In this document: one piece after another, positions 1 to 64,000 of the stretch
Layout of the letters: every line of letters starts with the position of its first letter
Numbering within the stretch: position 1 is the first letter of the stretch
NCBI GenBank assembly: GCA_005790545.1
Contig: SXUL01000106.1
Coordinates: 13,975 to 77,974 of the forward strand
DNA: 64,000 nucleotides
Source of the DNA: Planctomycetia bacterium
Lineage (GTDB): Bacteria > Planctomycetota > GCA-002687715
Reading direction: 5' to 3'
Translations under genes and position numbers: made by a program
The notes under the pieces: generated by a model
The model's input: only the letters and a program-made list of their open reading frames with translations
The model's database searches: none
Told to the model about the DNA's origin: nothing

Positions 1-342
1 ATGTTCGTCGCCGACCTGGCTCACTTTGCCGACGGCACGTCGATGAAGTACCGCACGCCAGACGGAGCGCGCGTGCTCATCACGCGCCGCGGCACCGCGG
101 AGGCTGATGCGTCCTTCAAGGCTCTCGGCAGCACCTGCCCCCACCTCGGTTGTCAGGTGCACTGGGAGCCGCAGCAACAGCGCTTCTTCTGCCCTTGTCA
201 CAACGGCGCCTTCAATCCTGAAGGCGTCGCCATCTCGGGCCCGCCGAAGGAAGCCGCGCAGACACTGCCGAGCTTCCCGCTGAAGGTTGACAAGGGGCTC
301 CTCTACATCGAAGTGCCCGCACCCGCAGGCGAGGAGGTCTGA
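1..342 (+). CDS. Rieske [2Fe-2S] iron-sulfur protein, C-terminal part (5' end cut by window edge)
   Basis: Translation shows the two Rieske cluster-binding boxes CPHLGC...CPCHNG. The stop TGA (340-342) is directly followed by the ATG of the cytochrome b gene, with a GGAGG SD just upstream. Confidence 0.85.
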   Translation: MFVADLAHFADGTSMKYRTPDGARVLITRRGTAEADASFKALGSTCPHLGCQVHWEPQQQRFFCPCHNGAFNPEGVAISGPPKEAAQTLPSFPLKVDKGLLYIEVPAPAGEEV

Positions 343-1392
343 ATGAGCGCCATCGGCACATGGTGGAAAGAACGCTGCCCGGTTCCTGCGGGGCAGTTGA
401 AGGAACTCACGAATGAACCGGTGCCGAATCACCTCCGGCATTGGTGGTTCTGCCTGGGCGGAACACCGGCCTACCTTTTCTTCGTGCAGATCGTGACGGG
501 CATCCTCCTCGCGGTCTACTACAGGCCCGGCCAAGCAGAAGCCTGGCAGTCGGTGCGCGAAATCACGGATGAAGTGGCCTTCGGCTGGTTCATCCGCAGC
601 GTGCACAAGTGGGGCGCGACCTTGATGATCGCATCGGTCATCCTGCACCAGATGCGCATCTACTTCACGGGTGCGTACAGAGCGCCGCGCGAGCTCAACT
701 GGATGGTGGGGATGCTGATCCTCATCTGTACGCTCATGACCGGCTTCACCGGTTACAGCCTCGTCTACGAGCAGCTCTCGTACTGGGGTGCCACCGTGGG
801 CGCGAACATCATGGACAACGTGCCCTTCGTCGGCGCGTTCATGAAGAACATGCTCCTCGGTGGCGAGGCCTACAACTCCCACACGCTTTCGCGCTTCTTC
901 ATCCTGCACGCGGCTGTGCTGCCGGTCGTGATGCTGCTCCTCCTCGTTGTGCACATCACACTCATCCGCCTGCATGGCGTCACGGAGTTCCAGTTCCCCT
1001 CGGACGCCAACAAGCCTTCGAAGACCTTCAACTTCTTCCCCGATCACATGCTCACCGAGCTGATGATCGGTCTCGTCCTGATGATCGTGCTCTCGGCGCT
1101 CGCGACCATCCTGCCGGCCACCATGGGCCCGCAGGCGGACCCGCTGACGACACCGGAGATCATCAAGCCGGAGTGGTTCTTCTACGTGGTGTTCCGCTGG
1201 TTGAAGCTGTTCTCCGGAACGGCGGCCGTGCTGAGCACCGGGTTCATCGTCTTTGTCATGTTCTTGTGGCCCTTCATTGACGGCTGGATCCGCCGCCGCA
1301 CCAAAGCCAGCGAGCTGAGCGTGTGGATCGGAATTCTTGCCGTTCTCGCCATCATCGGACTCACGGTTTGGGAAGCCGCGGTTGCTCACTGA
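343..1392 (+). CDS. cytochrome b (b6-like subunit of a bc-type complex)
   Basis: 349 aa, multiple TM helices and cytochrome b signature (WWFCLGG..., FFVQIVTGILLAVYY, heme-ligating His in helices). Adjacent to Rieske gene. Confidence 0.9.
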   Translation: MSAIGTWWKERCPVPAGQLKELTNEPVPNHLRHWWFCLGGTPAYLFFVQIVTGILLAVYYRPGQAEAWQSVREITDEVAFGWFIRSVHKWGATLMIASVILHQMRIYFTGAYRAPRELNWMVGMLILICTLMTGFTGYSLVYEQLSYWGATVGANIMDNVPFVGAFMKNMLLGGEAYNSHTLSRFFILHAAVLPVVMLLLLVVHITLIRLHGVTEFQFPSDANKPSKTFNFFPDHMLTELMIGLVLMIVLSALATILPATMGPQADPLTTPEIIKPEWFFYVVFRWLKLFSGTAAVLSTGFIVFVMFLWPFIDGWIRRRTKASELSVWIGILAVLAIIGLTVWEAAVAH

Positions 1393-1410
1393 AAACAGAG
1401 GATTCTCACC

Positions 1411-3000
1411 ATGACCATCACAACCAAGAAATCGATCATCGGGGTCCTCGGGTTCCTCTTCCTCCTCTCGCTCGTCTTCGTGCAGTGGCACGAAGTGACG
1501 CGCCGGGCGGAAGAGGCAGGGCTCACGGACACACTGGCCGTGATCCCGGATTCCAGCAAGGCCTGCTACGACTGCCACAAGCAGAAGACACCGGCCCTGG
1601 TGGATCACTGGCGCGGCAGCACACACGCCGAGAAGGGCGTTGGCTGCGTGGAATGCCACCAGGCTGAACGCGGTGACGCAGACGGCTTCGATCATGAAGG
1701 CGCCTTCATCGCCACCATCGTGACGCCACGCGACTGCTCGCGCTGCCACGTCACGGAAGGCGCGGAATTCGCCTCCAGCCACCACGCGGCCGGCGGCAAC
1801 ATCCTCGCCTCTCTCGACAACCGCCTCGCGGAAGTCGTCGAAGGTGCGCGCGCACCGTTCAACCCGCATGCGAAGTCACCCATTCCTGTCGGCACGCTGA
1901 CGCAGGTGAACGGCATGGCCAGCGTGCAACTCGGCTGCATGCAGTGCCACGGTTCGAAGGTGGCGCTGGCCACCACCGACGGCGGCACCGTCACCGTGGA
2001 CGACCTGAAGCCGGGCCCGGACGGCAAGCCCACCCTCACCGCGGCTCTCGCCAAGGTGCAGAAGGATCAACACGGACGCCCCGTGCTGCATTCGTCAGCC
2101 TGGCCGAACACCGGCATTGGTCGCCTCAATCTCGACGGCTCCAAGGGTTCTTGCGCGGCCTGTCACTCACGCCACGACTTCAGCCCGCGCCGCGCACGCC
2201 AGCCGGAAGCCTGCGGCAAGTGCCACATGGGCCCGGATCACCCGCAGAAGGAAATCTTCGAAGAATCGAAGCACGGCATCGCATTCCGCGATCGCATGAG
2301 CGAAATGAACCTGGACGCGAAGCACTGGGTACTCGGCGAGGACTACAGCGCCGCACCCACCTGCGCCACGTGCCACATGTCCGGCAACAAGAAGAATGGC
2401 GGCAAGGTGACCCACGACCCGGGCGAGCGCATCTCCTGGACGCTGCGTCCTCCGGTGAGCATTCCCATGGACACCGACGAGAAGCACGCCATCGTGAAGG
2501 AACTGGACCCCGAGAAACGCGCAGCCCTCGTCAAGGACAGCGCAGAAGCGAAACGCCGCCGCATGCAGGAGGTGTGCAGTCACTGTCACACGCCGGATTA
2601 CGTGAACGGCTTCTACAAACAATATGACGACCTCGTCATTCTCTACAACGAGAAGTACGCGAAGCCCGGCGCAGCCATCATCGCGGCGCTCAGGAAAGAG
2701 AACCTCCTCACCGCGCCCGAGTTCGACGAAAAAGTGGAGTGGACCTGGTACCTCCTCTGGCATCACGAAGGCCGCCGCGCGCGCCACGGTGCCAGCATGA
2801 TGGGGCCCGACTACACCCACTGGCACGGCATGTTCGAAGTGGCCGAGCGCTGGTACACGGAAATGATCCCTGAAGTGCGCGAACTCCTCGAGAAGGCGCG
2901 CCACTCAGGAAAGACAGAGGCCGCCGACCGTGTGGCGGCCATCGTGGACGGGATCATGTCCCGCCCCGAGCACCAGTGGGCCGGCCCGCAGAAGAACTGA
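1411..3000 (+). CDS. multiheme c-type cytochrome (8 CxxCH motifs) with N-terminal membrane anchor/signal
   Basis: CxxCH motifs in translation: CYDCH, CVECH, CSRCH, CMQCH, CAACH, CGKCH, CATCH, CSHCH. Hydrophobic N-terminus. GAGGA SD upstream. Follows Rieske-cytb in the same orientation. Confidence 0.85.
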   Translation: MTITTKKSIIGVLGFLFLLSLVFVQWHEVTRRAEEAGLTDTLAVIPDSSKACYDCHKQKTPALVDHWRGSTHAEKGVGCVECHQAERGDADGFDHEGAFIATIVTPRDCSRCHVTEGAEFASSHHAAGGNILASLDNRLAEVVEGARAPFNPHAKSPIPVGTLTQVNGMASVQLGCMQCHGSKVALATTDGGTVTVDDLKPGPDGKPTLTAALAKVQKDQHGRPVLHSSAWPNTGIGRLNLDGSKGSCAACHSRHDFSPRRARQPEACGKCHMGPDHPQKEIFEESKHGIAFRDRMSEMNLDAKHWVLGEDYSAAPTCATCHMSGNKKNGGKVTHDPGERISWTLRPPVSIPMDTDEKHAIVKELDPEKRAALVKDSAEAKRRRMQEVCSHCHTPDYVNGFYKQYDDLVILYNEKYAKPGAAIIAALRKENLLTAPEFDEKVEWTWYLLWHHEGRRARHGASMMGPDYTHWHGMFEVAERWYTEMIPEVRELLEKARHSGKTEAADRVAAIVDGIMSRPEHQWAGPQKN

Positions 3001-3019
3001 ACCTCTGCGCCGTGCCTCC

Positions 3020-3053
3020 CCGGGCTCCGCTGACTGACGTCGGCGGAGCCCGG
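3020..3053 (+). terminator. intrinsic-terminator-like hairpin after the Rieske/cytb/cytochrome c operon
   Basis: ccgggctccgc ... gcggagcccgg forms an 11-bp perfect stem, followed by cTTGTTTg. Confidence 0.35.
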
Positions 3054-3179
3054 CTTGTTTGAAGTGGCCGAGGCGTCGCGTGTGGCCGCGACATCAGACG
3101 TGGCATTCCGCGGCCAACGGCGCAAGCGCTCTATGGACTCTTGTCGCCCACCTCGAATCCACGTGATGGAGGAACCGCC

Positions 3180-3872
3180 ATGTTGCACAAACTCGCTGCC
3201 TTCGCCTTGCTTCTCGCCACGCTCGCCGCGCAAGTTCCTGCTCCCGACTTCTCGGTGGAACTCACGCCGCTCACGCTCACCTCCTGCACGCCATCGTTCC
3301 ACGTGCAGGGACATCCCTTCGCGCCCGTACAGATCCTGATGACCTTGCAGGACCCATTCCTCACACCGCCATCCCAACTCTCCATTTTTCCCTTCCTGCA
3401 GATGCAGACGAACATGAACGGCGTCGGGCACCTGACGCTGCCGCCGCTCACCTGGCAGGGACCGCTGCCAGACGTGTGGTTTGGCGCATTGATCATGACG
3501 CCAGCCGGTTTCATCCTCCCGGAGGTTGTCAACATCGGCGGTGTCATCGGCTGCATCGGTTGCGGCAACCCCCTCGACACGCACTCTCACGCCTGGATCT
3601 ACGACCGGCTGGCAGAGGAATTGCACGTGCGCGTGTTCGGGAGTGACGGGCCCTATTCGGTCTGGGAAGTGCCCTGTCCGCCACCCGCCGTCGGCGCACC
3701 ATGGCTGGCCGGAGCGGGCAGCACCTACCTCGGCAGCACCACCGCTGCAGGTGGCAACTCCAACTGGGATGGCTCCGTGCCGCTGCCTCCCCCCGGTGGC
3801 ACCAAGTGCATCGTCATCCGCAGCAATGGACTCGCGGGCGTCGTCATCGGCGTGAAGACCATCACCAACTGA
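3180..3872 (+). CDS. hypothetical secreted protein (signal peptide MLHKLAAFALLLATLAAQ)
   Basis: ORF with a plausible N-terminal signal peptide starting at the ATG at 3180. No recognisable catalytic motif. Confidence 0.5.
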   Translation: MLHKLAAFALLLATLAAQVPAPDFSVELTPLTLTSCTPSFHVQGHPFAPVQILMTLQDPFLTPPSQLSIFPFLQMQTNMNGVGHLTLPPLTWQGPLPDVWFGALIMTPAGFILPEVVNIGGVIGCIGCGNPLDTHSHAWIYDRLAEELHVRVFGSDGPYSVWEVPCPPPAVGAPWLAGAGSTYLGSTTAAGGNSNWDGSVPLPPPGGTKCIVIRSNGLAGVVIGVKTITN

Positions 3873-4001
3873 GGCCTGGATGCCGCGCACCCCCGCGCAC
3901 CGTGACCAGCGTCGGACGCCGCTCGGGCCTCCGCACCTGCTCCGGTGCGCGCTCTTGTTGATAGGCTCGACGAGCAGCGAAGATCTGCTGCCTGCAACGC
4001 C

Positions 4002-4844
4002 ATGCCATTCTCCACCGATGACCACAGGCGCGACGCGCTCGGGATGAAGCACGTGTACCCCGTGCTCTCGCGACGCTCTGGCGGGCTCTCACTCGGCATC
4101 AATCTGAATCCCGACAAGGCCTGCAACTGGCGCTGCATCTACTGTCAGGTGGAAGGCCTGCAGCGCGGGCACGCACCAGCCATCGATCTCGCGTTGCTTG
4201 AGGATGAACTCGCCCGCGTGCTCCGCTCCGTAGCCGAGGGCAGCCTCGCGCACCGTCTTGGCCTCGCAGAAGCGGTCGTGCGGGACTTCGCCATTTCAGG
4301 TGACGGTGAACCCACCAGTGCGGCGGAGTTCCCTGAAGTGGTGGAGCTCGTGGCGGAGCTGCGGCGCGCCGCGGGTCTGGAAAACAAGAGCGCCCTTGTT
4401 CTCATCACGAACGGCAGCTTCATCGGCCATGAACGCGTGCAACGCGGGCTCAAGATTCTCGCGCGCCACGGTGGTGAGGTCTGGTTCAAGCAGGACCGAG
4501 GCAGCGCTGCAGCACTGCGCGAGGTGAACTCCGTACCCCTCGATCCGGCGCAGCGACTCGAACTTCTCCGGACCGCAGCGAGCCTGTGCCCGACCCGCGT
4601 TCAGAGCGCTTGGTTCACGCTCGACGGACAGCTTCCTCTCGAAACAGAAGTGACCGCCTGGATCGACTGGCTGCGCGATGCCCTCGCGCACGGAGTGGAC
4701 CTCGCGGGAGTTCAGCTCTATGGCCTTGCGCGTCCTTCGCACCAGCCCGAAGCGCCGCGCCTCGGGCAGCCCACGCCGTCATGGCTGGAGGCCCTTGGTG
4801 ACCGTGTACGCGAGCTCGGGCTCGATGTGCGCGTGAATCCCTGA
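4002..4844 (+). CDS. radical SAM protein (CxxxCxxC cluster motif CNWRCIYC)
   Basis: CX3CX2C motif preceded by SRR..SLGINL, typical of a radical-SAM subfamily. Start could instead be 3945 or the MKHV Met. Specific function unknown. Confidence 0.7.
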   Translation: MPFSTDDHRRDALGMKHVYPVLSRRSGGLSLGINLNPDKACNWRCIYCQVEGLQRGHAPAIDLALLEDELARVLRSVAEGSLAHRLGLAEAVVRDFAISGDGEPTSAAEFPEVVELVAELRRAAGLENKSALVLITNGSFIGHERVQRGLKILARHGGEVWFKQDRGSAAALREVNSVPLDPAQRLELLRTAASLCPTRVQSAWFTLDGQLPLETEVTAWIDWLRDALAHGVDLAGVQLYGLARPSHQPEAPRLGQPTPSWLEALGDRVRELGLDVRVNP

Positions 4845-4897
4845 AGACCGGAGTGGCCTGGGGGTGTCGTCGGCGGACGGCCGCCGGCAAACACAGC

Positions 4898-4921
4898 GGG
4901 CCGCACCTTGCGATGCGGCCC
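4898..4921 (-). terminator. hairpin immediately 3' of tRNA-Asp (possible bidirectional terminator)
   Basis: gggccgca/tgcggccc is an 8-bp stem with an 8-nt loop. On the minus strand it is followed by a U-rich stretch (GCUGUGUUUG). Confidence 0.35.
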
Positions 4922-4930
4922 GGATGAGAG

Positions 4931-5004
4931 CGAGGACGACGGGACTTGAACCCGCAACCTTCGGCGTGACAAGCCGACGCGCTAACCAATTGCGCCACGT
5001 CCCC
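4931..5004 (-). tRNA. tRNA-Asp (anticodon GTC)
   Basis: Minus-strand sequence GGGGACGTGGCGCAATTGGTTAGCGCGTCGGCTTGTCACGCCGAAGGTTGCGGGTTCAAGTCCCGTCGTCCTCG folds as a cloverleaf. Anticodon loop is TTGTCAC (GUC). CCA is not encoded. Confidence 0.85.
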
Positions 5005-5587
5005 TCATGGAAACATGCGTGCGGAGATGACTCCGCAGCGGCGCGCAGTCTATGCACGTCTGCATGGCCCTTCAAGGACGCAGCGGCACCGCGTGCTTTC
5101 GCCGCGTGGATGCGGGGGCATGGGAAAAGAAGCGCCCTGGTGACCCCCTCCGGGTCCCCAGGGCTCTTCAGCTTCCAGCCGTCCTTCCAGGCTCGCGCGT
5201 GCAAGCACGCGCGCTCCTCCCTCGAAGAAACCCGTCCAGTTTCTTCCGCCTGATTCCGGGCCCGCCTTGGCGACCCGGTTGTTTCACGATTGCAAATCTG
5301 ACAGTCCGCTGAACCGATCCGTGCACCCTCGCGACGCGAGGGGCACCCACATGTTCGGACGCTCCCGCGCGAACTTGATGCGGCGCTTCACGATTCGTTG
5401 CGCGGCCTCAATGCGCGCGCAGACGCGGAGATTCGGAGCGGCCGCCTTGAGCAACATGGCCGGACATCTGCGGCGTCAAGATGACAGCGCGCGCCACTTC
5501 AGTCCGCGAGGGGTCCCGCGGGCGAGAGCCCTTCACAGAGCCACACCTGCACGCTTCATGCCGCACGCCGCGGTACGCTCTGCCACC

Positions 5588-6298
5588 ATGCTTCAAGCAC
5601 TCGTCACGAGACTGAAGAGCGCACGCCAAGAAGGCGTTTCCGCCCCGCTGCCGCGCATCGGCGTACTCATCGTGAGCGTGGTTCTCGCCACAAGCGCCTA
5701 CATCCTGCTCGCGGTCGCGGACGCACCTCCACACCAGCGCCACTTCCACTTCATCGATGAGCGAGGCGCCATCACGGTGCTCTCCGCGGTGTATCTGGCG
5801 ATGTCGGCCGCTTTCTCGATCGGCGCCTTCGTCGTCAATCTCCTGGTCCGGGACTCCAGTCGCTGGCTGTGGATCGCTCTTGCGTTGACCTTGGCCTTCC
5901 TCTCACTCGATGAGTTGATGCAGTTCCACGAACGCCTCGGTCGACGCCTCGGAGAGCAGGCCTCGTCAGGGCCCTTCAGGAACTGGAATGACCTGGTGGT
6001 CATCGCCTACGGCGTGGCCGCATTGCCCTTGGCAGCGGTGTTCCTTCCGAGTCTGCTGCGGTACCGGTTCGTGCTGGAGTTGTTTGCCGCCGCCGCACTC
6101 TGCTACGCCGTCCACACCACCATCGATTCAACCGTCGAGCCTTCGACAGACATGTCGGTCATTGCCGAAGAGTCCTGCAAACTGATGTGTGGCGCGTTCC
6201 TGCTGCTCAGCACCTTCGTCGGTTTCCTGGGCGCGCTAAGCCGCAATGGTCTCGGCTCGAGCTCGAGGTCCGCAACCACGGCTCCAGCGCGGCCCTGA
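5588..6298 (+). CDS. hypothetical integral membrane protein (~6 TM helices)
   Basis: Hydrophobic helices throughout. The long ORF from 5267 probably starts at the ATG at 5588 (MLQALVTRLK...). Confidence 0.5.
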   Translation: MLQALVTRLKSARQEGVSAPLPRIGVLIVSVVLATSAYILLAVADAPPHQRHFHFIDERGAITVLSAVYLAMSAAFSIGAFVVNLLVRDSSRWLWIALALTLAFLSLDELMQFHERLGRRLGEQASSGPFRNWNDLVVIAYGVAALPLAAVFLPSLLRYRFVLELFAAAALCYAVHTTIDSTVEPSTDMSVIAEESCKLMCGAFLLLSTFVGFLGALSRNGLGSSSRSATTAPARP

Positions 6299-6413
6299 AG
6301 CGCACAGCAGTTGCCATCGCTCGTCCCCCGGCACCGCGCGCGACAGCCCAACGAACGCGGCGCCCGCAGCATCGAGCCACGGGCGCCGCCAGGAACGCAG
6401 CACGATGACGCCG

Positions 6414-7457
6414 TCAGCGGATAAGCGTCATGTGCAGCACTGCGAAGGTGGGGTTGGCGCCGGACGCACCGAGGACCGCGTATTCGTCAGCTCGAATCAT
6501 CGTGCTCGTGCTGGCACCAAGAGTCAGCGAGCCCGGCTTGCCCCCATTCGAGCGGGTGCAGGAGAACTGGATCTGCTCCAGTGAAAGCACACCCTCGGCG
6601 CTGTCAAAAGATGCGGGTTGGAAACTGAGCGTGGCCTGCTCTGCGGGACCACTGCCCATGTTCAGCTCAACGCGACGTTCGGATTTCACAGCCGTGCGCA
6701 CCATGCCCGTGGCCACGCCGCGGAAGGACGCGTGACCTGTCAACTGGCGGAGTTGCTGAGTCAAGGCCTCGGGCAGGGCGGCGCCGCCCGACTCACCCTC
6801 CGGCAGAACCTCGATGATGTGGCAGGTAACGAGCACCTGCGCGAGCGGCCTGTCCATGTTCCGCAGGATGGCCGTCATCGCGGCAACGTTTTCCTGCGTG
6901 TCATACAGAGCGACCACACCACGCTCTTTCAAGAAGCTGACGCTCGATACGGTCGAACCATCGGACTGGCGGATGTGGCGCCGCAACCCATCGAGTGCAA
7001 CGATCACCTCCTTCTCTCCCAGGTAGCGCAACGCATACGCACTGCTGACGAAGGAACCGCTGGTGCGCTGCTCGCTGAGCGGTCGTTGATCGAGCAGCTT
7101 CAATCCCCCGAGAATCGCTGTGCCCATCTCGCGCGTGTCCTGGATGAGAATCGCTGCCTGAACCGCGGCCACATTGTCGACGAGGCTGACTCCGTCTGCA
7201 CGTCGGACAGCCAGCTTCCTGCCGTACAGACGCTGCACGGCTTCGAACAGGGCGGGAGGGTGAGAACGCTCGGCATGAAACACTTCGAGGACGAGCGCCG
7301 CGGCCTCCACGGGCACTCCGGCAGCAGCGCTGACACCCACAGCCTGCTGCGGCGCCATTCCTGCGGACTCGCTCGCGCGCCCCGTTTGAGCCGGGAGCAA
7401 GGCACCGAGCACCACCAACACCAAGAGACCTCCCGCGCACTTCGTGGTCATCTTCAT
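6414..7457 (-). CDS. secreted protein with secretin N-domain-like repeats but no secretin C-domain
   Basis: Signal peptide MKMTTKCAGGLLVLVVLGALLPAQ with GGAGG SD. Internal segment VVALYDTQENVAAMTAILRNMDRPLAQVLVTCHIIEV resembles the Secretin_N fold. Protein ends ~130 aa later without a beta-barrel secretin domain. Confidence 0.55.
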   Translation of the reverse strand: MKMTTKCAGGLLVLVVLGALLPAQTGRASESAGMAPQQAVGVSAAAGVPVEAAALVLEVFHAERSHPPALFEAVQRLYGRKLAVRRADGVSLVDNVAAVQAAILIQDTREMGTAILGGLKLLDQRPLSEQRTSGSFVSSAYALRYLGEKEVIVALDGLRRHIRQSDGSTVSSVSFLKERGVVALYDTQENVAAMTAILRNMDRPLAQVLVTCHIIEVLPEGESGGAALPEALTQQLRQLTGHASFRGVATGMVRTAVKSERRVELNMGSGPAEQATLSFQPASFDSAEGVLSLEQIQFSCTRSNGGKPGSLTLGASTSTMIRADEYAVLGASGANPTFAVLHMTLIR

Positions 7458-7872
7458 CCGAGGAACCTCCATGCGTGAACACACGCATTGTGCGCAACAG
7501 GTCACAGCAGTGAGGCTTCCAGGAAACGCCCTGCGCGCTCGGTTGGTGGCCTCTGCCGGATCATTGCGCAGGCCGCTGGACGGGACGATCCCGAGGCCAT
7601 TCCGCGCACTCGGCCACGCGTGTTCATCTCTGCACAAAAAGAGAATCCCCGGGCGCGCCCTTGCGCAGCCCGGGGATACTCGGCCGGACGTTTGCCGGTC
7701 AGTTACCGCCGGCGGATGTATCCGCCTTGGCGGGTGTTGTTCCTCCAGTGCGCGGGGCCTCCTGTTTGGGAGTCGCCGTCATGCGGCCGAAGATCGCGCG
7801 CTGGTGTTCGATGGTCACATCCACTTCCTTGTCCGCTGGTACTCGCCCGGAGTACTCGTTGAAGCCGCCGCC

Positions 7873-8904
7873 TCAACAGCCGGGGAAGCGGCTCGTGCTC
7901 AAGAGGATGCGCTTCTTCTTGTCCATCACCACGATTTGCGGACTCGTGGCATCGGGCAGGAAATCGTGGTATTCCTCGCCGCTCTTGCCGAAATACTTCA
8001 GGTTGTACGGCACCGTCAGCTTGTCGCCGGCGAGGGTGTACTGGAAGTCGATCTTGATAGGGCCACCCCATGCGAGGGCGGTTTCCTTGCCGGACGTGAC
8101 CGCGATGGCAGCCATGTTGCCCTGACGCACGCGCACGGTCTCGGTGCCATTGGCCACGATCCCGCCGCTGATGAGCCACTGACCCGCCGGCACCTTGAGC
8201 GCCTTCTTCGTTGCGGCAGCGTTGAAGGAGATGTCCCCCTTCTCGTTCGAGATCACCACGGCCTTGATGTCGCCGTTGCCCTCGAAGTCGCTGCGCACAT
8301 CCACCAAGCCCGACTCTCCGGCAAAGGCCGTGATGCTGGCATTGCTGCCATCCGCGTTGATTTCGAACGTGAAGAGCTCACCGCCGAGATTGACAACGCG
8401 CGAGAGGAAGCAAGCGGCATCGCCGCTGCCCACCACCATCGCGTCCACGCCGTAGTCGTTGTAGACACCGTTGTTGTTCTGGTCGATGATGGCGATGTTC
8501 GCACCCTTCGCCTTGCCGACCATGGCACCACCGGCGCTGTGCGACCAAGCCTCGCCCTTCTTCTGGAAGCGCACGCCGTAGACGAACGACTTTCCGTCGA
8601 CGGTCTTCGCCTTCAGCTTCATCTCGGCGCTGATGCCCTTGGCCTTCTCGTCCACCTTGCCATCGCCATTCACGTCCACGGCAAGCGCAGAACCTTGCAC
8701 CTCAGTGGCAAAGTTGGTGCCTGCTGCGTGGGTGATGTTGATGCCGTTGCTGATCGGGGTCCACGTCTCCTTGGGGAGCACGTAGGTCCACTTGTCGGGA
8801 ATCTTGTGCGTCAGCGTCACCTGCTCCGGCGCTTGTTCCTGCGCCGGCATCAGGCTGATCGCCAGGCTGCATGCAAGCCCGGAGAGCACGAGTCGGTTCA
8901 TCAT
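7873..8904 (-). CDS. hypothetical secreted protein (Lys-rich, Asp-rich DxNGDG-type loops)
   Basis: Signal peptide MMNRLVLSGLACSLAISLMPAQ. DVNGDGKVDE-like calcium-binding-type loops. Locally lower GC than surroundings. Confidence 0.55.
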   Translation of the reverse strand: MMNRLVLSGLACSLAISLMPAQEQAPEQVTLTHKIPDKWTYVLPKETWTPISNGINITHAAGTNFATEVQGSALAVDVNGDGKVDEKAKGISAEMKLKAKTVDGKSFVYGVRFQKKGEAWSHSAGGAMVGKAKGANIAIIDQNNNGVYNDYGVDAMVVGSGDAACFLSRVVNLGGELFTFEINADGSNASITAFAGESGLVDVRSDFEGNGDIKAVVISNEKGDISFNAAATKKALKVPAGQWLISGGIVANGTETVRVRQGNMAAIAVTSGKETALAWGGPIKIDFQYTLAGDKLTVPYNLKYFGKSGEEYHDFLPDATSPQIVVMDKKKRILLSTSRFPGC

Positions 8905-9159
8905 CGTCAGTTCCTCGGTGCGGTGCGTGGGTGATCACGCTTTCCGCACAGGTCAAAGGATATCCGACTGAACCACTTCTTGGCGAGAGCTGAAAGGCCA
9001 CAGTCTTTGCGGCATCACAGCGCACCCACCAAGGCGCGTCGCTGCTTGGAAGTCCATGAAACTGAGAGACTTGCGATGCTCATCCTCCACCGGCGGCTCC
9101 CTGGGCACCTGCTCCTGGCTCTGCCAAGAGCGCAGGGCTCTCCAGCAGCGACTCCGGAT

Positions 9160-10023
9160 TCACCCTCGGATCGAGCGCATCCAGAACACGCCCCCGTGTG
9201 CCTTCTGGCCCTGCAGCGCCGGAAGTTCGAAGAGCGGAGCAAGCATGCGTGTGAGCACCTCATCGTGGTGGCTGATGAAGTACGTCGGAAAGACAACTTC
9301 ATCGCCGCACGCACCCGCAAGCAGGTGGCTCAGCAGCAGATACTGCTCGTTGTAGAAGCGCCGGTGCCAATCGACCGGATAGTCGTCTGGCAAAAAAATG
9401 TCATGAATGCCGTAGGTGATTCCGGACGGCAGGATGGGCAGCACCTCCGTGAAGAACACCGTGGTGTCGGTGTTCGTGAAGACATGATGGCTGCCATCCA
9501 GAAACAGCATGTCGCCGGGTGCGAGCCACTCAAGAACCTTCTCACCGACCGCTTGAAACGGCGCGCGAATCGTCTGATCACAGAGCGCATCAATCTCGGC
9601 GCGCGGGCATGGATCAATGGAGATGATGCGCGTCCTGAGGCTGTGGTCGCGGATGGCCTTGCGGGCGAATTTCGTCGAGGTGCCAGAGCCGATTTCAAGA
9701 TAGGTGGCGGGATTCAACAGCCGCAGTTGTGTGTAGATGGACATGCCATCAAGCGCCGGCAGCCAGCCGTTGACCCAGTGTGGTTTGTCAGGACTCCTGG
9801 TTCGCGTTGTGAGATCAGCCACCTGCGGAGCATCTTCCGCGATGGCTCTGCAAAGAAGGCCAAAGCCGTCACGGTTCTGTTCGAAGATTGCGTGCAGCTT
9901 GCGGCCAGCTTGGGTTGCTGCAAAGTCCCGCGCCAAGGGCGTGAATGCATATGCCCGCGCCCGAATGCGCTTGATCAGCCTCGGGACGGGTTTCTTCAGC
10001 CCCAGCAGTTTTCGCAGGCTCAT
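9160..10023 (-). CDS. class I SAM-dependent methyltransferase family protein
   Basis: Gly-rich motif I LEIGSGTST followed by acidic motif II. Resembles the CmcI/TylF-like O-methyltransferase fold. Start chosen at the Met of MSLRKLLGLKKP. Confidence 0.6.
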   Translation of the reverse strand: MSLRKLLGLKKPVPRLIKRIRARAYAFTPLARDFAATQAGRKLHAIFEQNRDGFGLLCRAIAEDAPQVADLTTRTRSPDKPHWVNGWLPALDGMSIYTQLRLLNPATYLEIGSGTSTKFARKAIRDHSLRTRIISIDPCPRAEIDALCDQTIRAPFQAVGEKVLEWLAPGDMLFLDGSHHVFTNTDTTVFFTEVLPILPSGITYGIHDIFLPDDYPVDWHRRFYNEQYLLLSHLLAGACGDEVVFPTYFISHHDEVLTRMLAPLFELPALQGQKAHGGVFWMRSIRG

Positions 10024-10063
10024 AGGTCTCTCGGCAAGTGCAGCATGAGGTACTAACGCAATG

Positions 10064-12907
10064 TCAGCGCCGCCAGGCAGCAGGCAGAGGCGCAACAGCA
10101 CGGGCGAACCACAGCGGGCGCCGCAAGCCGCCAGGTCCCGCCCCCTTCCGCGTCAGTGCGAGCCACTCGTGCCACACGGACATGGACTTTTCGAGATCCA
10201 CGTGGATGTCCCCGTAGCGGTCGCCTGAGGGCGCTTTTTCAACCTTCACAAGCTGATGCCAGCAGTGCATGCCGCTGATCGGGTCCGGTTGCACGGGAAA
10301 AGTGAGGTTCTGATGCACACCGCCATCTGACCACCACACGCGCTTCGAATCAGGATCCGTCGAAGCAAAAGGTGTGATGTCCCCTGTGCGGCGGATGTCC
10401 ATCGCACTGCCCTCCCGCTCGATGCGCACGGGCGCCGCAGCCCAGCGATCCGTTCCGGGGAGGCCATCGATGCGCCAGCGCCCGAGATGGTGCGAGCAGG
10501 CCACCACGCCCGGACGAATGCCCTCCGTCACCCATACCTTGTTCACGAAGTGCCCGATGCGCGTGGTGACACGCAGCAGGTCGCCCGTGCGCACGCCGAG
10601 GGCCCACGCATCCTCAGGATGCACCCAGACCGGATTCGAGTTGGAGATCTCGTAAAGCCACTTGGCATTGCCGCTGCGCGTGTGGATGAGCGTCGGCAGC
10701 CGGAAGTTCGGGAGCAGCACAAACTCGCCCGCTTCGCGCTTCAACTTCGTTGGGTGCACGTGACTCGGGATGTATCCCGGCATGGAGTTCTCGCGGCCGT
10801 AGCCCCACTCCTCCACCGTGGGTGAAAAGAATTCGAGGCGCAGTGACGGCGTTCTGAAACCCGCAGCGGGCTTGCCTGCGAGATCGACGGCGATTGGCTT
10901 GCCGTCGCGCATCCAGAGTGCACGCGCGGAATCGAGCGTCGCGCCCGTCACGTCTACCGGCTTCTTGAAGACCTCCCCGACCGATTCCTCCACCAGAAAC
11001 GCACCATGACGGCGCATGTACTCGAGAGGCGTGAGCCCCTCGCGCTGAGCGGCTGCGGGCAAGCCCGGCACGCTGTTCTCGAAGATCCAGCGGTAGTACT
11101 CCTCTGTGGTGACGCACTCACCTTTCCGGTAGGGCGATTCGAAGTTCTTCCTGATGCCGAGACTTCCATCCTCGTCGATGGCCCACGAGAGCCGGATCCA
11201 GAACTCGTCCTCTTCCCACACTTCACCCGGATTCGCCTCGTGCGTCCACGTAATGCTGCGGCCCTCGCGTTCCGCATGCACGCGCAGCACCGGTTGACGG
11301 AATGCGATCCAGCGCGCGGCGTGGGTTTCCTGACTCTGAATGTCGTGGCGTTCGGGCCCGTGGCCCATGGGCAGCACGTAGTCCGCGAACAACGCCGTTT
11401 CACTCCATGTGGGCGTCAGCGCTGCGTGCAGTCCGACCAGCTTCTCGTCCTTCAACACATCCATCCACATGCCGCCGTCCGGATTGGTCCAGACCGGGTT
11501 GTAGACGCGTGTGAAATATGTGTCGAGGCGGCCGCGCCCGTCCTTCAGGAAGTGCGGCAGCAAGAACGAGAGTTCGTGATGCGAGAAGGGCCACTCCTCC
11601 GGATAGAGGAGTTCATTCCACACCTCCTGGGGGCTCGGTTTCGTGAAGGGCGCAGGCACGAATTTGTTGTGCGGCGCGAGATGTGTGCCGCCGGCCGTGT
11701 TGACGGACCCCGTGAGCACACACAGGAACTGCATGCAGCGCGCCACCTGCCAACCACCGAGATGCCCGGCCGCGGCGCTGCGCCACACATGCGCACTGAG
11801 CGCACCGCGCGCGGCGCCGATCTCGCGGGCGAGTTCGCGGATGCGCATCATCGGAACACCGCACTCGGCGGCGGCCCACTCCGGCGTGAAACGCGCGAGA
11901 TGTTCGCTGAGCGCCGCCTTGAAACTCGCAAAGACACCCGGCTTTCCCGGATGATGCGCCGCGAGCCACTCGCGCCAATTCACCCACTGCTGCATGAACG
12001 CGTCGTCGCAGAGATTCTCGGCGACCAGCACATGCGCGAACGCGAGCAGCAGCGCAGCCTCGGTGCCTGGCTGTGGCGAGAGCCACCACGTGGACATGCT
12101 GGCGGTGTTCGAAAGCCGCGTGTCGATGGTCAGCACCTTCGCGCCGGCCATCATGCCTTCGATGATGCGCTGAGCGTGCGGATTGAAATAGTGGCCTGTC
12201 TCGAGATGCGAGGAAATGAGCAGGATGAATTTCGCCCGCGCATGATCCGGCGAGGGCCGGTCCATGCCGCTCCAGAGGGCGTAGCCGAGGCGCGCGGCCG
12301 CAGAGCACACATTCGTGTGCGAGTTGTGGCCATCCACGCCCCAGCTCTGCAACACGCGGTCCATGTAGCCGTCATGCCCGGGCCGCCCCACGTGGTACAT
12401 CACCTCGGTCTTGCGGCCCTCCTTCAGCGCCGTGCGGATGCGGCGCGCGAAGGTGTCGATGACCTCATCCCACGTCGTGCGTTCGAATTGCCCCGAGCCG
12501 CGCGGCCCCGACCGCTTCAGCGGGTGCAGGATGCGCTGCGGATCATTGACCTGGTTGATGGTCGCGGGGCCCTTCGCGCAGTTCCGTCCGCGCGATGCTG
12601 GATGGAAGGGATTGCCCTCGAGCTTCCTGATCGTGCCCGATTCTTTGTCCACATAGGCGACGAGTCCGCAGGCCGCCTCGCAGTTGAAGCACACCGTTGG
12701 AATGAGGCGGTAGTGCTTCTCGACCTTGCGTGGCCACGCCTTCGCGTCGTACTCGACCCAATCATCCCACTGCGCCGGCGGCGGGAAGCTGGCGAGATCG
12801 CGCACCTGCCATGGTTCACCCGAGGGAGCCGTGCCCGCAGCGGCGGCAGCGGCCTCGTTCACACCCTTCACGGTGGCACTCATGAGTTCGGTGTCTCCTG
12901 ACCGCAC
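10064..12907 (-). CDS. molybdopterin (Mo-bisPGD) oxidoreductase catalytic subunit, Psr/Phs/Ttr/Soe-like, with no Tat signal
   Basis: N-terminal 4Fe-4S motif CFNCEAAC...C. Candidate Mo-ligand Cys in HTNVCSAA. 947 aa. No RRxFLK motif in the N-terminus. Confidence 0.85.
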   Translation of the reverse strand: MRSGDTELMSATVKGVNEAAAAAAGTAPSGEPWQVRDLASFPPPAQWDDWVEYDAKAWPRKVEKHYRLIPTVCFNCEAACGLVAYVDKESGTIRKLEGNPFHPASRGRNCAKGPATINQVNDPQRILHPLKRSGPRGSGQFERTTWDEVIDTFARRIRTALKEGRKTEVMYHVGRPGHDGYMDRVLQSWGVDGHNSHTNVCSAAARLGYALWSGMDRPSPDHARAKFILLISSHLETGHYFNPHAQRIIEGMMAGAKVLTIDTRLSNTASMSTWWLSPQPGTEAALLLAFAHVLVAENLCDDAFMQQWVNWREWLAAHHPGKPGVFASFKAALSEHLARFTPEWAAAECGVPMMRIRELAREIGAARGALSAHVWRSAAAGHLGGWQVARCMQFLCVLTGSVNTAGGTHLAPHNKFVPAPFTKPSPQEVWNELLYPEEWPFSHHELSFLLPHFLKDGRGRLDTYFTRVYNPVWTNPDGGMWMDVLKDEKLVGLHAALTPTWSETALFADYVLPMGHGPERHDIQSQETHAARWIAFRQPVLRVHAEREGRSITWTHEANPGEVWEEDEFWIRLSWAIDEDGSLGIRKNFESPYRKGECVTTEEYYRWIFENSVPGLPAAAQREGLTPLEYMRRHGAFLVEESVGEVFKKPVDVTGATLDSARALWMRDGKPIAVDLAGKPAAGFRTPSLRLEFFSPTVEEWGYGRENSMPGYIPSHVHPTKLKREAGEFVLLPNFRLPTLIHTRSGNAKWLYEISNSNPVWVHPEDAWALGVRTGDLLRVTTRIGHFVNKVWVTEGIRPGVVACSHHLGRWRIDGLPGTDRWAAAPVRIEREGSAMDIRRTGDITPFASTDPDSKRVWWSDGGVHQNLTFPVQPDPISGMHCWHQLVKVEKAPSGDRYGDIHVDLEKSMSVWHEWLALTRKGAGPGGLRRPLWFARAVAPLPAAWRR

Positions 12908-14391
12908 TTGATGAAGGCGCGCTCATACAGCGCAAGCCCTCCGATGGCAAAGGACGCAGCGAGCACGCTCAACCAGCCGCCCTCGGCCATGCCGAGAGTC
13001 GAGAACCCCGGCAGCAGAGCGCTGACCGCCGCGCCATAGAACAGCAGCACCGCGATGCCCGGAGCGCCGCTGTTGCGGAGCAATGCGTGCGCGCGTCGCG
13101 CCGCAGCATCCGCGATCATCATGCGATTGTGGAAACGCAGCCACATCACATTCAGAATCGCGATCACGGTGAAGCAGACCGGCGCAGGGAACGGCCCCGC
13201 CGCGGTGCCCTTCATGAACAGCGGCACGGCAGCTCCTGCAAGAAGTGCCTGCAGGATGAGATGAACGAAGAGCCCTTTTTCGAGCCAGAGATCGCGGCCA
13301 CGACACTGCGCGAAGAGGAAGGCGGTGTAGCCGGAGGCGAGCAGCGCGAGCGGCAGATTCGCCCAGCGCAGCATGTCGGCGGTCCCGGGGAATCCGAGCA
13401 GCCGGAGCGCAAGGGACGCCGTTGTGAGTGCACCGAAGCCCATGAGCACCCAGGTGCCCTTCACCAACCAGGATTTCCAGTTGGGGCGCGTGAGGATGTG
13501 GAGAAACCGGTCCGGCCTCCCGAGGTCCATGATGAGCAGGACCGTGGTGACGCCCAGGAAGAACAATGCCGCCACTTCCGGGAGCACCGCATCGAAACTG
13601 CCCTCGGCGGGGCGGCGCCCGAGGAATGCAAGGAGTGGCGCAAGCAGCATGGCACCTGCCGCGATGTTCTTGGTGACGAGATAGAGCCACACATGCCAGC
13701 CCCACATGATGGGATGCGGCACGTCAAGCGCGGCGATGAGGTCCGGCGGCGGTTCGAACCCTGGCGGAATGGGTCGGGGTGGTTCCGCGCGGTCACTCCA
13801 GAGATACATCTCCTGTTCGAGAGCCCGGCCTGGCTTCAGCGCATCGTCGAGCGCGCCTGTGTACCAGACGCGCGGCTTCGTGCCCTTCTCCACACGGCGC
13901 TGTTCCGTCTTCTCCGTCGCGAGGTGCTGCGCAATTTCCGTCGCGGGATTGGATGTGTCTCCGGCGATGATGGCATGTTCGGGGCAGACCACGACGCACG
14001 CGGGTTCGAGACCGAGCTCCGTCCTGTGCGCACAGTAGTGGCACTTCTCCGCCGTGCCGGTGTCGTCATTCAGGTAGAGCGCGTCGTAGGGGCAGGCCTG
14101 CATGCAGGCCTTGCAGCCGATGCACGCATCACGATCGAGATCCACGATGCCGTCCACGCGCTTGTGCAGCGCCGTGACCGGACAGATCTCGACGCAAGGT
14201 GCCGCATCGCAGTGGTTGCAGCGCAACACCGTGAAGTGGCGCTTCACGGACGGATACGTGCCCTTCTCGACGTACTTCACCCACGTGCGATGCGAACCCA
14301 CCGGCACTTCGTTCTCGGACTTGCAGGCGACGGTGCAGGCATGGCAGCCGATGCACTTCCTCTGATCGATGACAAAACCGTATTGAGGCAT
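12880..14391 (-). CDS. fused 4Fe-4S ferredoxin (PsrB-like) and NrfD/PsrC-like membrane anchor subunit
   Basis: N-terminal ~170 aa with four Cys clusters (CIGCHACTVAC, CNHCDAAPC, CIGCKACMQAC, CHYCAHR...C). C-terminal ~330 aa polytopic with the NrfD-family DLGRPDRF motif. Overlaps the downstream catalytic subunit gene by 28 bp. Confidence 0.8.
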   Translation of the reverse strand: MPQYGFVIDQRKCIGCHACTVACKSENEVPVGSHRTWVKYVEKGTYPSVKRHFTVLRCNHCDAAPCVEICPVTALHKRVDGIVDLDRDACIGCKACMQACPYDALYLNDDTGTAEKCHYCAHRTELGLEPACVVVCPEHAIIAGDTSNPATEIAQHLATEKTEQRRVEKGTKPRVWYTGALDDALKPGRALEQEMYLWSDRAEPPRPIPPGFEPPPDLIAALDVPHPIMWGWHVWLYLVTKNIAAGAMLLAPLLAFLGRRPAEGSFDAVLPEVAALFFLGVTTVLLIMDLGRPDRFLHILTRPNWKSWLVKGTWVLMGFGALTTASLALRLLGFPGTADMLRWANLPLALLASGYTAFLFAQCRGRDLWLEKGLFVHLILQALLAGAAVPLFMKGTAAGPFPAPVCFTVIAILNVMWLRFHNRMMIADAAARRAHALLRNSGAPGIAVLLFYGAAVSALLPGFSTLGMAEGGWLSVLAASFAIGGLALYERAFIKCGQETPNS

Positions 14392-14409
14392 GTGTGAGTG
14401 CCGGCGCGG

Positions 14410-14877
14410 TCAGCAGGTGAAACAGAAGCCTTCCAGCGCCATGGCGGTGAAGTGCGCGCTGGCAGTGGGCAGGATGTAACCGAGTGCCGCCATCCAGGGC
14501 GGGTGCGGCAACATGCGCCCCACGAAGAAGACGCCGAGGATATTGAAGCCCGCGATGATGAAGCTGTTCATCAGGACCGTGCTGGAGTCGATGCTCCCCG
14601 CCACCAAGGTTCCCGCCGCCGTGCCGACCGTCCAACCGATGACGATCATCAACTGCGAGCCCGTACCGGTCATGTCCATCGCGCGTGTCAGAGCGGCGCG
14701 AGCCTCAGCATCGCCCTTGCGAGAGCGCGACATGAGCTCGCGATCATCAAAGATCTGCCGGGCCTCTGCGGGCACGGGCGTGAGGCGGCGTCCGATCTGC
14801 TCGATGAGGGAGACCGTGACAGCAAACGTCGCGATGCCGGCGAGCGTAGTGAGGATGTCGTAGACGATGTCCATGGC
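14410..14877 (-). CDS. small hypothetical membrane protein (4 TM), first gene of the Mo-oxidoreductase cluster
   Basis: Hydrophobic ORF directly upstream of and co-oriented with the FeS-NrfD gene. The longer frame to 15048 would overlap proS, so the internal Met at 14877 is preferred. Confidence 0.35.
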   Translation of the reverse strand, partial: AMDIVYDILTTLAGIATFAVTVSLIEQIGRRLTPVPAEARQIFDDRELMSRSRKGDAEARAALTRAMDMTGTGSQLMIVIGWTVGTAAGTLVAGSIDSSTVLMNSFIIAGFNILGVFFVGRMLPHPPWMAALGYILPTASAHFTAMALEGFCFTC

Positions 14878-15019
14878 GGTGACCCCGAGGCGGAGTGCGG
14901 CACCTGCCGCGGGCGCCAGTATGACCGGCACCCGGCCCCATGCACAGGAGCCCTCCGCTTTTGCGAGTGCCGGTGGTCGTTCATCATGGCGCGCCTGCTT
15001 TCTGCGGGCGGAGACTCCC

Positions 15020-16573
15020 GTGGCCACCAACATCACGACCCGTGCCAAGGACTATGCGCAGTGGTACCTCGACGTCATTGCGGCCGGGGACCTCGCCGAC
15101 CACTCGCCCGTGCGCGGCTGCATGGTCATCAAGCCGCACGGTTTCGGGATCTGGGAACTCATCCGCGACCAGTTGGATGCGCGCTTCAAGGCCACAGGGC
15201 ACGTGAATGCGTACTTCCCGCTCTTCATCCCCATGAGCTTCCTCGCCAAGGAAGCGAAACACGTGGAGGGCTTCGCCATGGAGTGCGCGGTGGTGACGCA
15301 CTCAGGCCTCGAATCCGACGGCGCGGGCGGCTTGAAGCCCCGCGGCGAGATCGAAGAGCCTCTCATCGTGCGCCCCACTTCGGAGACCATCATCGGCCAC
15401 ACCTACGCGCAGTGGGTGCAAAGCTGGCGCGATCTCCCGCTGCTCATCAATCAGTGGGCGAATGTGGTGCGGTGGGAAATGCGCACACGGCTGTTCCTGC
15501 GCACCATGGAGTTCCTCTGGCAGGAAGGCCACACCGCGCACGAAACGCCGGCTGAGGCCGAAGAAGAAACGCTCCGCATGCTCGATGTGTACTCCGAATT
15601 CGCGGAGAACGTGCTTGCGATTCCGGTCCTGAAGGGCGAAAAATCCGCGGCCGAACGCTTCGCCGGCGCCGATCGCACCTACTGCATCGAGGCCATGATG
15701 CAGGACGGAAAGGCGCTGCAGGCCGGCACCAGCCACAACCTCGGGCAGAACTTCTCGAAGGCCTTTGACATCAAGTTCCAGACCCGCGATCAGAAGACGG
15801 AACACGTGTTCACAACCAGTTGGGGTGTGAGCACGCGCCTCATCGGTGGCGTCATCATGACCCACTCCGATGATGAAGGGCTCGTGCTGCCGCCGGCCAT
15901 CGCACCCGTCTCTGTTGCCATCGTGCCCATCTACAGAAAAGACGAGGAGCGCGAAGCCGTGCTCGGTTACGCGCGCCAGCTTCAGCAGCAACTCGCGGGT
16001 GAAGGCGCCGGCGCGAAACTGGTCCGCGGCGAGATCGAGACCGTCGTGCAGCCCGGCACCGGACGCCGCATCGTGCTCGATCTCCGGGATGGGTTGCGCC
16101 CTCCGGAGAAGTTCTTCCACTGGGAGCAGCGCGGCGTGCCCGTGCGCATCGAAGTGGGACCCCGCGACCTCGCCAACGGCAAGGCCGTGGTGGTGACGCG
16201 CGTGGATCGCGCAAAAAACATCGTCGACGCCGCAGGCCTCACGGCAGCGTGGCTGGATGCAACGCTCAGGTCCGCGCAACAGGCCCTGTTCGACAGGGCT
16301 CTGGCCATGCGCACGGCGCGCACCTTCGTCGTGAATGACTACGCCGACTTCAAGGCCCGCCTTGAGGGCGGCGGCTTCTTCCTCATGCACTGGGATGGCA
16401 CGGCGGCCACCGAAGCACGCATCAAGGAAGAAACGAAGGCGACCATTCGCTGCATTCCCGCGGCGGAAAGCCTCGCGACGGCCGACGGAATGGTGGCTCT
16501 GCGCGAAGCAGGCACCGATCCGGTCTCCGGTGCGCCGAGCGCCGGACGGGTGGTCTTCGCCCGGGCCTACTGA
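15020..16573 (+). CDS. proS: proline--tRNA ligase, archaeal/Thermus-type class II
   Basis: Strong similarity by eye to Thermus-type ProRS (DYAQWYLDVI..., FPLFIPMSFLAKEAKHVEGF, RPTSETIIGH, VVRWEMRTRLFLRT). ORF opens at 14867 and the start is uncertain (GTG at 15020 proposed). Confidence 0.85.
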   Translation: MATNITTRAKDYAQWYLDVIAAGDLADHSPVRGCMVIKPHGFGIWELIRDQLDARFKATGHVNAYFPLFIPMSFLAKEAKHVEGFAMECAVVTHSGLESDGAGGLKPRGEIEEPLIVRPTSETIIGHTYAQWVQSWRDLPLLINQWANVVRWEMRTRLFLRTMEFLWQEGHTAHETPAEAEEETLRMLDVYSEFAENVLAIPVLKGEKSAAERFAGADRTYCIEAMMQDGKALQAGTSHNLGQNFSKAFDIKFQTRDQKTEHVFTTSWGVSTRLIGGVIMTHSDDEGLVLPPAIAPVSVAIVPIYRKDEEREAVLGYARQLQQQLAGEGAGAKLVRGEIETVVQPGTGRRIVLDLRDGLRPPEKFFHWEQRGVPVRIEVGPRDLANGKAVVVTRVDRAKNIVDAAGLTAAWLDATLRSAQQALFDRALAMRTARTFVVNDYADFKARLEGGGFFLMHWDGTAATEARIKEETKATIRCIPAAESLATADGMVALREAGTDPVSGAPSAGRVVFARAY

Positions 16574-16638
16574 GTCCGCCGCGTGCGTTGATCCGGAACA
16601 CGGCAGCGACAAGGTCCCGGCTGTAGACTGGCGGGGCC

Positions 16639-18270
16639 TTGTGGCGGAGCCACTCCATGCGCGCGCAGGTCCAGCACATCCTCGTTGTTCTCACCCTTGC
16701 ATCTCTCATGCTCGCCCAGCAGCCGGGAGCGCGGCCTGCTCAGCTCACGCCGCTCTCGGAGACAGAGCGCATCGCCCATGCACTCTCGCGGCTTTCGTAC
16801 GGCGCGCGACCGGGCGATGTGGCCGCCATTCGTGCAACAGGCCTCGAAAGGTGGATCGAGAAGGAGCTCGCTGCCGATCCCGCTCTTGATGCAGCGCTCG
16901 ATCAGGACCTTGCCCGCTACAAGACCCTCGGCAAGAACTTCCGCGACCTGCAGACGCTGCTGACCGCCGGCCAGCGCCGGGATGAAATCCGCCGCCTCGC
17001 TGCCAACGAATTGAGACAGGTGGTTGTGCATCGTGCCCTCTCCTCCGAGCGGCAACTGCATGAAGTGCTCGCAGATTTCTGGCGCAACCACTTCAACGTG
17101 GATGTGAGCAAGGAATCCGTCGGCGCAACCGCGACCCATTACGAAGAACACGCGCTGCGCCCGTTCATCCTCGGGAACTTTGGCGACATGCTGAGTGCTA
17201 CGGCCCACCATCCGGCCATGCTCGTCTATCTCGACAACGCGCTTTCGCGCCGCGCCCCGCCGCGCTCTGAACTGCGCATGTTGGAGCGCCGCGTGCGTCG
17301 CGAGACCGGCTCCGAGCAAGCCGCGCGTGAACGCGTGGAAATCGCGCGTCAATCCGGACTCAACGAGAACTACGCCCGCGAATTGATGGAGTTGCACACG
17401 CTCGGCGTGGACAACGGCTACACACAGAAAGACGTGACCGAAGTGGCACGCGCCTTCACCGGCTGGTCCGTGGACTTCGAAGCAAAGGACGGCACGGGCT
17501 TTGTCTATCGCGAGGACCTGCACGACACCGAACCCAAGGTCGTGCTCGGCCGCGCGCTGCAGGAAGGTCGGCGCGAGGACGGCGTGAACGAAGGCGAGGC
17601 GGTGCTGAAGCGCCTCATCAACCACGAGAACACCGCCGGGTTCATTGCGAAGAAGCTCGTGCGCTGGCTGGTGAGTGATGATCCGCCGGATGCCATCGTC
17701 AATGCAGCGAAAGACACGTTCCGCCAGACGAAAGGTGATCTCCGCGCAGTGGTGAAAGCCATCCTCACCCACCCGGCGTTCTATTCGCGCGAGCACTACA
17801 TGGCGAAGTTCAAGACGCCATTCGAGTTCGTGGTGAGTGCCTTGCGCGCCACCGGCGCCACCGTGACGAACTACGAAGCGGTCGTGGAAAGCATCGGCCA
17901 ACTCGGGCTGCGCATCTACGGCATGGAGGATCCGACGGGCTGGGCGGAAACCGCCGAGGCTTGGCGCGATCCGGGCGTGATGGCTCTGCGCTGGCGCTTC
18001 GCACTCACCCTCGCTCGCGATGGCGTGCGCGGCGTGGTGATCCCGCCGGCCTTCTACGCGGACCTGCCGACGGATCCGGTGGAACTCGCAACGAAGCTCA
18101 CGGAGCGCCTCGTACCGCAGGGCCTCGGGCCAGCGACCTCCGCGGTCGTGGAGCGGCTCGTTCTCCAGCGCGTTGCCAAGGGTGGCGCGGGCGATGCCGC
18201 CGGACGGCTCGCGCTCGCACGGGATCTCGTGTGCGTGCTCATCGGCAGTCCTGAATTCCAGCAGCAGTGA
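16639..18270 (+). CDS. DUF1800 domain protein
   Basis: Signal-peptide-like N-terminus. Conserved ELMELHTLGVDNGYTQKDVTEVARAFTGW block typical of DUF1800. Followed at a 9-bp gap by the DUF1501 gene. Confidence 0.75.
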   Translation: MWRSHSMRAQVQHILVVLTLASLMLAQQPGARPAQLTPLSETERIAHALSRLSYGARPGDVAAIRATGLERWIEKELAADPALDAALDQDLARYKTLGKNFRDLQTLLTAGQRRDEIRRLAANELRQVVVHRALSSERQLHEVLADFWRNHFNVDVSKESVGATATHYEEHALRPFILGNFGDMLSATAHHPAMLVYLDNALSRRAPPRSELRMLERRVRRETGSEQAARERVEIARQSGLNENYARELMELHTLGVDNGYTQKDVTEVARAFTGWSVDFEAKDGTGFVYREDLHDTEPKVVLGRALQEGRREDGVNEGEAVLKRLINHENTAGFIAKKLVRWLVSDDPPDAIVNAAKDTFRQTKGDLRAVVKAILTHPAFYSREHYMAKFKTPFEFVVSALRATGATVTNYEAVVESIGQLGLRIYGMEDPTGWAETAEAWRDPGVMALRWRFALTLARDGVRGVVIPPAFYADLPTDPVELATKLTERLVPQGLGPATSAVVERLVLQRVAKGGAGDAAGRLALARDLVCVLIGSPEFQQQ

Positions 18271-18278
18271 GGTGATCC

Positions 18279-19619
18279 ATGAACCAGTGCAAGAACTTTG
18301 ATGATGGTCGGCGCGATTTCCTCGCCGCTTCTGCGGGCTTCCTCCTCGCAGGGCCGCTTCTGGGAGGCGTGCCGTCGCTCTTCGCCGAGGCACGCACGGC
18401 TTCCACTCCGCGCGCGGAACTTCCAGCGCTGGTGGTGATCTATCTCCGCGGCGGCGCCGATGCGCTGAACCTCTGTGTGCCATGGGCGGACAAGACCTAC
18501 GCCAACGTGCGTCCGCAAATCAGCATCAATGCGGAATCGACGCCCGAGGAACCTGGCGTGGTGAAGCTCGATGGCCGCTACGGCCTCCACCCCGCGATGA
18601 GCGCGCTGAAACCATTCTGGGACGCGAAGCAGTTCGCGCCGCTCCTCGGCACCGGTTCGCCGCATCCCACGCGCTCGCACTTCGATGCCCAGGATTTCAT
18701 GGAGTACGCAGCGCCCGGCGATCGCCTGATGAAGCAGGGTTGGTTGAACCGCTTCCTCCGGGAATCAAAGGCCCAATCGGACACACAATTGAAGGCTCTC
18801 GCCATGCAGGGGCTCCTGCCGCGCTCCCTCCGCGGCCAGCAACCGGTACTCGCAGTGCCGCAACTCCGCCGCAACGACAGCGAAGGCCTCCTCGACCTCT
18901 TCGATGATGTCTATCGCAGCGGCGAGATGATGGACGGCGGTGACGCGATGGACACCAGCGGCGCAGCGCGCGGCCGCGAGGAAGCGGTTGCCGTCGGCCG
19001 CCACACCATCGAGACGCTGCGCCACTTCTGGGACGTGATCGAGAAGGAACCGCCGGGTGGCCAGCGCGCGGACCTCTACGGGCGCGATCAACTCGCACAG
19101 CGCCTCTCCATGATCAGCCGCGTCATCAAGAACGGCGCGGGGCTGCAAGTGGCGGCTCTCGACTACGGCGGCTGGGACATGCATCAAGGCGAAGGCGCGA
19201 CGGACGGCTCCATGCAGCGCACGCTCAAGACGCTCGCCGATGCCATGGCGGCTTTCGCGACCGACCTCGGCCCCGCTTTCGCGCGCGTGAATGTCCTCGT
19301 GATGACGGAGTTTGGCCGCACCGTCGCGGAGAACGGCAACCGCGGCACGGATCACGGCCGCGGCTCGTGCATGTTCCTCCTCGGCGGCAATGTCGCCGGC
19401 GGCAAGGTCTACGGCGACTATGGCAGCCTCGAATCGAAGAACCTCGAAGACGGCCGCGATCTCCGCGTGAGCATTGATTTCCGGCAGGTCTTCGCCGAAG
19501 TCCTGAAGGGCACCTTCAACTTCGACACGCCGAAGGACTTCTTCCCGCTCTTCACACCACGCCCGAAGGACTTCCTCGGCTGCATGGCCGGAACTGCGAA
19601 GCCCGCGAAGAAGGGTTGA
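18279..19619 (+). CDS. DUF1501 domain protein (sulfatase-like fold), Tat signal
   Basis: Tat motif RRDFLAASAGFLLAG. Conserved blocks GSPHPTRSHFDAQDFME and VMTEFGRTVAENGNRGTDHGRGS. Confidence 0.8.
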   Translation: MNQCKNFDDGRRDFLAASAGFLLAGPLLGGVPSLFAEARTASTPRAELPALVVIYLRGGADALNLCVPWADKTYANVRPQISINAESTPEEPGVVKLDGRYGLHPAMSALKPFWDAKQFAPLLGTGSPHPTRSHFDAQDFMEYAAPGDRLMKQGWLNRFLRESKAQSDTQLKALAMQGLLPRSLRGQQPVLAVPQLRRNDSEGLLDLFDDVYRSGEMMDGGDAMDTSGAARGREEAVAVGRHTIETLRHFWDVIEKEPPGGQRADLYGRDQLAQRLSMISRVIKNGAGLQVAALDYGGWDMHQGEGATDGSMQRTLKTLADAMAAFATDLGPAFARVNVLVMTEFGRTVAENGNRGTDHGRGSCMFLLGGNVAGGKVYGDYGSLESKNLEDGRDLRVSIDFRQVFAEVLKGTFNFDTPKDFFPLFTPRPKDFLGCMAGTAKPAKKG

Positions 19620-19678
19620 GCCAGCGGAAACACGGTTCTGTGCTTCGATCCCGGGCACGGCGCTGCTAACACGGCGGC

Positions 19679-20845
19679 ATGGCCTACAACCTTGTCACTC
19701 TGCCGGGCGACGGCATCGGACCGGAAGTGCTGCGCGAAGGCATGCGCGTCCTTGAGGCGGTCAGCAAACCCCTCGAGATCCAGTGGCAGGTGACAGAGAT
19801 CCCCTGCGGCGGGCAGTACTACCTCGCCAACGGCCGGAAGACCGATTGGCCCGCCGGCAGCGTCGAAAAGTGCCGCGCCGCGGATGTGATTCTTCTCGGT
19901 GCCGTGGGTTGGCCCGATCCCGATGGCAGCGGCGGTCCCCTCACCATGCCCGACGGCAACATGGCCGGCTGGTCGCCTGTGATCGGCAATCGGACGCGCC
20001 TCGAGCTCTACGCCAATGTGCGTCCGGTGAAGCTCTACCCCGGCGTCACGCACCGCATTCACGGCGAACGTGTGCAGGTGTGGAAGCCCGGCAAGGTGGA
20101 CATCCTCTTCGTGCGCGAAGGCACGGAAGGGCTCTACGCCGGCATCGGCGGCATCCTGAAGCCGGGCGGCACGGGCAAGGTCGGCGTCGACGTGCGCGTG
20201 ATCACGCGCGAAGGATCTGCGCGCGTCATCAGGAAGGCGTTCGAGCTTTGCCGCGCGCGCCAGACCGGTGCACCCAAGGACGGCAAGAAGCGCGTCACCG
20301 CCATCGTGAAGGACAACGTCCTCGACGGTTGCCGCATGTTCAGGGACATCTTCTTCGAGATCGGCCGCGAGTATCCAGAGATCGAGAAAGAGACGGCCAT
20401 CGTCGATGCCTTCACGCAGTGGCTCATCACGCAGCCCGAGTACTACGACGTGTGCGTGACCACGAACATGTTCGGCGACATCGTGACTGACCTCGCCTCG
20501 GTCCTGCAGGGCGGCATGGGTGTCGCGGTGGGCGCGAATATCGGCGATAACCACGCCATGTTCGAGCCCATCCACGGCTCCGCACCGAAATACACCGGTC
20601 AGGACAAGGTGAACCCCATCGCCATGATCCTCGCGGCGAAGGAAGCCTGCGACTGGCTCGGCCGCCGCAAGAAGGACACCAAGCTCATCCGCGCCGGCGC
20701 GGCCATCGAAGAAGCGGTACGCGCACTCCTCGAACGAGGCGCTCCCCTCACCTACGACATGGTGGGTGAAGCCAAGGCCGCGAAGTGCTCGGAAGTCGGC
20801 CGCGCCTGCGCAGAACTCGCCGCCTCAGCCTTGAAGAGTGCCTGA
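19679..20845 (+). CDS. isocitrate/isopropylmalate dehydrogenase family protein (LeuB/tartrate DH-like)
   Basis: N-terminal LPGDGIGPEV motif and overall family blocks. Exact substrate cannot be decided from sequence. Confidence 0.8.
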   Translation: MAYNLVTLPGDGIGPEVLREGMRVLEAVSKPLEIQWQVTEIPCGGQYYLANGRKTDWPAGSVEKCRAADVILLGAVGWPDPDGSGGPLTMPDGNMAGWSPVIGNRTRLELYANVRPVKLYPGVTHRIHGERVQVWKPGKVDILFVREGTEGLYAGIGGILKPGGTGKVGVDVRVITREGSARVIRKAFELCRARQTGAPKDGKKRVTAIVKDNVLDGCRMFRDIFFEIGREYPEIEKETAIVDAFTQWLITQPEYYDVCVTTNMFGDIVTDLASVLQGGMGVAVGANIGDNHAMFEPIHGSAPKYTGQDKVNPIAMILAAKEACDWLGRRKKDTKLIRAGAAIEEAVRALLERGAPLTYDMVGEAKAAKCSEVGRACAELAASALKSA

Positions 20846-21155
20846 GCAAGGCTCAGCGCACTCCCTTCGCTACTTTCCTCACAGCATGCGGCCATGGGCC
20901 GCAAGACCTTGCGGCCGCATCAGCGCCATGCGCTTTGTCGATCAATTGCCGCTTGCATCAGCGGCGCCCGACCCACTACATTGTCCCTTGCCCTCCGGCC
21001 CGACCGGAGGTGCGCAGCGTCTTGGAGCGGTGCCCTCGCGGGCGCTGGCGGGCATTTCCTCCTTTCGCCCCTCCAAGGTGCCGCCCGAGACCGGGGACCG
21101 CGCTTTCCCTCGCGTGCGTCTCCGGTCTTCCCCTTTGTGGGCGGTGGGTCCGGCT

Positions 21156-21929
21156 TCAGCCGAACTCAGCCAGCACGGGCGCGTGGTCGGAGGCGTTCTT
21201 GCCCTTGCGCTCATCGCGATCAATCCAACAGCGTTGCGCCGCCTTCGCCGCTGCAGCGGTTGCAAGAATGAGATCGATGCGCAGCCCGAGATTCTTGGGG
21301 AAACCCAGCATGCGGTAATCCCACCAAGAGAACTCGCGCGCTTCAGGGTGCATGACGCGGAAGAGATCGCCGAGGCCGAGAGCCTTCATGGCTGTGAGCG
21401 CAGCGCGTTCTTCCGCTGAGCAAAGCACCTTGCCGTCCCAGTGCGCGGGATCGTGCACATCGAGGTCGGCAGGAGCAATATTGAAATCGCCCACGATGAT
21501 GAGCTTCTCGTGACGGCTGATTTCGTCCGCGAGAAAGTCCCTCAGCGCAGCGAGGAAGCGGAGCTTCATTTCGAATTTCGCGCTGCCCACCTCCTGGCCA
21601 TTCACCACATAGACGTTGATGATGCGGAGGTCCCCGACTGTGAGCGCGATGAGCCTGCGGCCCGCCTCCTCCTCGGTGCCCGCGAGGCCGCAGTGCACGT
21701 CCTTCTCTTCGAGCCCGTCCCGCACAGCGATGGCGACGCCGTTCCAGGTCTTCTGCCCGTAGGCGCGCACATGCCAGCCGAGGGGTCCGAAGAGCTCATG
21801 CGGAAAGAGCGCGTCTTCAACTTTCGTTTCCTGCAGGCAGAGCACATCCGGCCGCCGCGCTGCGAGAAATCCCGCGACCCGCTCGGCGCGGGCTCGCACG
21901 CTGTTCACATTGAAGGTCGAGACGATCAC
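21156..21929 (-). CDS. xth: exodeoxyribonuclease III
   Basis: MIVSTFNVNSVRAR...VLCLQETK... is a classic ExoIII/APE1 family N-terminus and length (257 aa). Confidence 0.85.
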   Translation of the reverse strand: MIVSTFNVNSVRARAERVAGFLAARRPDVLCLQETKVEDALFPHELFGPLGWHVRAYGQKTWNGVAIAVRDGLEEKDVHCGLAGTEEEAGRRLIALTVGDLRIINVYVVNGQEVGSAKFEMKLRFLAALRDFLADEISRHEKLIIVGDFNIAPADLDVHDPAHWDGKVLCSAEERAALTAMKALGLGDLFRVMHPEAREFSWWDYRMLGFPKNLGLRIDLILATAAAAKAAQRCWIDRDERKGKNASDHAPVLAEFG

Positions 21930-23407
21930 GTCTGTTGTCCGACGCGCGCTCCGTGCTGCTCACGCTCGGCTTCAAGCAGCGTCAAGCGCTCCACGCTGAT
22001 GTCGCCCGTCGGATATTCCCCGTTGAAGCAGGCATTGCAGAACTCCTCAATGCGCGGATTGCCGGCCTTGGCAGCCTCATTCATGGCTTCGCGTTCGAGG
22101 TAGACCAGCCGGTCCACACCGAGGAAACGCGCCACTTCGTCGATGCTCCTGTCCGTAGCCACGAACTCGCGCTTGCTGGCCATGTCGATGCCATAGGGGC
22201 AGGGTGCGACGAGCGGCGGGCTCGTGACAGCAAAGGACACTTCGCGTGCGCCGGCTGCGCGCGCCATCTCCACGATGCGCCGCGAGGTGGTGCCGCGCAC
22301 GATGGAGTCGTCCACGAGCAGCACATGCTTGCCCTCGAACTCGAGGCCGATGGTGTTGAGCTTCCGCCGCACGGAATGCGTGCGCGCCTTCTGGTCCGGC
22401 ATGATGAAGGTGCGCCCGATGTCGCGGTTCTTCACGAAACCGTCGCGGCAGGAGACGCCAATCGCATCCGCGAAAGCGAGCGCCGCATCTCGCGAGGAAT
22501 CAGGGATGGGAATGACCACATCCGGCCCGGGATTGCCCGCCGCCTTCCATTGCGCAGCGAGTGCTTCACCGAAACGGCGCCGCGTCTTGTAGACCGAGAT
22601 ATCGTCGAGGAACGAATCCGGGCGCGCGAAGTAGACGAACTCGAAGATGCACGGACGGTGTGCCTTGCGCGTCACTTCGCGGCGATGCACCACACGCGTG
22701 CGATCAATGAAGAGCGCCTCGCCGGCTCCGATCTCGACCGTGCGCTTGTAGCCATTCACATCCAACACCACGGATTCAGACGCACACATGAAACTCGTGC
22801 CATCCGGTGTCGTGCGCTCACCGAACACCATGGGCTTGATACCGAAGGGATCGCGGAATGCGACCAGCCCCAGATCCGCGATGGTGGCCACCACGCTGTA
22901 GGCCCCGCGCACCTTCTCGTGCACCACTGCGACGGCGGCGAACACATCATCCGCAGTGATGTCGTCGTGAGCGCGGAGGCGGCGGCTCAGCGCATCCTGA
23001 AAGACCCAGAGAATCGCCTCCACATCGCAAGTGCTGTTCAAGCGCGTGCCGCGGTTCAGGAAGCGGTCACGGGTGAGTTCGACGTAGTTGGTGACATTGC
23101 CATTGTGGGCCATGGCCACACCGAGGGGGTAGGTGTGATGGAAGGGTTGGGCATCCTCATCCGCGCCGCCACCGACGGTCGGATAGCGCACATGCCCCAC
23201 GCCGAGGTTGCCGCGGAGAGCGCGCATATCCCCGCCGCTGAAGACATCCGCTACGAGACCGCGTGCCTTGCGCACATGGAACGCGTTGGTGAATGTCGTG
23301 ATGCCCGCTGCATCCTGACCGCGGTGCTGCACCGCCAGGAGACCTTCATAGATCTCCGGCGCCACGTCAGTGCCATCAAGCCCGAAGATGCCGACGAATC
23401 CGCACAT
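21926..23407 (-). CDS. purF: amidophosphoribosyltransferase
   Basis: N-terminal MCGFVGIFG (Ntn Cys1), PRPP-binding and FeS ligands downstream. Start set at the MCGF Met (ATG at 23407) rather than ORF start 23773. 4-bp overlap with xth. Confidence 0.9.
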   Translation of the reverse strand: MCGFVGIFGLDGTDVAPEIYEGLLAVQHRGQDAAGITTFTNAFHVRKARGLVADVFSGGDMRALRGNLGVGHVRYPTVGGGADEDAQPFHHTYPLGVAMAHNGNVTNYVELTRDRFLNRGTRLNSTCDVEAILWVFQDALSRRLRAHDDITADDVFAAVAVVHEKVRGAYSVVATIADLGLVAFRDPFGIKPMVFGERTTPDGTSFMCASESVVLDVNGYKRTVEIGAGEALFIDRTRVVHRREVTRKAHRPCIFEFVYFARPDSFLDDISVYKTRRRFGEALAAQWKAAGNPGPDVVIPIPDSSRDAALAFADAIGVSCRDGFVKNRDIGRTFIMPDQKARTHSVRRKLNTIGLEFEGKHVLLVDDSIVRGTTSRRIVEMARAAGAREVSFAVTSPPLVAPCPYGIDMASKREFVATDRSIDEVARFLGVDRLVYLEREAMNEAAKAGNPRIEEFCNACFNGEYPTGDISVERLTLLEAEREQHGARVGQQT

Positions 23408-23505
23408 GCGACCTCGATGGCGGTGCCGCGCGCAAGCCGCCCCCCCAAGGTAGGCGCCTCCTCGCGGAGCCGCAAGCAAGCCACTTCGTTGATGGAGTAA
23501 ATTGG

Positions 23506-26500
23506 ATGCCTCCACACCCGGCATCCAAGGAGATGGGTCCCATGCGCACCATCCTCGTGCTGTTTTCCGTGCTGTTCCTCGCGGCCGGCATCTGGCTGCT
23601 CTGCTCGAATGAAGAGGCTCAGCCGCTCGCACTCGAATCCACGGTTCCCGCTGCTGGCGCGCTGGATGCGTCGAATGACAGCGCTGTCGTTGCAAACTTG
23701 AATGTGCTCCTCGCTCCGATTCCCGCAAGCCCCTTCGATGGCAGCGAGGACAAAGCTGTGGAGGATGCGGCACCTGTGGCCTCGGGGGTCACTGTTTCCG
23801 GCCGCATCGTGAGTACCGACGGTTCACCGGTGGCCGGCGCACAACTCGCCCTCGAGATGAAGCGCATCGAACTCGGACGCCTGCGCGACGAACGACGCAG
23901 CGGCGCAACCGGAACGGACGGACGCTTCAAGTTCGCCGGCATCGCCACCGGCACCACCGTGGTGCTCCGCGCAACGCCACTCGCTGCACTGGAAGTGAAG
24001 TCACAACCCGTGCGCTTGAGCGCAACAGATCATGATTTCGGAACTCTCGTTGCTGCTCGTGGCGCCGCGGTGCGCGGCATCGTGCTCACGGCCCATGGCG
24101 CTCCCGCAGCCGGAGTGCGCGTCGTCGCCGAGCGCGCCAAGCGTCCGAGTGCCTTCTCCTTCTTCAGGAACGGATTCGAGCCCCCAGCCAGCGGCCAACG
24201 CGCAGCCATGAGCGATTCCGAGGGGCGATTCTGCATCCAGGGCCTGCCCACCGATCAACTGCGCGTGAGCGCACGCGAGGAAGGCAGTGCCCTCGGCACC
24301 GAAACCGCGGCCGAAAGCGGCGCCGACGACCTCAAACTCGTCCTCCCCGAGGGAGCGGAGCGCAGAGGCCTCATCACCGATGAGGCAGGCACTGCAATCA
24401 GTGGCGCTGTGGTGCGCGTGAGTGAAGGTGCGCCCGCAACTGAACTGGCCGACTTTGAAGGCAACGGTCCACCCCGTGTGAGACCCCAACGTCTCAGCAC
24501 GGATGCGAGCGGCCGTTTCCACCTGAAAAACGTGCCCGTGGACCTCCATCTGAAAGCCAGCGTGGCATGTGAGCGATTCCTGCCCGCTCAGGTCGAACTC
24601 ATGCAAGGCGAAACCACCATTCGCCTCCGCCGGGCAGGGGTTGTGTGGGGAGTGGTGAAGTCCTCCGAGGGTGTGGCGCTCACGAGCTTCAACGCCACCG
24701 TGCGACGCGGAGCGTGGGAGAACTTCGATCCCGCTGACGGTGCAACGCGCACTCAACCGAAGGCCCTCAGCGGTGCCGAGGCAGCCGCACTGGCCTGCGT
24801 GCCCCTGACCGACGGCATCTATGCCGTCAGCAATCTCACGGAGGCAGCGTTCACTCTCACCTTCACTGCGGACGGTCACGCGCGAGTGCGCTACGACAAT
24901 GTGGCCGCAGCCGCCGGCACTGTGCAGCGCCTTGATGTCACCCTCGACAAGCAGTGCGAAGTGGCCGGTGTGGTCATCGATCCCGCGGGCGCAACGGTCG
25001 CGGGCGCGCGGGTGAGCTTCAATTCCTCCAGCGGCGTGAGCGGTCAGTCACAGCAGGCGCGTGAGGCCATGGTGAGTTTCCCGGGGAGAGTTGCGCCGGC
25101 CAGCGCACCCACCGCACGCAACTCTGATGCCGCCATGCAGCACGTCGTGAGTGACGCAGAAGGGCGCTTCAAGATCACTGGCCTGCCTGCAGGATCAGGA
25201 TCGCTCATCGCTGAACATGATCTCTTTGCCGACAGTGAACGCCTCTCCGTGAAACTCCCGCAGGAATCACCCGAGGCCTTGCGCCTCGCACTGCGTGCCG
25301 GCGGCAGCATCGAAGGCCTCGTGAAGGATGAGGAAGGGAAAGCTCTCCCTCACGCGACCATCACCGCGCGAGCCGTGCGCGAGAAGGGCGACCGGCGGCC
25401 CATGCAGGACGAGCTGCAATCCATCGCCAATGCCGAAGGCAAATACCGCATCGATGGCGTGATCCCGGGACCTTGGGACCTGCGCCTCGACGGCCAGCCG
25501 CGCAGTGCGGATCGCCACGTCATGATCTTTGCGGACAGCGGCGAGAGCGCTCCTTCGCGCGCCGGATGGACACGCTGCGATGTGACTTCAGGCTCGGTCA
25601 CCCGCGTGGATCTCGCGCTTCCGCCAGTGGGTCTCGTCACGGGTGTGGTGCGCTCTGCCGGACGACCGGTTCCGGGTGTGCAAGTGGAGATTGCGCCGAA
25701 GCAGCGCGAGCAGCCCAAGGAAGGCGGCCTCGGCATGGTGATGATGGGCAACTCAATCTTCGGAGGTGGCGGAGTTCCGACCACCACCGATGCGGACGGA
25801 CGCTTTCGTTTCGAGCGCCAGAAGCCGGGTGAGTTCACGCTCATCGCGCGGCCTTCAGGCAGCGACACCAGCGCCAAGGTTGATGTCAATGTCCTGCCAC
25901 GCGCCACGGCCACAGCGGAGATCACGCTGCCTGGAGGCACCATCGAGGGTCAGGTGCTGAACGACAAGACGGGTGCCCCCCTCGCCCATGTGCGCGTGCA
26001 GGCGACAAAGCGCCGCGCCCCCGGAGAACAAGACAGCTCCAACACGATGACAGGTGCGTTCATGGTGGCCACTGCCGGCGACGATGACAACGAAATCATG
26101 AGTTTCAGCGTCGGTGGTGGTGATCCCGTCGTCACCGATGCAGAAGGGCGCTACGCCGTGCGCTATCTCTCCGAAGGAACGTGGGACCTCGCCTTCAGCG
26201 GCGGAGGCATCGTGCCCGGCAACGTGAAAGGCATCGAACTCGGTCTGGATGCGCTGCGCACCGGCGTGCTCTTCCGCGCGAGCCTCGGCTGCACGCTCAC
26301 GCTGCAGTTCGATCCGAACTCCGATCGCAACGTGGATGGCGCGAGTGTCTCGATCCAGTGTGGCGAGCAGCAGGAGCACGCGTGGTTGCAGCCAGGGCGC
26401 CGGGTGCTGAAACGTGGGCTGGCGGCAGGGCCGTGCAAGCTCATTGCCACGACCCACGACGGATCGGAGCGCAAGGTCGAGAAGACCATCACGCTCCACG

Positions 26501-26535
26501 CCGACGGTGAAAACAGGGTCGAATTCGAGTTCTGA
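23506..26535 (+). CDS. large secreted protein with ~8 carboxypeptidase-regulatory-like (CarboxypepD_reg) repeats
   Basis: Signal/anchor MGPMRTILVLFSVLFLAAGIWLLC. Repeated modules of the form V.G.V....G.PV.GA.V (e.g. VSGRIVSTDGSPVAGAQLALE, VRGIVLTAHGAPAAGVRVVAE, VTGVVRSAGRPVPGVQVE). Confidence 0.6.
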   Translation: MPPHPASKEMGPMRTILVLFSVLFLAAGIWLLCSNEEAQPLALESTVPAAGALDASNDSAVVANLNVLLAPIPASPFDGSEDKAVEDAAPVASGVTVSGRIVSTDGSPVAGAQLALEMKRIELGRLRDERRSGATGTDGRFKFAGIATGTTVVLRATPLAALEVKSQPVRLSATDHDFGTLVAARGAAVRGIVLTAHGAPAAGVRVVAERAKRPSAFSFFRNGFEPPASGQRAAMSDSEGRFCIQGLPTDQLRVSAREEGSALGTETAAESGADDLKLVLPEGAERRGLITDEAGTAISGAVVRVSEGAPATELADFEGNGPPRVRPQRLSTDASGRFHLKNVPVDLHLKASVACERFLPAQVELMQGETTIRLRRAGVVWGVVKSSEGVALTSFNATVRRGAWENFDPADGATRTQPKALSGAEAAALACVPLTDGIYAVSNLTEAAFTLTFTADGHARVRYDNVAAAAGTVQRLDVTLDKQCEVAGVVIDPAGATVAGARVSFNSSSGVSGQSQQAREAMVSFPGRVAPASAPTARNSDAAMQHVVSDAEGRFKITGLPAGSGSLIAEHDLFADSERLSVKLPQESPEALRLALRAGGSIEGLVKDEEGKALPHATITARAVREKGDRRPMQDELQSIANAEGKYRIDGVIPGPWDLRLDGQPRSADRHVMIFADSGESAPSRAGWTRCDVTSGSVTRVDLALPPVGLVTGVVRSAGRPVPGVQVEIAPKQREQPKEGGLGMVMMGNSIFGGGGVPTTTDADGRFRFERQKPGEFTLIARPSGSDTSAKVDVNVLPRATATAEITLPGGTIEGQVLNDKTGAPLAHVRVQATKRRAPGEQDSSNTMTGAFMVATAGDDDNEIMSFSVGGGDPVVTDAEGRYAVRYLSEGTWDLAFSGGGIVPGNVKGIELGLDALRTGVLFRASLGCTLTLQFDPNSDRNVDGASVSIQCGEQQEHAWLQPGRRVLKRGLAAGPCKLIATTHDGSERKVEKTITLHADGENRVEFEF

Positions 26536-26559
26536 CGGAGCCGCGTCCGGCTCCGTCAG
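26532..26559. terminator. bidirectional terminator-like hairpin between convergent genes
   Basis: ctgacggagccg cgtc cggctccgtcag is a 12-bp perfect stem with a 4-nt loop. It overlaps the stop of the upstream + gene and sits just 3' of pckG on the - strand. Confidence 0.45.
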
Positions 26560-26571
26560 GGCGCGCACCCA

Positions 26572-28314
26572 TCAGCCAAGACGAAGGCGCAGCGATGCCA
26601 GCTCGGTGTGCATTTCCTTCGGCATGCGATCGCCGAACTTGCCGAAGAAGTTCTCGATGTCTGCTGTTTCCTGTTTCCACAGCGAGCGGTCGATGTGGAG
26701 GAGCTCCTTCATCGCTGCAGGCTCGACACCGCTTCCCTCAAGCTTGAGGCTCGAAGCCTTCGGCACCCAGCCAATCGCAGTCTTCTCTGACTCGCCGCGA
26801 CCCGCCACGCGCTCAAGCACCCAGTCGAGCACCCGCATGTTGTCGCCGAAACCGGGCCAGAGGAACTTGCCGTCCGCATCGGTACGGAACCAGTTCACAT
26901 GGAACACGGCGGGAGGATTCTTGACGGCCTTGCCCACCTTCAGCCAGTGCGCGAAGTAGCTCCCGAAGTCGTAGCCACAGAAGGGCAGCATGGCCATGGG
27001 ATCGCGGCGCACCACGCCCACGGCACCAGCGGCTGCCGCCGTTGTCTCAGAAGCCATCGCGGCTCCGACAAACGTGCCGTGCTGCCAGTCGAAGGACTGG
27101 AACACGAGCGGCGCTGTCTTCGCACGGCGACCGCCGAAGATGATCGCGCTGATGGGCACACCCATCGGGTCGTTGAACTTCGGCGAGAGCATCTTGCAGT
27201 TCCCAGCGGGGACGGTGAAACGGCTGTTCGGGTGCGCACCCTTGGTGCCGCTTTCGGGCGTCCAGTCCTTCCCCTGCCAATCGATGGCGTGAGCGGGTGG
27301 TGCACCATCCATCCCTTCCCACCAGGGCGTCTTCTCGTCGGTCATGGCCGTGTTCGTGAAGATCGAGTTCTTGTGCACCATCGCCATGGCGTTGGTGTTG
27401 GTCTTGTTGCTGGTCCCCGGAGCGACGCCGAAGAAACCCGCCTCGGGATTGATGGCCCAGAGCCGTCCATCCGGGCCCGGACGCATCCAGCAGATGTCGT
27501 CACCCACGCACCAGGCCTTCCAGCCCTTGAAGGCCGCGGGCGGTTCGAGCATGGCGAGATTGGTCTTGCCGCAGGCGCTCGGGAACGCCGCTGCGACGTA
27601 GATGGTTTCGCCGGCAGGTGATTCGAGACCGAGGATGAGCATGTGCTCGGCCATCCACATCTCGTCGCGTCCCTGCACGGAGGCGATGCGCAACGCAAAG
27701 CACTTCTTGCCGAGGAGCGCGTTGCCGCCGTAGCCGGAACCGAAGCTCCAGATCTCGCGCGTCTCCGGGAAGTGCGCGATGATGCGCGAGGCGGGCTCAA
27801 GTTGGCCGAGGCTGTGCACGCCGCGGCAGAAGTCGTTCGAGTTGCCGAGTTGATCGAGGGCCGCCTTCCCCATGCGCGACATGATGCGCATGTTGGCGAC
27901 GACATAGGCGCTGTCAGTGATCTCGATGCCGATCTTCGAGAGTGGGGACCCGAGGGGCCCCATGCAGTACGGGATCACGTACATGGTGCGGCCCTTCATG
28001 CAGCCGCTGAACAACTTCTGCAGATGCTGGCGCGCCTCGACTGGGTCCATCCAATTGTTGTTGGGGCCCGTGTCCTCCGCATGCTCGGAGCAGATGAAGG
28101 TGCACTGCTCCGTGCGGGCGACGTCGCTCGGGTGCGAGCGAGACCAGAACCCTCCGGGGAACTTCTCGGCATTCAGGGGTGTGAAGGTCCCGTCCGCAAC
28201 CAAGGCGGCCTTGATGCGCTGATCTTCCGCATCGCTGCCGTCGCACCAATACACGCTGGCCGGCGCGGTGAGCGCGGCGATTTCATCCACCCAAGACTTC
28301 AGCACGGGATTCAT
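26572..28314 (-). CDS. pckG: phosphoenolpyruvate carboxykinase (GTP)
   Basis: N-terminus MNPVLKSWVDEIAALTAPASVYWCDGS and downstream kinase blocks match GTP-dependent PEPCK. Start set at the MNPV Met (ATG at 28314), not ORF start 28506. Confidence 0.9.
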   Translation of the reverse strand: MNPVLKSWVDEIAALTAPASVYWCDGSDAEDQRIKAALVADGTFTPLNAEKFPGGFWSRSHPSDVARTEQCTFICSEHAEDTGPNNNWMDPVEARQHLQKLFSGCMKGRTMYVIPYCMGPLGSPLSKIGIEITDSAYVVANMRIMSRMGKAALDQLGNSNDFCRGVHSLGQLEPASRIIAHFPETREIWSFGSGYGGNALLGKKCFALRIASVQGRDEMWMAEHMLILGLESPAGETIYVAAAFPSACGKTNLAMLEPPAAFKGWKAWCVGDDICWMRPGPDGRLWAINPEAGFFGVAPGTSNKTNTNAMAMVHKNSIFTNTAMTDEKTPWWEGMDGAPPAHAIDWQGKDWTPESGTKGAHPNSRFTVPAGNCKMLSPKFNDPMGVPISAIIFGGRRAKTAPLVFQSFDWQHGTFVGAAMASETTAAAAGAVGVVRRDPMAMLPFCGYDFGSYFAHWLKVGKAVKNPPAVFHVNWFRTDADGKFLWPGFGDNMRVLDWVLERVAGRGESEKTAIGWVPKASSLKLEGSGVEPAAMKELLHIDRSLWKQETADIENFFGKFGDRMPKEMHTELASLRLRLG

Positions 28315-28480
28315 TTGGACATTGCTCCGGAAGATTCGCTGGGAAGTTGGTCGCGCCATGATCCCAACGGGGCGCGCGGGCCCCAACCATGCGCCCCTGT
28401 CGAAAAACAACGCCGCACACCGCCACTGAGTGCCAACTCCGCACTGGACAGCCCGCCTCTGAACCCTTGCAATCCACGCC

Positions 28481-31420
28481 ATGCGGCCTCGTTTGATACA
28501 GATCATCCCCCTCTTCGCGCTGTCACTTGTCCTTGCAGCTCAGCGCGTGCTCCCTGACGGCCAGACGACGGCGCGCATCCTCCTGCCCGCGGAGGGGTTC
28601 CGCGTAGAGGTGGCCGCAGAAGGATTCGGATCGCTTATCCTCGTCGCCACAGCGCGCGACGGCGCTGTCGTCGTTTCGTCCATCGAAAAGGGGTTGCTCC
28701 AACTCGTGGATGCGAATGCGGATGGCTGCTTCGAAGCCGCTGAGAAGTTCTGCCCCGATCTCACGGGCTGCCAAGGACTGCACTTCCTCGCTGATGGCAC
28801 GGCCTTCGCCATGGCGCGTTCCGACGCAGGCACGGGCGTGCACCGCCTTGCTCCGGGCCCACTGCCGCGGAAGGCGGAACTGCTCTTGCCGCTCGCGGGC
28901 GAAATGGGCGAGCACGGGCCGCACGCCATCCTCGGCGCGCCAGATGGTCGCTTGCTGTTGGTGCTGGGCAATCATGTGCAGCCACTGCATCCGGTCGCCG
29001 CAACAAGCCCCTTCGACACCGTCTACGAAGGCCATCCCCTGCCTCGCATCGAAGACCCGAACGGCCATGCCGTGGGCATCCGCGCACCCGGAGGAAGCCT
29101 TCTGCTCTTCGATCCCGCGACGCGAGTTCTCGAACGCTTCGCCGCGGGTTTCCGCAACGCCTACGACGCGACGTACGACGACGCTGGCGCGCTCTTCACT
29201 TTCGACTCCGACATGGAGTGGGACATCGGCATGCCATGGCACCGTCAGGTGCGCCTTGTGCATGCCGTGCCAGGCGGCGACTACGGCTGGCGCGCGGCGA
29301 CAGCCAAGTCCCCCGCGCATCATGCGGACACGCTGCCGCCCATGGCTGATGCGGGACGCGGTTCACCAACCGGCGTGCTGTGGTGCGATGCGAAGCGCTT
29401 CGGCAATAAGTTCCGCCGCACCATTCTCGCAGCGGACTGGTCGCAAGGACGCATCCTCGCTTTCACGCCGCAGCCATCCGCCTCGACTTGGACAGCGACT
29501 TCCGCAGTGCTCCTGTCCGGGCGCCCCTTGCCTGTGACGGATCTCGCGTTCGACAAGGAAGAACGCCTGCTCGTGAGCGTAGGCGGACGCGGACTCGCTG
29601 GCGCTCTGCTGCGCATGGAAGCGCTGGAGCCCGGCCCATCACCAGCTACTGCGCGTGCACGAGAGCTGCCCCTCTTCGACGGCAACACTGCCTTCGCCGC
29701 TCTGGTGGCGGAACTCGCCAGCCCCGATCGCACGCGGCGCTTTCTCGCGGCGCGTGCATTGGGCCGACGCCCCGCACAGGCTCTTGCGGCGGTCGCGCAC
29801 AGCCATCCCCTGCCCGCCGTGCGTGCGGAGGCACTGCTCGCCCTCGCACGAAAACACCTCGCGGCTGCGGATGTGAAGGGGTTGGCGCTGCTGGATGCCT
29901 GCCTCGAGGTTCTCGTGGGGACGCACCCCGTTGAAGTGCGCCTCGTAGCCGCGCGCGCGCTGCAACTGGCTCTCTGTTGCGCACGACCGGAAACCCTCGC
30001 GGCAGAACCGCGACCGGAACCGCGCGTGGACGTCGGCCAGAAGCTTGCAGCCTTGTTGCCCACAGGCTCGGCCGCACTCGACCGGGATCTCGTGCTCTCG
30101 CTCGCCCACTGCGGCGGAGCAGCGGCTCAGAAGAAACTCCTCGCACTCTTCGAGGCTGCTGCAGATCCCGAAGATGCGCTCCATCTCCTGTTGGCGCTCT
30201 CGAATCTCTCGACGCCGCTCGACGCCGCAAAGCTCCCTTCCTTGCTGCAGCGTCTCAGGGTCCTGAAGTTGCGCCCGGGCGGCCACAGCTACGGCGGTTT
30301 TCTCGATGCGATGCTGCGTCGCTTGATGGTCCGCGTTCCCGAGAGTGAGAAGGCCGCGCTCGTCGCACTGGCAGCACCACCAGCACAGCGTGGCGTGGAG
30401 GGCGGCGGCTGGAAGCGCGAACGCGCACGTGTGCGCGATTATCTGTTGCAATCCCTCGCTGCTCCGGACAAGGATCTCGCCGAAGGTGCACGCGTGTTCC
30501 AACGCCAGTGCGCCGCGTGTCACCAACGCGCAGGGCTCGGCCATGCGGGCGGCCCCGATCTGGCGAGCGTCGAAGCGCGGCTGGGTCTCGACGACCTTCT
30601 CGTCGCCATCATGGAGCCTTCACGGCATGTCTCCGATCAGTACCGGAGTCACCAGATCTTCACGCACGATCAGCAACTGATCAGCGGGCTGGTCACGCGC
30701 GATGACGGCACGACAGTCTCCGTCCTGGACCGCGAAGGCGTGACCCACGCAATCCCGGTCGCCAACATCGAAGAGCGTCGGCTCTCGCCACTCTCCGCCA
30801 TGCCCGATGGCCTGCTCGATCCGCTCACACTCCTTGAGGTGCGTGATCTCGCAGCGTTCCTCCTCGCAACGAACCCGCAGCCCTCAGCACCAGCCGTCCC
30901 AAGCCCATGGCAACCGCTCCTCGCGCACGGACTCGAGGACTGCTCGGGACGCAAGGACCTCTGGACCTTCGCAGCCGGAGAACTCCGCGGCAGCGCCAAG
31001 GACCTGGAGCAGAACGTCTTTCTCGTTCTGCCCGGCCAGTGGCGCGATTTCTCCCTGGAATGCGAGGTGCTGCTTCCCTCCGGCAACAGCGGCGTGCAGT
31101 TTCATTCGAATGTCGATGCCCGCGGCACTGTGACGGGATTGCAAGCCGACCTTGGTGACGTCTGGTGGGGATCGCTGTATGACGAAGGCGGTCGGGGCGT
31201 CCTCGCCAAAGCCGACGGCCTCATGATTGGTCCGAGTCTTGACCGTGGGGGTTGGAATCACCTGCAGGTCAGCGCACGCGGAGCGGAAATCCGGATTCGC
31301 CTGAATGGGCTGGAAACCGTGGCGCTACGCGATGAGAGCCCGGGTGACCACCTCGCTTTGCAATTGCACAAGGGCGCGCCCATGACGGCGACCTTCCGCC
31401 AGATGCGCATACGGCCTTGA
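28481..31420 (+). CDS. PVC-type giant secreted protein: dehydrogenase-like beta-propeller + HEAT repeats + cytochrome c (CxxCH) heme-binding domain + DUF1080 jelly-roll
   Basis: Signal peptide MRPRLIQIIPLFALSLVLAAQ. Single CAACH with GGPDL..V downstream, matching the Pirellula/Verrucomicrobium-type heme-binding domain. Ends ...FRQMRIRP, typical of the DUF1080 (3-keto-disaccharide hydrolase-like) fold. Confidence 0.75.
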   Translation: MRPRLIQIIPLFALSLVLAAQRVLPDGQTTARILLPAEGFRVEVAAEGFGSLILVATARDGAVVVSSIEKGLLQLVDANADGCFEAAEKFCPDLTGCQGLHFLADGTAFAMARSDAGTGVHRLAPGPLPRKAELLLPLAGEMGEHGPHAILGAPDGRLLLVLGNHVQPLHPVAATSPFDTVYEGHPLPRIEDPNGHAVGIRAPGGSLLLFDPATRVLERFAAGFRNAYDATYDDAGALFTFDSDMEWDIGMPWHRQVRLVHAVPGGDYGWRAATAKSPAHHADTLPPMADAGRGSPTGVLWCDAKRFGNKFRRTILAADWSQGRILAFTPQPSASTWTATSAVLLSGRPLPVTDLAFDKEERLLVSVGGRGLAGALLRMEALEPGPSPATARARELPLFDGNTAFAALVAELASPDRTRRFLAARALGRRPAQALAAVAHSHPLPAVRAEALLALARKHLAAADVKGLALLDACLEVLVGTHPVEVRLVAARALQLALCCARPETLAAEPRPEPRVDVGQKLAALLPTGSAALDRDLVLSLAHCGGAAAQKKLLALFEAAADPEDALHLLLALSNLSTPLDAAKLPSLLQRLRVLKLRPGGHSYGGFLDAMLRRLMVRVPESEKAALVALAAPPAQRGVEGGGWKRERARVRDYLLQSLAAPDKDLAEGARVFQRQCAACHQRAGLGHAGGPDLASVEARLGLDDLLVAIMEPSRHVSDQYRSHQIFTHDQQLISGLVTRDDGTTVSVLDREGVTHAIPVANIEERRLSPLSAMPDGLLDPLTLLEVRDLAAFLLATNPQPSAPAVPSPWQPLLAHGLEDCSGRKDLWTFAAGELRGSAKDLEQNVFLVLPGQWRDFSLECEVLLPSGNSGVQFHSNVDARGTVTGLQADLGDVWWGSLYDEGGRGVLAKADGLMIGPSLDRGGWNHLQVSARGAEIRIRLNGLETVALRDESPGDHLALQLHKGAPMTATFRQMRIRP

Positions 31421-31423
31421 GCT

Positions 31424-31432
31424 CCCCCCCCC
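31424..31432. repeat. homopolymeric C9 tract in the 36-bp spacer upstream of the 31457 gene
   Basis: gctCCCCCCCCCgg read directly, 25-33 nt upstream of the ATG at 31457. Confidence 0.8.
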
Positions 31433-31456
31433 GGCAGCGTCATATGATGTCCCGAC

Positions 31457-32794
31457 ATGTCCGCCACCAAGCCGGCCTTCGACCACGGTAGTTTCTGGGA
31501 TGTCTACAGCCAGCGCTGGGAAGTGCATGGCGACGGCGATGGCGTGCGTCACGATGGCGTGCTCGGTGTGGAGTGGACACCCTCCGCGCGCACGCAGTGG
31601 GTGTTCGATCGCTTTGCGAAGCCGTACCTGAAACCGGGCGCGCGCGTGCTCGAGATCGGACCCGGCGGCGGCAAGTTCAGTCGCATGTTCGAGGACGCGG
31701 GCGTGGACCTCACGCTCTGCGACATCAGCCCGAAGATGCTCGAGCGCGCAAGCAGCGCCTGTCGTCGCGCACCAAAGACAGTGCTCCTCGACGGTCGCGG
31801 CCTGCAGCCCTTCGCAGATGGTCACTTCGATCTCGTGTTCAGCTTCGACGTGTTCATCCACATCGAAGCCGAGGAGTTCTTCCGCTACCTCGCCGAAGCG
31901 AACCGCGTCCTCGGTCCCGACGGAGTGTTCAGCGTTCACACCAGCACGTTCGAATCGCAATACGGCATGCTGGCCTTCCTGCGCCAGATGCGTGATCACC
32001 AGCAAGACATCGGCACGCGCTACGGCGGACGCATGTATCCCCTCACGGGGCACGTGCTCGCGCGCTTCGCCGAACACAACGGCTTCGAGGTCACGGACCG
32101 CAGCGAATCCTGGGAAGACCGGGATCTCGTGCAGGCCTTGACGAAGCGCACTCATGCCTGGCCCTGGATCTTCATCACCCGGCAGGATCTGCTGGGTACG
32201 GTGGAGATCAGCGAGAAGAAGGGCGGCACCGGCCCGCGTCCCGTGTACAGCATCGCCCTCCGCGCAGAGGGCCACGAAGCGCTGATGGAGATCGGTGCCC
32301 CGGACGACCCGGTCCTGAAGCGCCGCGCGATCGCGCGCCTGCCGGAGCATCCCGCGCTGCTCCCTCCCACGGGCACCATCGCGGCTTCGGGTCTCTTCGC
32401 CGTTCTCTACCCTCAAATCCGCGGCGTGGCGCTGCGGCGTCTCGCCCACGACCCAGCGTTCACGGAAACGACCCGCGAGACCTCCGAGTATGTGAGGCAT
32501 CTCGTCACGCTGGTCGACGGCATGCAAGCCGCCCACAAGGCGGGACTCGCCCACGGCGAGCTTTCGAGCGAGACAATGTACGCGGACGACCTCACACGTT
32601 ACATGCGCATCGCCGGCTTCCACGATCCAGGTGCGGCCGTGCTGGCGGACATGCAGGAAGCCGACCGACGCGCCATGGCCTCGGCTCTACGAGCTCTGCC
32701 TCTGCCGCCGTGGGCACTGCGCCGGGTGCACGACGCCGCGAAGGCCATCGAGGCAGACACCTTCACAGCGCGCGATTTTCTCGGCGAGGCCTGA
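31457..32794 (+). CDS. fusion protein: N-terminal class I SAM methyltransferase domain + C-terminal protein-kinase-like (possibly pseudokinase) domain
   Basis: VLEIGPGGGKFS glycine motif and DLVFSFDVFIH in the N-terminus. C-terminal segment has a catalytic-loop-like LAHGELSSETM where kinases have HRD/HGD. Confidence 0.55.
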   Translation: MSATKPAFDHGSFWDVYSQRWEVHGDGDGVRHDGVLGVEWTPSARTQWVFDRFAKPYLKPGARVLEIGPGGGKFSRMFEDAGVDLTLCDISPKMLERASSACRRAPKTVLLDGRGLQPFADGHFDLVFSFDVFIHIEAEEFFRYLAEANRVLGPDGVFSVHTSTFESQYGMLAFLRQMRDHQQDIGTRYGGRMYPLTGHVLARFAEHNGFEVTDRSESWEDRDLVQALTKRTHAWPWIFITRQDLLGTVEISEKKGGTGPRPVYSIALRAEGHEALMEIGAPDDPVLKRRAIARLPEHPALLPPTGTIAASGLFAVLYPQIRGVALRRLAHDPAFTETTRETSEYVRHLVTLVDGMQAAHKAGLAHGELSSETMYADDLTRYMRIAGFHDPGAAVLADMQEADRRAMASALRALPLPPWALRRVHDAAKAIEADTFTARDFLGEA

Positions 32795-32892
32795 GCGCAT
32801 CCTCGTTCGGCTCTGAGTCCCTGCGAACAACCCGGGGTGTACGATCTCGCTGCGGTCCCTTGCCGGGCCGCAAAGCGCGAGGAGCAAGAGCG

Positions 32893-33522
32893 ATGCAGCA
32901 GCATGATGAACCCACTGAGCGGGTAAGCCGACGCGGATTTCTGCGCGGTGCCGGAGCGAGTCTCGCCGCGGGCGGCGTGGTCGGTGCGATCCAGAGCGAC
33001 AAGGCCGGAACTGCGACAGTCGAACCCGCGCTTCAGAACGCAGCCGATGTGGTGGCCTTGAGCTTCGTACTCAACGGCAAGCCCGTGGCCGTGAAGGTGC
33101 GCACAGGCTTCACGCTGCTTGAGACACTTCGCGATCACCTCGATCACACCGGAGCCAAGCTTGTCTGCGACTACGGCGCCTGCGGAGCCTGCACCGTACT
33201 TCTCGATGGCGTAGCCGTGAACTCCTGCCTTGTACTCGCGGTGGAATGTCAGGGCCGCAAGGTCGAGACCATCGAAGGTCTCGCAGTGGACGGCAAGCTG
33301 CACCCGGTGCAAGAAGCCTTCATCGCCGAAGACGCCAGGCAATGCGGCTTCTGCACTCCCGGCATGATCATGTCCTGCAAGTCACTCCTTGATCGCAAGG
33401 CCGCGCCCACGCATCAGGAAACGGCAGAGGCCCTCGCGGGCAACATCTGCCGCTGCGGCACGTACTTCAACATCCAGCGCGCAGTGGATCGCGCCGCCAA
33501 GGCGAAAGCAGGAGGGCGCTGA
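32893..33522 (+). CDS. xanthine dehydrogenase family [2Fe-2S] small subunit (PaoA/CoxS-like) with Tat signal
   Basis: Tat motif [17 protein letters not shown]. Ferredoxin-type 2Fe-2S ligands CDYGACGAC, and second cluster CGFCTPG...CRCGTY. Confidence 0.85.
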
Positions 33523-33523
33523 G

Positions 33524-35746
33524 ATGGCGACAGAAGACAAGAAGGTGAAGCTCGTGCTCGGCTTCGCAGGAGCGCGGGAGGAAGTCGAGATCACCATCCC
33601 GGATGAAGAACCGGTGCCGTGGGATCTCACCACGCAGTTCAGTGTTGTCGGAGGCAAGCATCCGCGCTCGGATGCACAGGCGAAGGTCACGGGGCGCGCG
33701 AAATACACGCACGACATCAACCTGCCCGGCATGCTCTTCGGCGGCTTCGCCCGCTCGCCCCACGCGGCCGCGGAAATCGTCGCCATCGACACCAGCGCGG
33801 CGGAGAAGATCGACGGCGTCAAGGCTGTGATCCCCATGCAACAGGAGCGCGTGCGCTATGCGGGCCAGCCCGTGGCGGCTCTCGCTGCAACCACGCGCCA
33901 GGCTCTCGCCGCGGGCATCGCCGCCGTGAAGGTGGAATGGAAGCCGCTCCCTCACGCCGCACGCATCGAGGATGCCATGCGTGAAGGCGCACCGGTGGTG
34001 CACAAGAACCAGCAGAGCAACGTGACGGGCTCGGGGCGCGCGCGGAACGACGAACGCGTGGTCGCCGAACTCGGCAGCAGCCACAAGGTCGTGAAGGCGA
34101 CAGCGCGCACGCAAGTGCAGACGCACAGCTGCCTCGAAACGCACGGCACCGTGGCCCAGTGGAAGGGCGACGACCTCACCATCTGGACCAGCACTCAAGC
34201 GACGTTCGGCGTACGCTCACAAGTGGCCGATGCGCTGCGCATCGATGAATCCAAGGTGACCGTGCTTTGCGACTTCATGGGTGGCGGCTTCGGATCGAAG
34301 TTCGGCGCGGGCTACTTCACCGCCATCGCAGCGCGCCTCGCGCAGATGGCCGGCGCGCCCGTGAAAATCATGTTTGATCGCCGCGAAGAGCACACCGACA
34401 CAGGCAATCGCCCGGACTCCATCCAGGAGATGGAACTCGGAGTGAGCGCCGATGGAAAGCTCGGCCCGTACAGCGTGAAACTCACGGGCACACCGGGCAT
34501 CGGCCGCGGTGCGGGTGCTGCGAATCCGATGATCTACGACTTCCCGCGCGAACTGCGCGCGGTGAGCCAGACGGAAGTTGCGACCAACGCAGGCCAGCAG
34601 GCTGCCATGCGTGCCCCGGGACATCCGCAGGGGTCATTCGCTCTCGAAACCATTCTTGATCTCGCGGCGGAAGCCATCGGCATGGACCCCCTCGAGTTCC
34701 GCATCAAGAACGATTCCAACCCGGTGCGCCTGGCGCAGTACGAGGAAGGCGCACGACGCATTGGCTGGAAGAACCGGCGCAAGAATGGCAGCGCCACCGG
34801 GCGCTTGCGACGCGGCCTCGGTGTGGCCTCCGGCACGTGGGGCGGCCTTGGTGGCCCCTCGGCAGAAGTGGATTGCCGCATCTTCAAGGATGGTTCGGTG
34901 CAGGTCCGGAACGGTTCGCAGGACATCGGCACCGGCACGAAGACGGTCATGGCCGTGGTCGCCGCCGAAGAACTCGGGCTTCCCCTCGAGAAGGTGCGCC
35001 CCTTCATGGGCGACACCAACGATCCCGTCGGGCCCGCCAGCGGCGGCAGCACCACGGCTCCGAGCATCGCGCCCGCGGCGCGGCAGGCGGCGTATCTCGC
35101 GGGTCGGGAACTGAAAGCCCTCGTCGCAAAGCACCTCGGCGTGGATGCCGCCAAGCTGCTCATGAAGAACGGACGTGTGAGCACGGCGGAAGGCAAGGGC
35201 CTCTCCTTCGAAGACGCTTGCCGACTCATCAGCACAGGCGAGATCCGCGCGCGCGGCAAGCGGCGTTCGAACTTCAAGACCTTCCGCGGCGGCGTCGCCG
35301 GATGTCAATTCGCCGAGGTCGAAGTGGACTGCGACTACGGCCTCGTGCGCGTGGTGCGCATCATCGCCTTGCAGGACGCGGGCATCATCGTGAATCGCCT
35401 GCAGGCGGAGAGCCAGGTGAATGGCGGCGTGATCCAGGGCCTCGCCTACGCGCTGCATGAAGAGCGTGTCATGGACCGCCAACTCGGCCATCAGATGAAC
35501 GCCAACTTCGAGATGTACAAGATCCCCGGCATGAAGGACATGCCCGAGATCGAGTGCGTGCTCTACGACGTCGCCAATGGCGGCAACAACACCTCCGTGT
35601 GCGGCATCGGCGAACCCACGTGCATCCCCACGGCTTCCGCCATCGCGGGCGCCATCCACAACGCGCTCGGGGTGCGCGTGCTCTCGCTGCCGATGACTCC
35701 CGACAAGGTGCTCGCGGCCCTCGCGACCAAAGGAGCCGGCAAGTGA
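33524..35746 (+). CDS. xanthine dehydrogenase family molybdopterin-binding large subunit (PaoC/CoxL-like)
   Basis: 740 aa with aldehyde oxidase/xanthine DH a/b-hammerhead and Moco-binding blocks (GGGFGSK, AMRAPG...). ATG 1 nt after the small-subunit stop. Confidence 0.85.
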   Translation: MATEDKKVKLVLGFAGAREEVEITIPDEEPVPWDLTTQFSVVGGKHPRSDAQAKVTGRAKYTHDINLPGMLFGGFARSPHAAAEIVAIDTSAAEKIDGVKAVIPMQQERVRYAGQPVAALAATTRQALAAGIAAVKVEWKPLPHAARIEDAMREGAPVVHKNQQSNVTGSGRARNDERVVAELGSSHKVVKATARTQVQTHSCLETHGTVAQWKGDDLTIWTSTQATFGVRSQVADALRIDESKVTVLCDFMGGGFGSKFGAGYFTAIAARLAQMAGAPVKIMFDRREEHTDTGNRPDSIQEMELGVSADGKLGPYSVKLTGTPGIGRGAGAANPMIYDFPRELRAVSQTEVATNAGQQAAMRAPGHPQGSFALETILDLAAEAIGMDPLEFRIKNDSNPVRLAQYEEGARRIGWKNRRKNGSATGRLRRGLGVASGTWGGLGGPSAEVDCRIFKDGSVQVRNGSQDIGTGTKTVMAVVAAEELGLPLEKVRPFMGDTNDPVGPASGGSTTAPSIAPAARQAAYLAGRELKALVAKHLGVDAAKLLMKNGRVSTAEGKGLSFEDACRLISTGEIRARGKRRSNFKTFRGGVAGCQFAEVEVDCDYGLVRVVRIIALQDAGIIVNRLQAESQVNGGVIQGLAYALHEERVMDRQLGHQMNANFEMYKIPGMKDMPEIECVLYDVANGGNNTSVCGIGEPTCIPTASAIAGAIHNALGVRVLSLPMTPDKVLAALATKGAGK

Positions 35747-36732
35747 AGAACTTTGACTGGATCACACCGGCGACGGCCAAGGAAGCCGTGGAGGCGTGCA
35801 CGGCTGGACGCACATTCATGGGCGGCGGCACCGATCTCGTAACGCTCATGAAGGCTGGATTGGTCGAGCCCGCAGGACTCGTCAGTCTCTCGCGCGTGAC
35901 AGGCCTTGATGCCATCGCGGAGGATGGTGAAGGGCTGATGCTCGGCGCGCGTGTCACCCTTGCCGCGCTCGCCGAAAACACCGCCGTCGCGCGACGGGCG
36001 CCCGCTGTGGCAGATTCCGCCCGCAACACCGCCACGCCACTCGTGCGCAATCGCGCCACCGTGGGCGGCAATCTCTGTCAGCGCCCGCGCTGCTGGTACT
36101 TCCGCCATCCGGATTACAAGTGTTCCAAGAAGGGCGGCGACACTTGCTACGCCATCGAGGGCGAGAACAAGTACCACGCCATCTTCGAGAACACGACGTG
36201 CAACATCGTGCACCCGAGCAATCTCGGCCCGGCCTTCATGGCCCACGATGCGGAGCTCGTGATCCTCGGCCCGAAGGGCGAACGCAAGCTGTCGATCCAC
36301 GAGTTCTGGGTGCGCCCGGAAGAGGACATGAAGACGGAAATCGCGCTCGATGCCGGAGAGCTCATCACGCGCGTAGACCTGAAACCCATGCCCGCGCGCA
36401 CAGGCTCGGCCTTCGAAGAGGTGAACGAGAAACAGTCCTTCGACTGGGGGCTCGTTGCTGCCGCCGTGCGGCTCACGCTCGATGGCGACAAGGCCGCTGA
36501 TGTGCGCATCATTCTCGGAGCCGTCGCACCGGTTCCGCTCCGGCATGCAGAAGCGGAGAAGGCCCTCACAGGCCGCGTGCCCGATGAGAAGGCCGCACTC
36601 GCCGCGGCGGAGAAGGCCGTCGAAGGGGCGACACCGCTCCGCGACAACCACTACAAGATCGCGATGCTCAAGGCCTGCGTGAAGAATGCCATCCTGATGG
36701 CGGCCGCCCGCGCGCGGAAGGCTGGAGGCTGA
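35743..36732 (+). CDS. xanthine dehydrogenase family FAD-binding subunit (PaoB/CoxM-like)
   Basis: GTG start overlapping the preceding stop (GTGA). FAD-binding PCMH-type N-terminus (GGGTDL) and CO-DH-flavoprotein-like C-terminus. Confidence 0.8.
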   Translation: MKNFDWITPATAKEAVEACTAGRTFMGGGTDLVTLMKAGLVEPAGLVSLSRVTGLDAIAEDGEGLMLGARVTLAALAENTAVARRAPAVADSARNTATPLVRNRATVGGNLCQRPRCWYFRHPDYKCSKKGGDTCYAIEGENKYHAIFENTTCNIVHPSNLGPAFMAHDAELVILGPKGERKLSIHEFWVRPEEDMKTEIALDAGELITRVDLKPMPARTGSAFEEVNEKQSFDWGLVAAAVRLTLDGDKAADVRIILGAVAPVPLRHAEAEKALTGRVPDEKAALAAAEKAVEGATPLRDNHYKIAMLKACVKNAILMAAARARKAGG

Positions 36733-36734
36733 CC

Positions 36735-36989
36735 ATGGAACGCACCCATCTCGACCGCTCAAGGCTGCCGCTCGACGTCTGCGAGCATCTCTGCACCAAG
36801 ACCATGTACACCGGCTCTGAAACGCGTTCGTTGCTTGAGGAGTATCCGGGCGCAGGTGTGAGCACCGCAGGTTTCTGGTGCGTATTCACGCAGATGCCTC
36901 TCGGTGAAGACGGCGACCCGGTGGGTCCGGAGAGTTGCCGTCCGGGACGCCGCTGCTGCAAGCCACGGCTCGTGCCGCCGGAAGTCTGA
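36735..36989 (+). CDS. possible small Cys-rich protein (84 aa, 7 Cys)
   Basis: ATG 3 nt after the FAD-subunit stop. CEHLC...FWC...CRPGRRCC. Fills the gap between the oxidoreductase and the CxxCH protein. No homology recognised, so it may be non-coding. Confidence 0.2.
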   Translation: MERTHLDRSRLPLDVCEHLCTKTMYTGSETRSLLEEYPGAGVSTAGFWCVFTQMPLGEDGDPVGPESCRPGRRCCKPRLVPPEV

Positions 36990-36993
36990 CGCC

Positions 36994-37740
36994 ATGAGAA
37001 TTGCGCTGCTGTCTCTCTTCTGCGTCGCGACACTCGCGTCCTTCCTCGCCGCTCAGAAACCAAGTGCCTCCGAAGAGCTGTGGCGCCGTTGCAGTGGCTG
37101 CCACGGCATGCCGGATGAGCGCGTTCCCGGCGACAGCCTCTGGCTCGGACGCATTGCGGTGACGCGCTGCATCCAACCTCCCGCGCCGGAGAACAACGGA
37201 GAACGGCAGAGCCTCGTGGCATGGCTCAAGGCCGCTGCGCGTGAACGACCTGCGTTGGTGAGTGAACCTGCAAGCCAAGAGGCTCCCGGCGGTCGCGTGG
37301 AGGTTGCCTTCGCGGATGGCTCGCTGCTTTTCCTCCCGGAATCGAGCGGCCAAGCGGACACACGCACACCACAGCGCCTCGTCTTCGAACGCAGAAAGCC
37401 CGGCGCGCGCGCGCTTCCCGCCGGTCGTTGGCGCCTCGCGGGCTACCGGCTGCAGCGCCTCGACAAGGAGCAGACTCTCTGGCAGCTCTGGGGCGCCGGC
37501 AAAGCGGAGCGTGTGCTCGACATCAAGGCGGGTGAAGTCACCAAGCTCGCTCTCGATGAACGTGCCGGCGTGCGCGTGCAGTGGAGCATCAAGGGCGAGA
37601 AATTCCAGGGCGGACTCGCCGTGACCGGAGATGCAGGGCTCGGTGCCACGCTCATGGCTGGCAAGGAGCGCGTGCCTGCACGCATGGTGCTCCGCGCAGG
37701 AGCCACAACCCTCGATTCAGTTCCTCTTGACTGGGGTTGA
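36994..37740 (+). CDS. secreted protein with a single CxxCH heme-binding motif (CSGCHG)
   Basis: Signal peptide MRIALLSLFCVATLASFLAAQ. CxxCH 12 residues after the predicted cleavage region. Immediately downstream of the Tat-exported oxidoreductase. Confidence 0.5.
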   Translation: MRIALLSLFCVATLASFLAAQKPSASEELWRRCSGCHGMPDERVPGDSLWLGRIAVTRCIQPPAPENNGERQSLVAWLKAAARERPALVSEPASQEAPGGRVEVAFADGSLLFLPESSGQADTRTPQRLVFERRKPGARALPAGRWRLAGYRLQRLDKEQTLWQLWGAGKAERVLDIKAGEVTKLALDERAGVRVQWSIKGEKFQGGLAVTGDAGLGATLMAGKERVPARMVLRAGATTLDSVPLDWG

Positions 37741-37905
37741 GGCGGAGTCGCCGGCGCTTCGTTGAAGCGCCCCACCTCAGAACGCACCATGGAAGTGATC
37801 TTCAGCACGGGCCCCTTCGAGCGCACGGGCGAACTCAGCGCCGAAGTGCGGATCGCGCGCTGACGAAGCTGGCGGCAAACCGCCGCGGTGCGGGAGAGAA
37901 ATTCC

Positions 37906-39333
37906 ATGCAAGCCATTCCCCTCGTGATCGGTGGCCGGCGTGTGGAGACGGACAGGGTCCTCGATGTGCACGCCAAGGCGACAGGCGATGTGCTCGGACG
38001 TGTGTGCCTCGCCGAATCGGCGCACATTGATCAGGCCATCGACGCTGCGGTCCGCGCTGCGCCTGCCATGGCGGCCCTCGCTCTCTGCGATCGCGAACGC
38101 ATCCTCGAAGGCATCTGCACGCAACTCCGTGAGCGCGAGGACGAGTTCGCCCGTCTGCTGTGCCGCGAAGTCGGCAAGCCCATCCGCGATGCGCGCGGTG
38201 AAGTGTCGCGCATGATCGACACCTTCCACGCCGCCGCAGGCGAGGCCGTACGCCCTCACGGAGAAGTGCTGCCCATGGACGCGCTCCCGCGCGGACGCGG
38301 ACTCATCGGCTCCGTGCGCAGGGTGCCCATCGGCCCCGCCGGTTTCATCACACCCTTCAATTTCCCGCTCAATCTCGCAGCGCACAAGATCGCACCCGCC
38401 ATTGCCGCAGGCTGCCCCTTCGTGCTCAAGCCGGCGAGTTTGACGCCACTCACGACACACCTGCTCGCCGATGTGCTCGCGCGTGCGGGCCTGCCGCAGG
38501 GCGCGTTCTCCACCGTGCCCTCCACGCGCGCCGCAGCCGACCTGCTCGTCACCGACGAGCGCCTGAAGCTTCTCTCCTTCACGGGCTCCCCCGCCGTGGG
38601 CTGGGACATGAAGGCCCGCGCAGGGCGGACGAAGGTGGTCCTCGAACTCGGCGGCAACGCGGCCTGCATCGTGGAACCTGATTGGGACGCCGCTGATGCG
38701 TGCGCACGGCTTGTGCTCGGTGCTTTCGCAGGCTCGGGACAGAGTTGCATCAAGACCCAGCGTGTCCTTGTGCATGCGAGCCGCTACGACGACATGCGCG
38801 AGCGCTTCGTCAACGCAACCCTTGCGCTCCGCATGGGCGATCCTGAGGACGAAAGCACGCTCATCGGTCCGCTCATCACGGAGAAGGATGCCGAGCGACT
38901 CGAAGCCTGGATCGTGGCCGCAGTGGCGGGCGGCGCGAGGCTCCTCTGTGGCGGTCGCCGCAAGGGCGCATTCCTCGAGCCCACCATCCTCGAGAATGTG
39001 AGTGCATCCGCGGACATCCGCTGCGAGGAGGCCTTCGGCCCCGTGGTTGTGCTGGACCGCTATGAACGCTTCAGTGAGGCGCTGGCTTGCGTCAACGCCT
39101 CACGCTTCGGATTGCAGGCAGGACTCTTCACTCGCGACTGGGTGCGCGTGGAGGAAGCGTTCCGTGCGCTTGAGGTGGGCGGCCTCATCGTCGGCGACGT
39201 TCCCACGTGGCGGGTGGACCACATGCCTTACGGCGGCGTCAAGGACTCCGGTCTCGGGCGCGAAGGTGTGCGCTGGGCCATGGAGGAAATGACGGAACCA
39301 CGTCTCTTGGTCCAGCGGCAGCCACCCGCATGA
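37906..39333 (+). CDS. NAD(P)-dependent aldehyde dehydrogenase family protein
   Basis: ALDH catalytic motifs LELGGNA (Glu) and GSGQSCIKTQR (Cys) present. 475 aa. Confidence 0.85.
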   Translation: MQAIPLVIGGRRVETDRVLDVHAKATGDVLGRVCLAESAHIDQAIDAAVRAAPAMAALALCDRERILEGICTQLREREDEFARLLCREVGKPIRDARGEVSRMIDTFHAAAGEAVRPHGEVLPMDALPRGRGLIGSVRRVPIGPAGFITPFNFPLNLAAHKIAPAIAAGCPFVLKPASLTPLTTHLLADVLARAGLPQGAFSTVPSTRAAADLLVTDERLKLLSFTGSPAVGWDMKARAGRTKVVLELGGNAACIVEPDWDAADACARLVLGAFAGSGQSCIKTQRVLVHASRYDDMRERFVNATLALRMGDPEDESTLIGPLITEKDAERLEAWIVAAVAGGARLLCGGRRKGAFLEPTILENVSASADIRCEEAFGPVVVLDRYERFSEALACVNASRFGLQAGLFTRDWVRVEEAFRALEVGGLIVGDVPTWRVDHMPYGGVKDSGLGREGVRWAMEEMTEPRLLVQRQPPA

Positions 39334-39454
39334 TCCGAAGCAGGTCGGCTGGCACCAGCAACCCTGCAATCCGCGCAATATCTGGCTCGTGAAAGATCCT
39401 CACTCTGCTGAACCTTTCGCACCCGAGATCCGCTCTATACTCACAGGCCCCGCC

Positions 39455-40057
39455 ATGAACCCAGCACGCACAGCCCTGATCTTCGTCGGATTCCAGAACG
39501 ACTACTTCGCCGCGAACGGCATTCTCAACGCGGCCCTCGAGGACAAGCAGGGGCGTGACCAGACGCTCCGCAACGCGTTGCTGCTCTTGCGCCGCCTCGG
39601 GCCCACCAAGGCGAGCCTCATCGGCACACCAATCCTGTTCACAGAGGGCTACGCGGAATTGCAGAACCCGGTCGGCATTCTGAAGGCCATCAAGGACACC
39701 GGCGCCTTCCGACGTGGCTCGCCCGGCGGCGACACCATTCCCGAGTTCGCCGCATTCGAAGGCCGCATGGATGTGGTGCCCGGCAAGCGCGGGCTCAATG
39801 CGTTCTCGAACACCAATCTCGAGGCCCTCCTGCGCGAACGAAAGATCGAGGATGTGATCGTCCTTGGTGTGGTCACATCGCTCTGCATCGACTCCACGGC
39901 GCGGCAGGCCATGGAACACGGCATCCGCACCACCATCCTGTCGGATGCGACCTCGGGCCGGACCGCCTTCGAGCAAGAGTTCTATTGCGACAAGGTGTTC
40001 CCGCTCTATGCCCAGATGAAGACCACCGAGGAACTCCTTGCCGCACTCGGAGCCTGA
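39455..40057 (+). CDS. isochorismatase-family cysteine hydrolase
   Basis: N-terminal ALIFVGFQNDYF block characteristic of the isochorismatase fold. Start set at the MNPARTAL Met. Confidence 0.7.
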   Translation: MNPARTALIFVGFQNDYFAANGILNAALEDKQGRDQTLRNALLLLRRLGPTKASLIGTPILFTEGYAELQNPVGILKAIKDTGAFRRGSPGGDTIPEFAAFEGRMDVVPGKRGLNAFSNTNLEALLRERKIEDVIVLGVVTSLCIDSTARQAMEHGIRTTILSDATSGRTAFEQEFYCDKVFPLYAQMKTTEELLAALGA

Positions 40058-41573
40058 GCCCTCTCCAGCAAAGCCAGAGCAGTCGCCGACACCGAGCGAG
40101 CTGACCAGCCAGATTCACCAGCGGCTGCTCGAGGACCTGCGCGCATCCGAGTTGCGCTATCGCACGCTCGTGGAACACGTGCCTGCGGTGGTGTTCCGCC
40201 TCGATGCCTCGCAGCACATCGAGTTCGCGAGCCAGGCCCTGACAGACGTCCTCGGCCGCAATCCCGGAGATGCGACCGGGCATTCTTTCAGTGACTACCT
40301 GCACAAGGATGAACGGAAGACTCTCGAGTTTTTCAGGCACGTCAACGACATCGAAGACTCGTTCCTGTTCGCACATGCCGATGGCCGCCCGGTCAGCCTG
40401 AGAGTCACGGCCCATCGCGACGAATACGAAGGCTGGACCGGCGTGCTCACTGACCAGACGCGCATCCACGCGCTGGAAGGCCAGCTCCGTCAGGCTCAGA
40501 AGATGGAAGCCATCGGAAGTCTCGCCGGTGGCGTCGCCCACGATTTCAACAACATCCTCATGGGCATCCTCGGACTCGCGGATTCCCTGGTGCAAGGATT
40601 GCCAGAAGGCGACCCCCGACGCGGCGACGCCTCGGACGTGATGAAGCTCGCCGAGCGCGGCAGCGCCATCACCCACAAACTGCTGCAGATCTCGCGGAAG
40701 AAAGAGGCCACGCCAGAATGCGTGGATCTCTGCCAGCTCTCGCTCGGCATGCGCGACGTCCTGCGTCGGCTCTTGCCGGAGAACATCGAATTGCTTGTGC
40801 AGACACCGCCACACCTCGTGCCTGTGCGCGCGGACCGCACCGGCCTGGAGCAGGTGCTGCTCAATCTCGTGGTGAACGCGCGCGACGCCATGCCCTGGGG
40901 CGGCCGTGTCGTTGTCGACGTGGACACTGCGCCCGAAGGCCCCGTGCCGGTGGCTTCGGTCTGCGTGACCGACTCGGGTACAGGCATGCCGCCCGAAGTG
41001 ATCGAGCGCATCTTTGAACCCTTCTTCAGTACCAAGGGCAAGGGCGGCACGGGCCTCGGTCTCTCGGTCGTGTACGGCATCGTGCAGCAGGCGGGCGGCA
41101 CCATCTCCGTGGAGTCCATCGAATGCCAAGGCACCACCTTCCGCATCCTGCTGCCGCTGGTCGCCATGGCCCCCCCCGCGTCGGCACCACTGTCGGGTGC
41201 CTCTCTGCGCGGCGCACCGCGCACCATCCTGCTCGTGGATGACGACACCACGCTGCTCCGCATCATGCGCGCGGGCTTGGAACGTGCAGGCCATGTGATT
41301 TTCGAGAGTACCTGCGTCCGTGGGGCCCTCGATCAGATCGATGCGCAGCCCGGGATTGACCTCATCATCACGGACCTCGGCATCGGGAATGCGTCCGGCA
41401 ATGAACTCGTGAATGCGTTGCGCGCGCGACACCTCACCACGCCAGTCCTCATCGTCACTGGCGAGGGCGATGACGGAACCCCGCTTCAGGCGCCGGTGCA
41501 TGCGGTGCTTGCAAAACCCTTGCGCATCCCCGAACTCGTTGCAGCCGTGGCCGCGACGCCGCGAAAAACCTGA
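40038..41573 (+). CDS. hybrid sensor histidine kinase/response regulator (PAS - HisKA - HATPase - REC)
   Basis: H-box LAGGVAHDFNNIL, N/G boxes (LVVNARDAM, DSGTGMPPEV, GGTGLGLS) and C-terminal receiver ILLVDDD...D. Confidence 0.8.
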   Translation: MPHSEPEPSPAKPEQSPTPSELTSQIHQRLLEDLRASELRYRTLVEHVPAVVFRLDASQHIEFASQALTDVLGRNPGDATGHSFSDYLHKDERKTLEFFRHVNDIEDSFLFAHADGRPVSLRVTAHRDEYEGWTGVLTDQTRIHALEGQLRQAQKMEAIGSLAGGVAHDFNNILMGILGLADSLVQGLPEGDPRRGDASDVMKLAERGSAITHKLLQISRKKEATPECVDLCQLSLGMRDVLRRLLPENIELLVQTPPHLVPVRADRTGLEQVLLNLVVNARDAMPWGGRVVVDVDTAPEGPVPVASVCVTDSGTGMPPEVIERIFEPFFSTKGKGGTGLGLSVVYGIVQQAGGTISVESIECQGTTFRILLPLVAMAPPASAPLSGASLRGAPRTILLVDDDTTLLRIMRAGLERAGHVIFESTCVRGALDQIDAQPGIDLIITDLGIGNASGNELVNALRARHLTTPVLIVTGEGDDGTPLQAPVHAVLAKPLRIPELVAAVAATPRKT

Positions 41574-41575
41574 GC

Positions 41576-43474
41576 CTAGCGGCGCGCCTGAAGAAGCGTC
41601 GACACCTCCTTGAAAACCACGGCCTTTGCAGAGCCTTGAGCGCGCACGCGCCACTTGGTCGGTTTCCCTTGCACAAGCGGCAGCACAAGCCGCATCTGGG
41701 CTGCCGGTTTCTCGATGACGAGTTGCTCACCGCACTCGGCGCTCGTGAGTTCGATGCGCTCGCACGCGCCCGTCGTGAGCTGCACGAACAGCGCGCGCTC
41801 ATCCGCCCCGGCCAGGTGCTCGAGATCCGCCTCCCACCCCCCCGGAACGGCACCCACTGGCGTCGGCACGGAAACAGCGGCACCAACTGTCAGCGGCGAA
41901 GCCAGCGACACCTTGTCGATCCTCACGCGCGCCTGGTCCGCCAGATCGAGCAGTGCGCAATGAAAGCCCTCGGCAAGACCTGACCCAAAGAGTGGCACGT
42001 GCACGCGGCGCGCACCGGGAGGCCAGGGAATGTACAGATGCGTAGGCCCGACATTGAGGCCAAAGGTCGGCGCTCCGGACAGCACTTCTCCTTCGATGAC
42101 CACACCGAACGAGCCGTCTGCAGGGTGCACGAACGCGCCGGGCGCTGCTCCCCATGCAATGCCGCGGGATGTGAGCGCATGCTCGCCGGGAACAAGGCGT
42201 GGACGGGCGACCATGGCCGGCCGCAGCGTTTCTGGCACTGGCGCTGGTGGCTCGATGCCTGTCTGCGAAAAGACGAGCTTCTTCGGTGCCACCTGATCCG
42301 TCAGGAAATCAGTCAGGAGGAATTCGAAGGCCACGGCGCGCGGGACGATGCCCCTTTCACGCGCGGCCACGAGATCGGTGACGAGCTGGAGCATGATCCA
42401 CTCGGCATCCACCGCGATGAAGTCCTTGATGAAGCCGCGCTCTCCGGCGTACCACTCGAGCATCTGTTTGAAGTGGACGAAGCTCGAAAAACTGGACCCA
42501 TAGTGCGCCCACGGGCGCTGCATGTCCGGAGCTGCCAGAGTGGCTTGATCACCCGTGAACTTCTCGATGGGCACCTCGCCGAGCGCGCCCATTGCGCGCA
42601 GAGCTTTGCCCGTCAGGTCCCCGTGGTGCATGGCGCGGATGTCCATGCCTCCGCTGACGAGCAAGTCCCCGGCATCGAGTTCGTTGCCCGCCTCTTCCCA
42701 GTGCGATGCCTGTTCGTGGACGCTGCTCAGGATTCCCATTGCCTCCATCTCCGCGCGCGCTGTCACACGCGCCGCGCGGTGGGTCCAATGCGTGTCTGTG
42801 CGCAGAAAGTGCTGACCACCAGCCTCACGCATGGCGCCAAGCACATCCACAACGTGGAGCCCGCGTGCCCGCCACGCAGCGATGAAGCGCTCGTAGTCCG
42901 CCGCGTCGCTCTGGAAGCCTGCGGGCAGGTGCTCCGGGTGAACCATCGACTTGTCCGGAATGGGAACCAGCACGAGGCGCGTTCCCATTGCGGCAAGCAC
43001 GCGGTCGAATGCGATGAGGACTCGGATCGCTTCGCGCTGCGCCAGCGGCGCAGTGCGGCGCTCGGGCTGCACACGCGCCTTCATGTAGAGCCAGCCATCC
43101 GCACCGGGAATGACACTGCTGTGAGGCATCCGCCCGGCGCCGAAGAGAAACGCAGACCAGAGCGGGAGTGTCGCTTCACGCACACGCGACGTGTCGCGGA
43201 GGTCCCATTCCAGAAGCCGCATGCGTGTGCCATCCATCCACTGCGTGGCAGCCCGCTGCTCCTCAAGGCGCTGAGCATGAATGCCCGCCAGAGGCTTCGG
43301 CGCCGCAGGCCAGCAGAGATCCACCAGCGCGGCCCCGACGATGATGACGAGGAACCCCACGCTCACGATGCGCTGCGCCCGCCGGTCGAGCAGCACGCTG
43401 CCTGCGCGCACCTCGCCCGCGAGTGACCGCGTCGCGGCACTGGTGTCAGAACTGGTAGTAGAGGAAGGGCACAT
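41576..43474 (-). CDS. AlgX/AlgJ-like SGNH-type polysaccharide O-acetyltransferase with C-terminal carbohydrate-binding-like domain
   Basis: Conserved DxHW signature (LRTDTHWT), N-terminal TM anchor, beta-rich C-terminal domain. Paired with upstream MBOAT gene (29-bp overlap). Start approximate. Confidence 0.6.
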   Translation of the reverse strand: MCPSSTTSSDTSAATRSLAGEVRAGSVLLDRRAQRIVSVGFLVIIVGAALVDLCWPAAPKPLAGIHAQRLEEQRAATQWMDGTRMRLLEWDLRDTSRVREATLPLWSAFLFGAGRMPHSSVIPGADGWLYMKARVQPERRTAPLAQREAIRVLIAFDRVLAAMGTRLVLVPIPDKSMVHPEHLPAGFQSDAADYERFIAAWRARGLHVVDVLGAMREAGGQHFLRTDTHWTHRAARVTARAEMEAMGILSSVHEQASHWEEAGNELDAGDLLVSGGMDIRAMHHGDLTGKALRAMGALGEVPIEKFTGDQATLAAPDMQRPWAHYGSSFSSFVHFKQMLEWYAGERGFIKDFIAVDAEWIMLQLVTDLVAARERGIVPRAVAFEFLLTDFLTDQVAPKKLVFSQTGIEPPAPVPETLRPAMVARPRLVPGEHALTSRGIAWGAAPGAFVHPADGSFGVVIEGEVLSGAPTFGLNVGPTHLYIPWPPGARRVHVPLFGSGLAEGFHCALLDLADQARVRIDKVSLASPLTVGAAVSVPTPVGAVPGGWEADLEHLAGADERALFVQLTTGACERIELTSAECGEQLVIEKPAAQMRLVLPLVQGKPTKWRVRAQGSAKAVVFKEVSTLLQARR

Positions 43475-44831
43475 GGTCCTGCCAATGCAGATGGAGCATG
43501 GTGAGAGGAAGAAGGATGGCCGCGCAAACCACTGTGCGCGGACTCGCGTTCGCGACGATCTCCCGTGTGGATGGAGCAAACAGAGCCAGCACCCCAGCGA
43601 GTGCGAGGATGGCGTATTGCATAGGAGCGACCACGAGCAGGGAATCCCCGCCGTTCCCCGCCAGGGCTGCAAACCAGTCGAGCGCATCGCTCATGGAGTG
43701 GGCCCGGAAGAGCACCCAGCCCAGCATCACGCACAGCAGTGTCAGTCCGACCTGCAGCGCACGCGGCAGCCACTGCTGAAAACGGCGGAACATGGCCACG
43801 CGTTCAATGGAAAGCAGGAGCCCGTGCCACGCACCCCACGCGATGAAGGTCCAGTTCGCCCCGTGCCAGAGGCCCCCCAGCAACATGGTGAGCAGGAGAT
43901 TCACCTGCGTGCGGAGGGGCCCCTTCCTGCGGCCGCCGAGCGGAATGTAGAGGTAGTCCCGGAGCCACGTGCTGAGCGTGATGTGCCAGCGGCGCCAGAA
44001 TTCGGTGATGCTCGCCGCCTTGTAGGGCGATTCGAAGTTGAACGGGAAGCGGAGTCCGAGCATCAGCCCGAGGCCGATGGCCATATCGGAGTAACCCGAG
44101 AAATCGCAGTAGATCTGCAGCGTGTAGGCGGCCAGACCGGTCCACGCGAGGCCAGCGGAAGCGGGTGTCCCCGCATCAAACAGGCCGCTCACGACGGGTG
44201 CGAGGAGGTCTGCGAGCAGCACCTTCTTCGCAAGTCCGAAGATGAACCAGAGCACTCCCTGCGCGAAGGACGGCACCGTCATCCGGTGCACGGCCATCTG
44301 ATCGGCCACGTCCGCATAGCGCACGATGGGCCCGGCGACGAGTTGCGGGAAAAGCGAAACGAAACAGAGGAAATCGCCGAAGTGCCGCGTGGCCTTGAGG
44401 TCGCCACGGTACACATCGATGGTGTAGCTCATGCTCTGGAAGGTGTAGAAGGAGATGCCGACAGGAAGCAGCACTTCCACCCACGGTACTGGAGGCGCTC
44501 CCTGCCAGAGCAGCACGTCATTGAAGATGCCAACGGCGAAGTTGGCGTACTTGAACCACGCAAGCAACCCGAGATTCGCGATGACGGAGAGGACAAGCCA
44601 GCCGCGGCCGCTGCCGCCACGTCTGCGCGCATGATCAATGAGCAGCGCGGCCCCGAAGTCGAAACTCGCGGTGGCCAGCATCAGCAGCGCGTAGTCGGGA
44701 CGCCACCAGCCGTAGAAAAGAAAGCTCGCCGCGGTGAGAAATGGATTGCGCAGCCAGCGCGGCAGCAGCAGCGTGCCGATGAGCACGAGCGGCAGGAACC
44801 AGTAGAGAAACACCTGACTAGCGAAGACCAT
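43446..44831 (-). CDS. MBOAT family membrane O-acyltransferase (AlgI/DltB-like)
   Basis: Polytopic membrane protein with the MBOAT catalytic His block WRRWHITLSTWLRDYLYIPLGG. Confidence 0.85.
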   Translation of the reverse strand: MVFASQVFLYWFLPLVLIGTLLLPRWLRNPFLTAASFLFYGWWRPDYALLMLATASFDFGAALLIDHARRRGGSGRGWLVLSVIANLGLLAWFKYANFAVGIFNDVLLWQGAPPVPWVEVLLPVGISFYTFQSMSYTIDVYRGDLKATRHFGDFLCFVSLFPQLVAGPIVRYADVADQMAVHRMTVPSFAQGVLWFIFGLAKKVLLADLLAPVVSGLFDAGTPASAGLAWTGLAAYTLQIYCDFSGYSDMAIGLGLMLGLRFPFNFESPYKAASITEFWRRWHITLSTWLRDYLYIPLGGRRKGPLRTQVNLLLTMLLGGLWHGANWTFIAWGAWHGLLLSIERVAMFRRFQQWLPRALQVGLTLLCVMLGWVLFRAHSMSDALDWFAALAGNGGDSLLVVAPMQYAILALAGVLALFAPSTREIVANASPRTVVCAAILLPLTMLHLHWQDHVPFLYYQF

Positions 44832-44907
44832 TCTGGCGTCAGGCCCCTGTCACGCGGGAAATCCTACCCCGGTCTTTGCGCATGTCAGGAAGTTATCCTC
44901 ACCCGCC

Positions 44908-46890
44908 ATGAGCCCACGGCCGCAGCAGCGCAGAACCCGAACAGCAACACGGAAATCCCCGCGCGGGGGCCGCGCGCCCGCACTCGCAGCAGATGCGGAG
45001 TGGCTGGAGACTGACGGCCTCGGTGGCTACGCCATGTTGCCTGTCATGGGAGCGCGCACGCGCCGGTACCACGCACTCCTCACCACGGCCCTCGAGGCTC
45101 CGCTCGGGCGCCATGCGCTGCTGAAGGACCTCCTCGTCTGGTTCCAGTCGGATTCCGGCACCACGGCGCTGAGCACCGCGCGCTTCGCGGATGGCACAGA
45201 AGAGCCGACCAACGGCGCAACGCTGAAGAGCTTCCGCGCCGAACCGTGGCCCACCTGGCAATGGCGTACTCCGGATGGTCACGACATCGAAATCGAGTGT
45301 TTCCTCGCCCATGAAGCGCGCACGCTGGTGTGGCGGGCACGCCGCACGCGCGGGCGCGGCCCGGCCTGGATTCACATCCGGCCTTTGCTCGGGGGCACAC
45401 CCCATCACGCCCTCACCCATGCCAACGAAGAACTGGCAACGGAGCCGGTCGGGGCCCATGGCTTCCGCGCGCTCTGGCGGAGGCACGGCTCTGAGCTGCG
45501 CGTTGGTTCCGATGCGCCGCACGCTCATGAGCCACGCTGGTGGTTCAACTTTCATCTCGCGGAAGAGGAAGCCCGCGGTCATGACTGCGTGGAGGACCTC
45601 TTGCAACCCGGTGTGTTCAGCGGCGACCTGCTGCAAGGACCGGTGCACCTTGTCGCGACGCTGGCGCCAGATCTGCCGGAAGCGCCTGAGGAACTCGCAC
45701 GCCGGGCCGGACAGCTCCGCGCAGCCGAAGCGAAACGGCGCAAGACCCTCGGCGATGCACTGCACCGCGCGGCAGACCAGTACCTCGTGCGACGCGGCGA
45801 CAAGCGCTCGCTCATCGCGGGATATCCGTGGTTCGGCGACTATGGCCGCGACACCATGCTCGCTCTGCGTGGTCTTCTGCATGCAACCGGCCGACATGAC
45901 GAAGCACGCACAGTGCTCGCTGCATGGGCCGGACTTGTGGATGAGCAGGGAGCGCTTCCAAACACCTTCGCGGAAGCGGGTGGCAGTGCGCTGCTGAACA
46001 GCGCCGATGCTCCGCTCTGGTTCGCCGTGGTGGCGGCGGAACATCTTTCCCTGCGGGCCGCGAAGCACGCCCGCGCCGAGCGGAAAACCATTCGCGCGGC
46101 CGCCCTGCGCGTCTTGCAGGGCATTCTCGCAGGCCGTCATCCGCTGCTGCGTCTCGGTGACGACGGACTCCTCTCACACGGATCGGGCAGCACGCAACTC
46201 ACCTGGATGGATGCCATGGTGCAAGGCACGCCCGTCACGCCACGCGCCGGCAAAGCCGTGGAGATTCAGGCCCTCTGGCTCAATGCGCTTCATCTCTGGG
46301 CCGGCGAACAGAAAGGCGCACGGAAGATCCTCGCCCGCGGGCGCAAGAATTTCCGCGCGCGCTTCGTGTTGCCGGGAGCCACACACCTCGCCGATGTGGT
46401 GGACGTGGAACACGAACCAGGTCGCATCGATGCGAGTCTCCGCCCGAACCAGATCTTCGCCCTCGGTGCGCTGCCGCTCACCTTGGTGCCGCGCGCGATG
46501 GCGCGCACCATGCTCGAACACGTGGAGATGGCGCTCGTCACGGACGCAGGGCTCCGCACTCTCGACCCGGGCGCTGCCGAGTACCGCGGTCGCTGCACAG
46601 GGTCAGCTGCGGAGCGCGATAGTGCTTACCACCAGGGCACGGTCTGGCCGTGGCTCAGCGCGCCCTTCGTCGAGGCCTGGGTGCGCCAACGCGGCGACAC
46701 GCAGCAAGCGCGGAACGAAGCGCGCAAACGTTTCTTCAGCCCGCTCCTCGCGCGCTTTGGAAGCCCCGGGCTCGGGCACCTCGCGGAAATCATGGATGGC
46801 GACGAGCCGCACGCTCCGCGCGGGGCACCATTCCAGGCCTGGAGCCTTGGCGCCGTGCTGCACCTCGAGCGCGTCGTTCTCGCCCGCTGA
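44908..46890 (+). CDS. glycogen debranching enzyme family protein (GDE N-terminal domain + amylo-alpha-1,6-glucosidase)
   Basis: N-terminal EWLETDGLGGYAM....RRYHALL block and C-terminal (alpha/alpha)6 glucosidase blocks (GYPWFGDYGRDTMLAL). Confidence 0.75.
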   Translation: MSPRPQQRRTRTATRKSPRGGRAPALAADAEWLETDGLGGYAMLPVMGARTRRYHALLTTALEAPLGRHALLKDLLVWFQSDSGTTALSTARFADGTEEPTNGATLKSFRAEPWPTWQWRTPDGHDIEIECFLAHEARTLVWRARRTRGRGPAWIHIRPLLGGTPHHALTHANEELATEPVGAHGFRALWRRHGSELRVGSDAPHAHEPRWWFNFHLAEEEARGHDCVEDLLQPGVFSGDLLQGPVHLVATLAPDLPEAPEELARRAGQLRAAEAKRRKTLGDALHRAADQYLVRRGDKRSLIAGYPWFGDYGRDTMLALRGLLHATGRHDEARTVLAAWAGLVDEQGALPNTFAEAGGSALLNSADAPLWFAVVAAEHLSLRAAKHARAERKTIRAAALRVLQGILAGRHPLLRLGDDGLLSHGSGSTQLTWMDAMVQGTPVTPRAGKAVEIQALWLNALHLWAGEQKGARKILARGRKNFRARFVLPGATHLADVVDVEHEPGRIDASLRPNQIFALGALPLTLVPRAMARTMLEHVEMALVTDAGLRTLDPGAAEYRGRCTGSAAERDSAYHQGTVWPWLSAPFVEAWVRQRGDTQQARNEARKRFFSPLLARFGSPGLGHLAEIMDGDEPHAPRGAPFQAWSLGAVLHLERVVLAR

Positions 46891-46962
46891 AGCGCGCGCT
46901 TTCCCCGGCGTTGCCGCGGGAAAGCCTGCGCAGTATCCTCACACTCCCATTGGAGACGGCAC

Positions 46963-47229
46963 GTGTCCGACGCAACGACGGTCCCCCTGCGCTACACCAA
47001 GACCTTCAAGCTCTACACGGCGGAGTTCGACGCCCGCGTGGTGGAGCATGTGCGCGCGTTTGCGAAGGCTCGCGCCACCATCACCTTCCACGAAGACAAG
47101 TCCATCGTGAAGGTGACGGGCACTCAGCCCGAGATCACCACCCTGCTTGAAGAACTGAAGCAGCGCTTCAACTACATCCCGCCCGAGGATCGCGAAGAAG
47201 CAAAGACCGAGGAACCCGCCGCGGAGTGA
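46963..47229 (+). CDS. hypothetical small protein (88 aa)
   Basis: Compact ORF in an otherwise empty gap upstream of rlmN. No motif recognised. Confidence 0.35.
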   Translation: MSDATTVPLRYTKTFKLYTAEFDARVVEHVRAFAKARATITFHEDKSIVKVTGTQPEITTLLEELKQRFNYIPPEDREEAKTEEPAAE

Positions 47230-47251
47230 TGCGCGGACCGGTGAGGCCCTC

Positions 47252-47563
47252 ATGAGCAACAAACCCATCCTCAGCGTCAAGTGCCCCTGCTGCCAGCACA
47301 TCCTCGAAGTGAGTGTGGAGCAGGAACGGGTCTTGAGTTGGCGGAAGGGCGTACATCTCACGGAGGACCGCCGCGAAGGCGAGGACTCCATGGATGCGGC
47401 CCTGCGCAACAAGCGCGAGGCGGATGCGCGCGTGGTGGACGAGTTCACCAAGGCTGAGGAGAACGTGCGCTCCGCGAAAGAACGCGTGGACGACCTCTTC
47501 CGCGAAGCGACGCGCAAGGCGAAGGAAAAGGGCGAAGACGCCCCGCGGAAAATCTGGGACTGA
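47252..47563 (+). CDS. hypothetical small protein with N-terminal CPCC zinc-ribbon-like motif and charged coiled-coil tail
   Basis: KCPCCQHILEV followed by a Glu/Arg/Lys-rich helix. Ends 4 nt before rlmN. Confidence 0.35.
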   Translation: MSNKPILSVKCPCCQHILEVSVEQERVLSWRKGVHLTEDRREGEDSMDAALRNKREADARVVDEFTKAEENVRSAKERVDDLFREATRKAKEKGEDAPRKIWD

Positions 47564-47567
47564 GCTC

Positions 47568-48647
47568 ATGGCGCAGGTCCCCCTCGCCGGACTGACGCTG
47601 GATGCAGCGCGCCACCATGGCAGCGCCGCAGGGCTCGATGCCTTCGGGTTGGAACTCGTGCCCCGCGCGTGGCGCCAGATCATGCGCGATGGTGCGGCGG
47701 GGCTGCATTTGCTGCAGGACATCAATCCGCGCAAGCGCGCGGCGCTCGCAGCCGTGTTCTCGCATCAGCTTCCGGAAATCGCTTCCACGCACGCGAGCTG
47801 GGACAAGAGCGTGCGCTATGCGCTGCGGCTCCCGGATGGTGCCATCGTTGAGGCGGTGCTCATCCCGCACCACGGCCTGTGGAGTGTGTGTCTCTCGTCG
47901 CAGGCAGGCTGCGCGCTCGCGTGCCAGTTCTGCGCCACTGGTCGCATGGGCTTGCAGCGCAATCTCCTCGCGCATGAGATCACGGGCCAGGTGCTCGCGA
48001 TCCAGCACCACGCGCGCGTGCGCGTGAGCGACCTCGTCTTCATGGGCATGGGCGAACCGCTCCAGAACGAACACGAAGTACTCGCGGCCTGCGCGGTGTT
48101 CGCCGAAAACGAAGGGATGCAAATCGGGCGCCGCCGCATGGTCATCAGCACGGCCGGCATCGTGCCCGCCATCGACCGCTTTGCCGCTGCGGGCCACAAG
48201 ATGAAGCTCGTCTTCAGTCTCGGCTCCGCGGTTCCTGAAAAGCGTGCGCAGCTCATGCCCATCCAGGAACTCTGGCCTTTCGAACGGCTCCTCGCATCCA
48301 TCCGCAACTATGCCGCGACACTGCGCGGGCGGTATGTGACCCTTGAGTACATCGCCATCCGGAACCTCACCCTCGGCGACGACGACATCGAGGCCATCAA
48401 GAAGCACCTCACGGGTTTCAAGTTCATCCTCAATATCATTCCGCTCAATCCGGTGGACCCTCTGCTGGAGGCGCCCACGCGCGAAGAGGTGCTGGCCTGG
48501 TCGAGCCGATTGCGGCCCCTCGGTTTTCCCGTGAAAATCCGACGCTCCTCCGGGCGTGACCAGTTCAGCGCCTGCGGACAGCTGGGGCGCACGCTGCTCT
48601 CAGCGACGGATCTGGCGGAGGCCCCGCGCATGGGCCGCGCGGTGTAG
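47568..48647 (+). CDS. rlmN: 23S rRNA (adenine2503-C2)-methyltransferase, radical SAM
   Basis: RlmN/Cfr family blocks: CLSSQAGCALACQFCATG (CX3CX2C), MGMGEPLQN, ISTAGIVP. Start at the ATG at 47568 (MAQVPLAG). Confidence 0.9.
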   Translation: MAQVPLAGLTLDAARHHGSAAGLDAFGLELVPRAWRQIMRDGAAGLHLLQDINPRKRAALAAVFSHQLPEIASTHASWDKSVRYALRLPDGAIVEAVLIPHHGLWSVCLSSQAGCALACQFCATGRMGLQRNLLAHEITGQVLAIQHHARVRVSDLVFMGMGEPLQNEHEVLAACAVFAENEGMQIGRRRMVISTAGIVPAIDRFAAAGHKMKLVFSLGSAVPEKRAQLMPIQELWPFERLLASIRNYAATLRGRYVTLEYIAIRNLTLGDDDIEAIKKHLTGFKFILNIIPLNPVDPLLEAPTREEVLAWSSRLRPLGFPVKIRRSSGRDQFSACGQLGRTLLSATDLAEAPRMGRAV

Positions 48648-48659
48648 TCTCTGCAGCGC

Positions 48660-49514
48660 ATGCCGCGCGAATGGCTGCCTCGGCAGCTCCTGCTCTTCGG
48701 TGATCTGCACGCCGAGCGCGAGACACCGCTCCTCGCGGACCTTCTCGGAATTCTCCCGGCGGAGGAAATCCACACTGCCAGTGAGAGCGTCGCCGACGCG
48801 CTGGGGCGCGCTCTCGAACACTGCACGACGCGTCACCGCGTGGTGATCAACTACACGAGCAACAGACGCGTGCTGCTTTCCTCCCGCGAGGCCAGCGATG
48901 GCACCGTGCAATTGCGCGCTCACCACGCCTTCCGCAGCGCACCCGACGAGATTGCGGACGCCGCGCTCCGCCTCTACCTCTTCGCTGCGGATCGCAACGA
49001 GCAGCGCCAGCTCGCACGCACCATCATGCGTTGGCACCGCAGAACCGCCGCGCCCCCGAAGAGCCAGGACAATGAAACGCTCACCCACGGGTTGCATCAC
49101 GATCTCCGCGCCACGCTGGAGCGGGTGAACCGCGAGCATTTCGAATCTGCCCTCACGCTCGACATCACCTTCGGAAACCGCGTGGCGCGCACGGTCATGG
49201 GCCGCCACGAGAAACGCGAGCCACGCTCGCTCATCCTCATCAACCCGGTACTCGACCACCCGTGGATTGCCGCGTGGTACCTCGATTTCCTGGTCTTCCA
49301 CGAATGCCTGCACGAAGTGATCCCGCCGCGTCTCGAAGGCTTGCGCGCGGAATTGCATCCCCATGATTTCCGTGCGCGCGAAGAAGCGCACCCGGATGCA
49401 GCGCGCGCCCGCGAATTCGAAGCGTGGGTGCTCGGCCCCGGCTGGCGCCGCCTCAGCGCCGCAGCGCGCGCGTGGCTTCGCAACAAGAGAAACGGCCCGC
49501 CGGGGAAACCCTGA
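48660..49514 (+). CDS. YgjP-like metal-dependent hydrolase (DUF45, HExxH)
   Basis: C-terminal FHECLHEV...H...E motif arrangement typical of the DUF45/WLM-like zinc hydrolase family. Confidence 0.5.
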   Translation: MPREWLPRQLLLFGDLHAERETPLLADLLGILPAEEIHTASESVADALGRALEHCTTRHRVVINYTSNRRVLLSSREASDGTVQLRAHHAFRSAPDEIADAALRLYLFAADRNEQRQLARTIMRWHRRTAAPPKSQDNETLTHGLHHDLRATLERVNREHFESALTLDITFGNRVARTVMGRHEKREPRSLILINPVLDHPWIAAWYLDFLVFHECLHEVIPPRLEGLRAELHPHDFRAREEAHPDAARAREFEAWVLGPGWRRLSAAARAWLRNKRNGPPGKP

Positions 49515-49804
49515 CGAGCCGCTTCTTCACTACGCCTGCGCTGGGTTCCCCGCCAATCGCAGAAGCAGCGAATGTTTTGTCTGCTGGAGCCCGCGAACGC
49601 GTTGCGGCACGCGCGGACATCCAGTCTCCTTCTTCAACACCACATGTCCCGTTTCTTGTCCTGCCGCGCTGGATTTTTCGGAATCGCTGCAAGAAGGTGG
49701 CGAATACGCACGCAGCGCTGCGATGAACCGGGCTCACTTCCGCCAGAGCGCCGACCGCTCACGGCTTGCCCGAGTGCCTTGTTGCGGCTGTGCGCAGGCC
49801 GCCG

Positions 49805-50182
49805 CTAGCGCCGCCACGACCAGAGGATCTCGTCCCCTGGCTTCACGACCCACTGCGCCGCAGGGACTTGAGGGAACACGCCACCAATGGACCACGCCCA
49901 CGATTGATCTTCCCGGGGGTCATTCTTCGTGGACCTCAGCAGCATCTTCGCGAAGAAGTCTCGGCGGCTCTCCGTGGGGCCGTGGCCACGCGGCCAGCGC
50001 AGGAGCCGCCGCGTCGCGTCCTCGACGGTTGCCCCCCGCGGCACGCTCATCCAGCGCGAACTCTCCGGCCATCCCCCACCGGACTCCGGCCAGAGCACCT
50101 GCACTCGCACGGTGATGGAATCCTCGTGGGCGCAGGATGCGAGGGCACAAGCAAAGAGTGCGGTGAGCAGAGCTGTGCGCAT
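49805..50182 (-). CDS. small lipoprotein (lipobox LASC)
   Basis: MRTALLTALFACALASC has a signal peptide with lipobox. 125 aa. Divergent from the M1 peptidase gene. Confidence 0.4.
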   Translation of the reverse strand: MRTALLTALFACALASCAHEDSITVRVQVLWPESGGGWPESSRWMSVPRGATVEDATRRLLRWPRGHGPTESRRDFFAKMLLRSTKNDPREDQSWAWSIGGVFPQVPAAQWVVKPGDEILWSWRR

Positions 50183-50233
50183 GGCGGGAGTCTAAAGGAG
50201 CGCTGCGCGCGAGCGGATAGTCTCTCGCCCGTC

Positions 50234-52174
50234 ATGAACGCACGCCTCACTCTTCTCGTTGCAGCCCTCGCCTTTCTCGTCTGCGCGCCGCTGGTCGCTC
50301 AACGGCGCGACCAAACCGGCGAAGGCGATGCGAACTGGTCCACGCTCTTCCAGGCCCCGGCCATGCGCACCCCGGATCGCATGCACACGGCGAGTGGACG
50401 GCCCGGCCCGGACTATTGGCAGCAAGTAGCGGACTACAAGATCAAGGCGCGCCTCGATCCGGTGGCCAACAAACTCAGCGCGGAACTCACCCTCACCTAC
50501 ACCAACAACTCCCCCGAAGAGCTGTCCTTCCTCTGGTTCCATCTCGAACAGAACATCTTCAAGCAGGACAGCGCGGCTAGGCAACTTGCACTGTCCGGGG
50601 GTGCCAACGGCGAGCGCATCGAGTCGGAAACCAACGGCGTCGAACTCGCCCATGTGAAATGTCGCGGTGAAGACATCGCCTTCACGGTGTACGACACGCT
50701 CATGCGCGTCGAACTCGCGAAGCCCGTGCGCGCGGATGGCGGCGAGGTCGAGATCGACATTCAGTGGTCCATGAGCCTGCCGGAGAAAGCGGCCCTCCGC
50801 ATGGGCCGCACGGAAACCAGCGACGGCCCCATCTTCGCCCTCGCTCAGTGGTTCCCTGCCGTCGCGAAGTTCGATGATGTCCATGGCTGGAACACCCTGC
50901 CCTATCTAGGTTCCGGCGAGTTCTACACCGACTTCGGTGACTATGAGGTGGAGATCACGGTGCCGGCGAATCACATCGTGGCCTCGACCGGCACACTCAT
51001 GAACCCACGCAGCGTGCTCACGAACGCCCAGCGCGAGGCCCTCGCGAAGGCTCGTGAATCGCGCGAAACCGTGATCGTGCGCTCGGCGGATGAGGTGGCT
51101 CTCGGCAAGGGGCGCCCCGAGAGCGCCGATCCAATCACCTGGGAGTTCAGCGCCCGCAACGTGCGCACCTTCGCCTTCACTTCATCGCCGTCCTTCGTCT
51201 GGGATGCCTCCACCACGAATGCCGGCGTGCTCTGTCAGTCCTTCTATCCGCGCTCAGCCTTGCCGCTCTGGGAGGAAGGCACGAAGGACCTCCGCGAATC
51301 CATCGAGCACTTCTCGCGCATGTGGTTCCCGTACCCATGGCCGGTTGCGAACAACACCAACGCCTTCGGTGAGGGTGGCGGCGGCATGGAATACCCGATG
51401 ATCATCTTCAACGGGCGCTGCGATTCGAGCTACGACTTGTTCGCGCTGGTCGCCCACGAGATCGGGCACAACTGGTTCCCCATGGTGGTGAACACCGATG
51501 AACGCCGCCATGTGTGGATGGACGAGGGCTTCAACACCTTTGTCGATTACTACGCCATCGTGGAGCGCTTCGGTTCTGGCGGCAGCTGGTTCGATCGCAA
51601 GGACTGGGTCTCCGCGTGGTCGCGCAACACCCACCCCATGTCCACGCCACCCGATCGCATGCCCGCAGGAACCGTTGGTTTCCTCGGCTACGACAAACCA
51701 GCCTGGATGATGCGCACGCTCCGCGAAGATGTTCTCGGTGCCGAGCGCTTCGATCGCGCCTTCCGCGACTACATTGCGGCTTGGGCCATGAGGTCGCCCA
51801 CACCGGATGACTTCATGCGCTGCATGGAGAACGGTGCCGGCATGGATCTCGGCTGGTTCTGGCAGAGCTGGATCTTCGGCGCCGCCAAGCCGGATGTGGC
51901 GCTCGTGAGCCTCAGCATCGACGAAGGAACTGTTGATGCCGAGATCTCCCATCGCACGCGCTTCGTGCATCCAGTGCCTTGGCGCGCCGCATTGAAGGAT
52001 GGTTCCCGCCGCGAAGGTGTGATTCCCGTGGAGGCCTTCGCGACTCGGCGCTTGGTCCGCTTCAGTTGCGAGGTGCCCGCGGGTTCCCTCCTGAACTTCA
52101 CCCTCGACCCCGAGGCCCGCTGGCCCGATATGGACCGCAAGAACAACTCACAGGCACCGCACCCTGCGAAGTAA
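50234..52174 (+). CDS. M1-family zinc metallopeptidase (HExxH-X18-E), secreted
   Basis: Signal peptide MNARLTLLVAALAFLVCAPLVAQ. HEIGHNWF...WMDEGF gives HEXXH then E after 18 residues, the gluzincin M1 signature. Confidence 0.75.
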   Translation: MNARLTLLVAALAFLVCAPLVAQRRDQTGEGDANWSTLFQAPAMRTPDRMHTASGRPGPDYWQQVADYKIKARLDPVANKLSAELTLTYTNNSPEELSFLWFHLEQNIFKQDSAARQLALSGGANGERIESETNGVELAHVKCRGEDIAFTVYDTLMRVELAKPVRADGGEVEIDIQWSMSLPEKAALRMGRTETSDGPIFALAQWFPAVAKFDDVHGWNTLPYLGSGEFYTDFGDYEVEITVPANHIVASTGTLMNPRSVLTNAQREALAKARESRETVIVRSADEVALGKGRPESADPITWEFSARNVRTFAFTSSPSFVWDASTTNAGVLCQSFYPRSALPLWEEGTKDLRESIEHFSRMWFPYPWPVANNTNAFGEGGGGMEYPMIIFNGRCDSSYDLFALVAHEIGHNWFPMVVNTDERRHVWMDEGFNTFVDYYAIVERFGSGGSWFDRKDWVSAWSRNTHPMSTPPDRMPAGTVGFLGYDKPAWMMRTLREDVLGAERFDRAFRDYIAAWAMRSPTPDDFMRCMENGAGMDLGWFWQSWIFGAAKPDVALVSLSIDEGTVDAEISHRTRFVHPVPWRAALKDGSRREGVIPVEAFATRRLVRFSCEVPAGSLLNFTLDPEARWPDMDRKNNSQAPHPAK

Positions 52175-52258
52175 CCGCAGCGCGTCGGGGCATGTCGAAC
52201 TGACGCACCCGACCCTGCATGAAACAGCAGAGTCGTGCGCCTCAGTCGAGGAGACCGT

Positions 52259-53962
52259 TCACCAGACGATCACCGTGCGTGCGGGCGTGAGGGCGAGGTT
52301 CAGGCCACCAAGAGTCGGCGCCAGTGGGTCCAGGACCGCAGCCTGCGCATGAAAGGTGGCCCCTTGGAATACCGGATTATTGGGGATCGGCAACGGCCAG
52401 ACAACATTGCCGAATATGTCGGTCCCGCCCGATAGATACACGACAGGTGCCGCAAGATCCAAATACACTCCGCACGCGTTCAACGGGCTCGTGCTCAACC
52501 CTGTGGCGATGGCCAGCACAGCAAGAGCGTTGCCGGGAGCACCGAAAACGGCGGCGTTGAAGTTCAGATTGCCGACCTGCGCGTTGGAGGGCCACAGGCC
52601 CGGAGGTGTCGGGCTGCTCCCTGAGCAACCGACTCCATTCAGCGCCTGATTTCTGAAGTAATAGCCGGGACAGTAATACGGCACGCACATCAGGTCCGGG
52701 TCGCTGTCACCGTCGAAGTCGCCGATGACACTCGTCGGGCAAGCCGCAGGGAATGGGCAAGGTGTATGCGATGTGTTCATGCCCGTTTGGTGAAACTGCC
52801 CTCCGGGAAGCCCGAGAGCCATGGTTACGGCAAAATTGCACACGGACGTCGTAAAGAACGGCTCGCGGGCCGGCGCGCGGAGCAAGTCACCCCAACCGTC
52901 GCGATTGAAGTCCGCGGCAAAGGTGGCCACAAAGAGCACGCCTGCAGGCGGCGTCGTGAAAGTCCCTGCAGGAGTCAAAGAGCGCGTGGTGCTGCCGAGA
53001 TGCACCTGCAGAAGCTCGGTGGCGGCACCACCGACGGTCGCGGGTACGCTGCTGACCAGATCCGTGATGCCATCTCCGTTCATGTCGGCGGCACCCACAA
53101 GGCCTGCGGCCATAAATCCCGGGAACACGGGGAATCCCGTAATCGAAGAACCGCTCGGCGCAGTGAATTGCCCGCCACCATTGCCCCAGAGGACGTTCGT
53201 AATCCAGGACGCTCCCACTGAAAAATCCGAGTGCTGGATGGCAAGATCTGTATTGCCGTCACCATCGAAATCTCCCACACGCGGGGCACCACCTATCCCA
53301 TTCACACTCACTCCGCCCCACGCCCACACTTGCACTTGCCATGCCAAGTTCCAGTTCGGGAACTGATTGAGGTAGCAGGATAGAGTTGGCGCATTACCCC
53401 CGCTGCTGGAGTACGCAAGCACATCCGGAAGGCCATCGTTATTGACATCGGCCATGGCAAACCATTGCATGATGACCGCGAGCGTACTCATGCTGATACT
53501 GACTGTGCTCGCTGGAACAAGTGTGCCATTTCCGTTGCCGATACTGAATAATATCATGGACATCGGGTTGCTGGATATGCCAGTACCGTACAAACCATAG
53601 GCCAGATCCTGCAATCCGTCGCCGTTGACATCGGCTGCAATGACGCGTAATGTACCCGCCCCGACCCCCGGCGGATAATAATAGGCATGCGGTATGTACG
53701 GGCCAACGCCGCTGACCGCAGGATCGAGGTCGACTTGGAATAATACCGATCCTGCAACCACATGAATCAAGTCCGCGTAACCGTTTTGGTTGAGATCGGC
53801 CGCCACTGGGAAGTCGCCCGGCCCCGCTCCGGGTGGTGCCATAGGCACATTGAACGCTTCGGTGAGGTATTGCCCCGGCAGGACGCTCACTACCGCCAGC
53901 AACATGAGGGCAACCAACAAGCAGTTCCAAGTGGCCGCGTGCGCGTGTTTGAGGTGGCTCAT
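52259..53962 (-). CDS. FG-GAP repeat (integrin-alpha-like beta-propeller) secreted protein
   Basis: Signal peptide after the MSHLKH start (GAGGAG SD). At least six Dx[DN]xDGxxD calcium-loop repeats (DFDGDGNTDL, DMNGDGITDL, DVNGDGLQDL, ...). Lower GC than flanks. Confidence 0.75.
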   Translation of the reverse strand: MSHLKHAHAATWNCLLVALMLLAVVSVLPGQYLTEAFNVPMAPPGAGPGDFPVAADLNQNGYADLIHVVAGSVLFQVDLDPAVSGVGPYIPHAYYYPPGVGAGTLRVIAADVNGDGLQDLAYGLYGTGISSNPMSMILFSIGNGNGTLVPASTVSISMSTLAVIMQWFAMADVNNDGLPDVLAYSSSGGNAPTLSCYLNQFPNWNLAWQVQVWAWGGVSVNGIGGAPRVGDFDGDGNTDLAIQHSDFSVGASWITNVLWGNGGGQFTAPSGSSITGFPVFPGFMAAGLVGAADMNGDGITDLVSSVPATVGGAATELLQVHLGSTTRSLTPAGTFTTPPAGVLFVATFAADFNRDGWGDLLRAPAREPFFTTSVCNFAVTMALGLPGGQFHQTGMNTSHTPCPFPAACPTSVIGDFDGDSDPDLMCVPYYCPGYYFRNQALNGVGCSGSSPTPPGLWPSNAQVGNLNFNAAVFGAPGNALAVLAIATGLSTSPLNACGVYLDLAAPVVYLSGGTDIFGNVVWPLPIPNNPVFQGATFHAQAAVLDPLAPTLGGLNLALTPARTVIVW

Positions 53963-53972
53963 GTCATGCTCC

Positions 53973-56384
53973 TCAGTACCGGACCTGATTTTCGCCAACG
54001 ACACTCTTGATCGCAGGATTGGCAGGATCAGGGACTTCCAGGGCGAGCACTGTTACGGTTGCCGGCAGCGGCATGGTGGCAGGGATTGCCACGCTGTAGA
54101 CACTCACATTCATGGTGCCTCCTCCGGGGCCAGGGGCAGCTGTCGAAGAGACGAAACTCGTACGAATCTGGGTGCCATTCCATGTGCAAGTCAGCGCTTG
54201 CAGCGGAAATGGGTTGCTGCTTCCCGGGATCCCGGTACCAGCCGCTGCCCGATTGTGACTGACCGTGATCGTCAGGCTGCCGCCCAGCGGAACGGAATTC
54301 CGTGGCGACACCGCAACAAGTGGGCGGCTCACTGGCACAAACTGCGGCCCACTCACACTCAAATTGATCGCATCGGTCAGGCGTATGATGGTGCCGGGTG
54401 CCATGCGCATGCTGCTCACAGGCAACACCGGCGGAGTTGCCAGATTGGTATTCCAGAATCCGGCATATGTGACTTGGGTCGTGAAGGGTAATGGCGGCTG
54501 GTTGAGTACATTGAGTGTGAACTCGTACCACCATTCACCAAACGCGGCAGTCGGAATACCGGTTGTGATTCCGAACCCCAATCGGCCAAGGGGCTCTATG
54601 CACAGTGCGAAGTTCGCGGGACTGGACGCAGGAACCCCATCTATGCGGAACTCTCCCGTCGAGACTGCACCGGCACTCGTGTCGACAACACCTGTCACGC
54701 TTTGCGGCCCGGATCGATGTGTCCCACTGACGGTGCCAACCAACGGAACGCCTGGCACAGGAGGAGTCAACGACACAAGGCTGTCATCCCAAATGACAAA
54801 TACATTGTAACCGAATGAGTTCAGCGGGTGTGCCACGGCACCGACAATGCTGGCTGTTTCGTTGATCAAGAAGTTCCTTGAGCCTGTCATGGCACTGACA
54901 GGGTACAGAGTGGCGAACGCCGCAATGTCGTCGGGTAGCCACGGACTCAGAACGCGATTACGTGCCGGGATTGCAGGCGTGAGCTGGACAGCCGGAGTTG
55001 ACAATGTGGTCGTGAACGCCGCTGTCATGGCCGGCACTTCATTGAAGCTTGGATACCACCCCATGGATAATAAAATGAAAGGCGCAGCTGTCGGGTTCAG
55101 AACCGGGCCACCTGGGTGCAAATTGGTGTGGTCGAGTCCCCAGAAGTGACCAATCTCGTGTGCAAGCCCGCTGCTGGTTTGGGTCACGAGTCCGTTCCAT
55201 GTGGTGGGGCCAGCTGCTGCCTCAAAAATGGTGTCGCACTCCGAGATGATCCCGGTTTGGGGATCCACCATCATGCTGCTCAGCCCACCCACTGCTCCTC
55301 CCAGCATCCCTCCTGCTGTGGGCAAGAAAATGAACTCATTCAAGCCATTGCCCGTTGGTCCACCACAAGCCAGTGACCAAATGAATTGCCCACTAGCGGC
55401 GACAACACCTCCCGCCGGAGCAATGTACGTTGGGGTGGGGTCTTGCGTTGAATACGGATTCGGAGGATAGCCGATGCACACTGTGCTTGGGACATTGGCC
55501 AATTGCAGGATGCTGACGCCGCTCATGATCGCAACGATGTCGTTTGTGAACATTGCCCACGTGTAGGGTGCCCCCAATGCGCCAACAAAAATGTCCGTCC
55601 CAGCTGCAACGCCCGGTGGCGTATTGACGATGTAGGGGACCTGCACGCCTGCGGGCCAATGCCGTGTTACGAGCGAGTATGTTCCGGTTGGGTCAGGATT
55701 GTTGGGGTTCGGTGTACCATCCGCTGCATATGGACTTTGCGCGTACGGCGCCGCGGCGCTGCAGGGAAGGCCTCCCGCACCGGGTGCTCCGCTAGCACTG
55801 GGCGCTGCCATCACATACCAGAGCACATAGGGGTCGTCGCCGTCGCTCGCGGCGCCTGCGCAAAGTTGTTTTTCCGAGTGGCCGCCGCAAGGCTCTACGA
55901 TGTGAGCGAGGCCGGATGGAAGCATGGTGACCGACGCGCCTCGAGAAGTGCGCAGGTGCCTGCCTGCATGAGCCTCAAGGCAACGCAATGCGTGCGAGTT
56001 CGGATCCATGGTGGTCCTGCAGGGAGTGAGAGCGCGAGTACCCGGCGGAAGAAGGATGCGAGCAGCCTCTGGAGACACCGGGGCATCATGGCACACTGGC
56101 GCTGCTGCGTATTCTCCAAAGAACCACCCGTACGACATGATTGTGGCCGCCAGAGCGAGCAGCGTCAGCGCATGCGCGCTGCCGCTATCCGTGAGTCCGT
56201 GAGTCCGTGAGTCCGTGAGTCCATACTTGCCTCCGCTTGCTCTTTGGTGCTTGGTACCGATTTGTATCCTCGCGACGACGTTTGCGCGCGGTGCTGATTT
56301 GCTACAGCAAGGGATGTGCCACAGCGGAATGGCCAGCGCATCGGCTCCGGGGCTGCATTGACGATTCGGCGCAAGCCGCTGCAC
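53973..56384 (-). CDS. matrixin-like (metzincin HExxHxxGxxH) zinc metalloprotease with large N- and C-terminal extensions. Translation start ambiguous; 5' region contains an 8-bp tandem repeat that frameshifts the best start codon.
   Basis: HEIGHFWGLDHT plus downstream DDIAAFATLYP (matrixin C-terminal signature). The ORF frame is open up to 56384. The only SD-preceded ATG (56224) is out of frame by the repeat count. 10-bp gap to the FG-GAP gene. Confidence 0.7.
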   Translation of the reverse strand: MQRLAPNRQCSPGADALAIPLWHIPCCSKSAPRANVVARIQIGTKHQRASGGKYGLTDSRTHGLTDSGSAHALTLLALAATIMSYGWFFGEYAAAPVCHDAPVSPEAARILLPPGTRALTPCRTTMDPNSHALRCLEAHAGRHLRTSRGASVTMLPSGLAHIVEPCGGHSEKQLCAGAASDGDDPYVLWYVMAAPSASGAPGAGGLPCSAAAPYAQSPYAADGTPNPNNPDPTGTYSLVTRHWPAGVQVPYIVNTPPGVAAGTDIFVGALGAPYTWAMFTNDIVAIMSGVSILQLANVPSTVCIGYPPNPYSTQDPTPTYIAPAGGVVAASGQFIWSLACGGPTGNGLNEFIFLPTAGGMLGGAVGGLSSMMVDPQTGIISECDTIFEAAAGPTTWNGLVTQTSSGLAHEIGHFWGLDHTNLHPGGPVLNPTAAPFILLSMGWYPSFNEVPAMTAAFTTTLSTPAVQLTPAIPARNRVLSPWLPDDIAAFATLYPVSAMTGSRNFLINETASIVGAVAHPLNSFGYNVFVIWDDSLVSLTPPVPGVPLVGTVSGTHRSGPQSVTGVVDTSAGAVSTGEFRIDGVPASSPANFALCIEPLGRLGFGITTGIPTAAFGEWWYEFTLNVLNQPPLPFTTQVTYAGFWNTNLATPPVLPVSSMRMAPGTIIRLTDAINLSVSGPQFVPVSRPLVAVSPRNSVPLGGSLTITVSHNRAAAGTGIPGSSNPFPLQALTCTWNGTQIRTSFVSSTAAPGPGGGTMNVSVYSVAIPATMPLPATVTVLALEVPDPANPAIKSVVGENQVRY
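56191..56222. repeat. tandem octanucleotide repeat (gtgagtcc)x4 (GGACTCAC on the coding strand)
   Basis: Read directly: atcc gtgagtcc gtgagtcc gtgagtcc gtgagtcc atac. Confidence 0.9.
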
Positions 56385-56650
56385 GCCAAGGACTAGTGGC
56401 CGTGTTCGTCAACACGCACCGCGCATCGGCCACCGCGCGAGCCGCTTGCAGCTTTGTTTCCGCATCGCACACTGTGTTCCCCTGCCGACACATGGCCTGC
56501 ATAGCGCAACACACACTGCGTCGCCCATTGGCCCGGCTTCGGTCCGCAGAACAGAGGCACCTTGGAGGCATCTTTCGGCGTGCTTTGGCTCTTTGGCGCC
56601 AAGACAGTGCGCCAACGCCAGCGGCTCTGGAGCAGCCGTAATAATCTGGA

Positions 56651-56723
56651 TGGGCGCTGAGGGATTCGAACCCCCGACCCCCTCGGTGTAAGCGAGGTGC
56701 TCTAGCCGCTGAGCCAAGCGCCC
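56651..56723 (-). tRNA. tRNA-Val (anticodon TAC)
   Basis: Minus-strand GGGCGCTTGGCTCAGCGGCTAGAGCACCTCGCTTACACCGAGGGGGTCGGGGGTTCGAATCCCTCAGCGCCCA folds as a cloverleaf. Anticodon loop is CTTACAC. Confidence 0.85.
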
Positions 56724-56878
56724 GGCTGCGAGGAGGATAGCGCGCGGAACGGACCGACGTCTGTCGCGCGCCCGAGGGCATGACCTCGAATCAAGGCTCC
56801 CTCGCCGGGCGCAATCACGCAGAGCAAGGGCGAAGTTCCCCGAGAGATCGCGGCGCGACGGATCTGAAGGATGCGTCA

Positions 56879-56898
56879 CCGCCTACGCGCGTAGGCGG
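56879..56898. promoter_or_regulatory. perfect 20-bp palindrome ccgcctacgcgcgtaggcgg flanked by tcacc direct repeats, in the nar upstream region
   Basis: Read directly. Lies ~160 bp upstream of the narC-like start and 5' of tRNA-Val. Confidence 0.25.
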
Positions 56899-57057
56899 CT
56901 CACCAGAAGCTCACCACATTCAGGCCTGAACCGCGAGGCACACCGGACGCCACAACTTCTTGGCCGGATTGAGCTTCAAACAACAGCTGCAACATGATGC
57001 CTGTTGCGCACGATCAAGCGGCACGCCAGTTGATGAGTGCGGAGTGGAAACCCGCAC

Positions 57058-57951
57058 ATGACGGACTTCAACACGCACCCGCTCCACGCGCTCTTCATGA
57101 CCGCGGCTCTGAGAGTTGCCACCACGCTCGGCGTGGTGCTCGCCCTCGGCGGCTTCATCGCCGCTCAAGACCCGCCCTCGGAAGAGACCATGAACTACTT
57201 CAAGGCCAACTGCGCGAGTTGCCACACCATTGGTGGCGGCCGTCTCACTGGTCCTGACCTGAAGGGCGCCGACACTCGCAAGGACCGCGACTGGCTCATC
57301 AGCTTCGTCGCCGATCCGAAGACGATGATCGACTCCGGCGACGCCTACGCCCGCAAACTGGTGGAAGAAGCCCGCGGCGCGCTCATGCCCAATGTCCCCG
57401 GCATGAACAAGACCCTCGCGGCCAAGCTCGTCGATCTCATCAAGGCCGAGTCAGTGCTGGAGAAGTCGCATTTCATGGGTGTGGTGCTTTCGGACCGCCC
57501 ACTCACGGCCGTGGACGTAGCCCAGGGCAAGGCCCTCTTCACCGGCCTCGCACCCTTCAAGGCCGGCGCCCCTGCGTGCAACTCGTGCCACACAGTGCGC
57601 GCTCTCGAGGGCTTCGGCGGCGGCCGCCTCGGACCAGATCTGACCAGCGCCTTCGCGCGTCTCGAAGGCCGCAAGGCCCTCGGTGCATGGCTTTCGGCAC
57701 CGCCCTCCATCGTGATGCAGCCGGTGTTCAAGCAGCACACTCTGGAGAGCGACGAGATTCTCTCGTTGGTGGCGTTCTTGAAGAGCGAAGCGGAAGGCGG
57801 CGATGCGCCCATGGTGGCGGAACCCTCCCTCGACTTCGTGCTGGCAGGGCTCGGCGCGGCAGCGCTGCTCATTGTCTTGATGGACTTCGCCTGGCGTCGC
57901 CGCTACCGCGCCGTGCGCAGGCCCCTCGTTGCGAAGGACTCGAACTCATGA
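57058..57951 (+). CDS. membrane-anchored diheme c-type cytochrome, NarC-like, first gene of the nitrate reductase operon
   Basis: Signal/TM then two CxxCH (CASCH, CNSCH) and a C-terminal TM helix ([18 protein letters not shown]). Stop overlaps the narG ATG (ATGA). Confidence 0.75.
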
Positions 57952-60900
57952 CGAACGGCAACAATCCCTGGATCCAGGACGGCGTCGAGCCCGAGACCCG
58001 CGCTTGGGAAGAGTTCTACAGAAACCGCTGGCAACACGACAAAGTCGTGCGCTCGACCCACGGTGTGAACTGCACCGGCTCGTGCTCGTGGAACGTGCAC
58101 GTGAAGGACGGCATCGTCACATGGGAAATGCAGGCGCTCGACTATCCGGAGTTGTCGAAGGACCTCCCGGGTTACGAACCTCGCGGTTGCCAGCGCGGCA
58201 TCTCATACTCCTGGTACCTCTACAGCCCGCTGCGCGTGAAGTACCCGTACATGCGCGGCGCATTGCTCGACCTTTGGCGCGAAGCGAAGCGCCAGCACGC
58301 CGACCCGGTGGATGCCTGGACGGCCCTGCAAGGCGACCCCGCGAAGCGTGCGCGCTACCAGAAGGCGCGTGGCAAGGGCGGGCTGCGCCGCGTCACGTGG
58401 GATGTGGCCCTTGAGCTGATCACAGCTTCGATGGTGCACACCATCAAGAAGCACGGGCCCGATCGCATCACGGGCTTCTCCCCCATTCCCGCCATGTCGA
58501 TGCTCTCGTACGCAGCGGGTTCGCGCATGTTGCAGCTCCTCGGAGGAGTGAATCTCTCCTTCTACGACTGGTATTGCGATCTGCCGAGCGCGAGCCCCGA
58601 GTGCTGGGGCGAACAGACGGACGTGAACGAATCCGCGGACTGGTTCAACGCCAAGTTCCTCGCGGTCATGGGTGCGAACCTCAACATGACGCGCACGCCG
58701 GACGTGCACTTCGCCGCGGAAGCGCGCCACAACGGTTCGAAGATGGTGGTGTTCGCACCCGACTTCAACCAGGTCGCGAAGTACGCGGATGAGTGGATCA
58801 GCATCAACGCCGGCCAAGACGGCGCGTGGTGGATGGCGGTCAATCACGTCATCCTGAAGGAGTTCCACCACGAACAGAAGATCAAGAGCTTCCTCGACTA
58901 CACCAAGACCTTCTCCGACGCGCCCTTCCTCGTGGAAGTGGTAAAGGAAGGCACGGGCCTCCGACCGGGCCGACTGCTCCGCGCGGACCGCCTCGCCAAG
59001 TACAAGGGCGAAGAGAACGGCGAGTGGAAGTTCCTCTTCTGGGATACCGCCACCAACGCGCCGAAGATGCCCATGGGCAGCATGGGCCACCGCTGGCAGG
59101 CGAAGAAGGGCCAGTGGAATCTGAAGCTCGAAGACGGCATGGATGGTTCGCCCATCGACCCGACCTTGAGCTTCCTAGACGCTGCGGATGAAACGCCGCT
59201 GGTCGGCTTCGACGACTTCGCCAACGGCACCACCACCACACGCGGCGTGCCCGCGAAGAAGCTCACGACGGTGGATGGATCGAGCGTGCTCGTCACCACG
59301 GTCTATGACCTGCTGATGGCGCAGTACGGCGTGCCGCGCGGGCTGCCGGGTGCGTACCCGAAGAGCTACGACGACGACAGTGTGTATACACCGGCATGGT
59401 CCGAGAAGTACACCGGCATCGGCCGCGAGAACCTCATCCGCTTCGCGCGCGAATGGGCCAGCACCGCTGAAAAGACCGGTGGCAAGTGCACCGTCATCAT
59501 CGGCGCCGGCATCAACCACTGGTACCACGCGAACCTCATGTATCGCGCGGCCATCCACGCGCTCATGTTCTGTGGCTGCGTGGGCAAGAACGGTGGCGGC
59601 CTCGCCCACTACGTAGGCCAGGAAAAACTCGCACCCGGCGATTCGTGGGGTGCCATCGCGCTCGCGAAGGACTGGTACCCGCCGTCGCGTCTGCAGAACG
59701 GTCCGAGCTGGCACTACGTGCACTCGGATCAGTGGCGTTACGAGCGCAGCTTCCGCGACTACCACACCGTGCCCGTCGGCACGCCGGATTCGAGCTTCGC
59801 TGCCGGCCACACCATGGACGCCAACGTGAAGGCCGTCCGCAACGGCTGGCTGCCCTTCTTCCCCGCCTTCGATGAAAGCCCGCTCGACACGGTGAAGAAG
59901 GCCGAGCAGGCGGGCGCCAAGGATGAAGCAGCGATCGTCAAGAACGTGGTGCAGCGCATCAAGTCCGGCGACCTCAAGTTCGGCATCGAGAGGCCGGATG
60001 CAAGCGAGGTCTGGCCGCGGCTGTGGTTCATCTGGCGCGGCAACGCGCTGATGAGTTCCGCCAAGGGCCACGAGTACTTCCTCGAGCACTACCTCGGCAC
60101 GCACACCAACAAGATCTCGAAGGAGCTCGCTGCCGACTTCGTGAAGGAAGTCGAATGGATGGCGACGGCACCGCGCGGAAAGATGGATCTGATCGTCGAT
60201 CTCAACTTCCGCATGGACACGTCCGCGCTCTACTCGGACATCGTGCTGCCCGCGGCCACCTGGTACGAGAAGTGCGACCTCAACTCGACGGACATGCACT
60301 CCTTCATCCACCCGCTCGCACCTGCGGTGCAGCCGTGCTGGGAATCGCGTTCGGACTGGGACATCTTCCGCACCATCTCGAAGGAGTTCTCGAAGCTCGC
60401 GGAGAAGCATCTCCCCGGACGCACGAAGGATCTCGTGCCAACCGTGCTCGCGCACGACAGCAACGCAGAGATCGCGCAACCGCGCATGAAGGATTGGAAG
60501 AAGGGCGAGGTGGAGGCCATTCCCGGCAAGACCATGCCCGGCTTCAAGGTCGTCGAGCGCGACTACCCCGCGCTGCACGACATGTTCTGCTCGCTCGGGC
60601 GCAAGGTGCGCGAGAACGGCCTCGGTGCCCACGGCACGCACTACATGGTCGATGATTTCTACGACCAAATGCTGGCCACCTCGCCCGTCGAGCGCTGGAA
60701 CGGCGCGAGCTACCCCTCCTTGAAGGATGCGAAGGACGCGGCGAATGCCGTGCTCAACCTCGCCACGGTCACGAACGGTGAACTGGCGTGGCGCTCCTAC
60801 AAGAACATGGAAGAGAAGACGGGCCTGAAGCTCACCGACCTCGCGGAACCCACCCGCGCAGTGCGCATGAACTTCAAGGATCTGCAAGCACAGCCTCGCC

Positions 60901-61586
60901 GCTTGATCAACTCGCCCATGTGGTCGGGACTGCTCGAAGGCGGCCGCGCTTACTCGCCCTTCACCTACAACGTCGAACGCATGGTGCCCTGGCGCACGCT
61001 CACGGGCCGCCAGCACTTCTACCTCGATCACGACGGCTACATCGCGTTTGGCGAGCACCTCCCGACCTACAAGCCGAAGCCGCGTCCCGATCAGTACGCA
61101 GACCTCGTGGTCTCGGAGGCTGAAGGCCCGACGCTGCAGCTCAACTACCTCACGCCGCACGGCAAGTGGCACATCCACTCGACCTACGGCGACAACCAGC
61201 GCATGACCACGCTCTCGCGCGGCTGCGAACCGTTCTGGATGAATGACAAGGACGCCGACTCGATCGGCATCAACGACAACGACTGGGTCGAGGTGCACAA
61301 CGACCACGGAGTCGTCGTAACTCGCGCCGCGGTGTCTGCGCGCATCCCGCGCGGCATCTGCATCATCTATCACTCACCCGAGCGCACGTATGGCGTGCCG
61401 AAGTCTCCGCTGCGCGGCAACAAGCGCGGTGGCGGCCACAACAGCCTCACGCGCACGCGCCTGAAACCGAACCTCATGGTCGGTGGCTACGGCCAGTTCA
61501 CCTTCCACTTCAACTACTGGGGACCCATCGGGTGCAACCGGGACACCCATGTACTCGTCCGCAAGCTCCCGCATCTCAGCTGGTGA
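57948..61586 (+). CDS. narG: respiratory nitrate reductase alpha subunit
   Basis: N-terminal H/C-x3-C-x3-C-...-C FS0 motif ([15 protein letters not shown]), ~1212 aa, extensive NarG blocks. Start set at the ATG at 57948 rather than the spurious upstream extension. Confidence 0.92.
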
Positions 61587-61622
61587 TGCACGGCGCACGA
61601 CAGGGAGCCTGAAAGGAACACC

Positions 61623-63110
61623 ATGGACGTCAGATCTCAAATCGCAACGCTCTTCCATCTCGACAAGTGCATCGGCTGCCACACCTGCAGCATCGCGTGC
61701 AAGAACATCTGGACCGACCGTCCAGGCACCGAGTACATGTGGTGGAACAACGTCGAGACCAAGCCCGGCACGGGCTATCCGACGCAGTGGGAAGACCAGG
61801 ACGCCTACAAGGGCGGCTGGAAAGTCGAGAACGGCGATCTCGAACTGCGTTCGACTTCGAAAGCGAAGCTCGTCCCGAACATCTTCCACAACCCGGCCAT
61901 GCCCAGCATGGACGACTACTACGAGCCGTGGACCTACAAGTACGACGAGCTGTTCAACGCTCCCGAAGGTGACGATCAGCCGACGGCCATCCCCGTCTCG
62001 ATGATCACGGGCCAGCAGATCAACATCGAGGCCGGCCCCAACTTCGACGACGACCTCGGTGGCTCCAAGGTCTACGCCGCGAACGACGTGAATCTGCGGG
62101 AGCTCGATCCGATGCTCCGCGCGCAGATGCTCGAAATCGAGCGCCTCGCGTTCTTCTACCTGCCGCGCATCTGCAACCACTGTCTCAATCCAGGTTGCGT
62201 CGCGGCCTGTCCCTCCGGCGCGCTCTACAAGCGCGGCGAGGACGGCATCGTGCTCTTGAACCAGGAGCGTTGCCGTGCGTGGCGCGCGTGCATCGCCGCC
62301 TGCCCCTACAAGAAGACCTACTACAACTGGTCCACGGGCAAGTCGGAGAAGTGCATCCTCTGCTTCCCGCGCCTCGAAACGGGCCAAGCACCCGCGTGCT
62401 TCCACTCCTGCGTCGGCCGCATCCGCTATCTCGGCAACGTGCTCTATGACGCGGACCGCATCAAGGATGCCGCGCTCAAGACCGACCTCGAACTCGTGGA
62501 TGCGCAGCGCGATCTCATCCTCGACCCGAACGATCCGGCAGTGATCGCGGGTGCGCGCGCCTCGGGCGTGCCTGAAGCCGTCATCGAATCGGCACAGAAG
62601 TCGCCGGTCTGGCGCTTCGTGAAGGAATGGAAGATGGCGCTTCCGCTCCACGTTGAGTTCCGCACCTTCCCGATGCTCTTCTATGTGCCCCCGTTGCTGC
62701 CGGTGATGTCGGTCGCACGCGGTGGCGTGGTGACCAGCGACGTGGATGCCATGTTCGCGGATATCGAGAAGGCGCGAGCGCCGATCTCGTATCTCGGCAA
62801 GCTCTTCGCCGCCGGGAATGACGGCAAGGTGCGCTACGCACTGCGGAAGCAGATGGCGGTGCGCCTGTGGCGTCGCCACGTCACGGTCGGCGACATCTCG
62901 CTCGAAGAAGCGACGCGCGCATTGCGCGAAGCGGAATGCACGCCCGAACAGGCGGACGCCATCTTCAAGCTCACAGCCCTCGCTTCCATCGACGAGCGCG
63001 TGGTCGTCCCGCCCATGCAACGCGAAATGGCCATCGAGATGCTCGAAGACCCGCACGAGCACCGCGCGGGCACCGGGTTCGGCACACGCACGCCGCCCAT
63101 GCGAGTCTGA
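61623..63110 (+). CDS. narH: respiratory nitrate reductase beta subunit
   Basis: Four FeS-cluster Cys groups (CIGCHTCSIACKN, CNHCLNPGCVAAC, CRAWRACIAAC, CILCFPR...C). 495 aa. Confidence 0.92.
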   Translation: MDVRSQIATLFHLDKCIGCHTCSIACKNIWTDRPGTEYMWWNNVETKPGTGYPTQWEDQDAYKGGWKVENGDLELRSTSKAKLVPNIFHNPAMPSMDDYYEPWTYKYDELFNAPEGDDQPTAIPVSMITGQQINIEAGPNFDDDLGGSKVYAANDVNLRELDPMLRAQMLEIERLAFFYLPRICNHCLNPGCVAACPSGALYKRGEDGIVLLNQERCRAWRACIAACPYKKTYYNWSTGKSEKCILCFPRLETGQAPACFHSCVGRIRYLGNVLYDADRIKDAALKTDLELVDAQRDLILDPNDPAVIAGARASGVPEAVIESAQKSPVWRFVKEWKMALPLHVEFRTFPMLFYVPPLLPVMSVARGGVVTSDVDAMFADIEKARAPISYLGKLFAAGNDGKVRYALRKQMAVRLWRRHVTVGDISLEEATRALREAECTPEQADAIFKLTALASIDERVVVPPMQREMAIEMLEDPHEHRAGTGFGTRTPPMRV

Positions 63111-63112
63111 CC

Positions 63113-63661
63113 ATGGTTGCCAACCTCGACACACACGAACGCGCCGCCGGCCTCCTCGGCTACCCCTTGGATGCCGATGGCCGCGCGCTCGCGCGCGAAG
63201 CGGAACTCCTCGCCGAGGCCTTGCCAGAGATGCGCGATGAGCTCGCACGTTTCGCGGACAAGGTGCGCGATGCCGAGCCAGGCACCATCGAGGAGTTCTA
63301 CACCAGCGCGTTCGACAACACGCCGGACCGCGCGCTTGAACTCGGCTGGCATGCTTTCGGCGAGACCTACTCGCGCGGAGCATTCCTCGCCTCCATGCGC
63401 GCGCGCATGCGCGATGCAGGTGTCGTGGAGTGCACGGAACTTCCCGATCACATCACGCATGTACTGCGGCTCTTGCCGCATCTCGATCCGGCGCTCGCCG
63501 GAGCCCTCGCTGAGGGCGTGCTCGTTGCGGCCACGGACAAGGCCATCAAGGGTTTCGCGGATGGTGCACACCCGTGGCTCGCGCCGCTCAAGGCAGCGCG
63601 CGCGGTGATTGCATCGCACGTCGCCACGGCGACGCGGATGAAGGAGCAGGTCCATGAATGA
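63113..63661 (+). CDS. narJ: nitrate reductase molybdenum cofactor assembly chaperone
   Basis: ~182 aa acidic protein between narH and narI with NarJ/TorD-family features. Start at the ATG at 63113, 2 nt after the narH stop. Confidence 0.75.
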   Translation: MVANLDTHERAAGLLGYPLDADGRALAREAELLAEALPEMRDELARFADKVRDAEPGTIEEFYTSAFDNTPDRALELGWHAFGETYSRGAFLASMRARMRDAGVVECTELPDHITHVLRLLPHLDPALAGALAEGVLVAATDKAIKGFADGAHPWLAPLKAARAVIASHVATATRMKEQVHE

Positions 63662-64000
63662 CTTCCTCTTGTTTGCGGCGCTGCCCTACGCGGCGCTCCT
63701 CGTGTTCTTCCTCGTGACCATCCAGCGCTATCGCCAGCGCAAGTTCACCTACTCCGCGCTCTCGAGCCAGTTCCTCGAGAACAAGGTGCACTTCTGGGGC
63801 TCGGTGCCGTTCCACTACGGCATTCTCGCGGTGCTTTTCCTGCACTTTCTCTTCATCGTGATGCCGAAGACGATTCTCGCGTGGAACGCGGCGCCGCTGC
63901 GGCTCTGGGCTCTTGAAGCCACGGGCCTCGCGTTCGCGGTTCTCGCACTCACGGGTCTCGTCAACACGATCATGCGCCGCTGGACGTTCGCGAAAGCGCG
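63654..64000 (+). CDS. narI: respiratory nitrate reductase gamma subunit, N-terminal part (runs off the window end)
   Basis: ATG at 63654 overlaps the narJ stop (ATGA). Translation MNDFLLFAALPYAALLVFFLVTIQRYRQRKFTYSALSSQFLENKVHFWGSVPFHYG matches the NarI heme-b membrane subunit N-terminus. Not in the ORF track because there is no stop within the window. Confidence 0.75.
   Translation, partial: MNDFLLFAALPYAALLVFFLVTIQRYRQRKFTYSALSSQFLENKVHFWGSVPFHYGILAVLFLHFLFIVMPKTILAWNAAPLRLWALEATGLAFAVLALTGLVNTIMRRWTFAKA

What the first reader, a model, noticed from the sequence alone, without database searches (positions are those of the whole stretch)
10064..14877. Mo-bisPGD oxidoreductase without a Tat signal, paired with a fused FeS-NrfD subunit: non-canonical complex iron-sulfur molybdoenzyme architecture
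The catalytic subunit (FS0 CxxCxxxC...C, Cys-type Mo ligand region HTNVCSAA) has no twin-arginine motif. This suggests a cytoplasm-facing enzyme, like SoeABC sulfite dehydrogenase or NarG, rather than the periplasmic Psr/Phs/Ttr. Its electron-transfer partner is a single polypeptide fusing a four-cluster ferredoxin domain to an NrfD/PsrC-type quinone-interacting membrane domain (DLGRPDRF). These are normally two separate subunits. In ACIII it is the Mo-like and FeS domains that are fused instead. The genes overlap by 28 bp. A small 4-TM protein precedes them and a SAM methyltransferase follows. The substrate is unknown.
Basis: partly seen in the sequence, partly recalled or inferred. Interest (0 to 1): 0.6.

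Follow-up and report, generated by a model that had tools for sequence, protein, structure and literature searches.

The report
Inward-facing molybdoenzyme with fused FeS-membrane subunit
A planctomycete two-gene operon encodes a molybdenum enzyme that faces the cell interior and is anchored by one protein joining the iron-sulfur and membrane subunits; the layout is real and very widespread, was noted in print before, and most likely oxidises sulfite, which has never been tested.

Summary
The catalytic Mo-bisPGD subunit (10064-12883, minus strand) has FS0 and a Cys Mo ligand, and no twin-arginine signal is possible. Its partner (12880-14391) is one 503-aa protein: four [4Fe-4S] clusters fused to an 8-helix NrfD domain. 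Both traits are family-wide, not sequencing errors. They occur in at least 591 species genomes: Planctomycetota, Acidobacteriota, Actinomycetota, Chloroflexi relatives, Rhodothermales and haloarchaea.

Positive-inside counts place the FeS domain in the cytoplasm. The charge bias is the reverse of that in the nearest Tat-bearing relatives, which keep B and C separate in a B-C-A-TorD operon.

Two details need correcting. The gene overlap is probably a 4-bp ATGA, not 28 bp. The small membrane ORF and the methyltransferase are not conserved neighbours.

The architecture is not new. psrBC fusions with Tat-less PsrA were described in green sulfur bacteria (PSRLC3), Marine Group A, haloarchaea and Chloroflexi, with sulfite oxidation proposed.

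Neighbours elsewhere support a sulfur substrate: persulfide dioxygenase-rhodanese, TusA, DsrE, sHdr, TauE and a CsoR-family regulator. Sulfite:quinone oxidoreductase, as in SoeABC, is the most likely function (about 0.5). I could not obtain a genuine SoeA sequence, so that relationship is untested.

Verdict: a new member of a known kind, of moderate interest.

The parts
12880..14391 (-). psrBC-type fusion gene (503 aa): an N-terminal four-cluster ferredoxin joined to a C-terminal 8-TM NrfD/PsrC membrane domain
   Evidence: Pfam gives Fer4_11 at 1.1e-23 and NrfD at 4.9e-15. Residues 1-181 match PsrB 2vpw_B at 4e-47. The AF2 model hits PsrB (42% identity) and PsrC (2vpw_C, TMt 0.70). The single ORF is conserved in 79 of the 81 loci analysed.
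13837..14391 (-). FeS domain (residues 1-185). It has 16 Cys in four groups, enough for 4 x [4Fe-4S]. There is no signal peptide and it is predicted to be cytoplasmic.
   Evidence: Cys 13/16/19/23, 58/61/66/70, 90/93/96/100 and 117/120/132/136 are all invariant. The protein starts directly at the first cluster motif.
13708..13836 (-). Pro-rich, poorly conserved linker (residues 186-228) joining the B and C parts
   Evidence: Low conservation and pLDDT below 50. Sequence.
12883..13707 (-). NrfD/PsrC-type domain (residues 229-503) with 8 TM helices, N-terminus inside. The DLGRPDRF loop (13504-13527) lies on the FeS (cytoplasmic) side.
   Evidence: Hydropathy and K+R counts give 15 against 4 in the window protein, and a mean of 13.1 against 2.5 in 50 of 50 homologues. 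The bias is reversed in the Tat+ relatives' separate C subunits, 3 against 9.
10064..12883 (-). Catalytic Mo-bisPGD subunit (939 aa from the ATG at 12883), without a Tat signal. FS0 is at 12578-12691. The Mo-ligand Cys193 lies in HTNVCSAA (12296-12319).
   Evidence: Pfam. The best NCBIfam match is PhsA at 188 bits against a cutoff of 694, so no equivalog. PDB sequence hits are PsrA and ArrA. The AF2 model has pLDDT 84.7, and Foldseek finds ArrA and PsrA at TMt 0.77. The Tat-less N-terminus is family-wide.
12880..12883 (-). ATGA stop/start overlap between psrBC and psrA, with an AGGAG 11 nt upstream. This suggests translational coupling.
   Evidence: Sequence. The same 4-bp overlap is called in public assemblies and in locus L101.

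Best explanation
The locus encodes a two-subunit complex iron-sulfur molybdoenzyme whose redox module faces the cytoplasm. It is anchored by the membrane domain of its own electron-transfer subunit.

**Shown here**
- The catalytic subunit has FS0 and a Cys-ligated Mo-bisPGD site. It has no export signal.
- The partner is a genuine fusion of a 4x[4Fe-4S] ferredoxin to an 8-helix NrfD domain.
- Charge distribution places the ferredoxin and the conserved DLGRPxRF loop on the cytoplasmic side. That orientation is the reverse of the nearest Tat-exported relatives.

**Inferred evolution**
The lineage arose from a periplasmic Psr/Phs-like B-C-A-TorD operon. The steps were loss of the Tat signal and chaperone, and fusion of the adjacent B and C genes.

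**Inferred function**
The enzyme oxidises a cytoplasmic sulfur compound, most likely sulfite to sulfate. [quoted passage not shown] The work would be the same as that of SoeABC and of the PSRLC3 complex proposed for green sulfur bacteria. Whether the NrfD domain also moves protons is unknown.

**Confidence by part**
Architecture and orientation about 0.9. A sulfur substrate about 0.75. Sulfite specifically about 0.5.
For: **Architecture:**

**Inverted orientation:**

**Tat-bearing, unfused sister lineages**
- P0368 is 45% identical. Its locus L104 reads ParA/Mrp, cyt c, B, C, A(Tat+), TorD-like, 4Fe4S.
- Azoarcus KH32C has B, C, A(Tat+) and TorD.
- The NJ tree nests the fused clade among Tat+ sequences.

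**Sulfur context in unrelated phyla**
- R. jostii RHA1 and actinobacterial loci L098 and L100 carry ArsR, PDO-rhodanese, DsrE and TusA next to BC, A and Mrp.
- L099 has PDO-rhodanese plus a rhodanese.
- L097 has an SsuA/TauA-type ABC transporter.
- L095 has TauE.
- Nanopelagicales L096 has an sHdr-like cluster with DsrE and TusA, transcribed divergently.
- Natrinema caseinilyticum has PDO-rhodanese and TauE.
- T. roseum has a CsoR-family (metal-sensitive) regulator upstream; reading it as CstR-like, i.e. a persulfide sensor, is my inference.
- PDO-rhodanese also sits beside the operon in Acidobacteria L049 and L069 and in Rhodothermales L083.
- Terriglobales have cysK and a CysQ/SuhB-like gene flanking the operon.

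**Literature**
- The cytoplasmic PSR with psrBC fusion was proposed to oxidise sulfite (PMC3906813; PMC9324843).
- SoeABC is cytoplasm-facing, with SoeC proposed to be inverted (PMC8076601).
Against: - No member of the fused family has been assayed.
- I could not obtain a genuine SoeA sequence, so relatedness to SoeA is untested. NCBIfam and the PDB lack one, and afdb50 was unavailable.
- Among the full-length non-family proteins I examined (score at least 260 bits), most carry a Tat signal; several are annotated Psr/Phs or are Psr/Phs-like. None is an obvious Tat-less SoeA.
- JGI/IMG labels family members only with a generic dehydrogenase name, never as SoeA.
- In Planctomycetota, including this window, the operon stands alone with no sulfur genes nearby.
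- TusA and DsrE sit immediately upstream in the same operon in Actinomycetota. This fits a protein-persulfide substrate or a maturation role as well as it fits sulfite.
Confidence: 0.55

Rival explanations
1. The enzyme handles sulfane sulfur or sulfide rather than sulfite. It would act as a Psr-type enzyme working from the cytoplasmic side. One option is oxidation of sulfide to a TusA- or DsrE-bound persulfide with menaquinone reduction, a job like that of SQR. The other is reduction of polysulfide, persulfide or thiosulfate in the cytoplasm.
For: - The closest characterised homologues are PsrA/PhsA and ArrA.
- The nearest relatives are Tat+ Psr/Phs-like proteins.
- dsrE-tusA lie directly upstream in the same operon in Actinomycetota, next to PDO-rhodanese, and no SQR is in those loci.
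- cysK is adjacent in Terriglobales.
Against: - A reductive respiratory role is unlikely in taxa known mostly as aerobes (Terriglobales, T. roseum, Rhodococcus, haloarchaea); that lifestyle is my background knowledge, not tested here. The active site would also face the cytoplasm.
- TusA and DsrE may serve other steps, such as feeding PDO or sHdr, or cofactor sulfuration.
- TauE, sHdr and sulfonate-transporter neighbours point to sulfite.
Confidence: 0.2
2. It is a quinol-linked cytoplasmic (assimilatory) nitrate reductase. This was proposed for the Lacipirellula parvula operon 'NapA + FeS subunit fused to NrfD-like subunit', which lies next to narK and NAD(P)H nitrite reductase.
For: PMC6995999. 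Some database entries carry automatic names such as 'Nitrate reductase'.
Against: - NCBIfam scores to NasC, NapA, NasA and NarG are 63, 49, 44 and 30 bits, against 188 for PhsA.
- tblastn with E. coli NirB, NirD, NirC and NarK found nothing within the fetched flanks (up to 7-8 kb, less on short contigs) in any of the 92 loci searched.
- The window already carries a NarG/NarH-like pair at 57576-63110.
- I could not check whether the L. parvula genes belong to this same family.
Confidence: 0.05
3. It oxidises another oxyanion, for example arsenite. A Tat-less 'Soe-like cluster 2' was suggested to do this in Thioalkalivibrio.
For: - The best structural match is ArrA.
- ArsR-family regulators are adjacent in Actinomycetota.
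- PMC6620896.
Against: - No ars, acr3 or arsC genes appear in the gene tables and annotations I read for these loci (no dedicated search was run).
- The ArsR-family regulators sit with PDO-rhodanese, which is typical of persulfide sensors.
- The NCBIfam ArrA score is 118 bits against a cutoff of 1600.
Confidence: 0.05
4. The B-C fusion or the missing Tat signal is an assembly or frameshift artefact of this MAG.
For: One relative, Actinomadura madurae locus L095, has the FeS and NrfD parts in different reading frames.
Against: - The identical protein occurs on 8 independent contigs.
- The single ORF is present in 79 of the 81 loci analysed and in finished genomes of cultured organisms.
- The Tat-less N-terminus is conserved in 56 orthologues.
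Confidence: 0.01

Closest known systems
Cytoplasmic polysulfide-reductase-like complex with psrBC fusion: PSRLC3 of green sulfur bacteria, and the psrBC-psrA operons of Marine Group A, Marine Group II, Haladaptatus paucihalophilus and Caldilinea aerophila
   Same: - The PsrA-like subunit has no Tat signal.
- PsrB and PsrC are fused in one gene.
- The fused gene lies upstream of psrA.
- It occurs in both Bacteria and Archaea, and a sulfite-oxidising role has been proposed (PMC3906813; PMC9324843).
- The family found here also includes haloarchaea and Chloroflexi relatives.
   Different: - This one is in Planctomycetota.
- I could not align it with GSB or MGA sequences, so clade identity is inferred, not shown.
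- No fused member has been characterised biochemically.
SoeABC sulfite:quinone oxidoreductase (Allochromatium vinosum, Aquifex aeolicus, Ruegeria pomeroyi)
   Same: - A Mo-bisPGD catalytic subunit of about 105-109 kDa with FS0 and a Cys ligand.
- No signal peptide on any subunit.
- A four-cluster FeS subunit and a heme-free NrfD-type anchor, proposed to sit inverted in the membrane (PMC8076601; PMC10100899).
- Sulfite-producing systems as genomic neighbours.
   Different: - SoeB and SoeC are separate proteins; from memory the gene order is A-B-C.
- Here B and C are fused and precede A.
- SoeC was reported only in Proteobacteria, Clostridia and Aquificae.
- Family members are not labelled SoeA by JGI/IMG.
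- Sequence relatedness to SoeA could not be tested.
Thermus thermophilus PsrABC (PDB 2VPW-2VPZ)
   Same: - One of the two best solved-structure matches for each part (top in the single-sequence searches; ArrAB edges ahead in the profile search and in Foldseek for the A subunit): PsrA 3e-37, PsrB 4e-47 (42% identity) and PsrC at TMt 0.70.
- The same Cys Mo ligand.
- The same four clusters and the same 8-TM anchor.
   Different: - Psr is exported by Tat and faces the periplasm.
- It has three separate subunits.
- PsrA is about 180 residues shorter.
- The predicted membrane orientation of the anchor is opposite.
Tat-dependent relatives with a B-C-A-TorD-4Fe4S operon (P0368 / locus L104, Azoarcus sp. 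KH32C pAZKH, Sulfurovum mangrovi)
   Same: - The closest relatives outside the family, at 33-45% identity.
- The same B-C-A gene order.
- P0368, P0414 and P0391 keep the N-terminal 'PPxExW' segment before FS0.
   Different: - They carry a twin-arginine signal, separate B and C genes and a TorD/NarJ-type chaperone.
- The K+R bias of C is the reverse.
- Their substrates are also unknown.
Alternative complex III (ActABCDEF)
   Same: It uses an NrfD-type subunit next to a four-cluster FeS module. It also contains a gene fusion within the CISM module.
   Different: - In ACIII the cofactor-less Mo-like domain is fused to the FeS domain (ActB).
- The anchor has 10 TM helices, there are heme subunits, and the module is periplasmic (PMC6303296).
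- Here the Mo site is intact and the fusion joins FeS to NrfD.

Membership tests
Mo/W-bisPGD (DMSO reductase, MopB) complex iron-sulfur molybdoenzymes | Catalytic subunit with an FS0 Cys motif, molybdopterin-binding domains and a protein ligand to Mo | tested here: met
   Pfam finds PF04879, PF00384 and PF01568. C65, C68, C72 and C102 are invariant. Cys193 aligns with PsrA Cys173 and the ArrA Cys. The fold matches ArrA and PsrA at TMt 0.77.
Mo/W-bisPGD complex iron-sulfur molybdoenzymes | Four-cluster ferredoxin electron-transfer module plus a membrane anchor | tested here: met
   16 invariant Cys in four groups. The NrfD domain is detected by Pfam and matches PsrC and ActC folds.
Periplasmic PsrABC / PhsABC | Twin-arginine signal on the catalytic subunit, giving a periplasmic active site | tested here: not met
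   No RR motif is possible in the longest ORF. None is present in the true N-terminus of any of the 56 orthologues; the RR-pattern matches lie in over-extended ORFs or in the conserved RRVERRY segment.
Periplasmic PsrABC / PhsABC | Sequence membership by the NCBIfam PhsA equivalog cutoff | tested here: not met
   188 bits against a cutoff of 694, and only the N-terminal half aligns.
SoeABC sulfite dehydrogenase | No signal peptide on any subunit, and a cytoplasm-facing A/B module on an NrfD-type anchor | tested here: met
   Positive-inside counts are 13.1 against 2.5 in 50 of 50 sequences, reversed relative to the Tat+ relatives.
SoeABC sulfite dehydrogenase | Three separate subunits: SoeA, SoeB and SoeC | tested here: not met
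   B and C form one 503-aa polypeptide that precedes A.
SoeABC sulfite dehydrogenase | The catalytic subunit clusters with experimentally defined SoeA (A. vinosum D3RNN8, A. aeolicus aq_1234) | not testable with these tools
   There is no SoeA model in NCBIfam, no solved structure, and afdb50 was unavailable. Indirectly, most of the full-length non-family proteins examined above 260 bits carry a Tat signal, which neither proves nor excludes a link.
SoeABC sulfite dehydrogenase | Sulfite:quinone oxidoreductase activity | not testable with these tools
   This needs an enzyme assay. Only genomic context supports it.
psrBC-fusion cytoplasmic PSR-like complexes (PSRLC3 type) | Tat-less PsrA, a PsrB-PsrC gene fusion, and the fused gene upstream of psrA | tested here: met
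   All three features are present in the window and match the description in PMC3906813.
psrBC-fusion cytoplasmic PSR-like complexes (PSRLC3 type) | Phylogenetic grouping with the green sulfur bacterial and Marine Group A sequences | not tested
   Those sequences could not be fetched. Both sets include haloarchaea and Chloroflexi relatives, which suggests one clade.
Nitrate reductases (Nap, Nas, Nar) | Sequence membership and linkage to nitrate or nitrite genes | tested here: not met
   NasC 63, NapA 49, NasA 44 and NarG 30 bits, all far below their cutoffs. tblastn with E. coli NirB, NirD, NirC and NarK found nothing in the 92 loci searched.
Alternative complex III | ActB-type fusion of a cofactor-less Mo-like domain to the FeS domain, a 10-TM ActC, and heme subunits | tested here: not met
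   The Mo-site residues are intact. The fusion joins FeS to NrfD, and the anchor has 8 TM helices. There are no cytochrome genes in the operon.

The most novel reading that the evidence does not exclude
The fused, Tat-less family may be an independent lineage rather than a SoeABC subgroup. It would have arisen when a periplasmic Psr/Phs-like enzyme was turned inside-in, by loss of the Tat signal and fusion of B and C. It would serve as the main, so far unannotated, cytoplasmic sulfite (or sulfane-sulfur):quinone oxidoreductase of largely aerobic heterotroph lineages: Acidobacteriota, Actinomycetota including freshwater Nanopelagicales, Planctomycetota and haloarchaea. It might be coupled to proton movement through the inverted NrfD domain. 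Standard annotation would therefore underestimate sulfite oxidation capacity in soils and fresh waters.
Probability: 0.3. Interest if true: 0.65.

Novelty: new member of a known kind. Interest (0 to 1): 0.38.

Why it matters
- The enzyme family is present in hundreds of species across at least six phyla, some of them cultured and genetically tractable. [quoted passage not shown]
- If it oxidises sulfite, genome surveys that report soeABC as absent in Acidobacteria, Actinobacteria or Planctomycetes miss a common route from cytoplasmic sulfite to sulfate that also feeds the quinone pool. That sulfite comes from persulfide dioxygenase, sHdr or sulfonate breakdown.
- The family also offers a clean natural test of how an NrfD-type module works when inverted in the membrane. 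Its closest relatives still face the periplasm.

Tried and rejected
**1. Obtaining a genuine SoeA sequence for a phylogeny.**
- NCBIfam has no SoeA model and the PDB has no structure.
- tblastn against plasmids found only family members, Tat+ relatives and unrelated soluble Mo enzymes.
- The supplements of the relevant papers hold no sequences.
- The afdb50 fold library was not available.
- Cluster names for ten full-length relatives were uninformative, either generic or 'thiosulfate/polysulfide reductase chain A'.

**2. Sequence search of the NrfD domain against the PDB.**
- The single-sequence search found nothing, and the profile search was swamped by FeS hits.
- The fold search of the AF2 model then found PsrC and ActC.

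**3. The nitrate-assimilation link.** tblastn with E. coli NirB, NirD, NirC and NarK found nothing in any locus.

**4. The small membrane ORF and the methyltransferase as parts of the system.** Rejected, because neither has a homologue beside the operon elsewhere.

**5. Promoter and terminator scan of 8900-15200.** Nothing found.

**6. Conserved neighbours in Planctomycetota.** Only lineage-specific synteny turned up: ProRS, DUF1800/DUF1501, or an S9 peptidase and a CBS protein inserted between BC and A.

**7. The Duarte et al. 2021 NrfD review and Gregersen et al. 2011.** Neither could be read.

Full report
**What is in the window**

Four minus-strand ORFs lie between 9160 and 14931:
- a small hydrophobic ORF (14413-14931, 173 aa as called in public assemblies)
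- a 503-aa ORF (12880-14391)
- a 939-947-aa ORF (10064-12883 or 12907)
- a Methyltransf_24 protein (9163-10023)

Pfam assigns Fer4_11 plus NrfD to the 503-aa protein. It assigns Molybdop_Fe4S4, Molybdopterin and Molydop_binding to the large one. The exact 503-aa protein is found on eight public contigs. One is GCA_005799575.1, which I take to be a Planctomycetota MAG because the closest named homologues are planctomycete MAGs.

- FS0, CFNCEAAC...C, at 12578-12691
- HTNVCSAA at 12296-12319
- DLGRPDRF at 13504-13527

All are invariant or nearly so in 50-sequence alignments. A profile alignment puts Cys193 on the Mo-ligand Cys173 of Thermus PsrA and on the corresponding Cys of ArrA.

The longest possible ORF of the catalytic subunit has no twin-arginine motif. 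The ATG at 12883 overlaps the TGA of the upstream gene as ATGA and has an AGGAG 11 nt upstream. Gene callers chose this ATG on the three public contigs shown.

**Neither unusual feature is an artefact**

- 79 of the 81 loci analysed (80 fetched genome loci plus the window) carry the fusion as a single ORF of about 500 aa. 56 have the catalytic gene in range.
- All 56 catalytic subunits start about 45 residues before FS0 with a conserved FPPxxxWDDWxExDxxAWPRxV segment and no Tat signal. The few 'RR' hits lie in spuriously extended high-GC ORFs or in the RRVERRY stretch.
- tblastn against plasmids found the pair in cultured organisms: Thermomicrobium roseum (60% identity), Rhodococcus jostii RHA1 (56%) and several haloarchaea (50-54%).
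- A search started from the RHA1 protein shows the family is common across Actinomycetota, including Nanopelagicales.

**Architecture and orientation**

The N-terminal 185 residues carry 16 invariant Cys in four groups. They align end to end with PsrB (4e-47). A Pro-rich, poorly conserved linker follows. After it come eight hydrophobic helices.

The AlphaFold model is confident for the membrane part (pLDDT mostly above 85). Foldseek matches the model both to PsrB (42% identity) and to PsrC (TM-score 0.70 on the target), as well as to ActC of ACIII.

Loops on the same side as the FeS domain hold a mean of 13.1 Lys+Arg. The opposite side holds 2.5. This holds in 50 of 50 homologues. With no signal peptide on either protein, the FeS domain, the DLGRPxRF loop and therefore the catalytic subunit should be cytoplasmic.

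The separate NrfD subunits of the closest Tat-bearing relatives show the reverse bias, 3 against 9. The anchor is therefore predicted to be inverted, as has been proposed for SoeC (PMC8076601).

**Relatives**

No curated NCBIfam family claims the catalytic subunit. The best match is PhsA at 188 bits against a cutoff of 694. Among solved structures, PsrA and ArrA are closest by sequence and by fold.

An exhaustive search of 1.84 billion cluster representatives shows that the family collapses to very few 50% clusters. The next full-length relatives are:
- P0368: 45% identity, 1115 aa
- P0414: 37%
- P0391: 33%
- a large set of Psr/Phs-like proteins

Most of those examined carry twin-arginine signals.

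The P0368 locus reads ParA/Mrp, cytochrome c, B, C, A(Tat+), TorD/NarJ-like chaperone and a 4Fe-4S protein. Azoarcus KH32C has the same B-C-A-TorD arrangement, and its A subunit begins MEFPKITRRTFLKA. A neighbour-joining tree without support values nests the fused, Tat-less clade among these Tat+ lineages.

The simplest reading is a periplasmic B-C-A ancestor that lost the signal and the chaperone and fused two adjacent genes.

**Function**

In this window and in other Planctomycetota the operon stands alone. Elsewhere the neighbours are consistently sulfur genes.

| Lineage / locus | Neighbours |
|---|---|
| Actinomycetota (RHA1, L098, L100) | ArsR-family regulator, persulfide dioxygenase-rhodanese, DsrE-like, TusA, BC, A, Mrp/NBP35, often two DUF202 |
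| Actinomycetota, L099 | PDO-rhodanese plus a rhodanese |
| Actinomycetota, L097 | SsuA/TauA-type ABC transporter |
| Actinomycetota, L095 | TauE |
| Nanopelagicales, L096 | sHdr-like cluster with DsrE and TusA, divergent |
| Natrinema caseinilyticum | PDO-rhodanese, TauE, BC, A, Mrp, MobA |
| T. roseum | CsoR-family (metal-sensitive) regulator upstream; 'CstR-like' is my inference |
| Acidobacteria L049, L069; Rhodothermales L083 | PDO-rhodanese beside the operon |
| Terriglobales | cysK and a CysQ/SuhB-like gene flank the operon |

PDO, sHdr and sulfonate catabolism all release sulfite in the cytoplasm. A cytoplasm-facing, quinone-linked Mo enzyme that oxidises sulfite is what SoeABC is.

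I therefore favour sulfite:quinone oxidoreductase, at about 0.5. The main rival, at about 0.2, is an enzyme acting on sulfide or carrier-bound sulfane sulfur. The tight dsrE-tusA-BC-A operon and the Psr/Phs-like ancestry support it.

Nitrate reduction was suggested for a similar operon in Lacipirellula parvula. It is not supported here:
- scores against Nap, Nas and Nar models are low
- tblastn with E. coli NirB, NirD, NirC and NarK found nothing in any of the 92 loci searched
- the window has its own NarGH-like genes

**Comparison with the literature**

The NrfD-family papers I could read do not mention an FeS-NrfD fusion. The feature is nevertheless published.

Wright et al. 2014 (PMC3906813) describe a psrBC gene fusion, a Tat-less PsrA and psrBC upstream of psrA on a Marine Group A fosmid. 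They state that the fusion had been described in green sulfur bacteria (Frigaard & Bryant 2008). They also found it in Marine Group II archaea, Haladaptatus paucihalophilus and Caldilinea aerophila. They cite the proposal that the cytoplasmic PSR of green sulfur bacteria oxidises sulfite.

PMC9324843 says that PSRLC3 is inferred to be a sulfite oxidase. Dedysh et al. 2020 noted an FeS-NrfD fusion in a planctomycete; I could not check that it is this family.

The window therefore carries a further member of a known, though biochemically untested, kind. This analysis adds four things:
- the breadth of the family
- the evidence for membrane inversion relative to Tat+ sisters
- the unfused Tat+ B-C-A-TorD relatives
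- the cross-phylum sulfur context

**Limits**

- I could not fetch any genuine SoeA or PSRLC3 sequence, so clade membership is inferred from shared features and shared host groups.
- The tree is distance-based and has no support values.
- TM helices and orientation come from hydropathy and charge counts, not from a dedicated predictor.
- The FeS domain of the model is of low confidence.
- Function rests on gene neighbourhood only.

Noticed in passing
window 57576-63110 (+): A second Mo-bisPGD enzyme sits in the same window. It comprises a NarG-like subunit (probable start MTNGNNPW, about 1212 aa, no Tat motif seen) and a NarH-like four-cluster subunit (495 aa, with Nitr_red_bet_C). This is a respiratory nitrate reductase or nitrite oxidoreductase type.
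   Followed up: partly
window 343-3000 (+): A cytochrome b (349 aa) is directly followed by a 529-aa multihaem cytochrome c. This looks like a planctomycete-style bc-type complex variant.
   Followed up: no
window 14413-14931 (-) and 9163-10023 (-): The small hydrophobic ORF upstream has coding-like GC3 of 0.84, and only 18 bp separate it from psrBC. Neither it nor the Methyltransf_24 gene downstream has a homologue next to the operon in any other locus, including the syntenic planctomycete locus L101.
   Followed up: yes
loci L009, L013, L014, L016, L040 (and probably L010, L017, L021): In one planctomycete subgroup psrBC and psrA are not adjacent. About 2-4 kb lies between them, holding an S9-family peptidase on the opposite strand and a CBS-domain protein just upstream of psrA.
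   Followed up: partly
proteins P0364, P0366, P0367: These are Tat-less relatives at 43-45% identity with degenerate cofactor motifs. P0366 lacks the FS0 cysteines. P0364 and P0367 lack the SHTNVC Mo-ligand motif. They may be cofactor-poor paralogues, as QrcB and ActB are in other complexes.
   Followed up: no
locus L095 (Actinomadura madurae), about 5491-6974: The FeS part and the NrfD part of the fusion lie in different reading frames here. The FeS part was not called as a gene. This is a frameshift or pseudogene, an assembly error, or a secondary split.
   Followed up: partly
loci L085, L087, L089, L095, L097-L100, and L104: An Mrp/NBP35 (ParA-type, FeS_assembly_P) gene overlaps the 3' end of psrA in Actinomycetota and haloarchaea. 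A ParA-like gene also sits in the Tat+ sister operon. It may be a dedicated FeS-cluster insertion factor. It is absent from the window.
   Followed up: partly
loci L047-L076 (Terriglobales): Conserved synteny: cysteine synthase (cysK), psrBC, psrA, an 87-aa Sm/Hfq-like protein, then an inositol-monophosphatase/CysQ-like protein.
   Followed up: partly
window 33389-35746 (+): A xanthine dehydrogenase / aldehyde oxidase family Mo-cofactor-binding subunit (785 aa). It is a third molybdoenzyme in the window.
   Followed up: no
locus L088 (Sulfurovum mangrovi plasmid), about 5968-9166: The catalytic gene of the related B-C-A-TorD cluster is split over two frames and is not annotated in the PLSDB gene table (which omits pseudogenes). 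It is a frameshift or a pseudogene.
   Followed up: no

Follow-up and report, generated by a model that had tools for sequence, protein, structure and literature searches.

E. coli PaoABC(D) (PDB 5g5g) carries a Tat signal on its 2x[2Fe-2S] subunit, an extra [4Fe-4S] motif in its FAD subunit and a catalytic Glu in its Moco subunit, and its physiological electron acceptor is unknown (PMC3958847). Its genes follow the order paoA (FeS)-paoB (FAD)-paoC (Moco)-paoD. 4-Hydroxybenzoyl-CoA reductase, HcrABC, is a cytoplasmic enzyme without a Tat signal that works in the reverse direction, as a reductase; its small Fe-S protein partner, a ferredoxin, makes contact at the [4Fe-4S] cluster of the HcrB subunit. 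The aldehyde oxidase of Methylobacillus sp. (PDB 5y6q) is a heterotrimer with a Cys-rich insert, and we know of no fourth or fifth gene for it. In Agrobacterium tumefaciens S33, the nicotine dehydrogenase NdhAB is periplasmic and Tat-exported, and its acceptor is an adjacently encoded pseudoazurin (PMC7688666).

Here, we analyzed a 64,000-nucleotide stretch of DNA from a Planctomycetia bacterium, hereafter the window, in which seven ORFs, all on the + strand, were confirmed between 32893 and 40057. An earlier note on this DNA had described the first three as encoding a PaoABC-like FeS/Moco/FAD enzyme exported by Tat, in the order FeS-Moco-FAD and with tight junctions, and both descriptions held. 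Our preferred reading, to which we assign a probability of about 0.6, is that 32893-37863 is a single operon of five translationally coupled genes for a periplasmic, exported molybdenum hydroxylase, with a small cysteine-rich protein as the hallmark of the enzyme clade and a lineage-specific fifth gene. This joint reading further places the enzyme in a widespread and as yet uncharacterised clade, sister to PaoABC and 4-hydroxybenzoyl-CoA reductase, and holds that the two genes that follow, for an aldehyde dehydrogenase (ALDH) and an isochorismatase-family hydrolase, are neighbours and not components of the enzyme module.

The first gene (32893-33522) encodes a 209-aa FeS subunit with Fer2 and Fer2_2 (the latter at 4e-30) domains for two [2Fe-2S] clusters and the twin-arginine signal SRRGFLRG. 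Its N-terminus scored 18.2 bits against the NCBIfam TAT_signal_seq model (cut-off 16.7), and SRRGFL(R/K)G is retained in every clade orthologue, so that the FeS subunit is the predicted Tat export carrier of the complex. The Moco subunit of the xanthine oxidase family (740 aa; 33524-35746; Ald_Xan_dh_C, MoCoBD_1 and MoCoBD_2) has PaoC as its best PDB match (5g5g/5g5h, 7e-77), followed by the alpha subunit of 4-hydroxybenzoyl-CoA reductase, and falls below every NCBIfam equivalog cut-off. Its active site, which the earlier note had singled out for inspection, agrees with that of PaoC in part: it retains the catalytic Glu (GIGEP) and the Gln (TSTQ) but has a Trp in place of PaoC Arg440. The 329-aa FAD subunit (35743-36732; FAD_binding_5 and CO_deh_flav_C) carries a [4Fe-4S] insert, QRPRC...YKC...DTC...TTC, whose four Cys align with C122, C138, C146 and C155 of HcrB and are retained in the clade. 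Its best solved match is the Methylobacillus enzyme (5y6q_B, 7e-47), followed by HcrB (1rm6_B) and PaoB. The same Methylobacillus aldehyde oxidase is among the best matches of the FeS subunit and shares the heterotrimeric organization with a Cys-rich insert; it differs in the Moco subunit, at about 211 bits.

Despite sharing the Tat-borne FeS subunit, the [4Fe-4S] motif of the FAD subunit and the catalytic Glu with PaoABC, the window enzyme is only 44/33/32% identical to its subunits (44% for FeS versus PaoA), and it falls far short of the NCBIfam cut-offs for PaoA and PaoC. Likewise, 4hydrxCoA_B, which matches the FAD subunit best in NCBIfam, and the other HcrABC equivalogs have cut-offs far above the scores obtained here. 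Judged by these comparisons, the enzyme resembles both PaoABC and 4-hydroxybenzoyl-CoA reductase and is an ortholog of neither. A CO-dehydrogenase with an accidental RR motif, which the earlier note had raised as a counter-possibility, was rejected, since PaoC is the nearest solved Moco subunit and the Tat motif is conserved in the clade and, across the wider family, in 24 of the 27 FeS subunits.

The junctions are tight throughout. The Moco ATG, at 33524, follows an FeS TGA whose last base is 33522; a GTGA at 35743-35746 overlaps the FAD GTG with the Moco TGA; the fourth ORF, preceded by GGAGG, starts 2 nt past the FAD stop; and the fifth starts at 36994, 4 nt past the stop of the fourth. The arrangement thus differs from paoABCD in having the Moco gene before the FAD gene, followed by an 84-aa Cys-rich ORF and then a CxxCH gene. 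The Cys-rich ORF is not found in E. coli paoABCD, and the 64-kb window holds no XdhC/PaoD-like gene.

The fourth gene (36735-36989) encodes the 84-aa protein, which lacks a signal peptide, matches no Pfam or NCBIfam model and has no detectable homologue of known function. An exhaustive profile search placed it in an unannotated family of 339 clusters, with C49, G57, D59, C68, R72 and C74 invariant and C16, K22 and W48 nearly so. Among metagenome pattern hits, 119/120 were true family members. A PaoB-like FAD gene lay directly upstream in 102 of the 104 informative loci, the two genes being separated by a median of 4 nt and in many cases overlapping by 4 nt, and the FeS subunits mentioned above (24/27) carry the Tat motif as SRRxFLK. 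The small ORF neighbours such enzymes in many soil bacteria; it was absent from 72,556 plasmids, including 623 with PaoB-like genes. These data demonstrate that the general partner of the enzyme is the small ORF, which is nearly universal, rather than the CxxCH protein, and that the small protein is the defining extra component, the fourth gene that marks the enzyme clade. The earlier note had mentioned this ORF only in passing.

What does the small protein do? One possibility, which we hold to be real but with the odds against it, is that it acts outside the mature enzyme, as a cytoplasmic factor for maturation or Tat proofreading, like NapD or FdhE or as a stand-in for the missing XdhC/PaoD chaperone, and holds on to the FAD/[4Fe-4S] subunit or the signal peptide until cofactor insertion is complete. 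Small chaperones encoded in the operons of their Tat substrates are well established, the protein lacks a signal peptide, and XdhC/PaoD-like genes lie near only 2 of 120 family loci (XdhC-type chaperones are reviewed in PMC2997495). However, the Moco and FAD subunits must also ride the Tat system without a signal of their own. Moreover, the small protein is the most conserved product of the operon (82-99% identity), with four near-invariant Cys and coupling to the FAD gene in about 100 loci, a combination that fits a stoichiometric metal-binding subunit better than a chaperone. We therefore favor the small protein as probably a fourth, metal-binding subunit of the holoenzyme, and propose the contact between HcrB and its ferredoxin as a model for its role, by analogy, although that ferredoxin is unrelated to the 84-aa family. 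The numbers of Cys in the FAD insert and in the small protein are inversely correlated (rho -0.39 over loci, -0.50 over 24 clusters), a modest and phylogenetically confounded trend from which the window's clade departs, with 4 Cys in the insert and 6 in the small protein. The structure model of the small protein (pLDDT 43) was not usable.

The fifth gene (36994-37863) encodes a secreted CxxCH protein, annotated as 248 aa ending at 37740 and probably 289 aa with a selenocysteine at codon 249. Its CSGCH lies after a cleavable-looking signal peptide; both features are shared by 6/6 orthologues, the motif at identities as low as 41%, and W30, C33, C36, H37, P40, D41, C59, I60, Q61 and P62 are invariant. 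The earlier note had proposed this protein as the dedicated periplasmic acceptor of the enzyme, a logic that NdhAB shares, as a xanthine-oxidase-family enzyme with a secreted redox partner encoded next door; NdhAB differs in having two subunits and no FAD, and its blue copper partner is related neither to the small ORF nor to the CxxCH protein. The coupled gene and the conserved motif speak for such a dedication within the clade. Beyond it, the expected co-occurrence with PaoABC-like operons failed to appear: the protein forms only 7 clusters among 5.8 billion proteins, all from one narrow planctomycete clade, its profile matched 0/120 wider-family loci, and just 2 of the 235 ORFs downstream in these loci, each on the opposite strand, had a CxxCH motif. 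Since the whole region of about 20 kb is syntenic in the window's clade, linkage within it is not independent evidence. The same slot is filled by a secreted DUF1326 protein in 46/104 loci, about 40% of other lineages. Taken together, these results show that the fifth gene is lineage-specific, a CxxCH protein here and often a DUF1326 protein elsewhere. Of the genes in the operon, it is also the least conserved and the fastest-evolving.

As to its chemistry, the AF2 model shows three helices followed by a beta-sandwich. No cytochrome c family was matched even at E = 1, and no distal Met or His is conserved among the six orthologues. We consider it unlikely that the protein is a thiol/selenol redox or mere binding protein instead of a heme carrier, with the CxxC, Cys59 and Sec249 as its active site and its place in the operon reflecting lineage-specific recruitment rather than electron transfer from the molybdoenzyme. 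Indeed, the His right after the CxxC is invariant, a chance CxxCH in 248 aa is improbable, and the motif survives the divergence noted above. In the AF2 model, CSGCH terminates the first helix past the Sec-type signal, as in class I cytochromes c.

The annotated end of the fifth gene also probably needs revision. The TGA at 37738-37740 is found in 6/6 orthologues, unlike the stop codons of neighbouring genes, which vary between TGA and TAG, and it is followed by an in-frame, gap-free, coding-like extension of 36-40 codons. Over the 99 nt past the TGA, there are no gaps and no in-frame stop, and substitutions fall 112/122/219 by codon position, a third-position bias resembling that of the upstream coding part; control regions past three other stop codons showed gaps, variable stop codons and no such bias. 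Bacterial selenoprotein genes, such as fdhA, have a UGA and, about 11-12 nt further on, a stem-loop whose apical loop contains G/U (PMC1802603, PMC1794560), and the full Sec machinery is present in some Planctomycetes (PMC4807772). Here, a candidate bacterial SECIS hairpin, GGCGCUU-CGUUG-AAGCGCC (37753-37771), is conserved 12 nt past the UGA. Its positions are paired in 42/42 cells, against 33-71% with the partners slid; the loop GU is kept, and in the stem L013 has a single compensatory change from U-A to C-G and L009 a single G-U wobble. This covariation is a single compensatory pair, matched by 86/500 shuffles, and the stability of the hairpin is unremarkable (z = -1.29).

Alternatively, the TGA could be a true stop, and the conserved region past it an independent small ORF or an RNA element that regulates the ALDH gene, which we regard as possible, though the less probable interpretation. 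Gene callers end the ORF at the TGA, Rfam gave no match, SECIS included, no Cys-containing homologue was found, and extension codon 17 could serve as a start, being ATG in the window, L001 and L006 and TTG in L009. However, it is GTC in L013 and TTC in L014, where no start is available at that position: L014 has no in-frame ATG, GTG or TTG from the TGA to codon 17, and in L013 an in-frame GTG does not come before codon 22. Even so, conservation of the reading frame and of the peptide motif GGxAGAS..RP...GPF begins right at the codon next to the TGA. The invariant TGA, the conserved in-frame extension and the hairpin thus make the CxxCH protein a candidate selenoprotein of 289 aa, whose gene appears to read through the TGA as selenocysteine. 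The start at 36994 given in the earlier note stands, and the end would probably move from 37740, where the extension had been overlooked, to 37863. With known selenoproteins it shares the in-frame UGA, the hairpin within the ORF and the conserved downstream coding sequence; it differs in having no Cys-containing homologue and in belonging to a new protein family that is restricted to a single planctomycete clade. To our knowledge, a protein secreted by the Sec pathway that also carries a CxxCH is not a described selenoprotein type.

With the extension, the gap to the ALDH gene would be 42 nt, not 165. The last two ORFs proved to be what the earlier note had called them, a 475-aa NAD(P)-type ALDH (37906-39333; PF00171 at 1e-139), which reached no NCBIfam equivalog, and a 200-aa isochorismatase-family hydrolase (39455-40057; PF00857 at 1e-32); both starts are those of the gene callers. 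Its further proposal, that the periplasmic enzyme, the cytoplasmic ALDH and the hydrolase act on one substrate family as a two-compartment module, found no comparative support and is in our view very unlikely. All genes share one strand, the ALDH would directly follow the extended fifth ORF, and the ALDH is present in every locus of the syntenic clade, including L001, L007, L009 and L014; however, in a fully syntenic region adjacency carries little weight. The isochorismatase and a hybrid kinase are missing from half of the clade (L009-L012 and L014), where ALGX directly follows the ALDH, and 0/120 wider-family loci hold a homologue of the window's ALDH or isochorismatase. As the ALDH is linked only in the syntenic clade and the isochorismatase is missing from half of it, a two-compartment module is unsupported, and membership of the ALDH is doubtful.

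In the mechanism that we propose, the holoenzyme, probably including the small protein as its fourth, metal-binding subunit, would be assembled in the cytoplasm and exported as a complex by Tat on the signal of the FeS subunit. In the periplasm, an aldehyde or heteroaromatic substrate would be hydroxylated at Mo, and electrons would pass through the [2Fe-2S] clusters to the FAD and the [4Fe-4S] cluster, leaving through the Cys4 site of the small protein to the fifth protein. In the window's clade, this last would be a c-type heme protein that also contains selenocysteine at codon 249, encoded by the UGA and its SECIS-like hairpin, and it may either pass the electrons to the respiratory chain or use them to reduce a periplasmic oxidant.

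The FeS subunit gene (32893-33522, + strand; Fer2 and Fer2_2 domains) encodes an N-terminal Tat signal, SRRGFLRG, and is followed, 1 nt past its stop, by the Moco subunit gene (33524-35746, +; Ald_Xan_dh_C and MoCoBD_1/2), whose TGA is overlapped by the GTG start of the FAD subunit gene (35743-36732, +; FAD_binding_5 and CO_deh_flav_C). The Pfam domains of the three subunits all scored above their gathering cut-offs. A small ORF encoding an 84-aa Cys-rich protein (36735-36989, +), with GGAGG upstream, starts 2 nt past the FAD stop, and the fifth gene, which encodes a CxxCH protein, starts at 36994 (+), 4 nt past the stop of the small ORF. All the ORFs listed in the earlier note were found on the plus strand, and in a consensus scan neither a terminator nor a promoter was seen between genes of the operon or ahead of the aldehyde dehydrogenase (ALDH) gene that comes next.

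Among solved structures, the Moco subunit is closest to PaoC (7e-77), the alpha subunit of 4-hydroxybenzoyl-CoA reductase (4-HBCR) and a Methylobacillus aldehyde oxidase (5y6q), with CO dehydrogenases and xanthine dehydrogenases ranking lower. The nearest structures of the FAD subunit are 5y6q_B, HcrB and PaoB, the members with an extra Cys-rich insert, and a HMMER alignment placed the window cysteines (PRC, YKC, DTC, TTC) on C122, C138, C146 and C155 of HcrB; these HcrB residues are [4Fe-4S] ligands, and their counterparts are kept across the clade. PaoABC has been described as characterised by a [4Fe-4S] motif of four Cys in its FAD subunit (bioRxiv 10.64898/2026.07.15.738685). The Moco subunit retains the catalytic Glu, its GIGEP aligning with GVGEL of PaoC (PaoC Glu692, bovine Glu1261), as well as the Mo-proximal Gln of PaoC. 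Structures 5g5g and 5g5h differ at one aligned residue, R versus H, which we take to be the PaoC R440H variant; the window protein has Trp in this column, in place of PaoC Arg440. The twin-arginine signal of the FeS subunit scored above the NCBIfam TAT_signal_seq cut-off. An artefactual Tat motif was rejected because the motif is conserved in the clade orthologues and recurs, as SRRxFLK, in 24 of the 27 FeS subunits recovered among the matches listed from the wider enzyme family; the other three have no readable N-terminal signal region, their matches to the window protein starting only at residue 49, 56 or 74 of the query, and in two cases the contig end cuts the gene.

No subunit reached any NCBIfam equivalog cut-off. 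The PaoA and PaoC equivalogs were missed (167.8 against a cut-off of 322, and 334.6 against 1180), as were those of the 4-HBCR alpha, beta and gamma subunits (336.6 versus 994.6, 182.4 versus 404.6, and 156.9 versus 257.8). A CO dehydrogenase was rejected, since CO_dehy_Mo_lg (CoxL) scored 173 against a cut-off of 991 and CoxL structures rank below PaoC, HcrA and 5y6q. Identity to E. coli PaoA, PaoB and PaoC is 44, 33 and 32% for the FeS, FAD and Moco subunits. The E. coli order is paoA-paoB-paoC-paoD, whereas the window reads FeS-Moco-FAD-small ORF-CxxCH gene, and no XdhC/PaoD-like chaperone gene was found in the 64-kb window. Because of the missed equivalogs, the low identity, the different gene order and the absence of an XdhC/PaoD-like gene, we conclude that, as judged from its sequence, the enzyme is not orthologous to PaoABC, 4-HBCR, CoxSML or XdhABC. 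It is nevertheless predicted to work like PaoABC, as an exported molybdo-flavo-FeS hydroxylase: domains, Tat signal and nearest structures all agree with the periplasmic PaoABC-type enzyme proposed in the earlier note. This location sets it apart from 4-HBCR, which is cytoplasmic, whereas the FeS subunit of the window carries a Tat signal. Literature searches for planctomycete Pao-like enzymes returned nothing relevant. Ever since periplasmic PaoABC-type enzymes were discovered, the identity of their physiological electron acceptor has been an open question (PMC3958847).

Of the five operon genes, the small ORF is conserved best (82-99% identity). An exhaustive profile search of 1.84 billion representatives recovered 339 clusters at E <= 1e-3, the window protein itself matching the family profile at 4.5e-28. 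The family consensus is C-x-HLRTK-x-MY ... TA-x-(F/Y)WC-x2-T-x4-GPD-x3-V-x-P-x2-C-x2-GR-x-C, in which the four Cys are invariant or nearly so. None of 46 family members matched Pfam, the family profile found no true match in the PDB, and no fusion of the small domain to a larger protein was seen among the best 150 matches, P0125 being a repetitive false positive. An AF2 model built from an 8-sequence alignment was useless (pLDDT 43). The family motif was back-translated into a DNA pattern for a metagenome scan. This pattern matches the window once, with 0 matches expected by chance, matches all 14 loci syntenic with the window and hit at least 120 stretches in JGI metagenomes; 119 of the 120 listed translate to true members.

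Linkage was counted, among the matches listed, over the 104 loci that extend 600 nt or more upstream. A PaoB-like FAD-subunit gene ends just before the small ORF in 102 of these 104, with a median gap of 4 nt between FAD stop and small ORF start and many 4-nt overlaps, again among the matches listed. The FeS-Moco-FAD-small arrangement was also found in two metagenome-assembled genome (MAG) loci, from Solibacteraceae and Acidobacteriaceae; carriers are mostly metagenome contigs, in addition to these MAGs and planctomycete MAGs. In MAG loci L022 (2951-3032; isolate name MFD06714) and L036 (7035-7116; MFD09603), the small ORF is shifted by 1 nt compared with related family members, for instance the metagenome locus L128, possibly through an assembly indel. 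The small ORF is absent from the E. coli pao region, and tblastn with three family members did not detect it in 72,556 plasmids, 623 of which bear PaoB-like genes. Since the small ORF is linked to the FAD gene across short gaps, accompanies Tat motifs and is absent from E. coli and plasmids, we conclude that the small protein marks a separate and widespread clade of FeS-Moco-FAD enzymes exported by Tat.

What might this protein do? Across the family, the insert of the FAD subunit, QRPRCW(Y/F)(Y/F)R, hardly varies. Its first Cys (QRPRC) is kept in 75 of the 75 inserts recovered among the matches listed, a retention that is partly by construction, as these inserts were recovered with the search pattern Q[RK][PTA]RC. 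The later cluster cysteines are often lost, leaving 4, 3 or only 1 depending on the lineage. In the small protein, the four Cys are never lost, and further Cys tend to be present when the insert has fewer. Among the matches listed, this correlation is modest and phylogenetically confounded, with Spearman's rho of -0.39 over 75 metagenome loci and -0.50 (p = 0.013) over 24 sequence clusters; the window's own clade lies off the trend, with 4 Cys in the insert and 6 in the small protein. These patterns fit a metal centre at or near the interface between the FAD subunit and the small protein, possibly as a cluster shared between, or relocated from one to the other of, the two partners. In 4-HBCR, the [4Fe-4S] cluster is the contact for ferredoxin. 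By analogy with this contact, we favour a small protein that would be co-exported as a fourth subunit and act as the electron exit. A cytoplasmic maturation factor, which would assist the enzyme before export, is a serious rival to this electron-exit role. Literature searches for a described fourth subunit of such enzymes returned nothing relevant.

We then consider what follows the small ORF in other lineages. A secreted protein of about 220 aa recurs at this position and belongs to Pfam DUF1326 (PF07040; E 1e-9 to 1e-16), with a G-x-Y-x-E-x-R motif and two invariant Cys. Among the matches listed, the DUF1326 profile hits 46 of the 104 loci with downstream sequence, always on the same strand and directly adjacent to the small ORF in 38 cases, which makes it the commonest fifth gene of the wider family (for example in metagenome loci L044, L047, L053, L057, L092, L143 and L156). 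The window has no DUF1326 gene. Literature searches on DUF1326 function returned nothing relevant, and the small-ORF loci give this domain a first consistent genomic context. As for the CxxCH protein, the earlier note had cast it as dedicated to the enzyme of the window, a link that does not extend to the wider family: the profile of the CxxCH family matches 0 of the 120 wider-family loci listed, and of 235 ORFs lying up to 3 kb downstream in the matches listed, just 2 have a CxxCH motif, each of them on the opposite strand. With DUF1326 in 46 of 104 loci and the CxxCH family in 0 of 120 among those listed, the fifth position is a variable slot, often filled by a secreted protein, and c-type cytochromes are not the general partner.

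The proposed two-compartment module with ALDH and isochorismatase fared no better. Homologues of these window genes are found in none of the 120 wider-family loci listed, and the isochorismatase and hybrid kinase genes are missing from half of the syntenic clade. This attractive pathway model is without comparative support and was removed. The isochorismatase gene and that of the PAS-HisKA-HATPase-receiver hybrid kinase, which together span 39455-41573 (+), overlap by 20 nt. Within the syntenic loci, the pair occurs only in the window, L001, L007 and L008; ALGX lies directly after ALDH, without the pair, in L009-L012 and L014. This looks like a two-gene insertion or deletion.

Elsewhere in the window, whose G+C content is about 65%, a DMSO-reductase-family molybdopterin oxidoreductase of 1336 aa (57576-61586, +; Molybdopterin 1e-59, Molydop_binding) constitutes a second molybdoenzyme, unrelated to that of the operon. 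The 52000-56400 segment, where G+C falls to 0.59-0.60 compared with about 0.65 elsewhere in the window, has two ORFs on the minus strand, one for an FG-GAP repeat protein of 581 aa and the other, of 803 aa, without Pfam match. It adjoins a tRNA-Val (56651-56723) and may have been acquired.

The CxxCH protein itself belongs to a very narrow family. In 5.8 billion proteins, a word-indexed search found 4 relatives and a profile search 7, one of them named as from a 'Planctomycetes bacterium' MAG. All the loci encoding it (L001-L014) are syntenic over about 20 kb, in the order PEPCK, PVC-type heme protein with DUF1080, methyltransferase, five-gene operon, ALDH, ALGX/MBOAT and GDE-like gene. Since all carriers fall in this single syntenic clade, the linkage between the CxxCH gene and the operon says little. 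The gene is the least conserved of the operon (43-80% identity). CxxCH is kept after the signal peptide in 6 of the 6 orthologues, as CSGCH, CSACH, CNECH, CEGCH or CQSCH; the gene call of the syntenic locus L001 is truncated, and its real start retains the signal peptide and CNECH. Down to 41% identity, the invariant residues of the six orthologues are W30, C33, C36, H37, P40, D41, C59, I60, Q61 and P62. No conserved distal ligand was found, as neither an invariant Met nor a second invariant His is present across the six; the only other invariant ligand candidates are Cys59 and a putative Sec249. The protein matched no Pfam or NCBIfam family, of cytochrome c or any other kind, even at E = 1 and had no PDB homologue, its lone match, cytochrome c2, being insignificant (E = 0.92). 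An AF2 model (pLDDT 65.7, pTM 0.67) comprises a signal helix, a helix ending at CSGCH, two more helices and then a beta-sandwich, for which fold searches returned generic sandwiches only. Homology to DUF1326 was rejected (hhalign probability 0.9%), and no homology was found to the cytochrome domain of the upstream PVC-type protein.

The latter, a 979-aa PVC-type heme-binding protein (28481-31420, +), bears a TIGR02603 CxxCH domain (1.5e-27). It lies two genes upstream of the operon on the same strand and is syntenic throughout the clade; it also matches Piru_Ver_Nterm weakly and ends in a DUF1080/3-keto-disaccharide hydrolase domain. With a genuine cytochrome c domain encoded close to the operon, this protein represents another conceivable electron acceptor. 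Between it and the operon always sits a class I methyltransferase of 445 aa (31457-32794, +), with a C-terminal extension of about 250 aa without assigned function and a weak MAD6 kinase-like match at residues 289-389.

The stop codon of the CxxCH gene is TGA in all six orthologues, and is followed by 36-40 conserved in-frame codons. In the window, this extension reads GGVAGASLKRPTSERTMEVIFSTGPFERTGELSAEVRIAR up to the next stop, at 37861-37863. The first 99 nt past the TGA contain no gap and no in-frame stop in any orthologue, and substitutions there number 112, 122 and 219 at the three codon positions, compared with 146, 112 and 297 in the 33 codons that precede it. The regions past the stops of the methyltransferase, ALDH and PVC heme protein genes served as controls; they have 220-250 gap cells, their stop codons vary, and the bias is missing (100/100/136, 63/71/62 and 106/82/117, respectively). 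An internal start is not conserved, the codon being ATG in the window, L001 and L006, TTG in L009, GTC in L013 and TTC in L014. Furthermore, a 7-bp hairpin with GU kept in its loop lies 12 nt past the UGA (37753-37771); it is paired in 42 of 42 cells, as opposed to 33-71% when the partners are slid. It shows one compensatory change, from U-A to C-G, and one G-U wobble; with a single compensatory pair, covariation is thin, and the stability z-score of -1.29 is unremarkable.

An in-frame UGA followed by a SECIS element is the layout of a bacterial selenocysteine codon (PMC1802603, PMC1794560); the UGA, the conserved extension and the hairpin, a candidate SECIS element, follow it. No SECIS or other Rfam match was obtained at 37600-37950, and no tRNA-Sec was found in the window or in the related loci searched; the full selenocysteine machinery is present in some Planctomycetes (PMC4807772). 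No homologue with Cys at the position was found, all known members (7 clusters) carrying TGA; some accepted selenoprotein families, such as GrdA, also have no Cys forms (PMC1794560). On balance, these patterns incline us towards reading this UGA as a candidate selenocysteine codon. Its decoding would yield a 289-aa protein, matching no known family and ending 42 nt before the ALDH start, and would define a new candidate family of selenoproteins, cut short by gene callers and unusual because a CxxCH site and selenocysteine occur together behind a Sec-pathway signal. The 42 nt in question (37864-37905) include a short hairpin of GC type, GGCGGCAAACCGCC, and the sequence GGGAGAG, which resembles a Shine-Dalgarno site; the consensus scan showed no T-rich terminator there. 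Taken together, what the earlier note had observed stands, and its interpretation does so in part: the exported PaoABC-type enzyme is retained, the CxxCH protein is a dedicated partner in one narrow clade only, and the ALDH/isochorismatase module is unsupported. The small ORF and the probable UGA recoding, which it had not weighed, are the more important facts.

The cofactor-binding subunits, the Tat signal, the coupling of the operon, a small ORF found throughout the clade and a fifth gene specific to its lineage are the established elements of this locus. The complex would be assembled in the cytoplasm and exported by Tat, and its substrate would be oxidised at Mo. Electrons would then pass from the [2Fe-2S] clusters to FAD and the [4Fe-4S] cluster, on to the small protein and from there to the heme/selenocysteine protein, with the respiratory chain or an oxidant in the periplasm as their possible final recipient. 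An acceptor encoded beside its enzyme has a precedent in NdhAB with pseudoazurin (PMC7688666). To the full reading, a four-subunit periplasmic molybdenum hydroxylase whose 84-aa Cys4 protein is the electron exit towards a secreted c-type heme protein with selenocysteine, we assign a probability of only about 0.15. In such a protein, the selenol, alone or with Cys59, would be a heme ligand or a catalytic redox centre. If this is true, the fifth gene would encode a naturally occurring protein with both heme and selenocysteine, and its selenoprotein family would be new. Beyond this operon, the locus points to a large, unstudied sister clade of PaoABC and 4-HBCR, with at least 339 sequence clusters, whose small ORF is a gene family missing from annotation pipelines and whose small protein can be tested as a candidate electron exit, or as a candidate new maturation factor, of PaoABC-type enzymes.

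What the first reader, a model, noticed from the sequence alone, without database searches (positions are those of the whole stretch)
52259..56650. Lower-GC islet on the 3' side of tRNA-Val encoding an FG-GAP propeller protein and the matrixin-like protease
60-nt lines sampled by eye in 52.3-56.4 kb run ~47-63% GC, against ~68% in the flanking genes (M1 peptidase, nar operon). The segment ends ~270 bp from the 3' end of tRNA-Val, a typical island insertion point. Both genes encode large secreted proteins (FG-GAP/Ca-loop beta-propeller; metzincin) that form an operon with a 10-bp gap. No integrase is present, so this would be an old or decayed island.
Basis: partly seen in the sequence, partly recalled or inferred. 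Interest (0 to 1): 0.6.

Follow-up and report, generated by a model that had tools for sequence, protein, structure and literature searches.

The report
Switchable protease islet beside tRNA-Val
A 4.5-kb lower-GC insertion next to a tRNA-Val gene of a planctomycete carries a two-gene operon for a cell-surface MMP-like protease and an integrin-like propeller protein, and an eight-base repeat just after the protease's start codon looks like a slippage on/off switch, something hardly known outside host-associated bacteria.

Summary
The 4476 bp between the M1-peptidase stop (52174) and the 3' end of tRNA-Val(UAC) (56651) have 59.8% GC against 64.8% elsewhere. The two genes there have the lowest GC3 (0.62, 0.67; background 0.78 ± 0.05) and the lowest codon adaptation in the window.

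The closest relative found (L068) has the empty site: M1 stop, 27 bp, tRNA-Val. A nearer relative (L079) has the same insertion. No integrase or att repeat remains. More distant Phycisphaerales carry intact integrase islands with att repeats in the equivalent M1/tRNA-Val interval.

The cargo is a conserved two-gene module found in at least 10 unrelated contexts and once as a fusion. The other is an FG-GAP beta-propeller.

New here: a perfect octanucleotide array (56188-56222) follows a Shine-Dalgarno site and ATG. Four unit variants and 3-5 copies occur among orthologues. Two lineages have alleles that differ by exactly one unit in otherwise identical proteins. The window's four copies put the ATG out of frame. 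This is probably a phase-variable locus, here switched off.

The cassette's low GC3 in every host remains unexplained.

The parts
52175..56650 (.). The inserted interval (4476 bp) between the M1-peptidase stop codon and the 3' end of tRNA-Val. It corresponds to 27 bp in the empty site of L068.
   Evidence: L068 collinear up to 52159, then jumps to 56650. (GC 0.598 against 0.648).
50234..52174 (+). Left flank: M1-family peptidase gene, convergent with the cassette. Native composition (GC3 0.78-0.80).
52259..53962 (-). FG-GAP / integrin-alpha-like beta-propeller protein, 567 aa, with an N-terminal hydrophobic signal segment. Its C-terminal ~40 residues are strongly conserved even at DNA level.
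   Evidence: PF13517 97 bits, PF01839 70 bits; weak integrin alpha-V matches; gene call; conserved 3' end.
53963..53972 (-). 10-nt intergenic spacer between the two genes (operon junction). A short gap of 1-10 nt is kept in the intact orthologous cassettes (217 nt in the decayed L070 copy).
53973..56384 (-). Metzincin-like protease, longest ORF (803 codons). The database gene call (P0001, 678 aa) starts at 56009 and omits the membrane anchor. The body from about 56186 downward is the conserved protein.
55128..55160 (-). Zinc-binding motif HEIGHFWGLDH (HExxHxxGxxH), ORF residues 409-419. All three His and the glycine are invariant in 45 family members; the Glu is at least 90% conserved there and invariant in the 12-member alignment.
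55026..55028 (-). Candidate Met-turn methionine (M453, in 'PAMT'), conserved in at least 90% of members, 34 residues after the third His.
56118..56177 (-). N-terminal hydrophobic helix (AHALTLLALAATIMSYGWFF): signal anchor or signal peptide, conserved in orthologues.
   Evidence: helix at residues 72-84.
56188..56222 (-). Perfect tandem octanucleotide array, (GGACTCAC)x4 plus 3 nt on the coding strand, starting 2 nt into the ATG. Putative slipped-strand phase-variation switch.
   Evidence: best TRF score in the window: 70, next 49; orthologous arrays; one-unit polymorphism within lineages.
56222..56224 (-). ATG that I take to be the native start codon. It is out of frame (+1) with the protease ORF in this genome. 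Read from it, the product is MDSRTHGLTDSRIAAARMR followed by a stop.
   Evidence: P0006/P0162 begin MDSRTHGLTGSG... from the orthologous ATG, in frame.
56230..56234 (-). Shine-Dalgarno GGAGG, 5 nt upstream of the ATG. SD-like sequences occupy the same position in L002, L003, L070, L076 and L078.
56225..56650 (-). Non-coding leader and promoter region of the cassette. It does not align at DNA level even with L079. No Rfam family reaches threshold.
56651..56723 (-). tRNA-Val(UAC). Its 3' end abuts the insertion. Synteny with L068 also ends on its other side.

Best explanation
The segment is an accessory islet in a Planctomycetota genome of Phycisphaerae type. About 4.5 kb were inserted between the M1-peptidase gene and the 3' end of tRNA-Val(UAC). 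In this group that interval is a recurrent integration hotspot. The machinery of integration (tyrosine integrase, att repeat) has since been lost.

The cargo is a self-contained two-gene operon. The first product is a membrane-anchored or secreted metzincin: a short N-terminal tail, one hydrophobic helix, a Cys/His-rich pro-region, an MMP-like catalytic domain and Ig-like domains. The second is a secreted seven-blade-type FG-GAP beta-propeller. The two most likely act together at the cell surface, with the propeller as the binding or recognition subunit for the protease. They are always adjacent and in one organism they are fused.

Expression is gated by a hypermutable octanucleotide repeat placed directly after the SD-ATG. 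Gain or loss of one 8-nt unit by replication slippage shifts the frame. With four units, as here, the ATG frame stops after 19 codons, so the anchored protease is not made. Through polarity or lost translational coupling, the propeller is probably not made either. Three or six units would restore the frame.

What is shown: the insertion relative to an empty site, the composition, the module conservation, the fold and motif, the arrays, the one-unit polymorphism, and the frames.

What is inferred: integrase-mediated origin, physical cooperation of the two proteins, reversibility and rate of switching, and polarity on the second gene.

My sub-confidences are: horizontally acquired islet at a tRNA-Val hotspot 0.85; metzincin protease plus propeller as a functional pair 0.8; repeat acting as a phase switch 0.7.
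For: Insertion:
- Empty site in L068, with 27 bp between M1 and tRNA-Val(tac).
- Same occupied site in L079 (tRNA 3' half 100% identical, M1 76%).
- Lowest GC3 and codon adaptation in the window. The insert's GC lies below all 506 control windows.

Hotspot:
- In L031, L039, L035, L034, L037 and L032 the M1/tRNA-Val(gac) gap is 115 to 7172 bp of lower-GC DNA.
- L037 and L032 have tyrosine integrases and 16-nt exact att repeats there.

Module:
- The metzincin plus FG-GAP pair occurs in at least 10 different contexts at 31-75% identity.
- P0019 is a fusion of the two.
- dN/dS is 0.11-0.27 and all ORFs tested in five cassettes (window, L079, L002, L003, L076) are intact.

Protease:
- HExxHxxGxxH is essentially invariant: the three His and the glycine in all 45 members, the Glu in at least 90% of them.
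- The family profile reaches Pfam M10 proteins.
- hhalign gives 96.5% probability, E 9e-10, including the DDIxGxxxLYP helix.

Switch:
- The array is the top tandem repeat of the window.
- It sits immediately after SD+ATG in the window/L001, L002, L003/4, L070, L076/77 and L078. L079 has its array 24 nt after a GTG start and the L080 contig begins inside its array. There are four unit variants (GGACTCAC, GGTCTCAC, TCAAGGAC, TCGAACCC) and 3-5 copies.
- In-frame alleles: L076/P0162 and L079. Out-of-frame alleles: window, L002, L003, L078 and L070.
- P0161 equals P0008 in 705/705 residues but has one more octamer. P0163 and P0009 share 754 identical residues with 5 against 4 units.
Against: - No integrase, no att repeat and no other mobility gene is present in the window, so the insertion mechanism is unproven.
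- The tRNA-Val at the hotspot of the distant clade is a different isoacceptor (GAC).
- Low GC3 is kept in all hosts and has not ameliorated since the window/L079 split. That is not what a simple 'foreign DNA' model predicts.
- Copy number is identical in independent assemblies of four lineages: window = L001, L002 = L082 = L085, L003 = L004, L076 = L077.
- Arrays are short (3-5 units), so switching may be slow.
- Seven of nine alleles are out of frame with the ATG, and some are in frame with other upstream starts. These are GTG 56384 here, which has no SD, and an SD-GTG in the L003 lineage. The 'off' call for this genome is therefore not certain.
- The one-unit differences in P0161 and P0163 are inferred from protein N-termini, not read from their DNA.
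- No experimental data exist for any member.
Confidence: 0.7

Rival explanations
1. The two genes are ancestral residents of this locus, and L068 lost them by deletion. Their low GC3 reflects weak expression or relaxed selection, not foreign origin.
For: - The cassette sits at the same site in L079 after about 25% protein divergence, with GC3 still 0.64-0.66.
- Low GC3 is an intrinsic, host-independent property of the cassette.
- There is no att and no integrase.
Against: - L068 shows a clean 27-bp junction.
- The more distant L031 also has M1 and a tRNA-Val only 115 bp apart.
- The cassette lies in at least 10 unrelated contexts and is very rare: 16 word-indexed hits in 5.8 billion proteins.
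- One copy sits beside an IS3-type transposase.
- The same interval demonstrably receives integrase islands in relatives.
Confidence: 0.13
2. The octamer array is not a regulatory switch. It is an unstable repeat in a dispensable N-terminal tail. Out-of-frame alleles are either decaying pseudogenes or are translated from other in-frame starts such as GTG 56384, so repeat number has no on/off consequence.
For: - Most alleles are out of frame with the SD-ATG.
- L070 is out of frame and also has an extra stop and a fragmented gene.
- The window ORF stays open up to a GTG at 56384.
- P0009, P0161 and P0163 are called from upstream starts.
- No variation is seen between replicate assemblies of four lineages.
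Against: - An 8-nt period with perfect copies is kept in four unit variants at the same position. Protein-level selection would not give that.
- Out-of-frame alleles in L002 and L003 have no in-frame start upstream of the anchor, yet keep intact 700-codon ORFs with dN/dS 0.16-0.17.
- Alleles differing only by one unit exist in two lineages.
- GTG 56384 lacks an SD, whereas the ATG has GGAGG-N5.
Confidence: 0.25
3. The islet is a prophage or defence-island remnant, and the two proteins serve phage or anti-phage functions.
For: The location at a tRNA fits. A neighbouring-type island in L032 carries a SMODS (CBASS-like) gene.
Against: - There is no relative in 2.9 million viral contigs.
- There are no PADLOC matches.
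- Both proteins carry export signals and extracellular-type domains.
Confidence: 0.03

Closest known systems
tRNA-linked integrative genomic islands (tyrosine-integrase islands with att repeats of the tRNA 3' end)
   Same: It abuts the 3' end of a tRNA gene, deviates in composition, carries accessory cargo and is absent from a close relative. Intact examples occupy the equivalent M1/tRNA-Val interval in L037 and L032.
   Different: It has no integrase and no att direct repeat. It holds only two genes in 4.5 kb. It is old, being shared with L079, and its composition is not converging on the host.
Matrixins (MEROPS M10A, Pfam PF00413), e.g. bacterial karilysin and vertebrate MMP catalytic domains
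   Different: - It does not reach the Pfam M10 threshold.
- The insert between the third His and the Met is much longer (34 residues).
- I found no PRCGxPD cysteine switch by reading the sequence. A different conserved Cys/His-rich N-terminal region is present instead.
- It has an N-terminal membrane anchor and Ig-like C-terminal domains rather than hemopexin.
- It has an obligate FG-GAP partner gene.
EcxA (toxilysin) metzincin A subunit of an AB5 toxin (PDB 4l6t)
   Different: Identity is 12%. There is no B-subunit gene, and the domain context and partner differ.
Integrin alpha-type FG-GAP / VCBS beta-propellers
   Same: Pfam FG-GAP and FG-GAP_3 repeats with Ca-loop-like DxDxDG motifs. The weak best PDB matches are integrin alpha-V propellers.
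   Different: It is bacterial and 567 aa long, with its own conserved C-terminal domain ending in ...TVIVW. It is genetically coupled to a protease rather than to an integrin beta subunit.
Simple-sequence-repeat contingency loci of Haemophilus, Neisseria and Campylobacter (slipped-strand phase variation in 5' coding regions)
   Same: The repeat unit is not a multiple of three and lies just after the start codon of a surface-protein gene. Both in-frame and out-of-frame alleles occur, with one-unit differences between otherwise identical alleles. A possible second start codon in another frame (L003 lineage) recalls multi-ATG lic genes (my own knowledge). Octanucleotide SSRs are listed among candidate phase-variation tracts in H. 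influenzae (PMC2651432).
   Different: The organism is a free-living, high-GC planctomycete. The arrays are short (3-5 units) with a GC-rich 8-nt unit. No switching rate has been measured. My two library searches found no report of such loci in Planctomycetota.

Membership tests
tRNA-associated integrative genomic island | Located directly at the 3' end of a tRNA gene | tested here: met
   The insert ends at 56650. The tRNA-Val 3' end is at 56651.
tRNA-associated integrative genomic island | Absent from a related genome with the flanks otherwise collinear (empty site) | tested here: met
   L068 has M1 stop, 27 bp, tRNA-Val(tac), with upstream synteny over 8 kb.
tRNA-associated integrative genomic island | Site-specific (tyrosine or serine) integrase gene next to the tRNA | tested here: not met
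   Only two ORFs lie in the interval. tblastn with the L037 and L032 integrases gives E of 0.5 or worse in the window.
tRNA-associated integrative genomic island | Direct repeat of the tRNA 3' end at the distal boundary (attL/attR) | tested here: not met
   The 22-nt and 16-nt 3'-end probes with up to 3 mismatches have no second copy near 52.2 kb. No flanking direct repeat was found. Positive control: 16-nt exact repeats in L037 and L032.
tRNA-associated integrative genomic island | Composition or codon usage deviating from the host | tested here: met
   GC3 is 0.62 and 0.67 against 0.78 ± 0.05. Codon adaptation is the lowest in the window. GC is below all control windows.
Metzincin clan of zinc endopeptidases | Extended zinc motif HExxHxxGxxH | tested here: met
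   HEIGHFWGLDH at ORF residues 409-419. The three His and the glycine are invariant in the 45-sequence alignment; the Glu is at least 90% conserved there and invariant in the 12-sequence alignment.
Metzincin clan of zinc endopeptidases | Conserved Met-turn beneath the zinc site | tested here: inconclusive
   M453 in 'PAMT' is conserved in at least 90% of members, 34 residues after the third His. Its position under the metal site was not inspected in the model.
Metzincin clan of zinc endopeptidases | Metzincin catalytic fold | tested here: met
Matrixin family (Pfam PF00413 / MEROPS M10A) | Scores above the Pfam gathering threshold | tested here: not met
   There is no Pfam family at E <= 0.01 for the window protein, nor at E <= 0.001 for nine other family members; the fusion protein P0019 matches only FG-GAP domains.
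Matrixin family (Pfam PF00413 / MEROPS M10A) | Detectable homology to bona fide M10 catalytic domains | tested here: met
   The family profile hits proteins with strong PF00413 matches. hhalign of A2 against P0097 gives probability 96.5% and E 8.7e-10. PDB sequence matches to karilysin and MMP-13 cover only the motif, at E 0.2-2.
Matrixin family (Pfam PF00413 / MEROPS M10A) | Pro-domain cysteine switch PRCGxPD | tested here: not met
   No such motif is in the sequence (by reading). A different conserved Cys/His-rich region (C122, C135, H139, H143, H161, C166) precedes the catalytic domain. Its role is unknown.
FG-GAP / integrin-alpha-type beta-propeller | FG-GAP repeats above Pfam thresholds | tested here: met
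   PF13517 at 97 bits (cut-off 26.9) and PF01839 at 70.3 bits (cut-off 22.1).
SSR-mediated phase-variable (contingency) locus | Tandem repeat with a unit not divisible by three, within the 5' coding region or promoter | tested here: met
   8-nt unit, 4.4 perfect copies, beginning 2 nt into the SD-preceded ATG.
SSR-mediated phase-variable (contingency) locus | Copy-number polymorphism between otherwise (near-)identical alleles | tested here: met
   P0161 against P0008/L003: 705/705 residues identical, 4.9 against 3.9 units. P0163 against P0009/L078: 754 identical residues, 5 against 4 units. For P0161 and P0163 this is inferred from the protein. It was not seen for the window's own lineage (window = L001).
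SSR-mediated phase-variable (contingency) locus | Alleles in and out of frame while the downstream ORF stays intact and under purifying selection | tested here: met
   In frame: L076/77 and L079. Out of frame: window, L002, L003 and L078. The ORFs tested in the window, L002, L003, L076 and L079 have no internal stops, and dN/dS is 0.11-0.27; L078 was not included in that test.
SSR-mediated phase-variable (contingency) locus | Measured reversible, high-frequency switching of expression | not testable with these tools
   This needs read-level population data or culture experiments.

The most novel reading that the evidence does not exclude
This would be the first contingency locus described in Planctomycetota. 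In some lineages a second SD-start in another frame would make it a three-state switch. Long periods in the off state would relax selection and explain why the cassette keeps a lower GC3 than every host it lives in. That would mean free-living environmental bacteria use the same bet-hedging device as host-adapted pathogens, presumably against phage or grazers or for a costly surface activity.
Probability: 0.5. Interest if true: 0.72.

Novelty: new variant of a known kind. Interest (0 to 1): 0.58.

Why it matters
As a genomic islet it is ordinary, but it is unusually well documented. There is an empty site, an occupied site in a second lineage, and intact integrase islands in the same interval elsewhere. 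It makes a clean example of how tRNA-flank hotspots accrete and then lose their mobility genes in Planctomycetota.

The cargo is more interesting. It defines a protein family with no Pfam model: 66 clusters at E < 1e-30 among 1.8 billion representatives. The family extends the matrixin-like metzincins into a membrane-anchored, Ig-domain-bearing form with an obligatory FG-GAP partner, a bacterial protease-plus-propeller pairing.

The octanucleotide array, if it is a true phase switch, would extend contingency loci to a free-living, high-GC phylum. It can be tested directly with existing metagenome reads.

The host-independent low GC3 bears on whether GC3 in GC-rich bacteria is held up by selection or biased gene conversion that accessory, often-silent genes escape.

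Tried and rejected
- Direct repeats of the tRNA-Val 3' end (22-nt and 16-nt probes, up to 3 mismatches) and general direct or inverted repeats across 51.5-57.5 kb: nothing credible.
- Integrase remnants by tblastn with integrases from the related islands: none.
- Pfam and NCBIfam on the protease: no family. PADLOC on both proteins: none.
- Rfam on 51.9-57.2 kb: only the tRNA. A sub-threshold narK-RNA hit at 56272-56320 (22 bits against 43.2, E 0.58) was dismissed.
- Viral contigs scanned with the family alignment: no relative.
- First AF2 model with 12 sequences was unusable (pLDDT 46). It was replaced by a 45-sequence model.
- Metagenome scan for ATG plus two octamers returned only further copies of the L002 allele and two unrelated sequences, so no new copy-number variants.
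- Sigma-70 and terminator scans gave nothing interpretable for this phylum.
- Considered and rejected: that the conserved DNA just past the FG-GAP stop in the window and L079 was a cassette end. It is the convergent M1 gene's 3' end.
- Considered and rejected: that the shared frame offset of all 'off' alleles implies programmed frameshifting. P0161 and P0163 occupy the other frame.

Full report
**1. Observation**

The window is 64.4% GC. In 1-kb windows, GC drops to 0.570-0.603 between 52.5 and 56 kb and is 0.62-0.68 almost everywhere else.

The interval between the M1-peptidase stop codon (52174) and the tRNA (56651) is 4476 bp at 0.598 GC. None of 506 equally long windows elsewhere falls below 0.623.

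60-nt lines average 59.5% inside the islet and 64.0% in the M1 and narG flanks. The direction is right, though.

The signal is clearer at synonymous sites. GC3 is 0.619 for the protease ORF and 0.672 for the FG-GAP ORF. The 32 other genes average 0.784 ± 0.046 with a minimum of 0.682. Both genes also have the lowest codon adaptation to the window's own usage.

ARAGORN and Rfam place tRNA-Val(UAC) at 56651-56723 on the minus strand, so its 3' end faces the islet. The two genes are on the minus strand, 10 nt apart.

**2. Is it an insertion?**

The M1 peptidase was used to fetch 65 loci from GTDB species representatives. Nearly all are Phycisphaerae or Planctomycetota MAGs at 40-47% identity. One, L068, is 64% identical.

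L068 is collinear with the window across the glycogen-debranching, radical-SAM, 284-aa and M1 genes (window 44043-52159). The match then jumps straight to 56650-56735.

In L068 the M1 stop codon is followed by 27 bp and then an orthologous tRNA-Val(tac), 94% identical, in the same orientation. That is an empty site.

A Logan contig, L079, begins with 39 nt that are 100% identical to the 3' half of the window's tRNA-Val. It then carries the cassette (protease 75%, propeller 65% identical) and ends in a convergent M1 gene that is 76% identical. So the cassette was already at this site before these two lineages split. The islet is old.

No copy of the tRNA 3' end, no flanking repeat and no integrase remnant exists in the window.

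**3. The interval is a hotspot**

In a more distant Phycisphaerales clade, M1 is followed convergently by a tRNA-Val(GAC). The distance is 115 bp (L031), 725, 858, 1988, 4865 (L037) or 7172 bp (L032). In four of the five larger gaps (L039, L035, L037, L032) the intervening DNA is 0.50-0.53 GC in loci of 0.57-0.65; in L034 it is 0.62 against 0.65.

L037 and L032 carry tyrosine integrases next to the tRNA, and 16-nt exact repeats of the tRNA 3' end bound islands of 3.3 and 4.5 kb. The L032 island carries a SMODS gene.

These serve as positive controls for what an intact island looks like in this group. They make an integrase-mediated origin of the window's islet plausible but not proven. The tRNA isoacceptor differs.

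**4. The cargo**

*Rarity and linkage.* The protease ORF finds only 16 proteins among 5.8 billion with the word-indexed search. A profile of 12 members finds 66 clusters below 1e-30 and 282 below 1e-3 among 1.8 billion representatives.

Wherever DNA could be read, the protease gene is followed within a few nucleotides by an FG-GAP gene; the decayed L070 copy, where a short ORF intervenes, is the exception. This holds for the window/L001, L002, L003/4, L070, L071, L075, L076, L078, L079, L080 and L081. Apart from L079, which shares the window's site, and L080, whose flanks are not on the contig, the flanking genes differ in every case. L003 has an IS3-type transposase immediately upstream. The exception is L072-74, where a 34%-identical paralogue stands alone. 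One representative, P0019 (1353 aa), is a fusion of the two proteins.

*Selection.* dN/dS between cassettes is 0.11-0.27 and all ORFs tested in five cassettes (window, L079, L002, L003, L076) are intact.

*The protease as a metzincin.*
- HEIGHFWGLDH has its three His and the glycine invariant in all 45 family members (the Glu in at least 90%), and a Met 34 residues on is nearly invariant.
- Neither it nor nine other family members scanned match any Pfam protease family; the fusion P0019 matches only FG-GAP domains.
- The profile's distant hits are Pfam M10 matrixins.
- hhalign against one of them gives 96.5% probability over the strands, the zinc helix and a 'DDIxGxxxLYP' helix.

*N-terminal region.* The family alignment shows a conserved hydrophobic helix and a Cys/His-rich region upstream of the database start (56009). 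The deposited gene model (P0001, 678 aa) is therefore N-terminally truncated.

*The partner.* It has FG-GAP repeats well above threshold, an N-terminal signal-like segment and weak similarity to integrin alpha-V propellers.

No viral or defence-system affinity was found.

My reading is a cell-surface protease whose propeller partner provides binding or recognition. The cooperation is inferred from invariant adjacency and the fusion.

**5. The octanucleotide array**

*The array in the window.* The best tandem repeat in the whole window is a perfect 8-nt array at 56188-56222, with TRF score 70 against a next best of 49. On the coding strand the sequence reads GGAGG-caagt-ATGGACTCACGGACTCACGGACTCACGGACTCACGGAT. 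That is a Shine-Dalgarno site, five bases, an ATG and then four octamers.

*Orthologues.* The same architecture appears in:
- L002: same unit, 3 copies.
- L076/77: same unit, 3 copies.
- L070: GGTCTCAC, 5 copies.
- L003/4: TCAAGGAC, 3.9 copies.
- L078: TCAAGGAC, 4.25 copies.
- L080: the contig begins inside the array.
- L079: TCGAACCC, 3.4 copies.

The more distant members L071, L072, L075 and L081 lack it.

The units differ by single bases that are present in every copy of an array. That indicates repeated contraction and expansion.

*Frames.* In L076/77 the ATG is in frame, and the database protein P0006/P0162 begins MDSRTHGLTGSG... L079 is also in frame (from a GTG start).

In the window, L002, L003, L078 and L070 the ATG is out of frame. 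Here it reads MDSRTHGLTDSRIAAARMR and then a stop. One unit fewer would give MDSRTHGLTDSGSAHALTLLALAATIMSYGW..., matching P0006 residue for residue in register.

L002 and L003 have no alternative in-frame start upstream of the anchor, yet their ORFs are intact and constrained.

*Polymorphism within lineages.* Cluster look-ups supplied what the assemblies had not shown.
- P0161 is identical to P0008 (the L003 protein) in all 705 shared residues. Its N-terminus, ...KCFKDSRTQGLKDSRRNG, requires exactly one more octamer.
- P0163 and P0009 share 754 identical residues and differ by 5 against 4 units.

P0161 starts at a GTG that, in the L003 DNA, is preceded by GAGGAG-N6. Two of the three frames may therefore be productive in that lineage.

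*Against rapid switching.* Replicate assemblies of four lineages have identical copy numbers, and the arrays are short.

Overall I rate 'slipped-strand phase switch' at about 0.7, and 'this genome's allele is off' somewhat lower. The long ORF stays open to a GTG at 56384, although that codon has no SD.

**6. What remains unexplained**

The cassette has GC 0.57-0.61 and GC3 0.62-0.70 in eleven loci whose neighbours have GC3 of 0.70-0.95. This includes L079, where it has sat at the same site as in the window since their split. Only L081 approaches its host.

Recency therefore cannot be the whole explanation. Relaxed selection or reduced biased gene conversion on an accessory, often-silent locus is my best guess (inference).

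Synteny with L068 also ends on the other side of the tRNA, where the window has a cytochrome c-narGHJI-narK cluster.

**7. Comparison and novelty**

As an islet it behaves like a decayed tRNA-linked island. It meets the location, empty-site and composition criteria but fails the integrase and att criteria.

The protease works like a matrixin-type metzincin but is not a Pfam M10 member.

The switch works like the SSR contingency loci of Haemophilus and Neisseria. Octanucleotide tracts are among the candidates listed there (PMC2651432). My library searches returned no report of such loci in Planctomycetota.

**Verdict:** The added value lies in the module and its repeat switch. I class it as a new variant of a known kind, of moderate interest.

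Noticed in passing
window 56188-56234 (minus strand): SD (GGAGG), ATG and a perfect 4.4-copy octanucleotide array at the true 5' end of the protease gene. The ATG is out of frame with the ORF in this genome. Orthologues have 3-5 copies and four unit variants.
   Followed up: yes
window 53973-56009 vs 56384: The public gene model for this protein (P0001, 678 aa, start 56009) begins after the conserved membrane anchor and part of the conserved Cys/His-rich region. Several orthologues are likewise mis-started (P0003, P0008, P0160), because the array breaks the frame.
   Followed up: yes
L037:11848-16788 and L032:11851-19098; also L031, L034, L035, L039: In a distant Phycisphaerales clade the M1-peptidase / tRNA-Val(GAC) gap varies from 115 bp to 7.2 kb of lower-GC DNA. 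L037 and L032 hold tyrosine integrases and 16-nt att repeats. L032 also has a SMODS (CBASS-like) gene. L037 has an FG-GAP_2 protein between M1 and the distal att. L034 has a 612-aa ankyrin-repeat protein.
   Followed up: partly
P0019 (1353 aa; no DNA locus fetched): A natural fusion of the metzincin-like protein (residues 53-619) with FG-GAP repeats (from about residue 757). This is Rosetta-stone evidence that the two window proteins work together.
   Followed up: partly
window 56724-64000 vs L068:12066-21899: Synteny with L068 also stops on the 5' side of tRNA-Val. The window has a cytochrome c gene plus narGHJI and, beyond the window end, two MFS (NarK-like) genes. L068 has unrelated genes. 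The tRNA therefore marks a breakpoint on both sides. The nar genes have native-like high GC3 (0.83-0.87).
   Followed up: partly
all cassette loci (L002, L003, L070, L071, L075, L076, L078, L079, L080): The cassette keeps GC3 of about 0.62-0.70 whatever the host's GC3 (0.70-0.95), despite deep divergence and long residence. This is not explained by simple amelioration.
   Followed up: partly
window 52223-52399 vs L003:13747-13923: The last ~140 nt of the FG-GAP gene plus 36 nt after the stop are 80% identical in DNA between cassettes whose proteins are only about 34% identical overall. The C-terminal peptide (...LNLALTPARTVIVW) is conserved across the closer cassettes and diverges in L075 and L081. 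It may be a sorting signal or a recombination tract.
   Followed up: no
L080:1-30: The contig begins inside the octamer array (ACTCAAGG x3.75). An assembly break at that exact spot could reflect copy-number heterogeneity in the sample's reads.
   Followed up: no
L070:9361-13208: A decayed copy of the cassette. It has a five-unit array out of frame, an in-frame TGA in the anchor region (ML*GW) and a protease gene called in fragments. This shows what a truly dead allele looks like.
   Followed up: partly
L072:2-1441 and 5761-8007 (GCA_005799575.1, which also holds L002): One genome carries three family members. One is the paired cassette (L002). The other two are 34%-identical paralogues on another contig, without an adjacent FG-GAP gene and next to an RCC1-repeat protein.
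   Followed up: no
window 9160-10101 (minus strand) and 501-1500: These are the other low-GC spots in the window. The 313-aa gene at 9160-10101 has GC 0.594, GC3 0.70 and codon adaptation 0.55, the next most atypical gene after the islet.
   Followed up: no
L068 record title: The closest relative is labelled 'Singulisphaera sp. GP187' (Isosphaerales), whereas nearly all other M1 relatives are Phycisphaerae MAGs. The label or the bin may be wrong.
   Followed up: no
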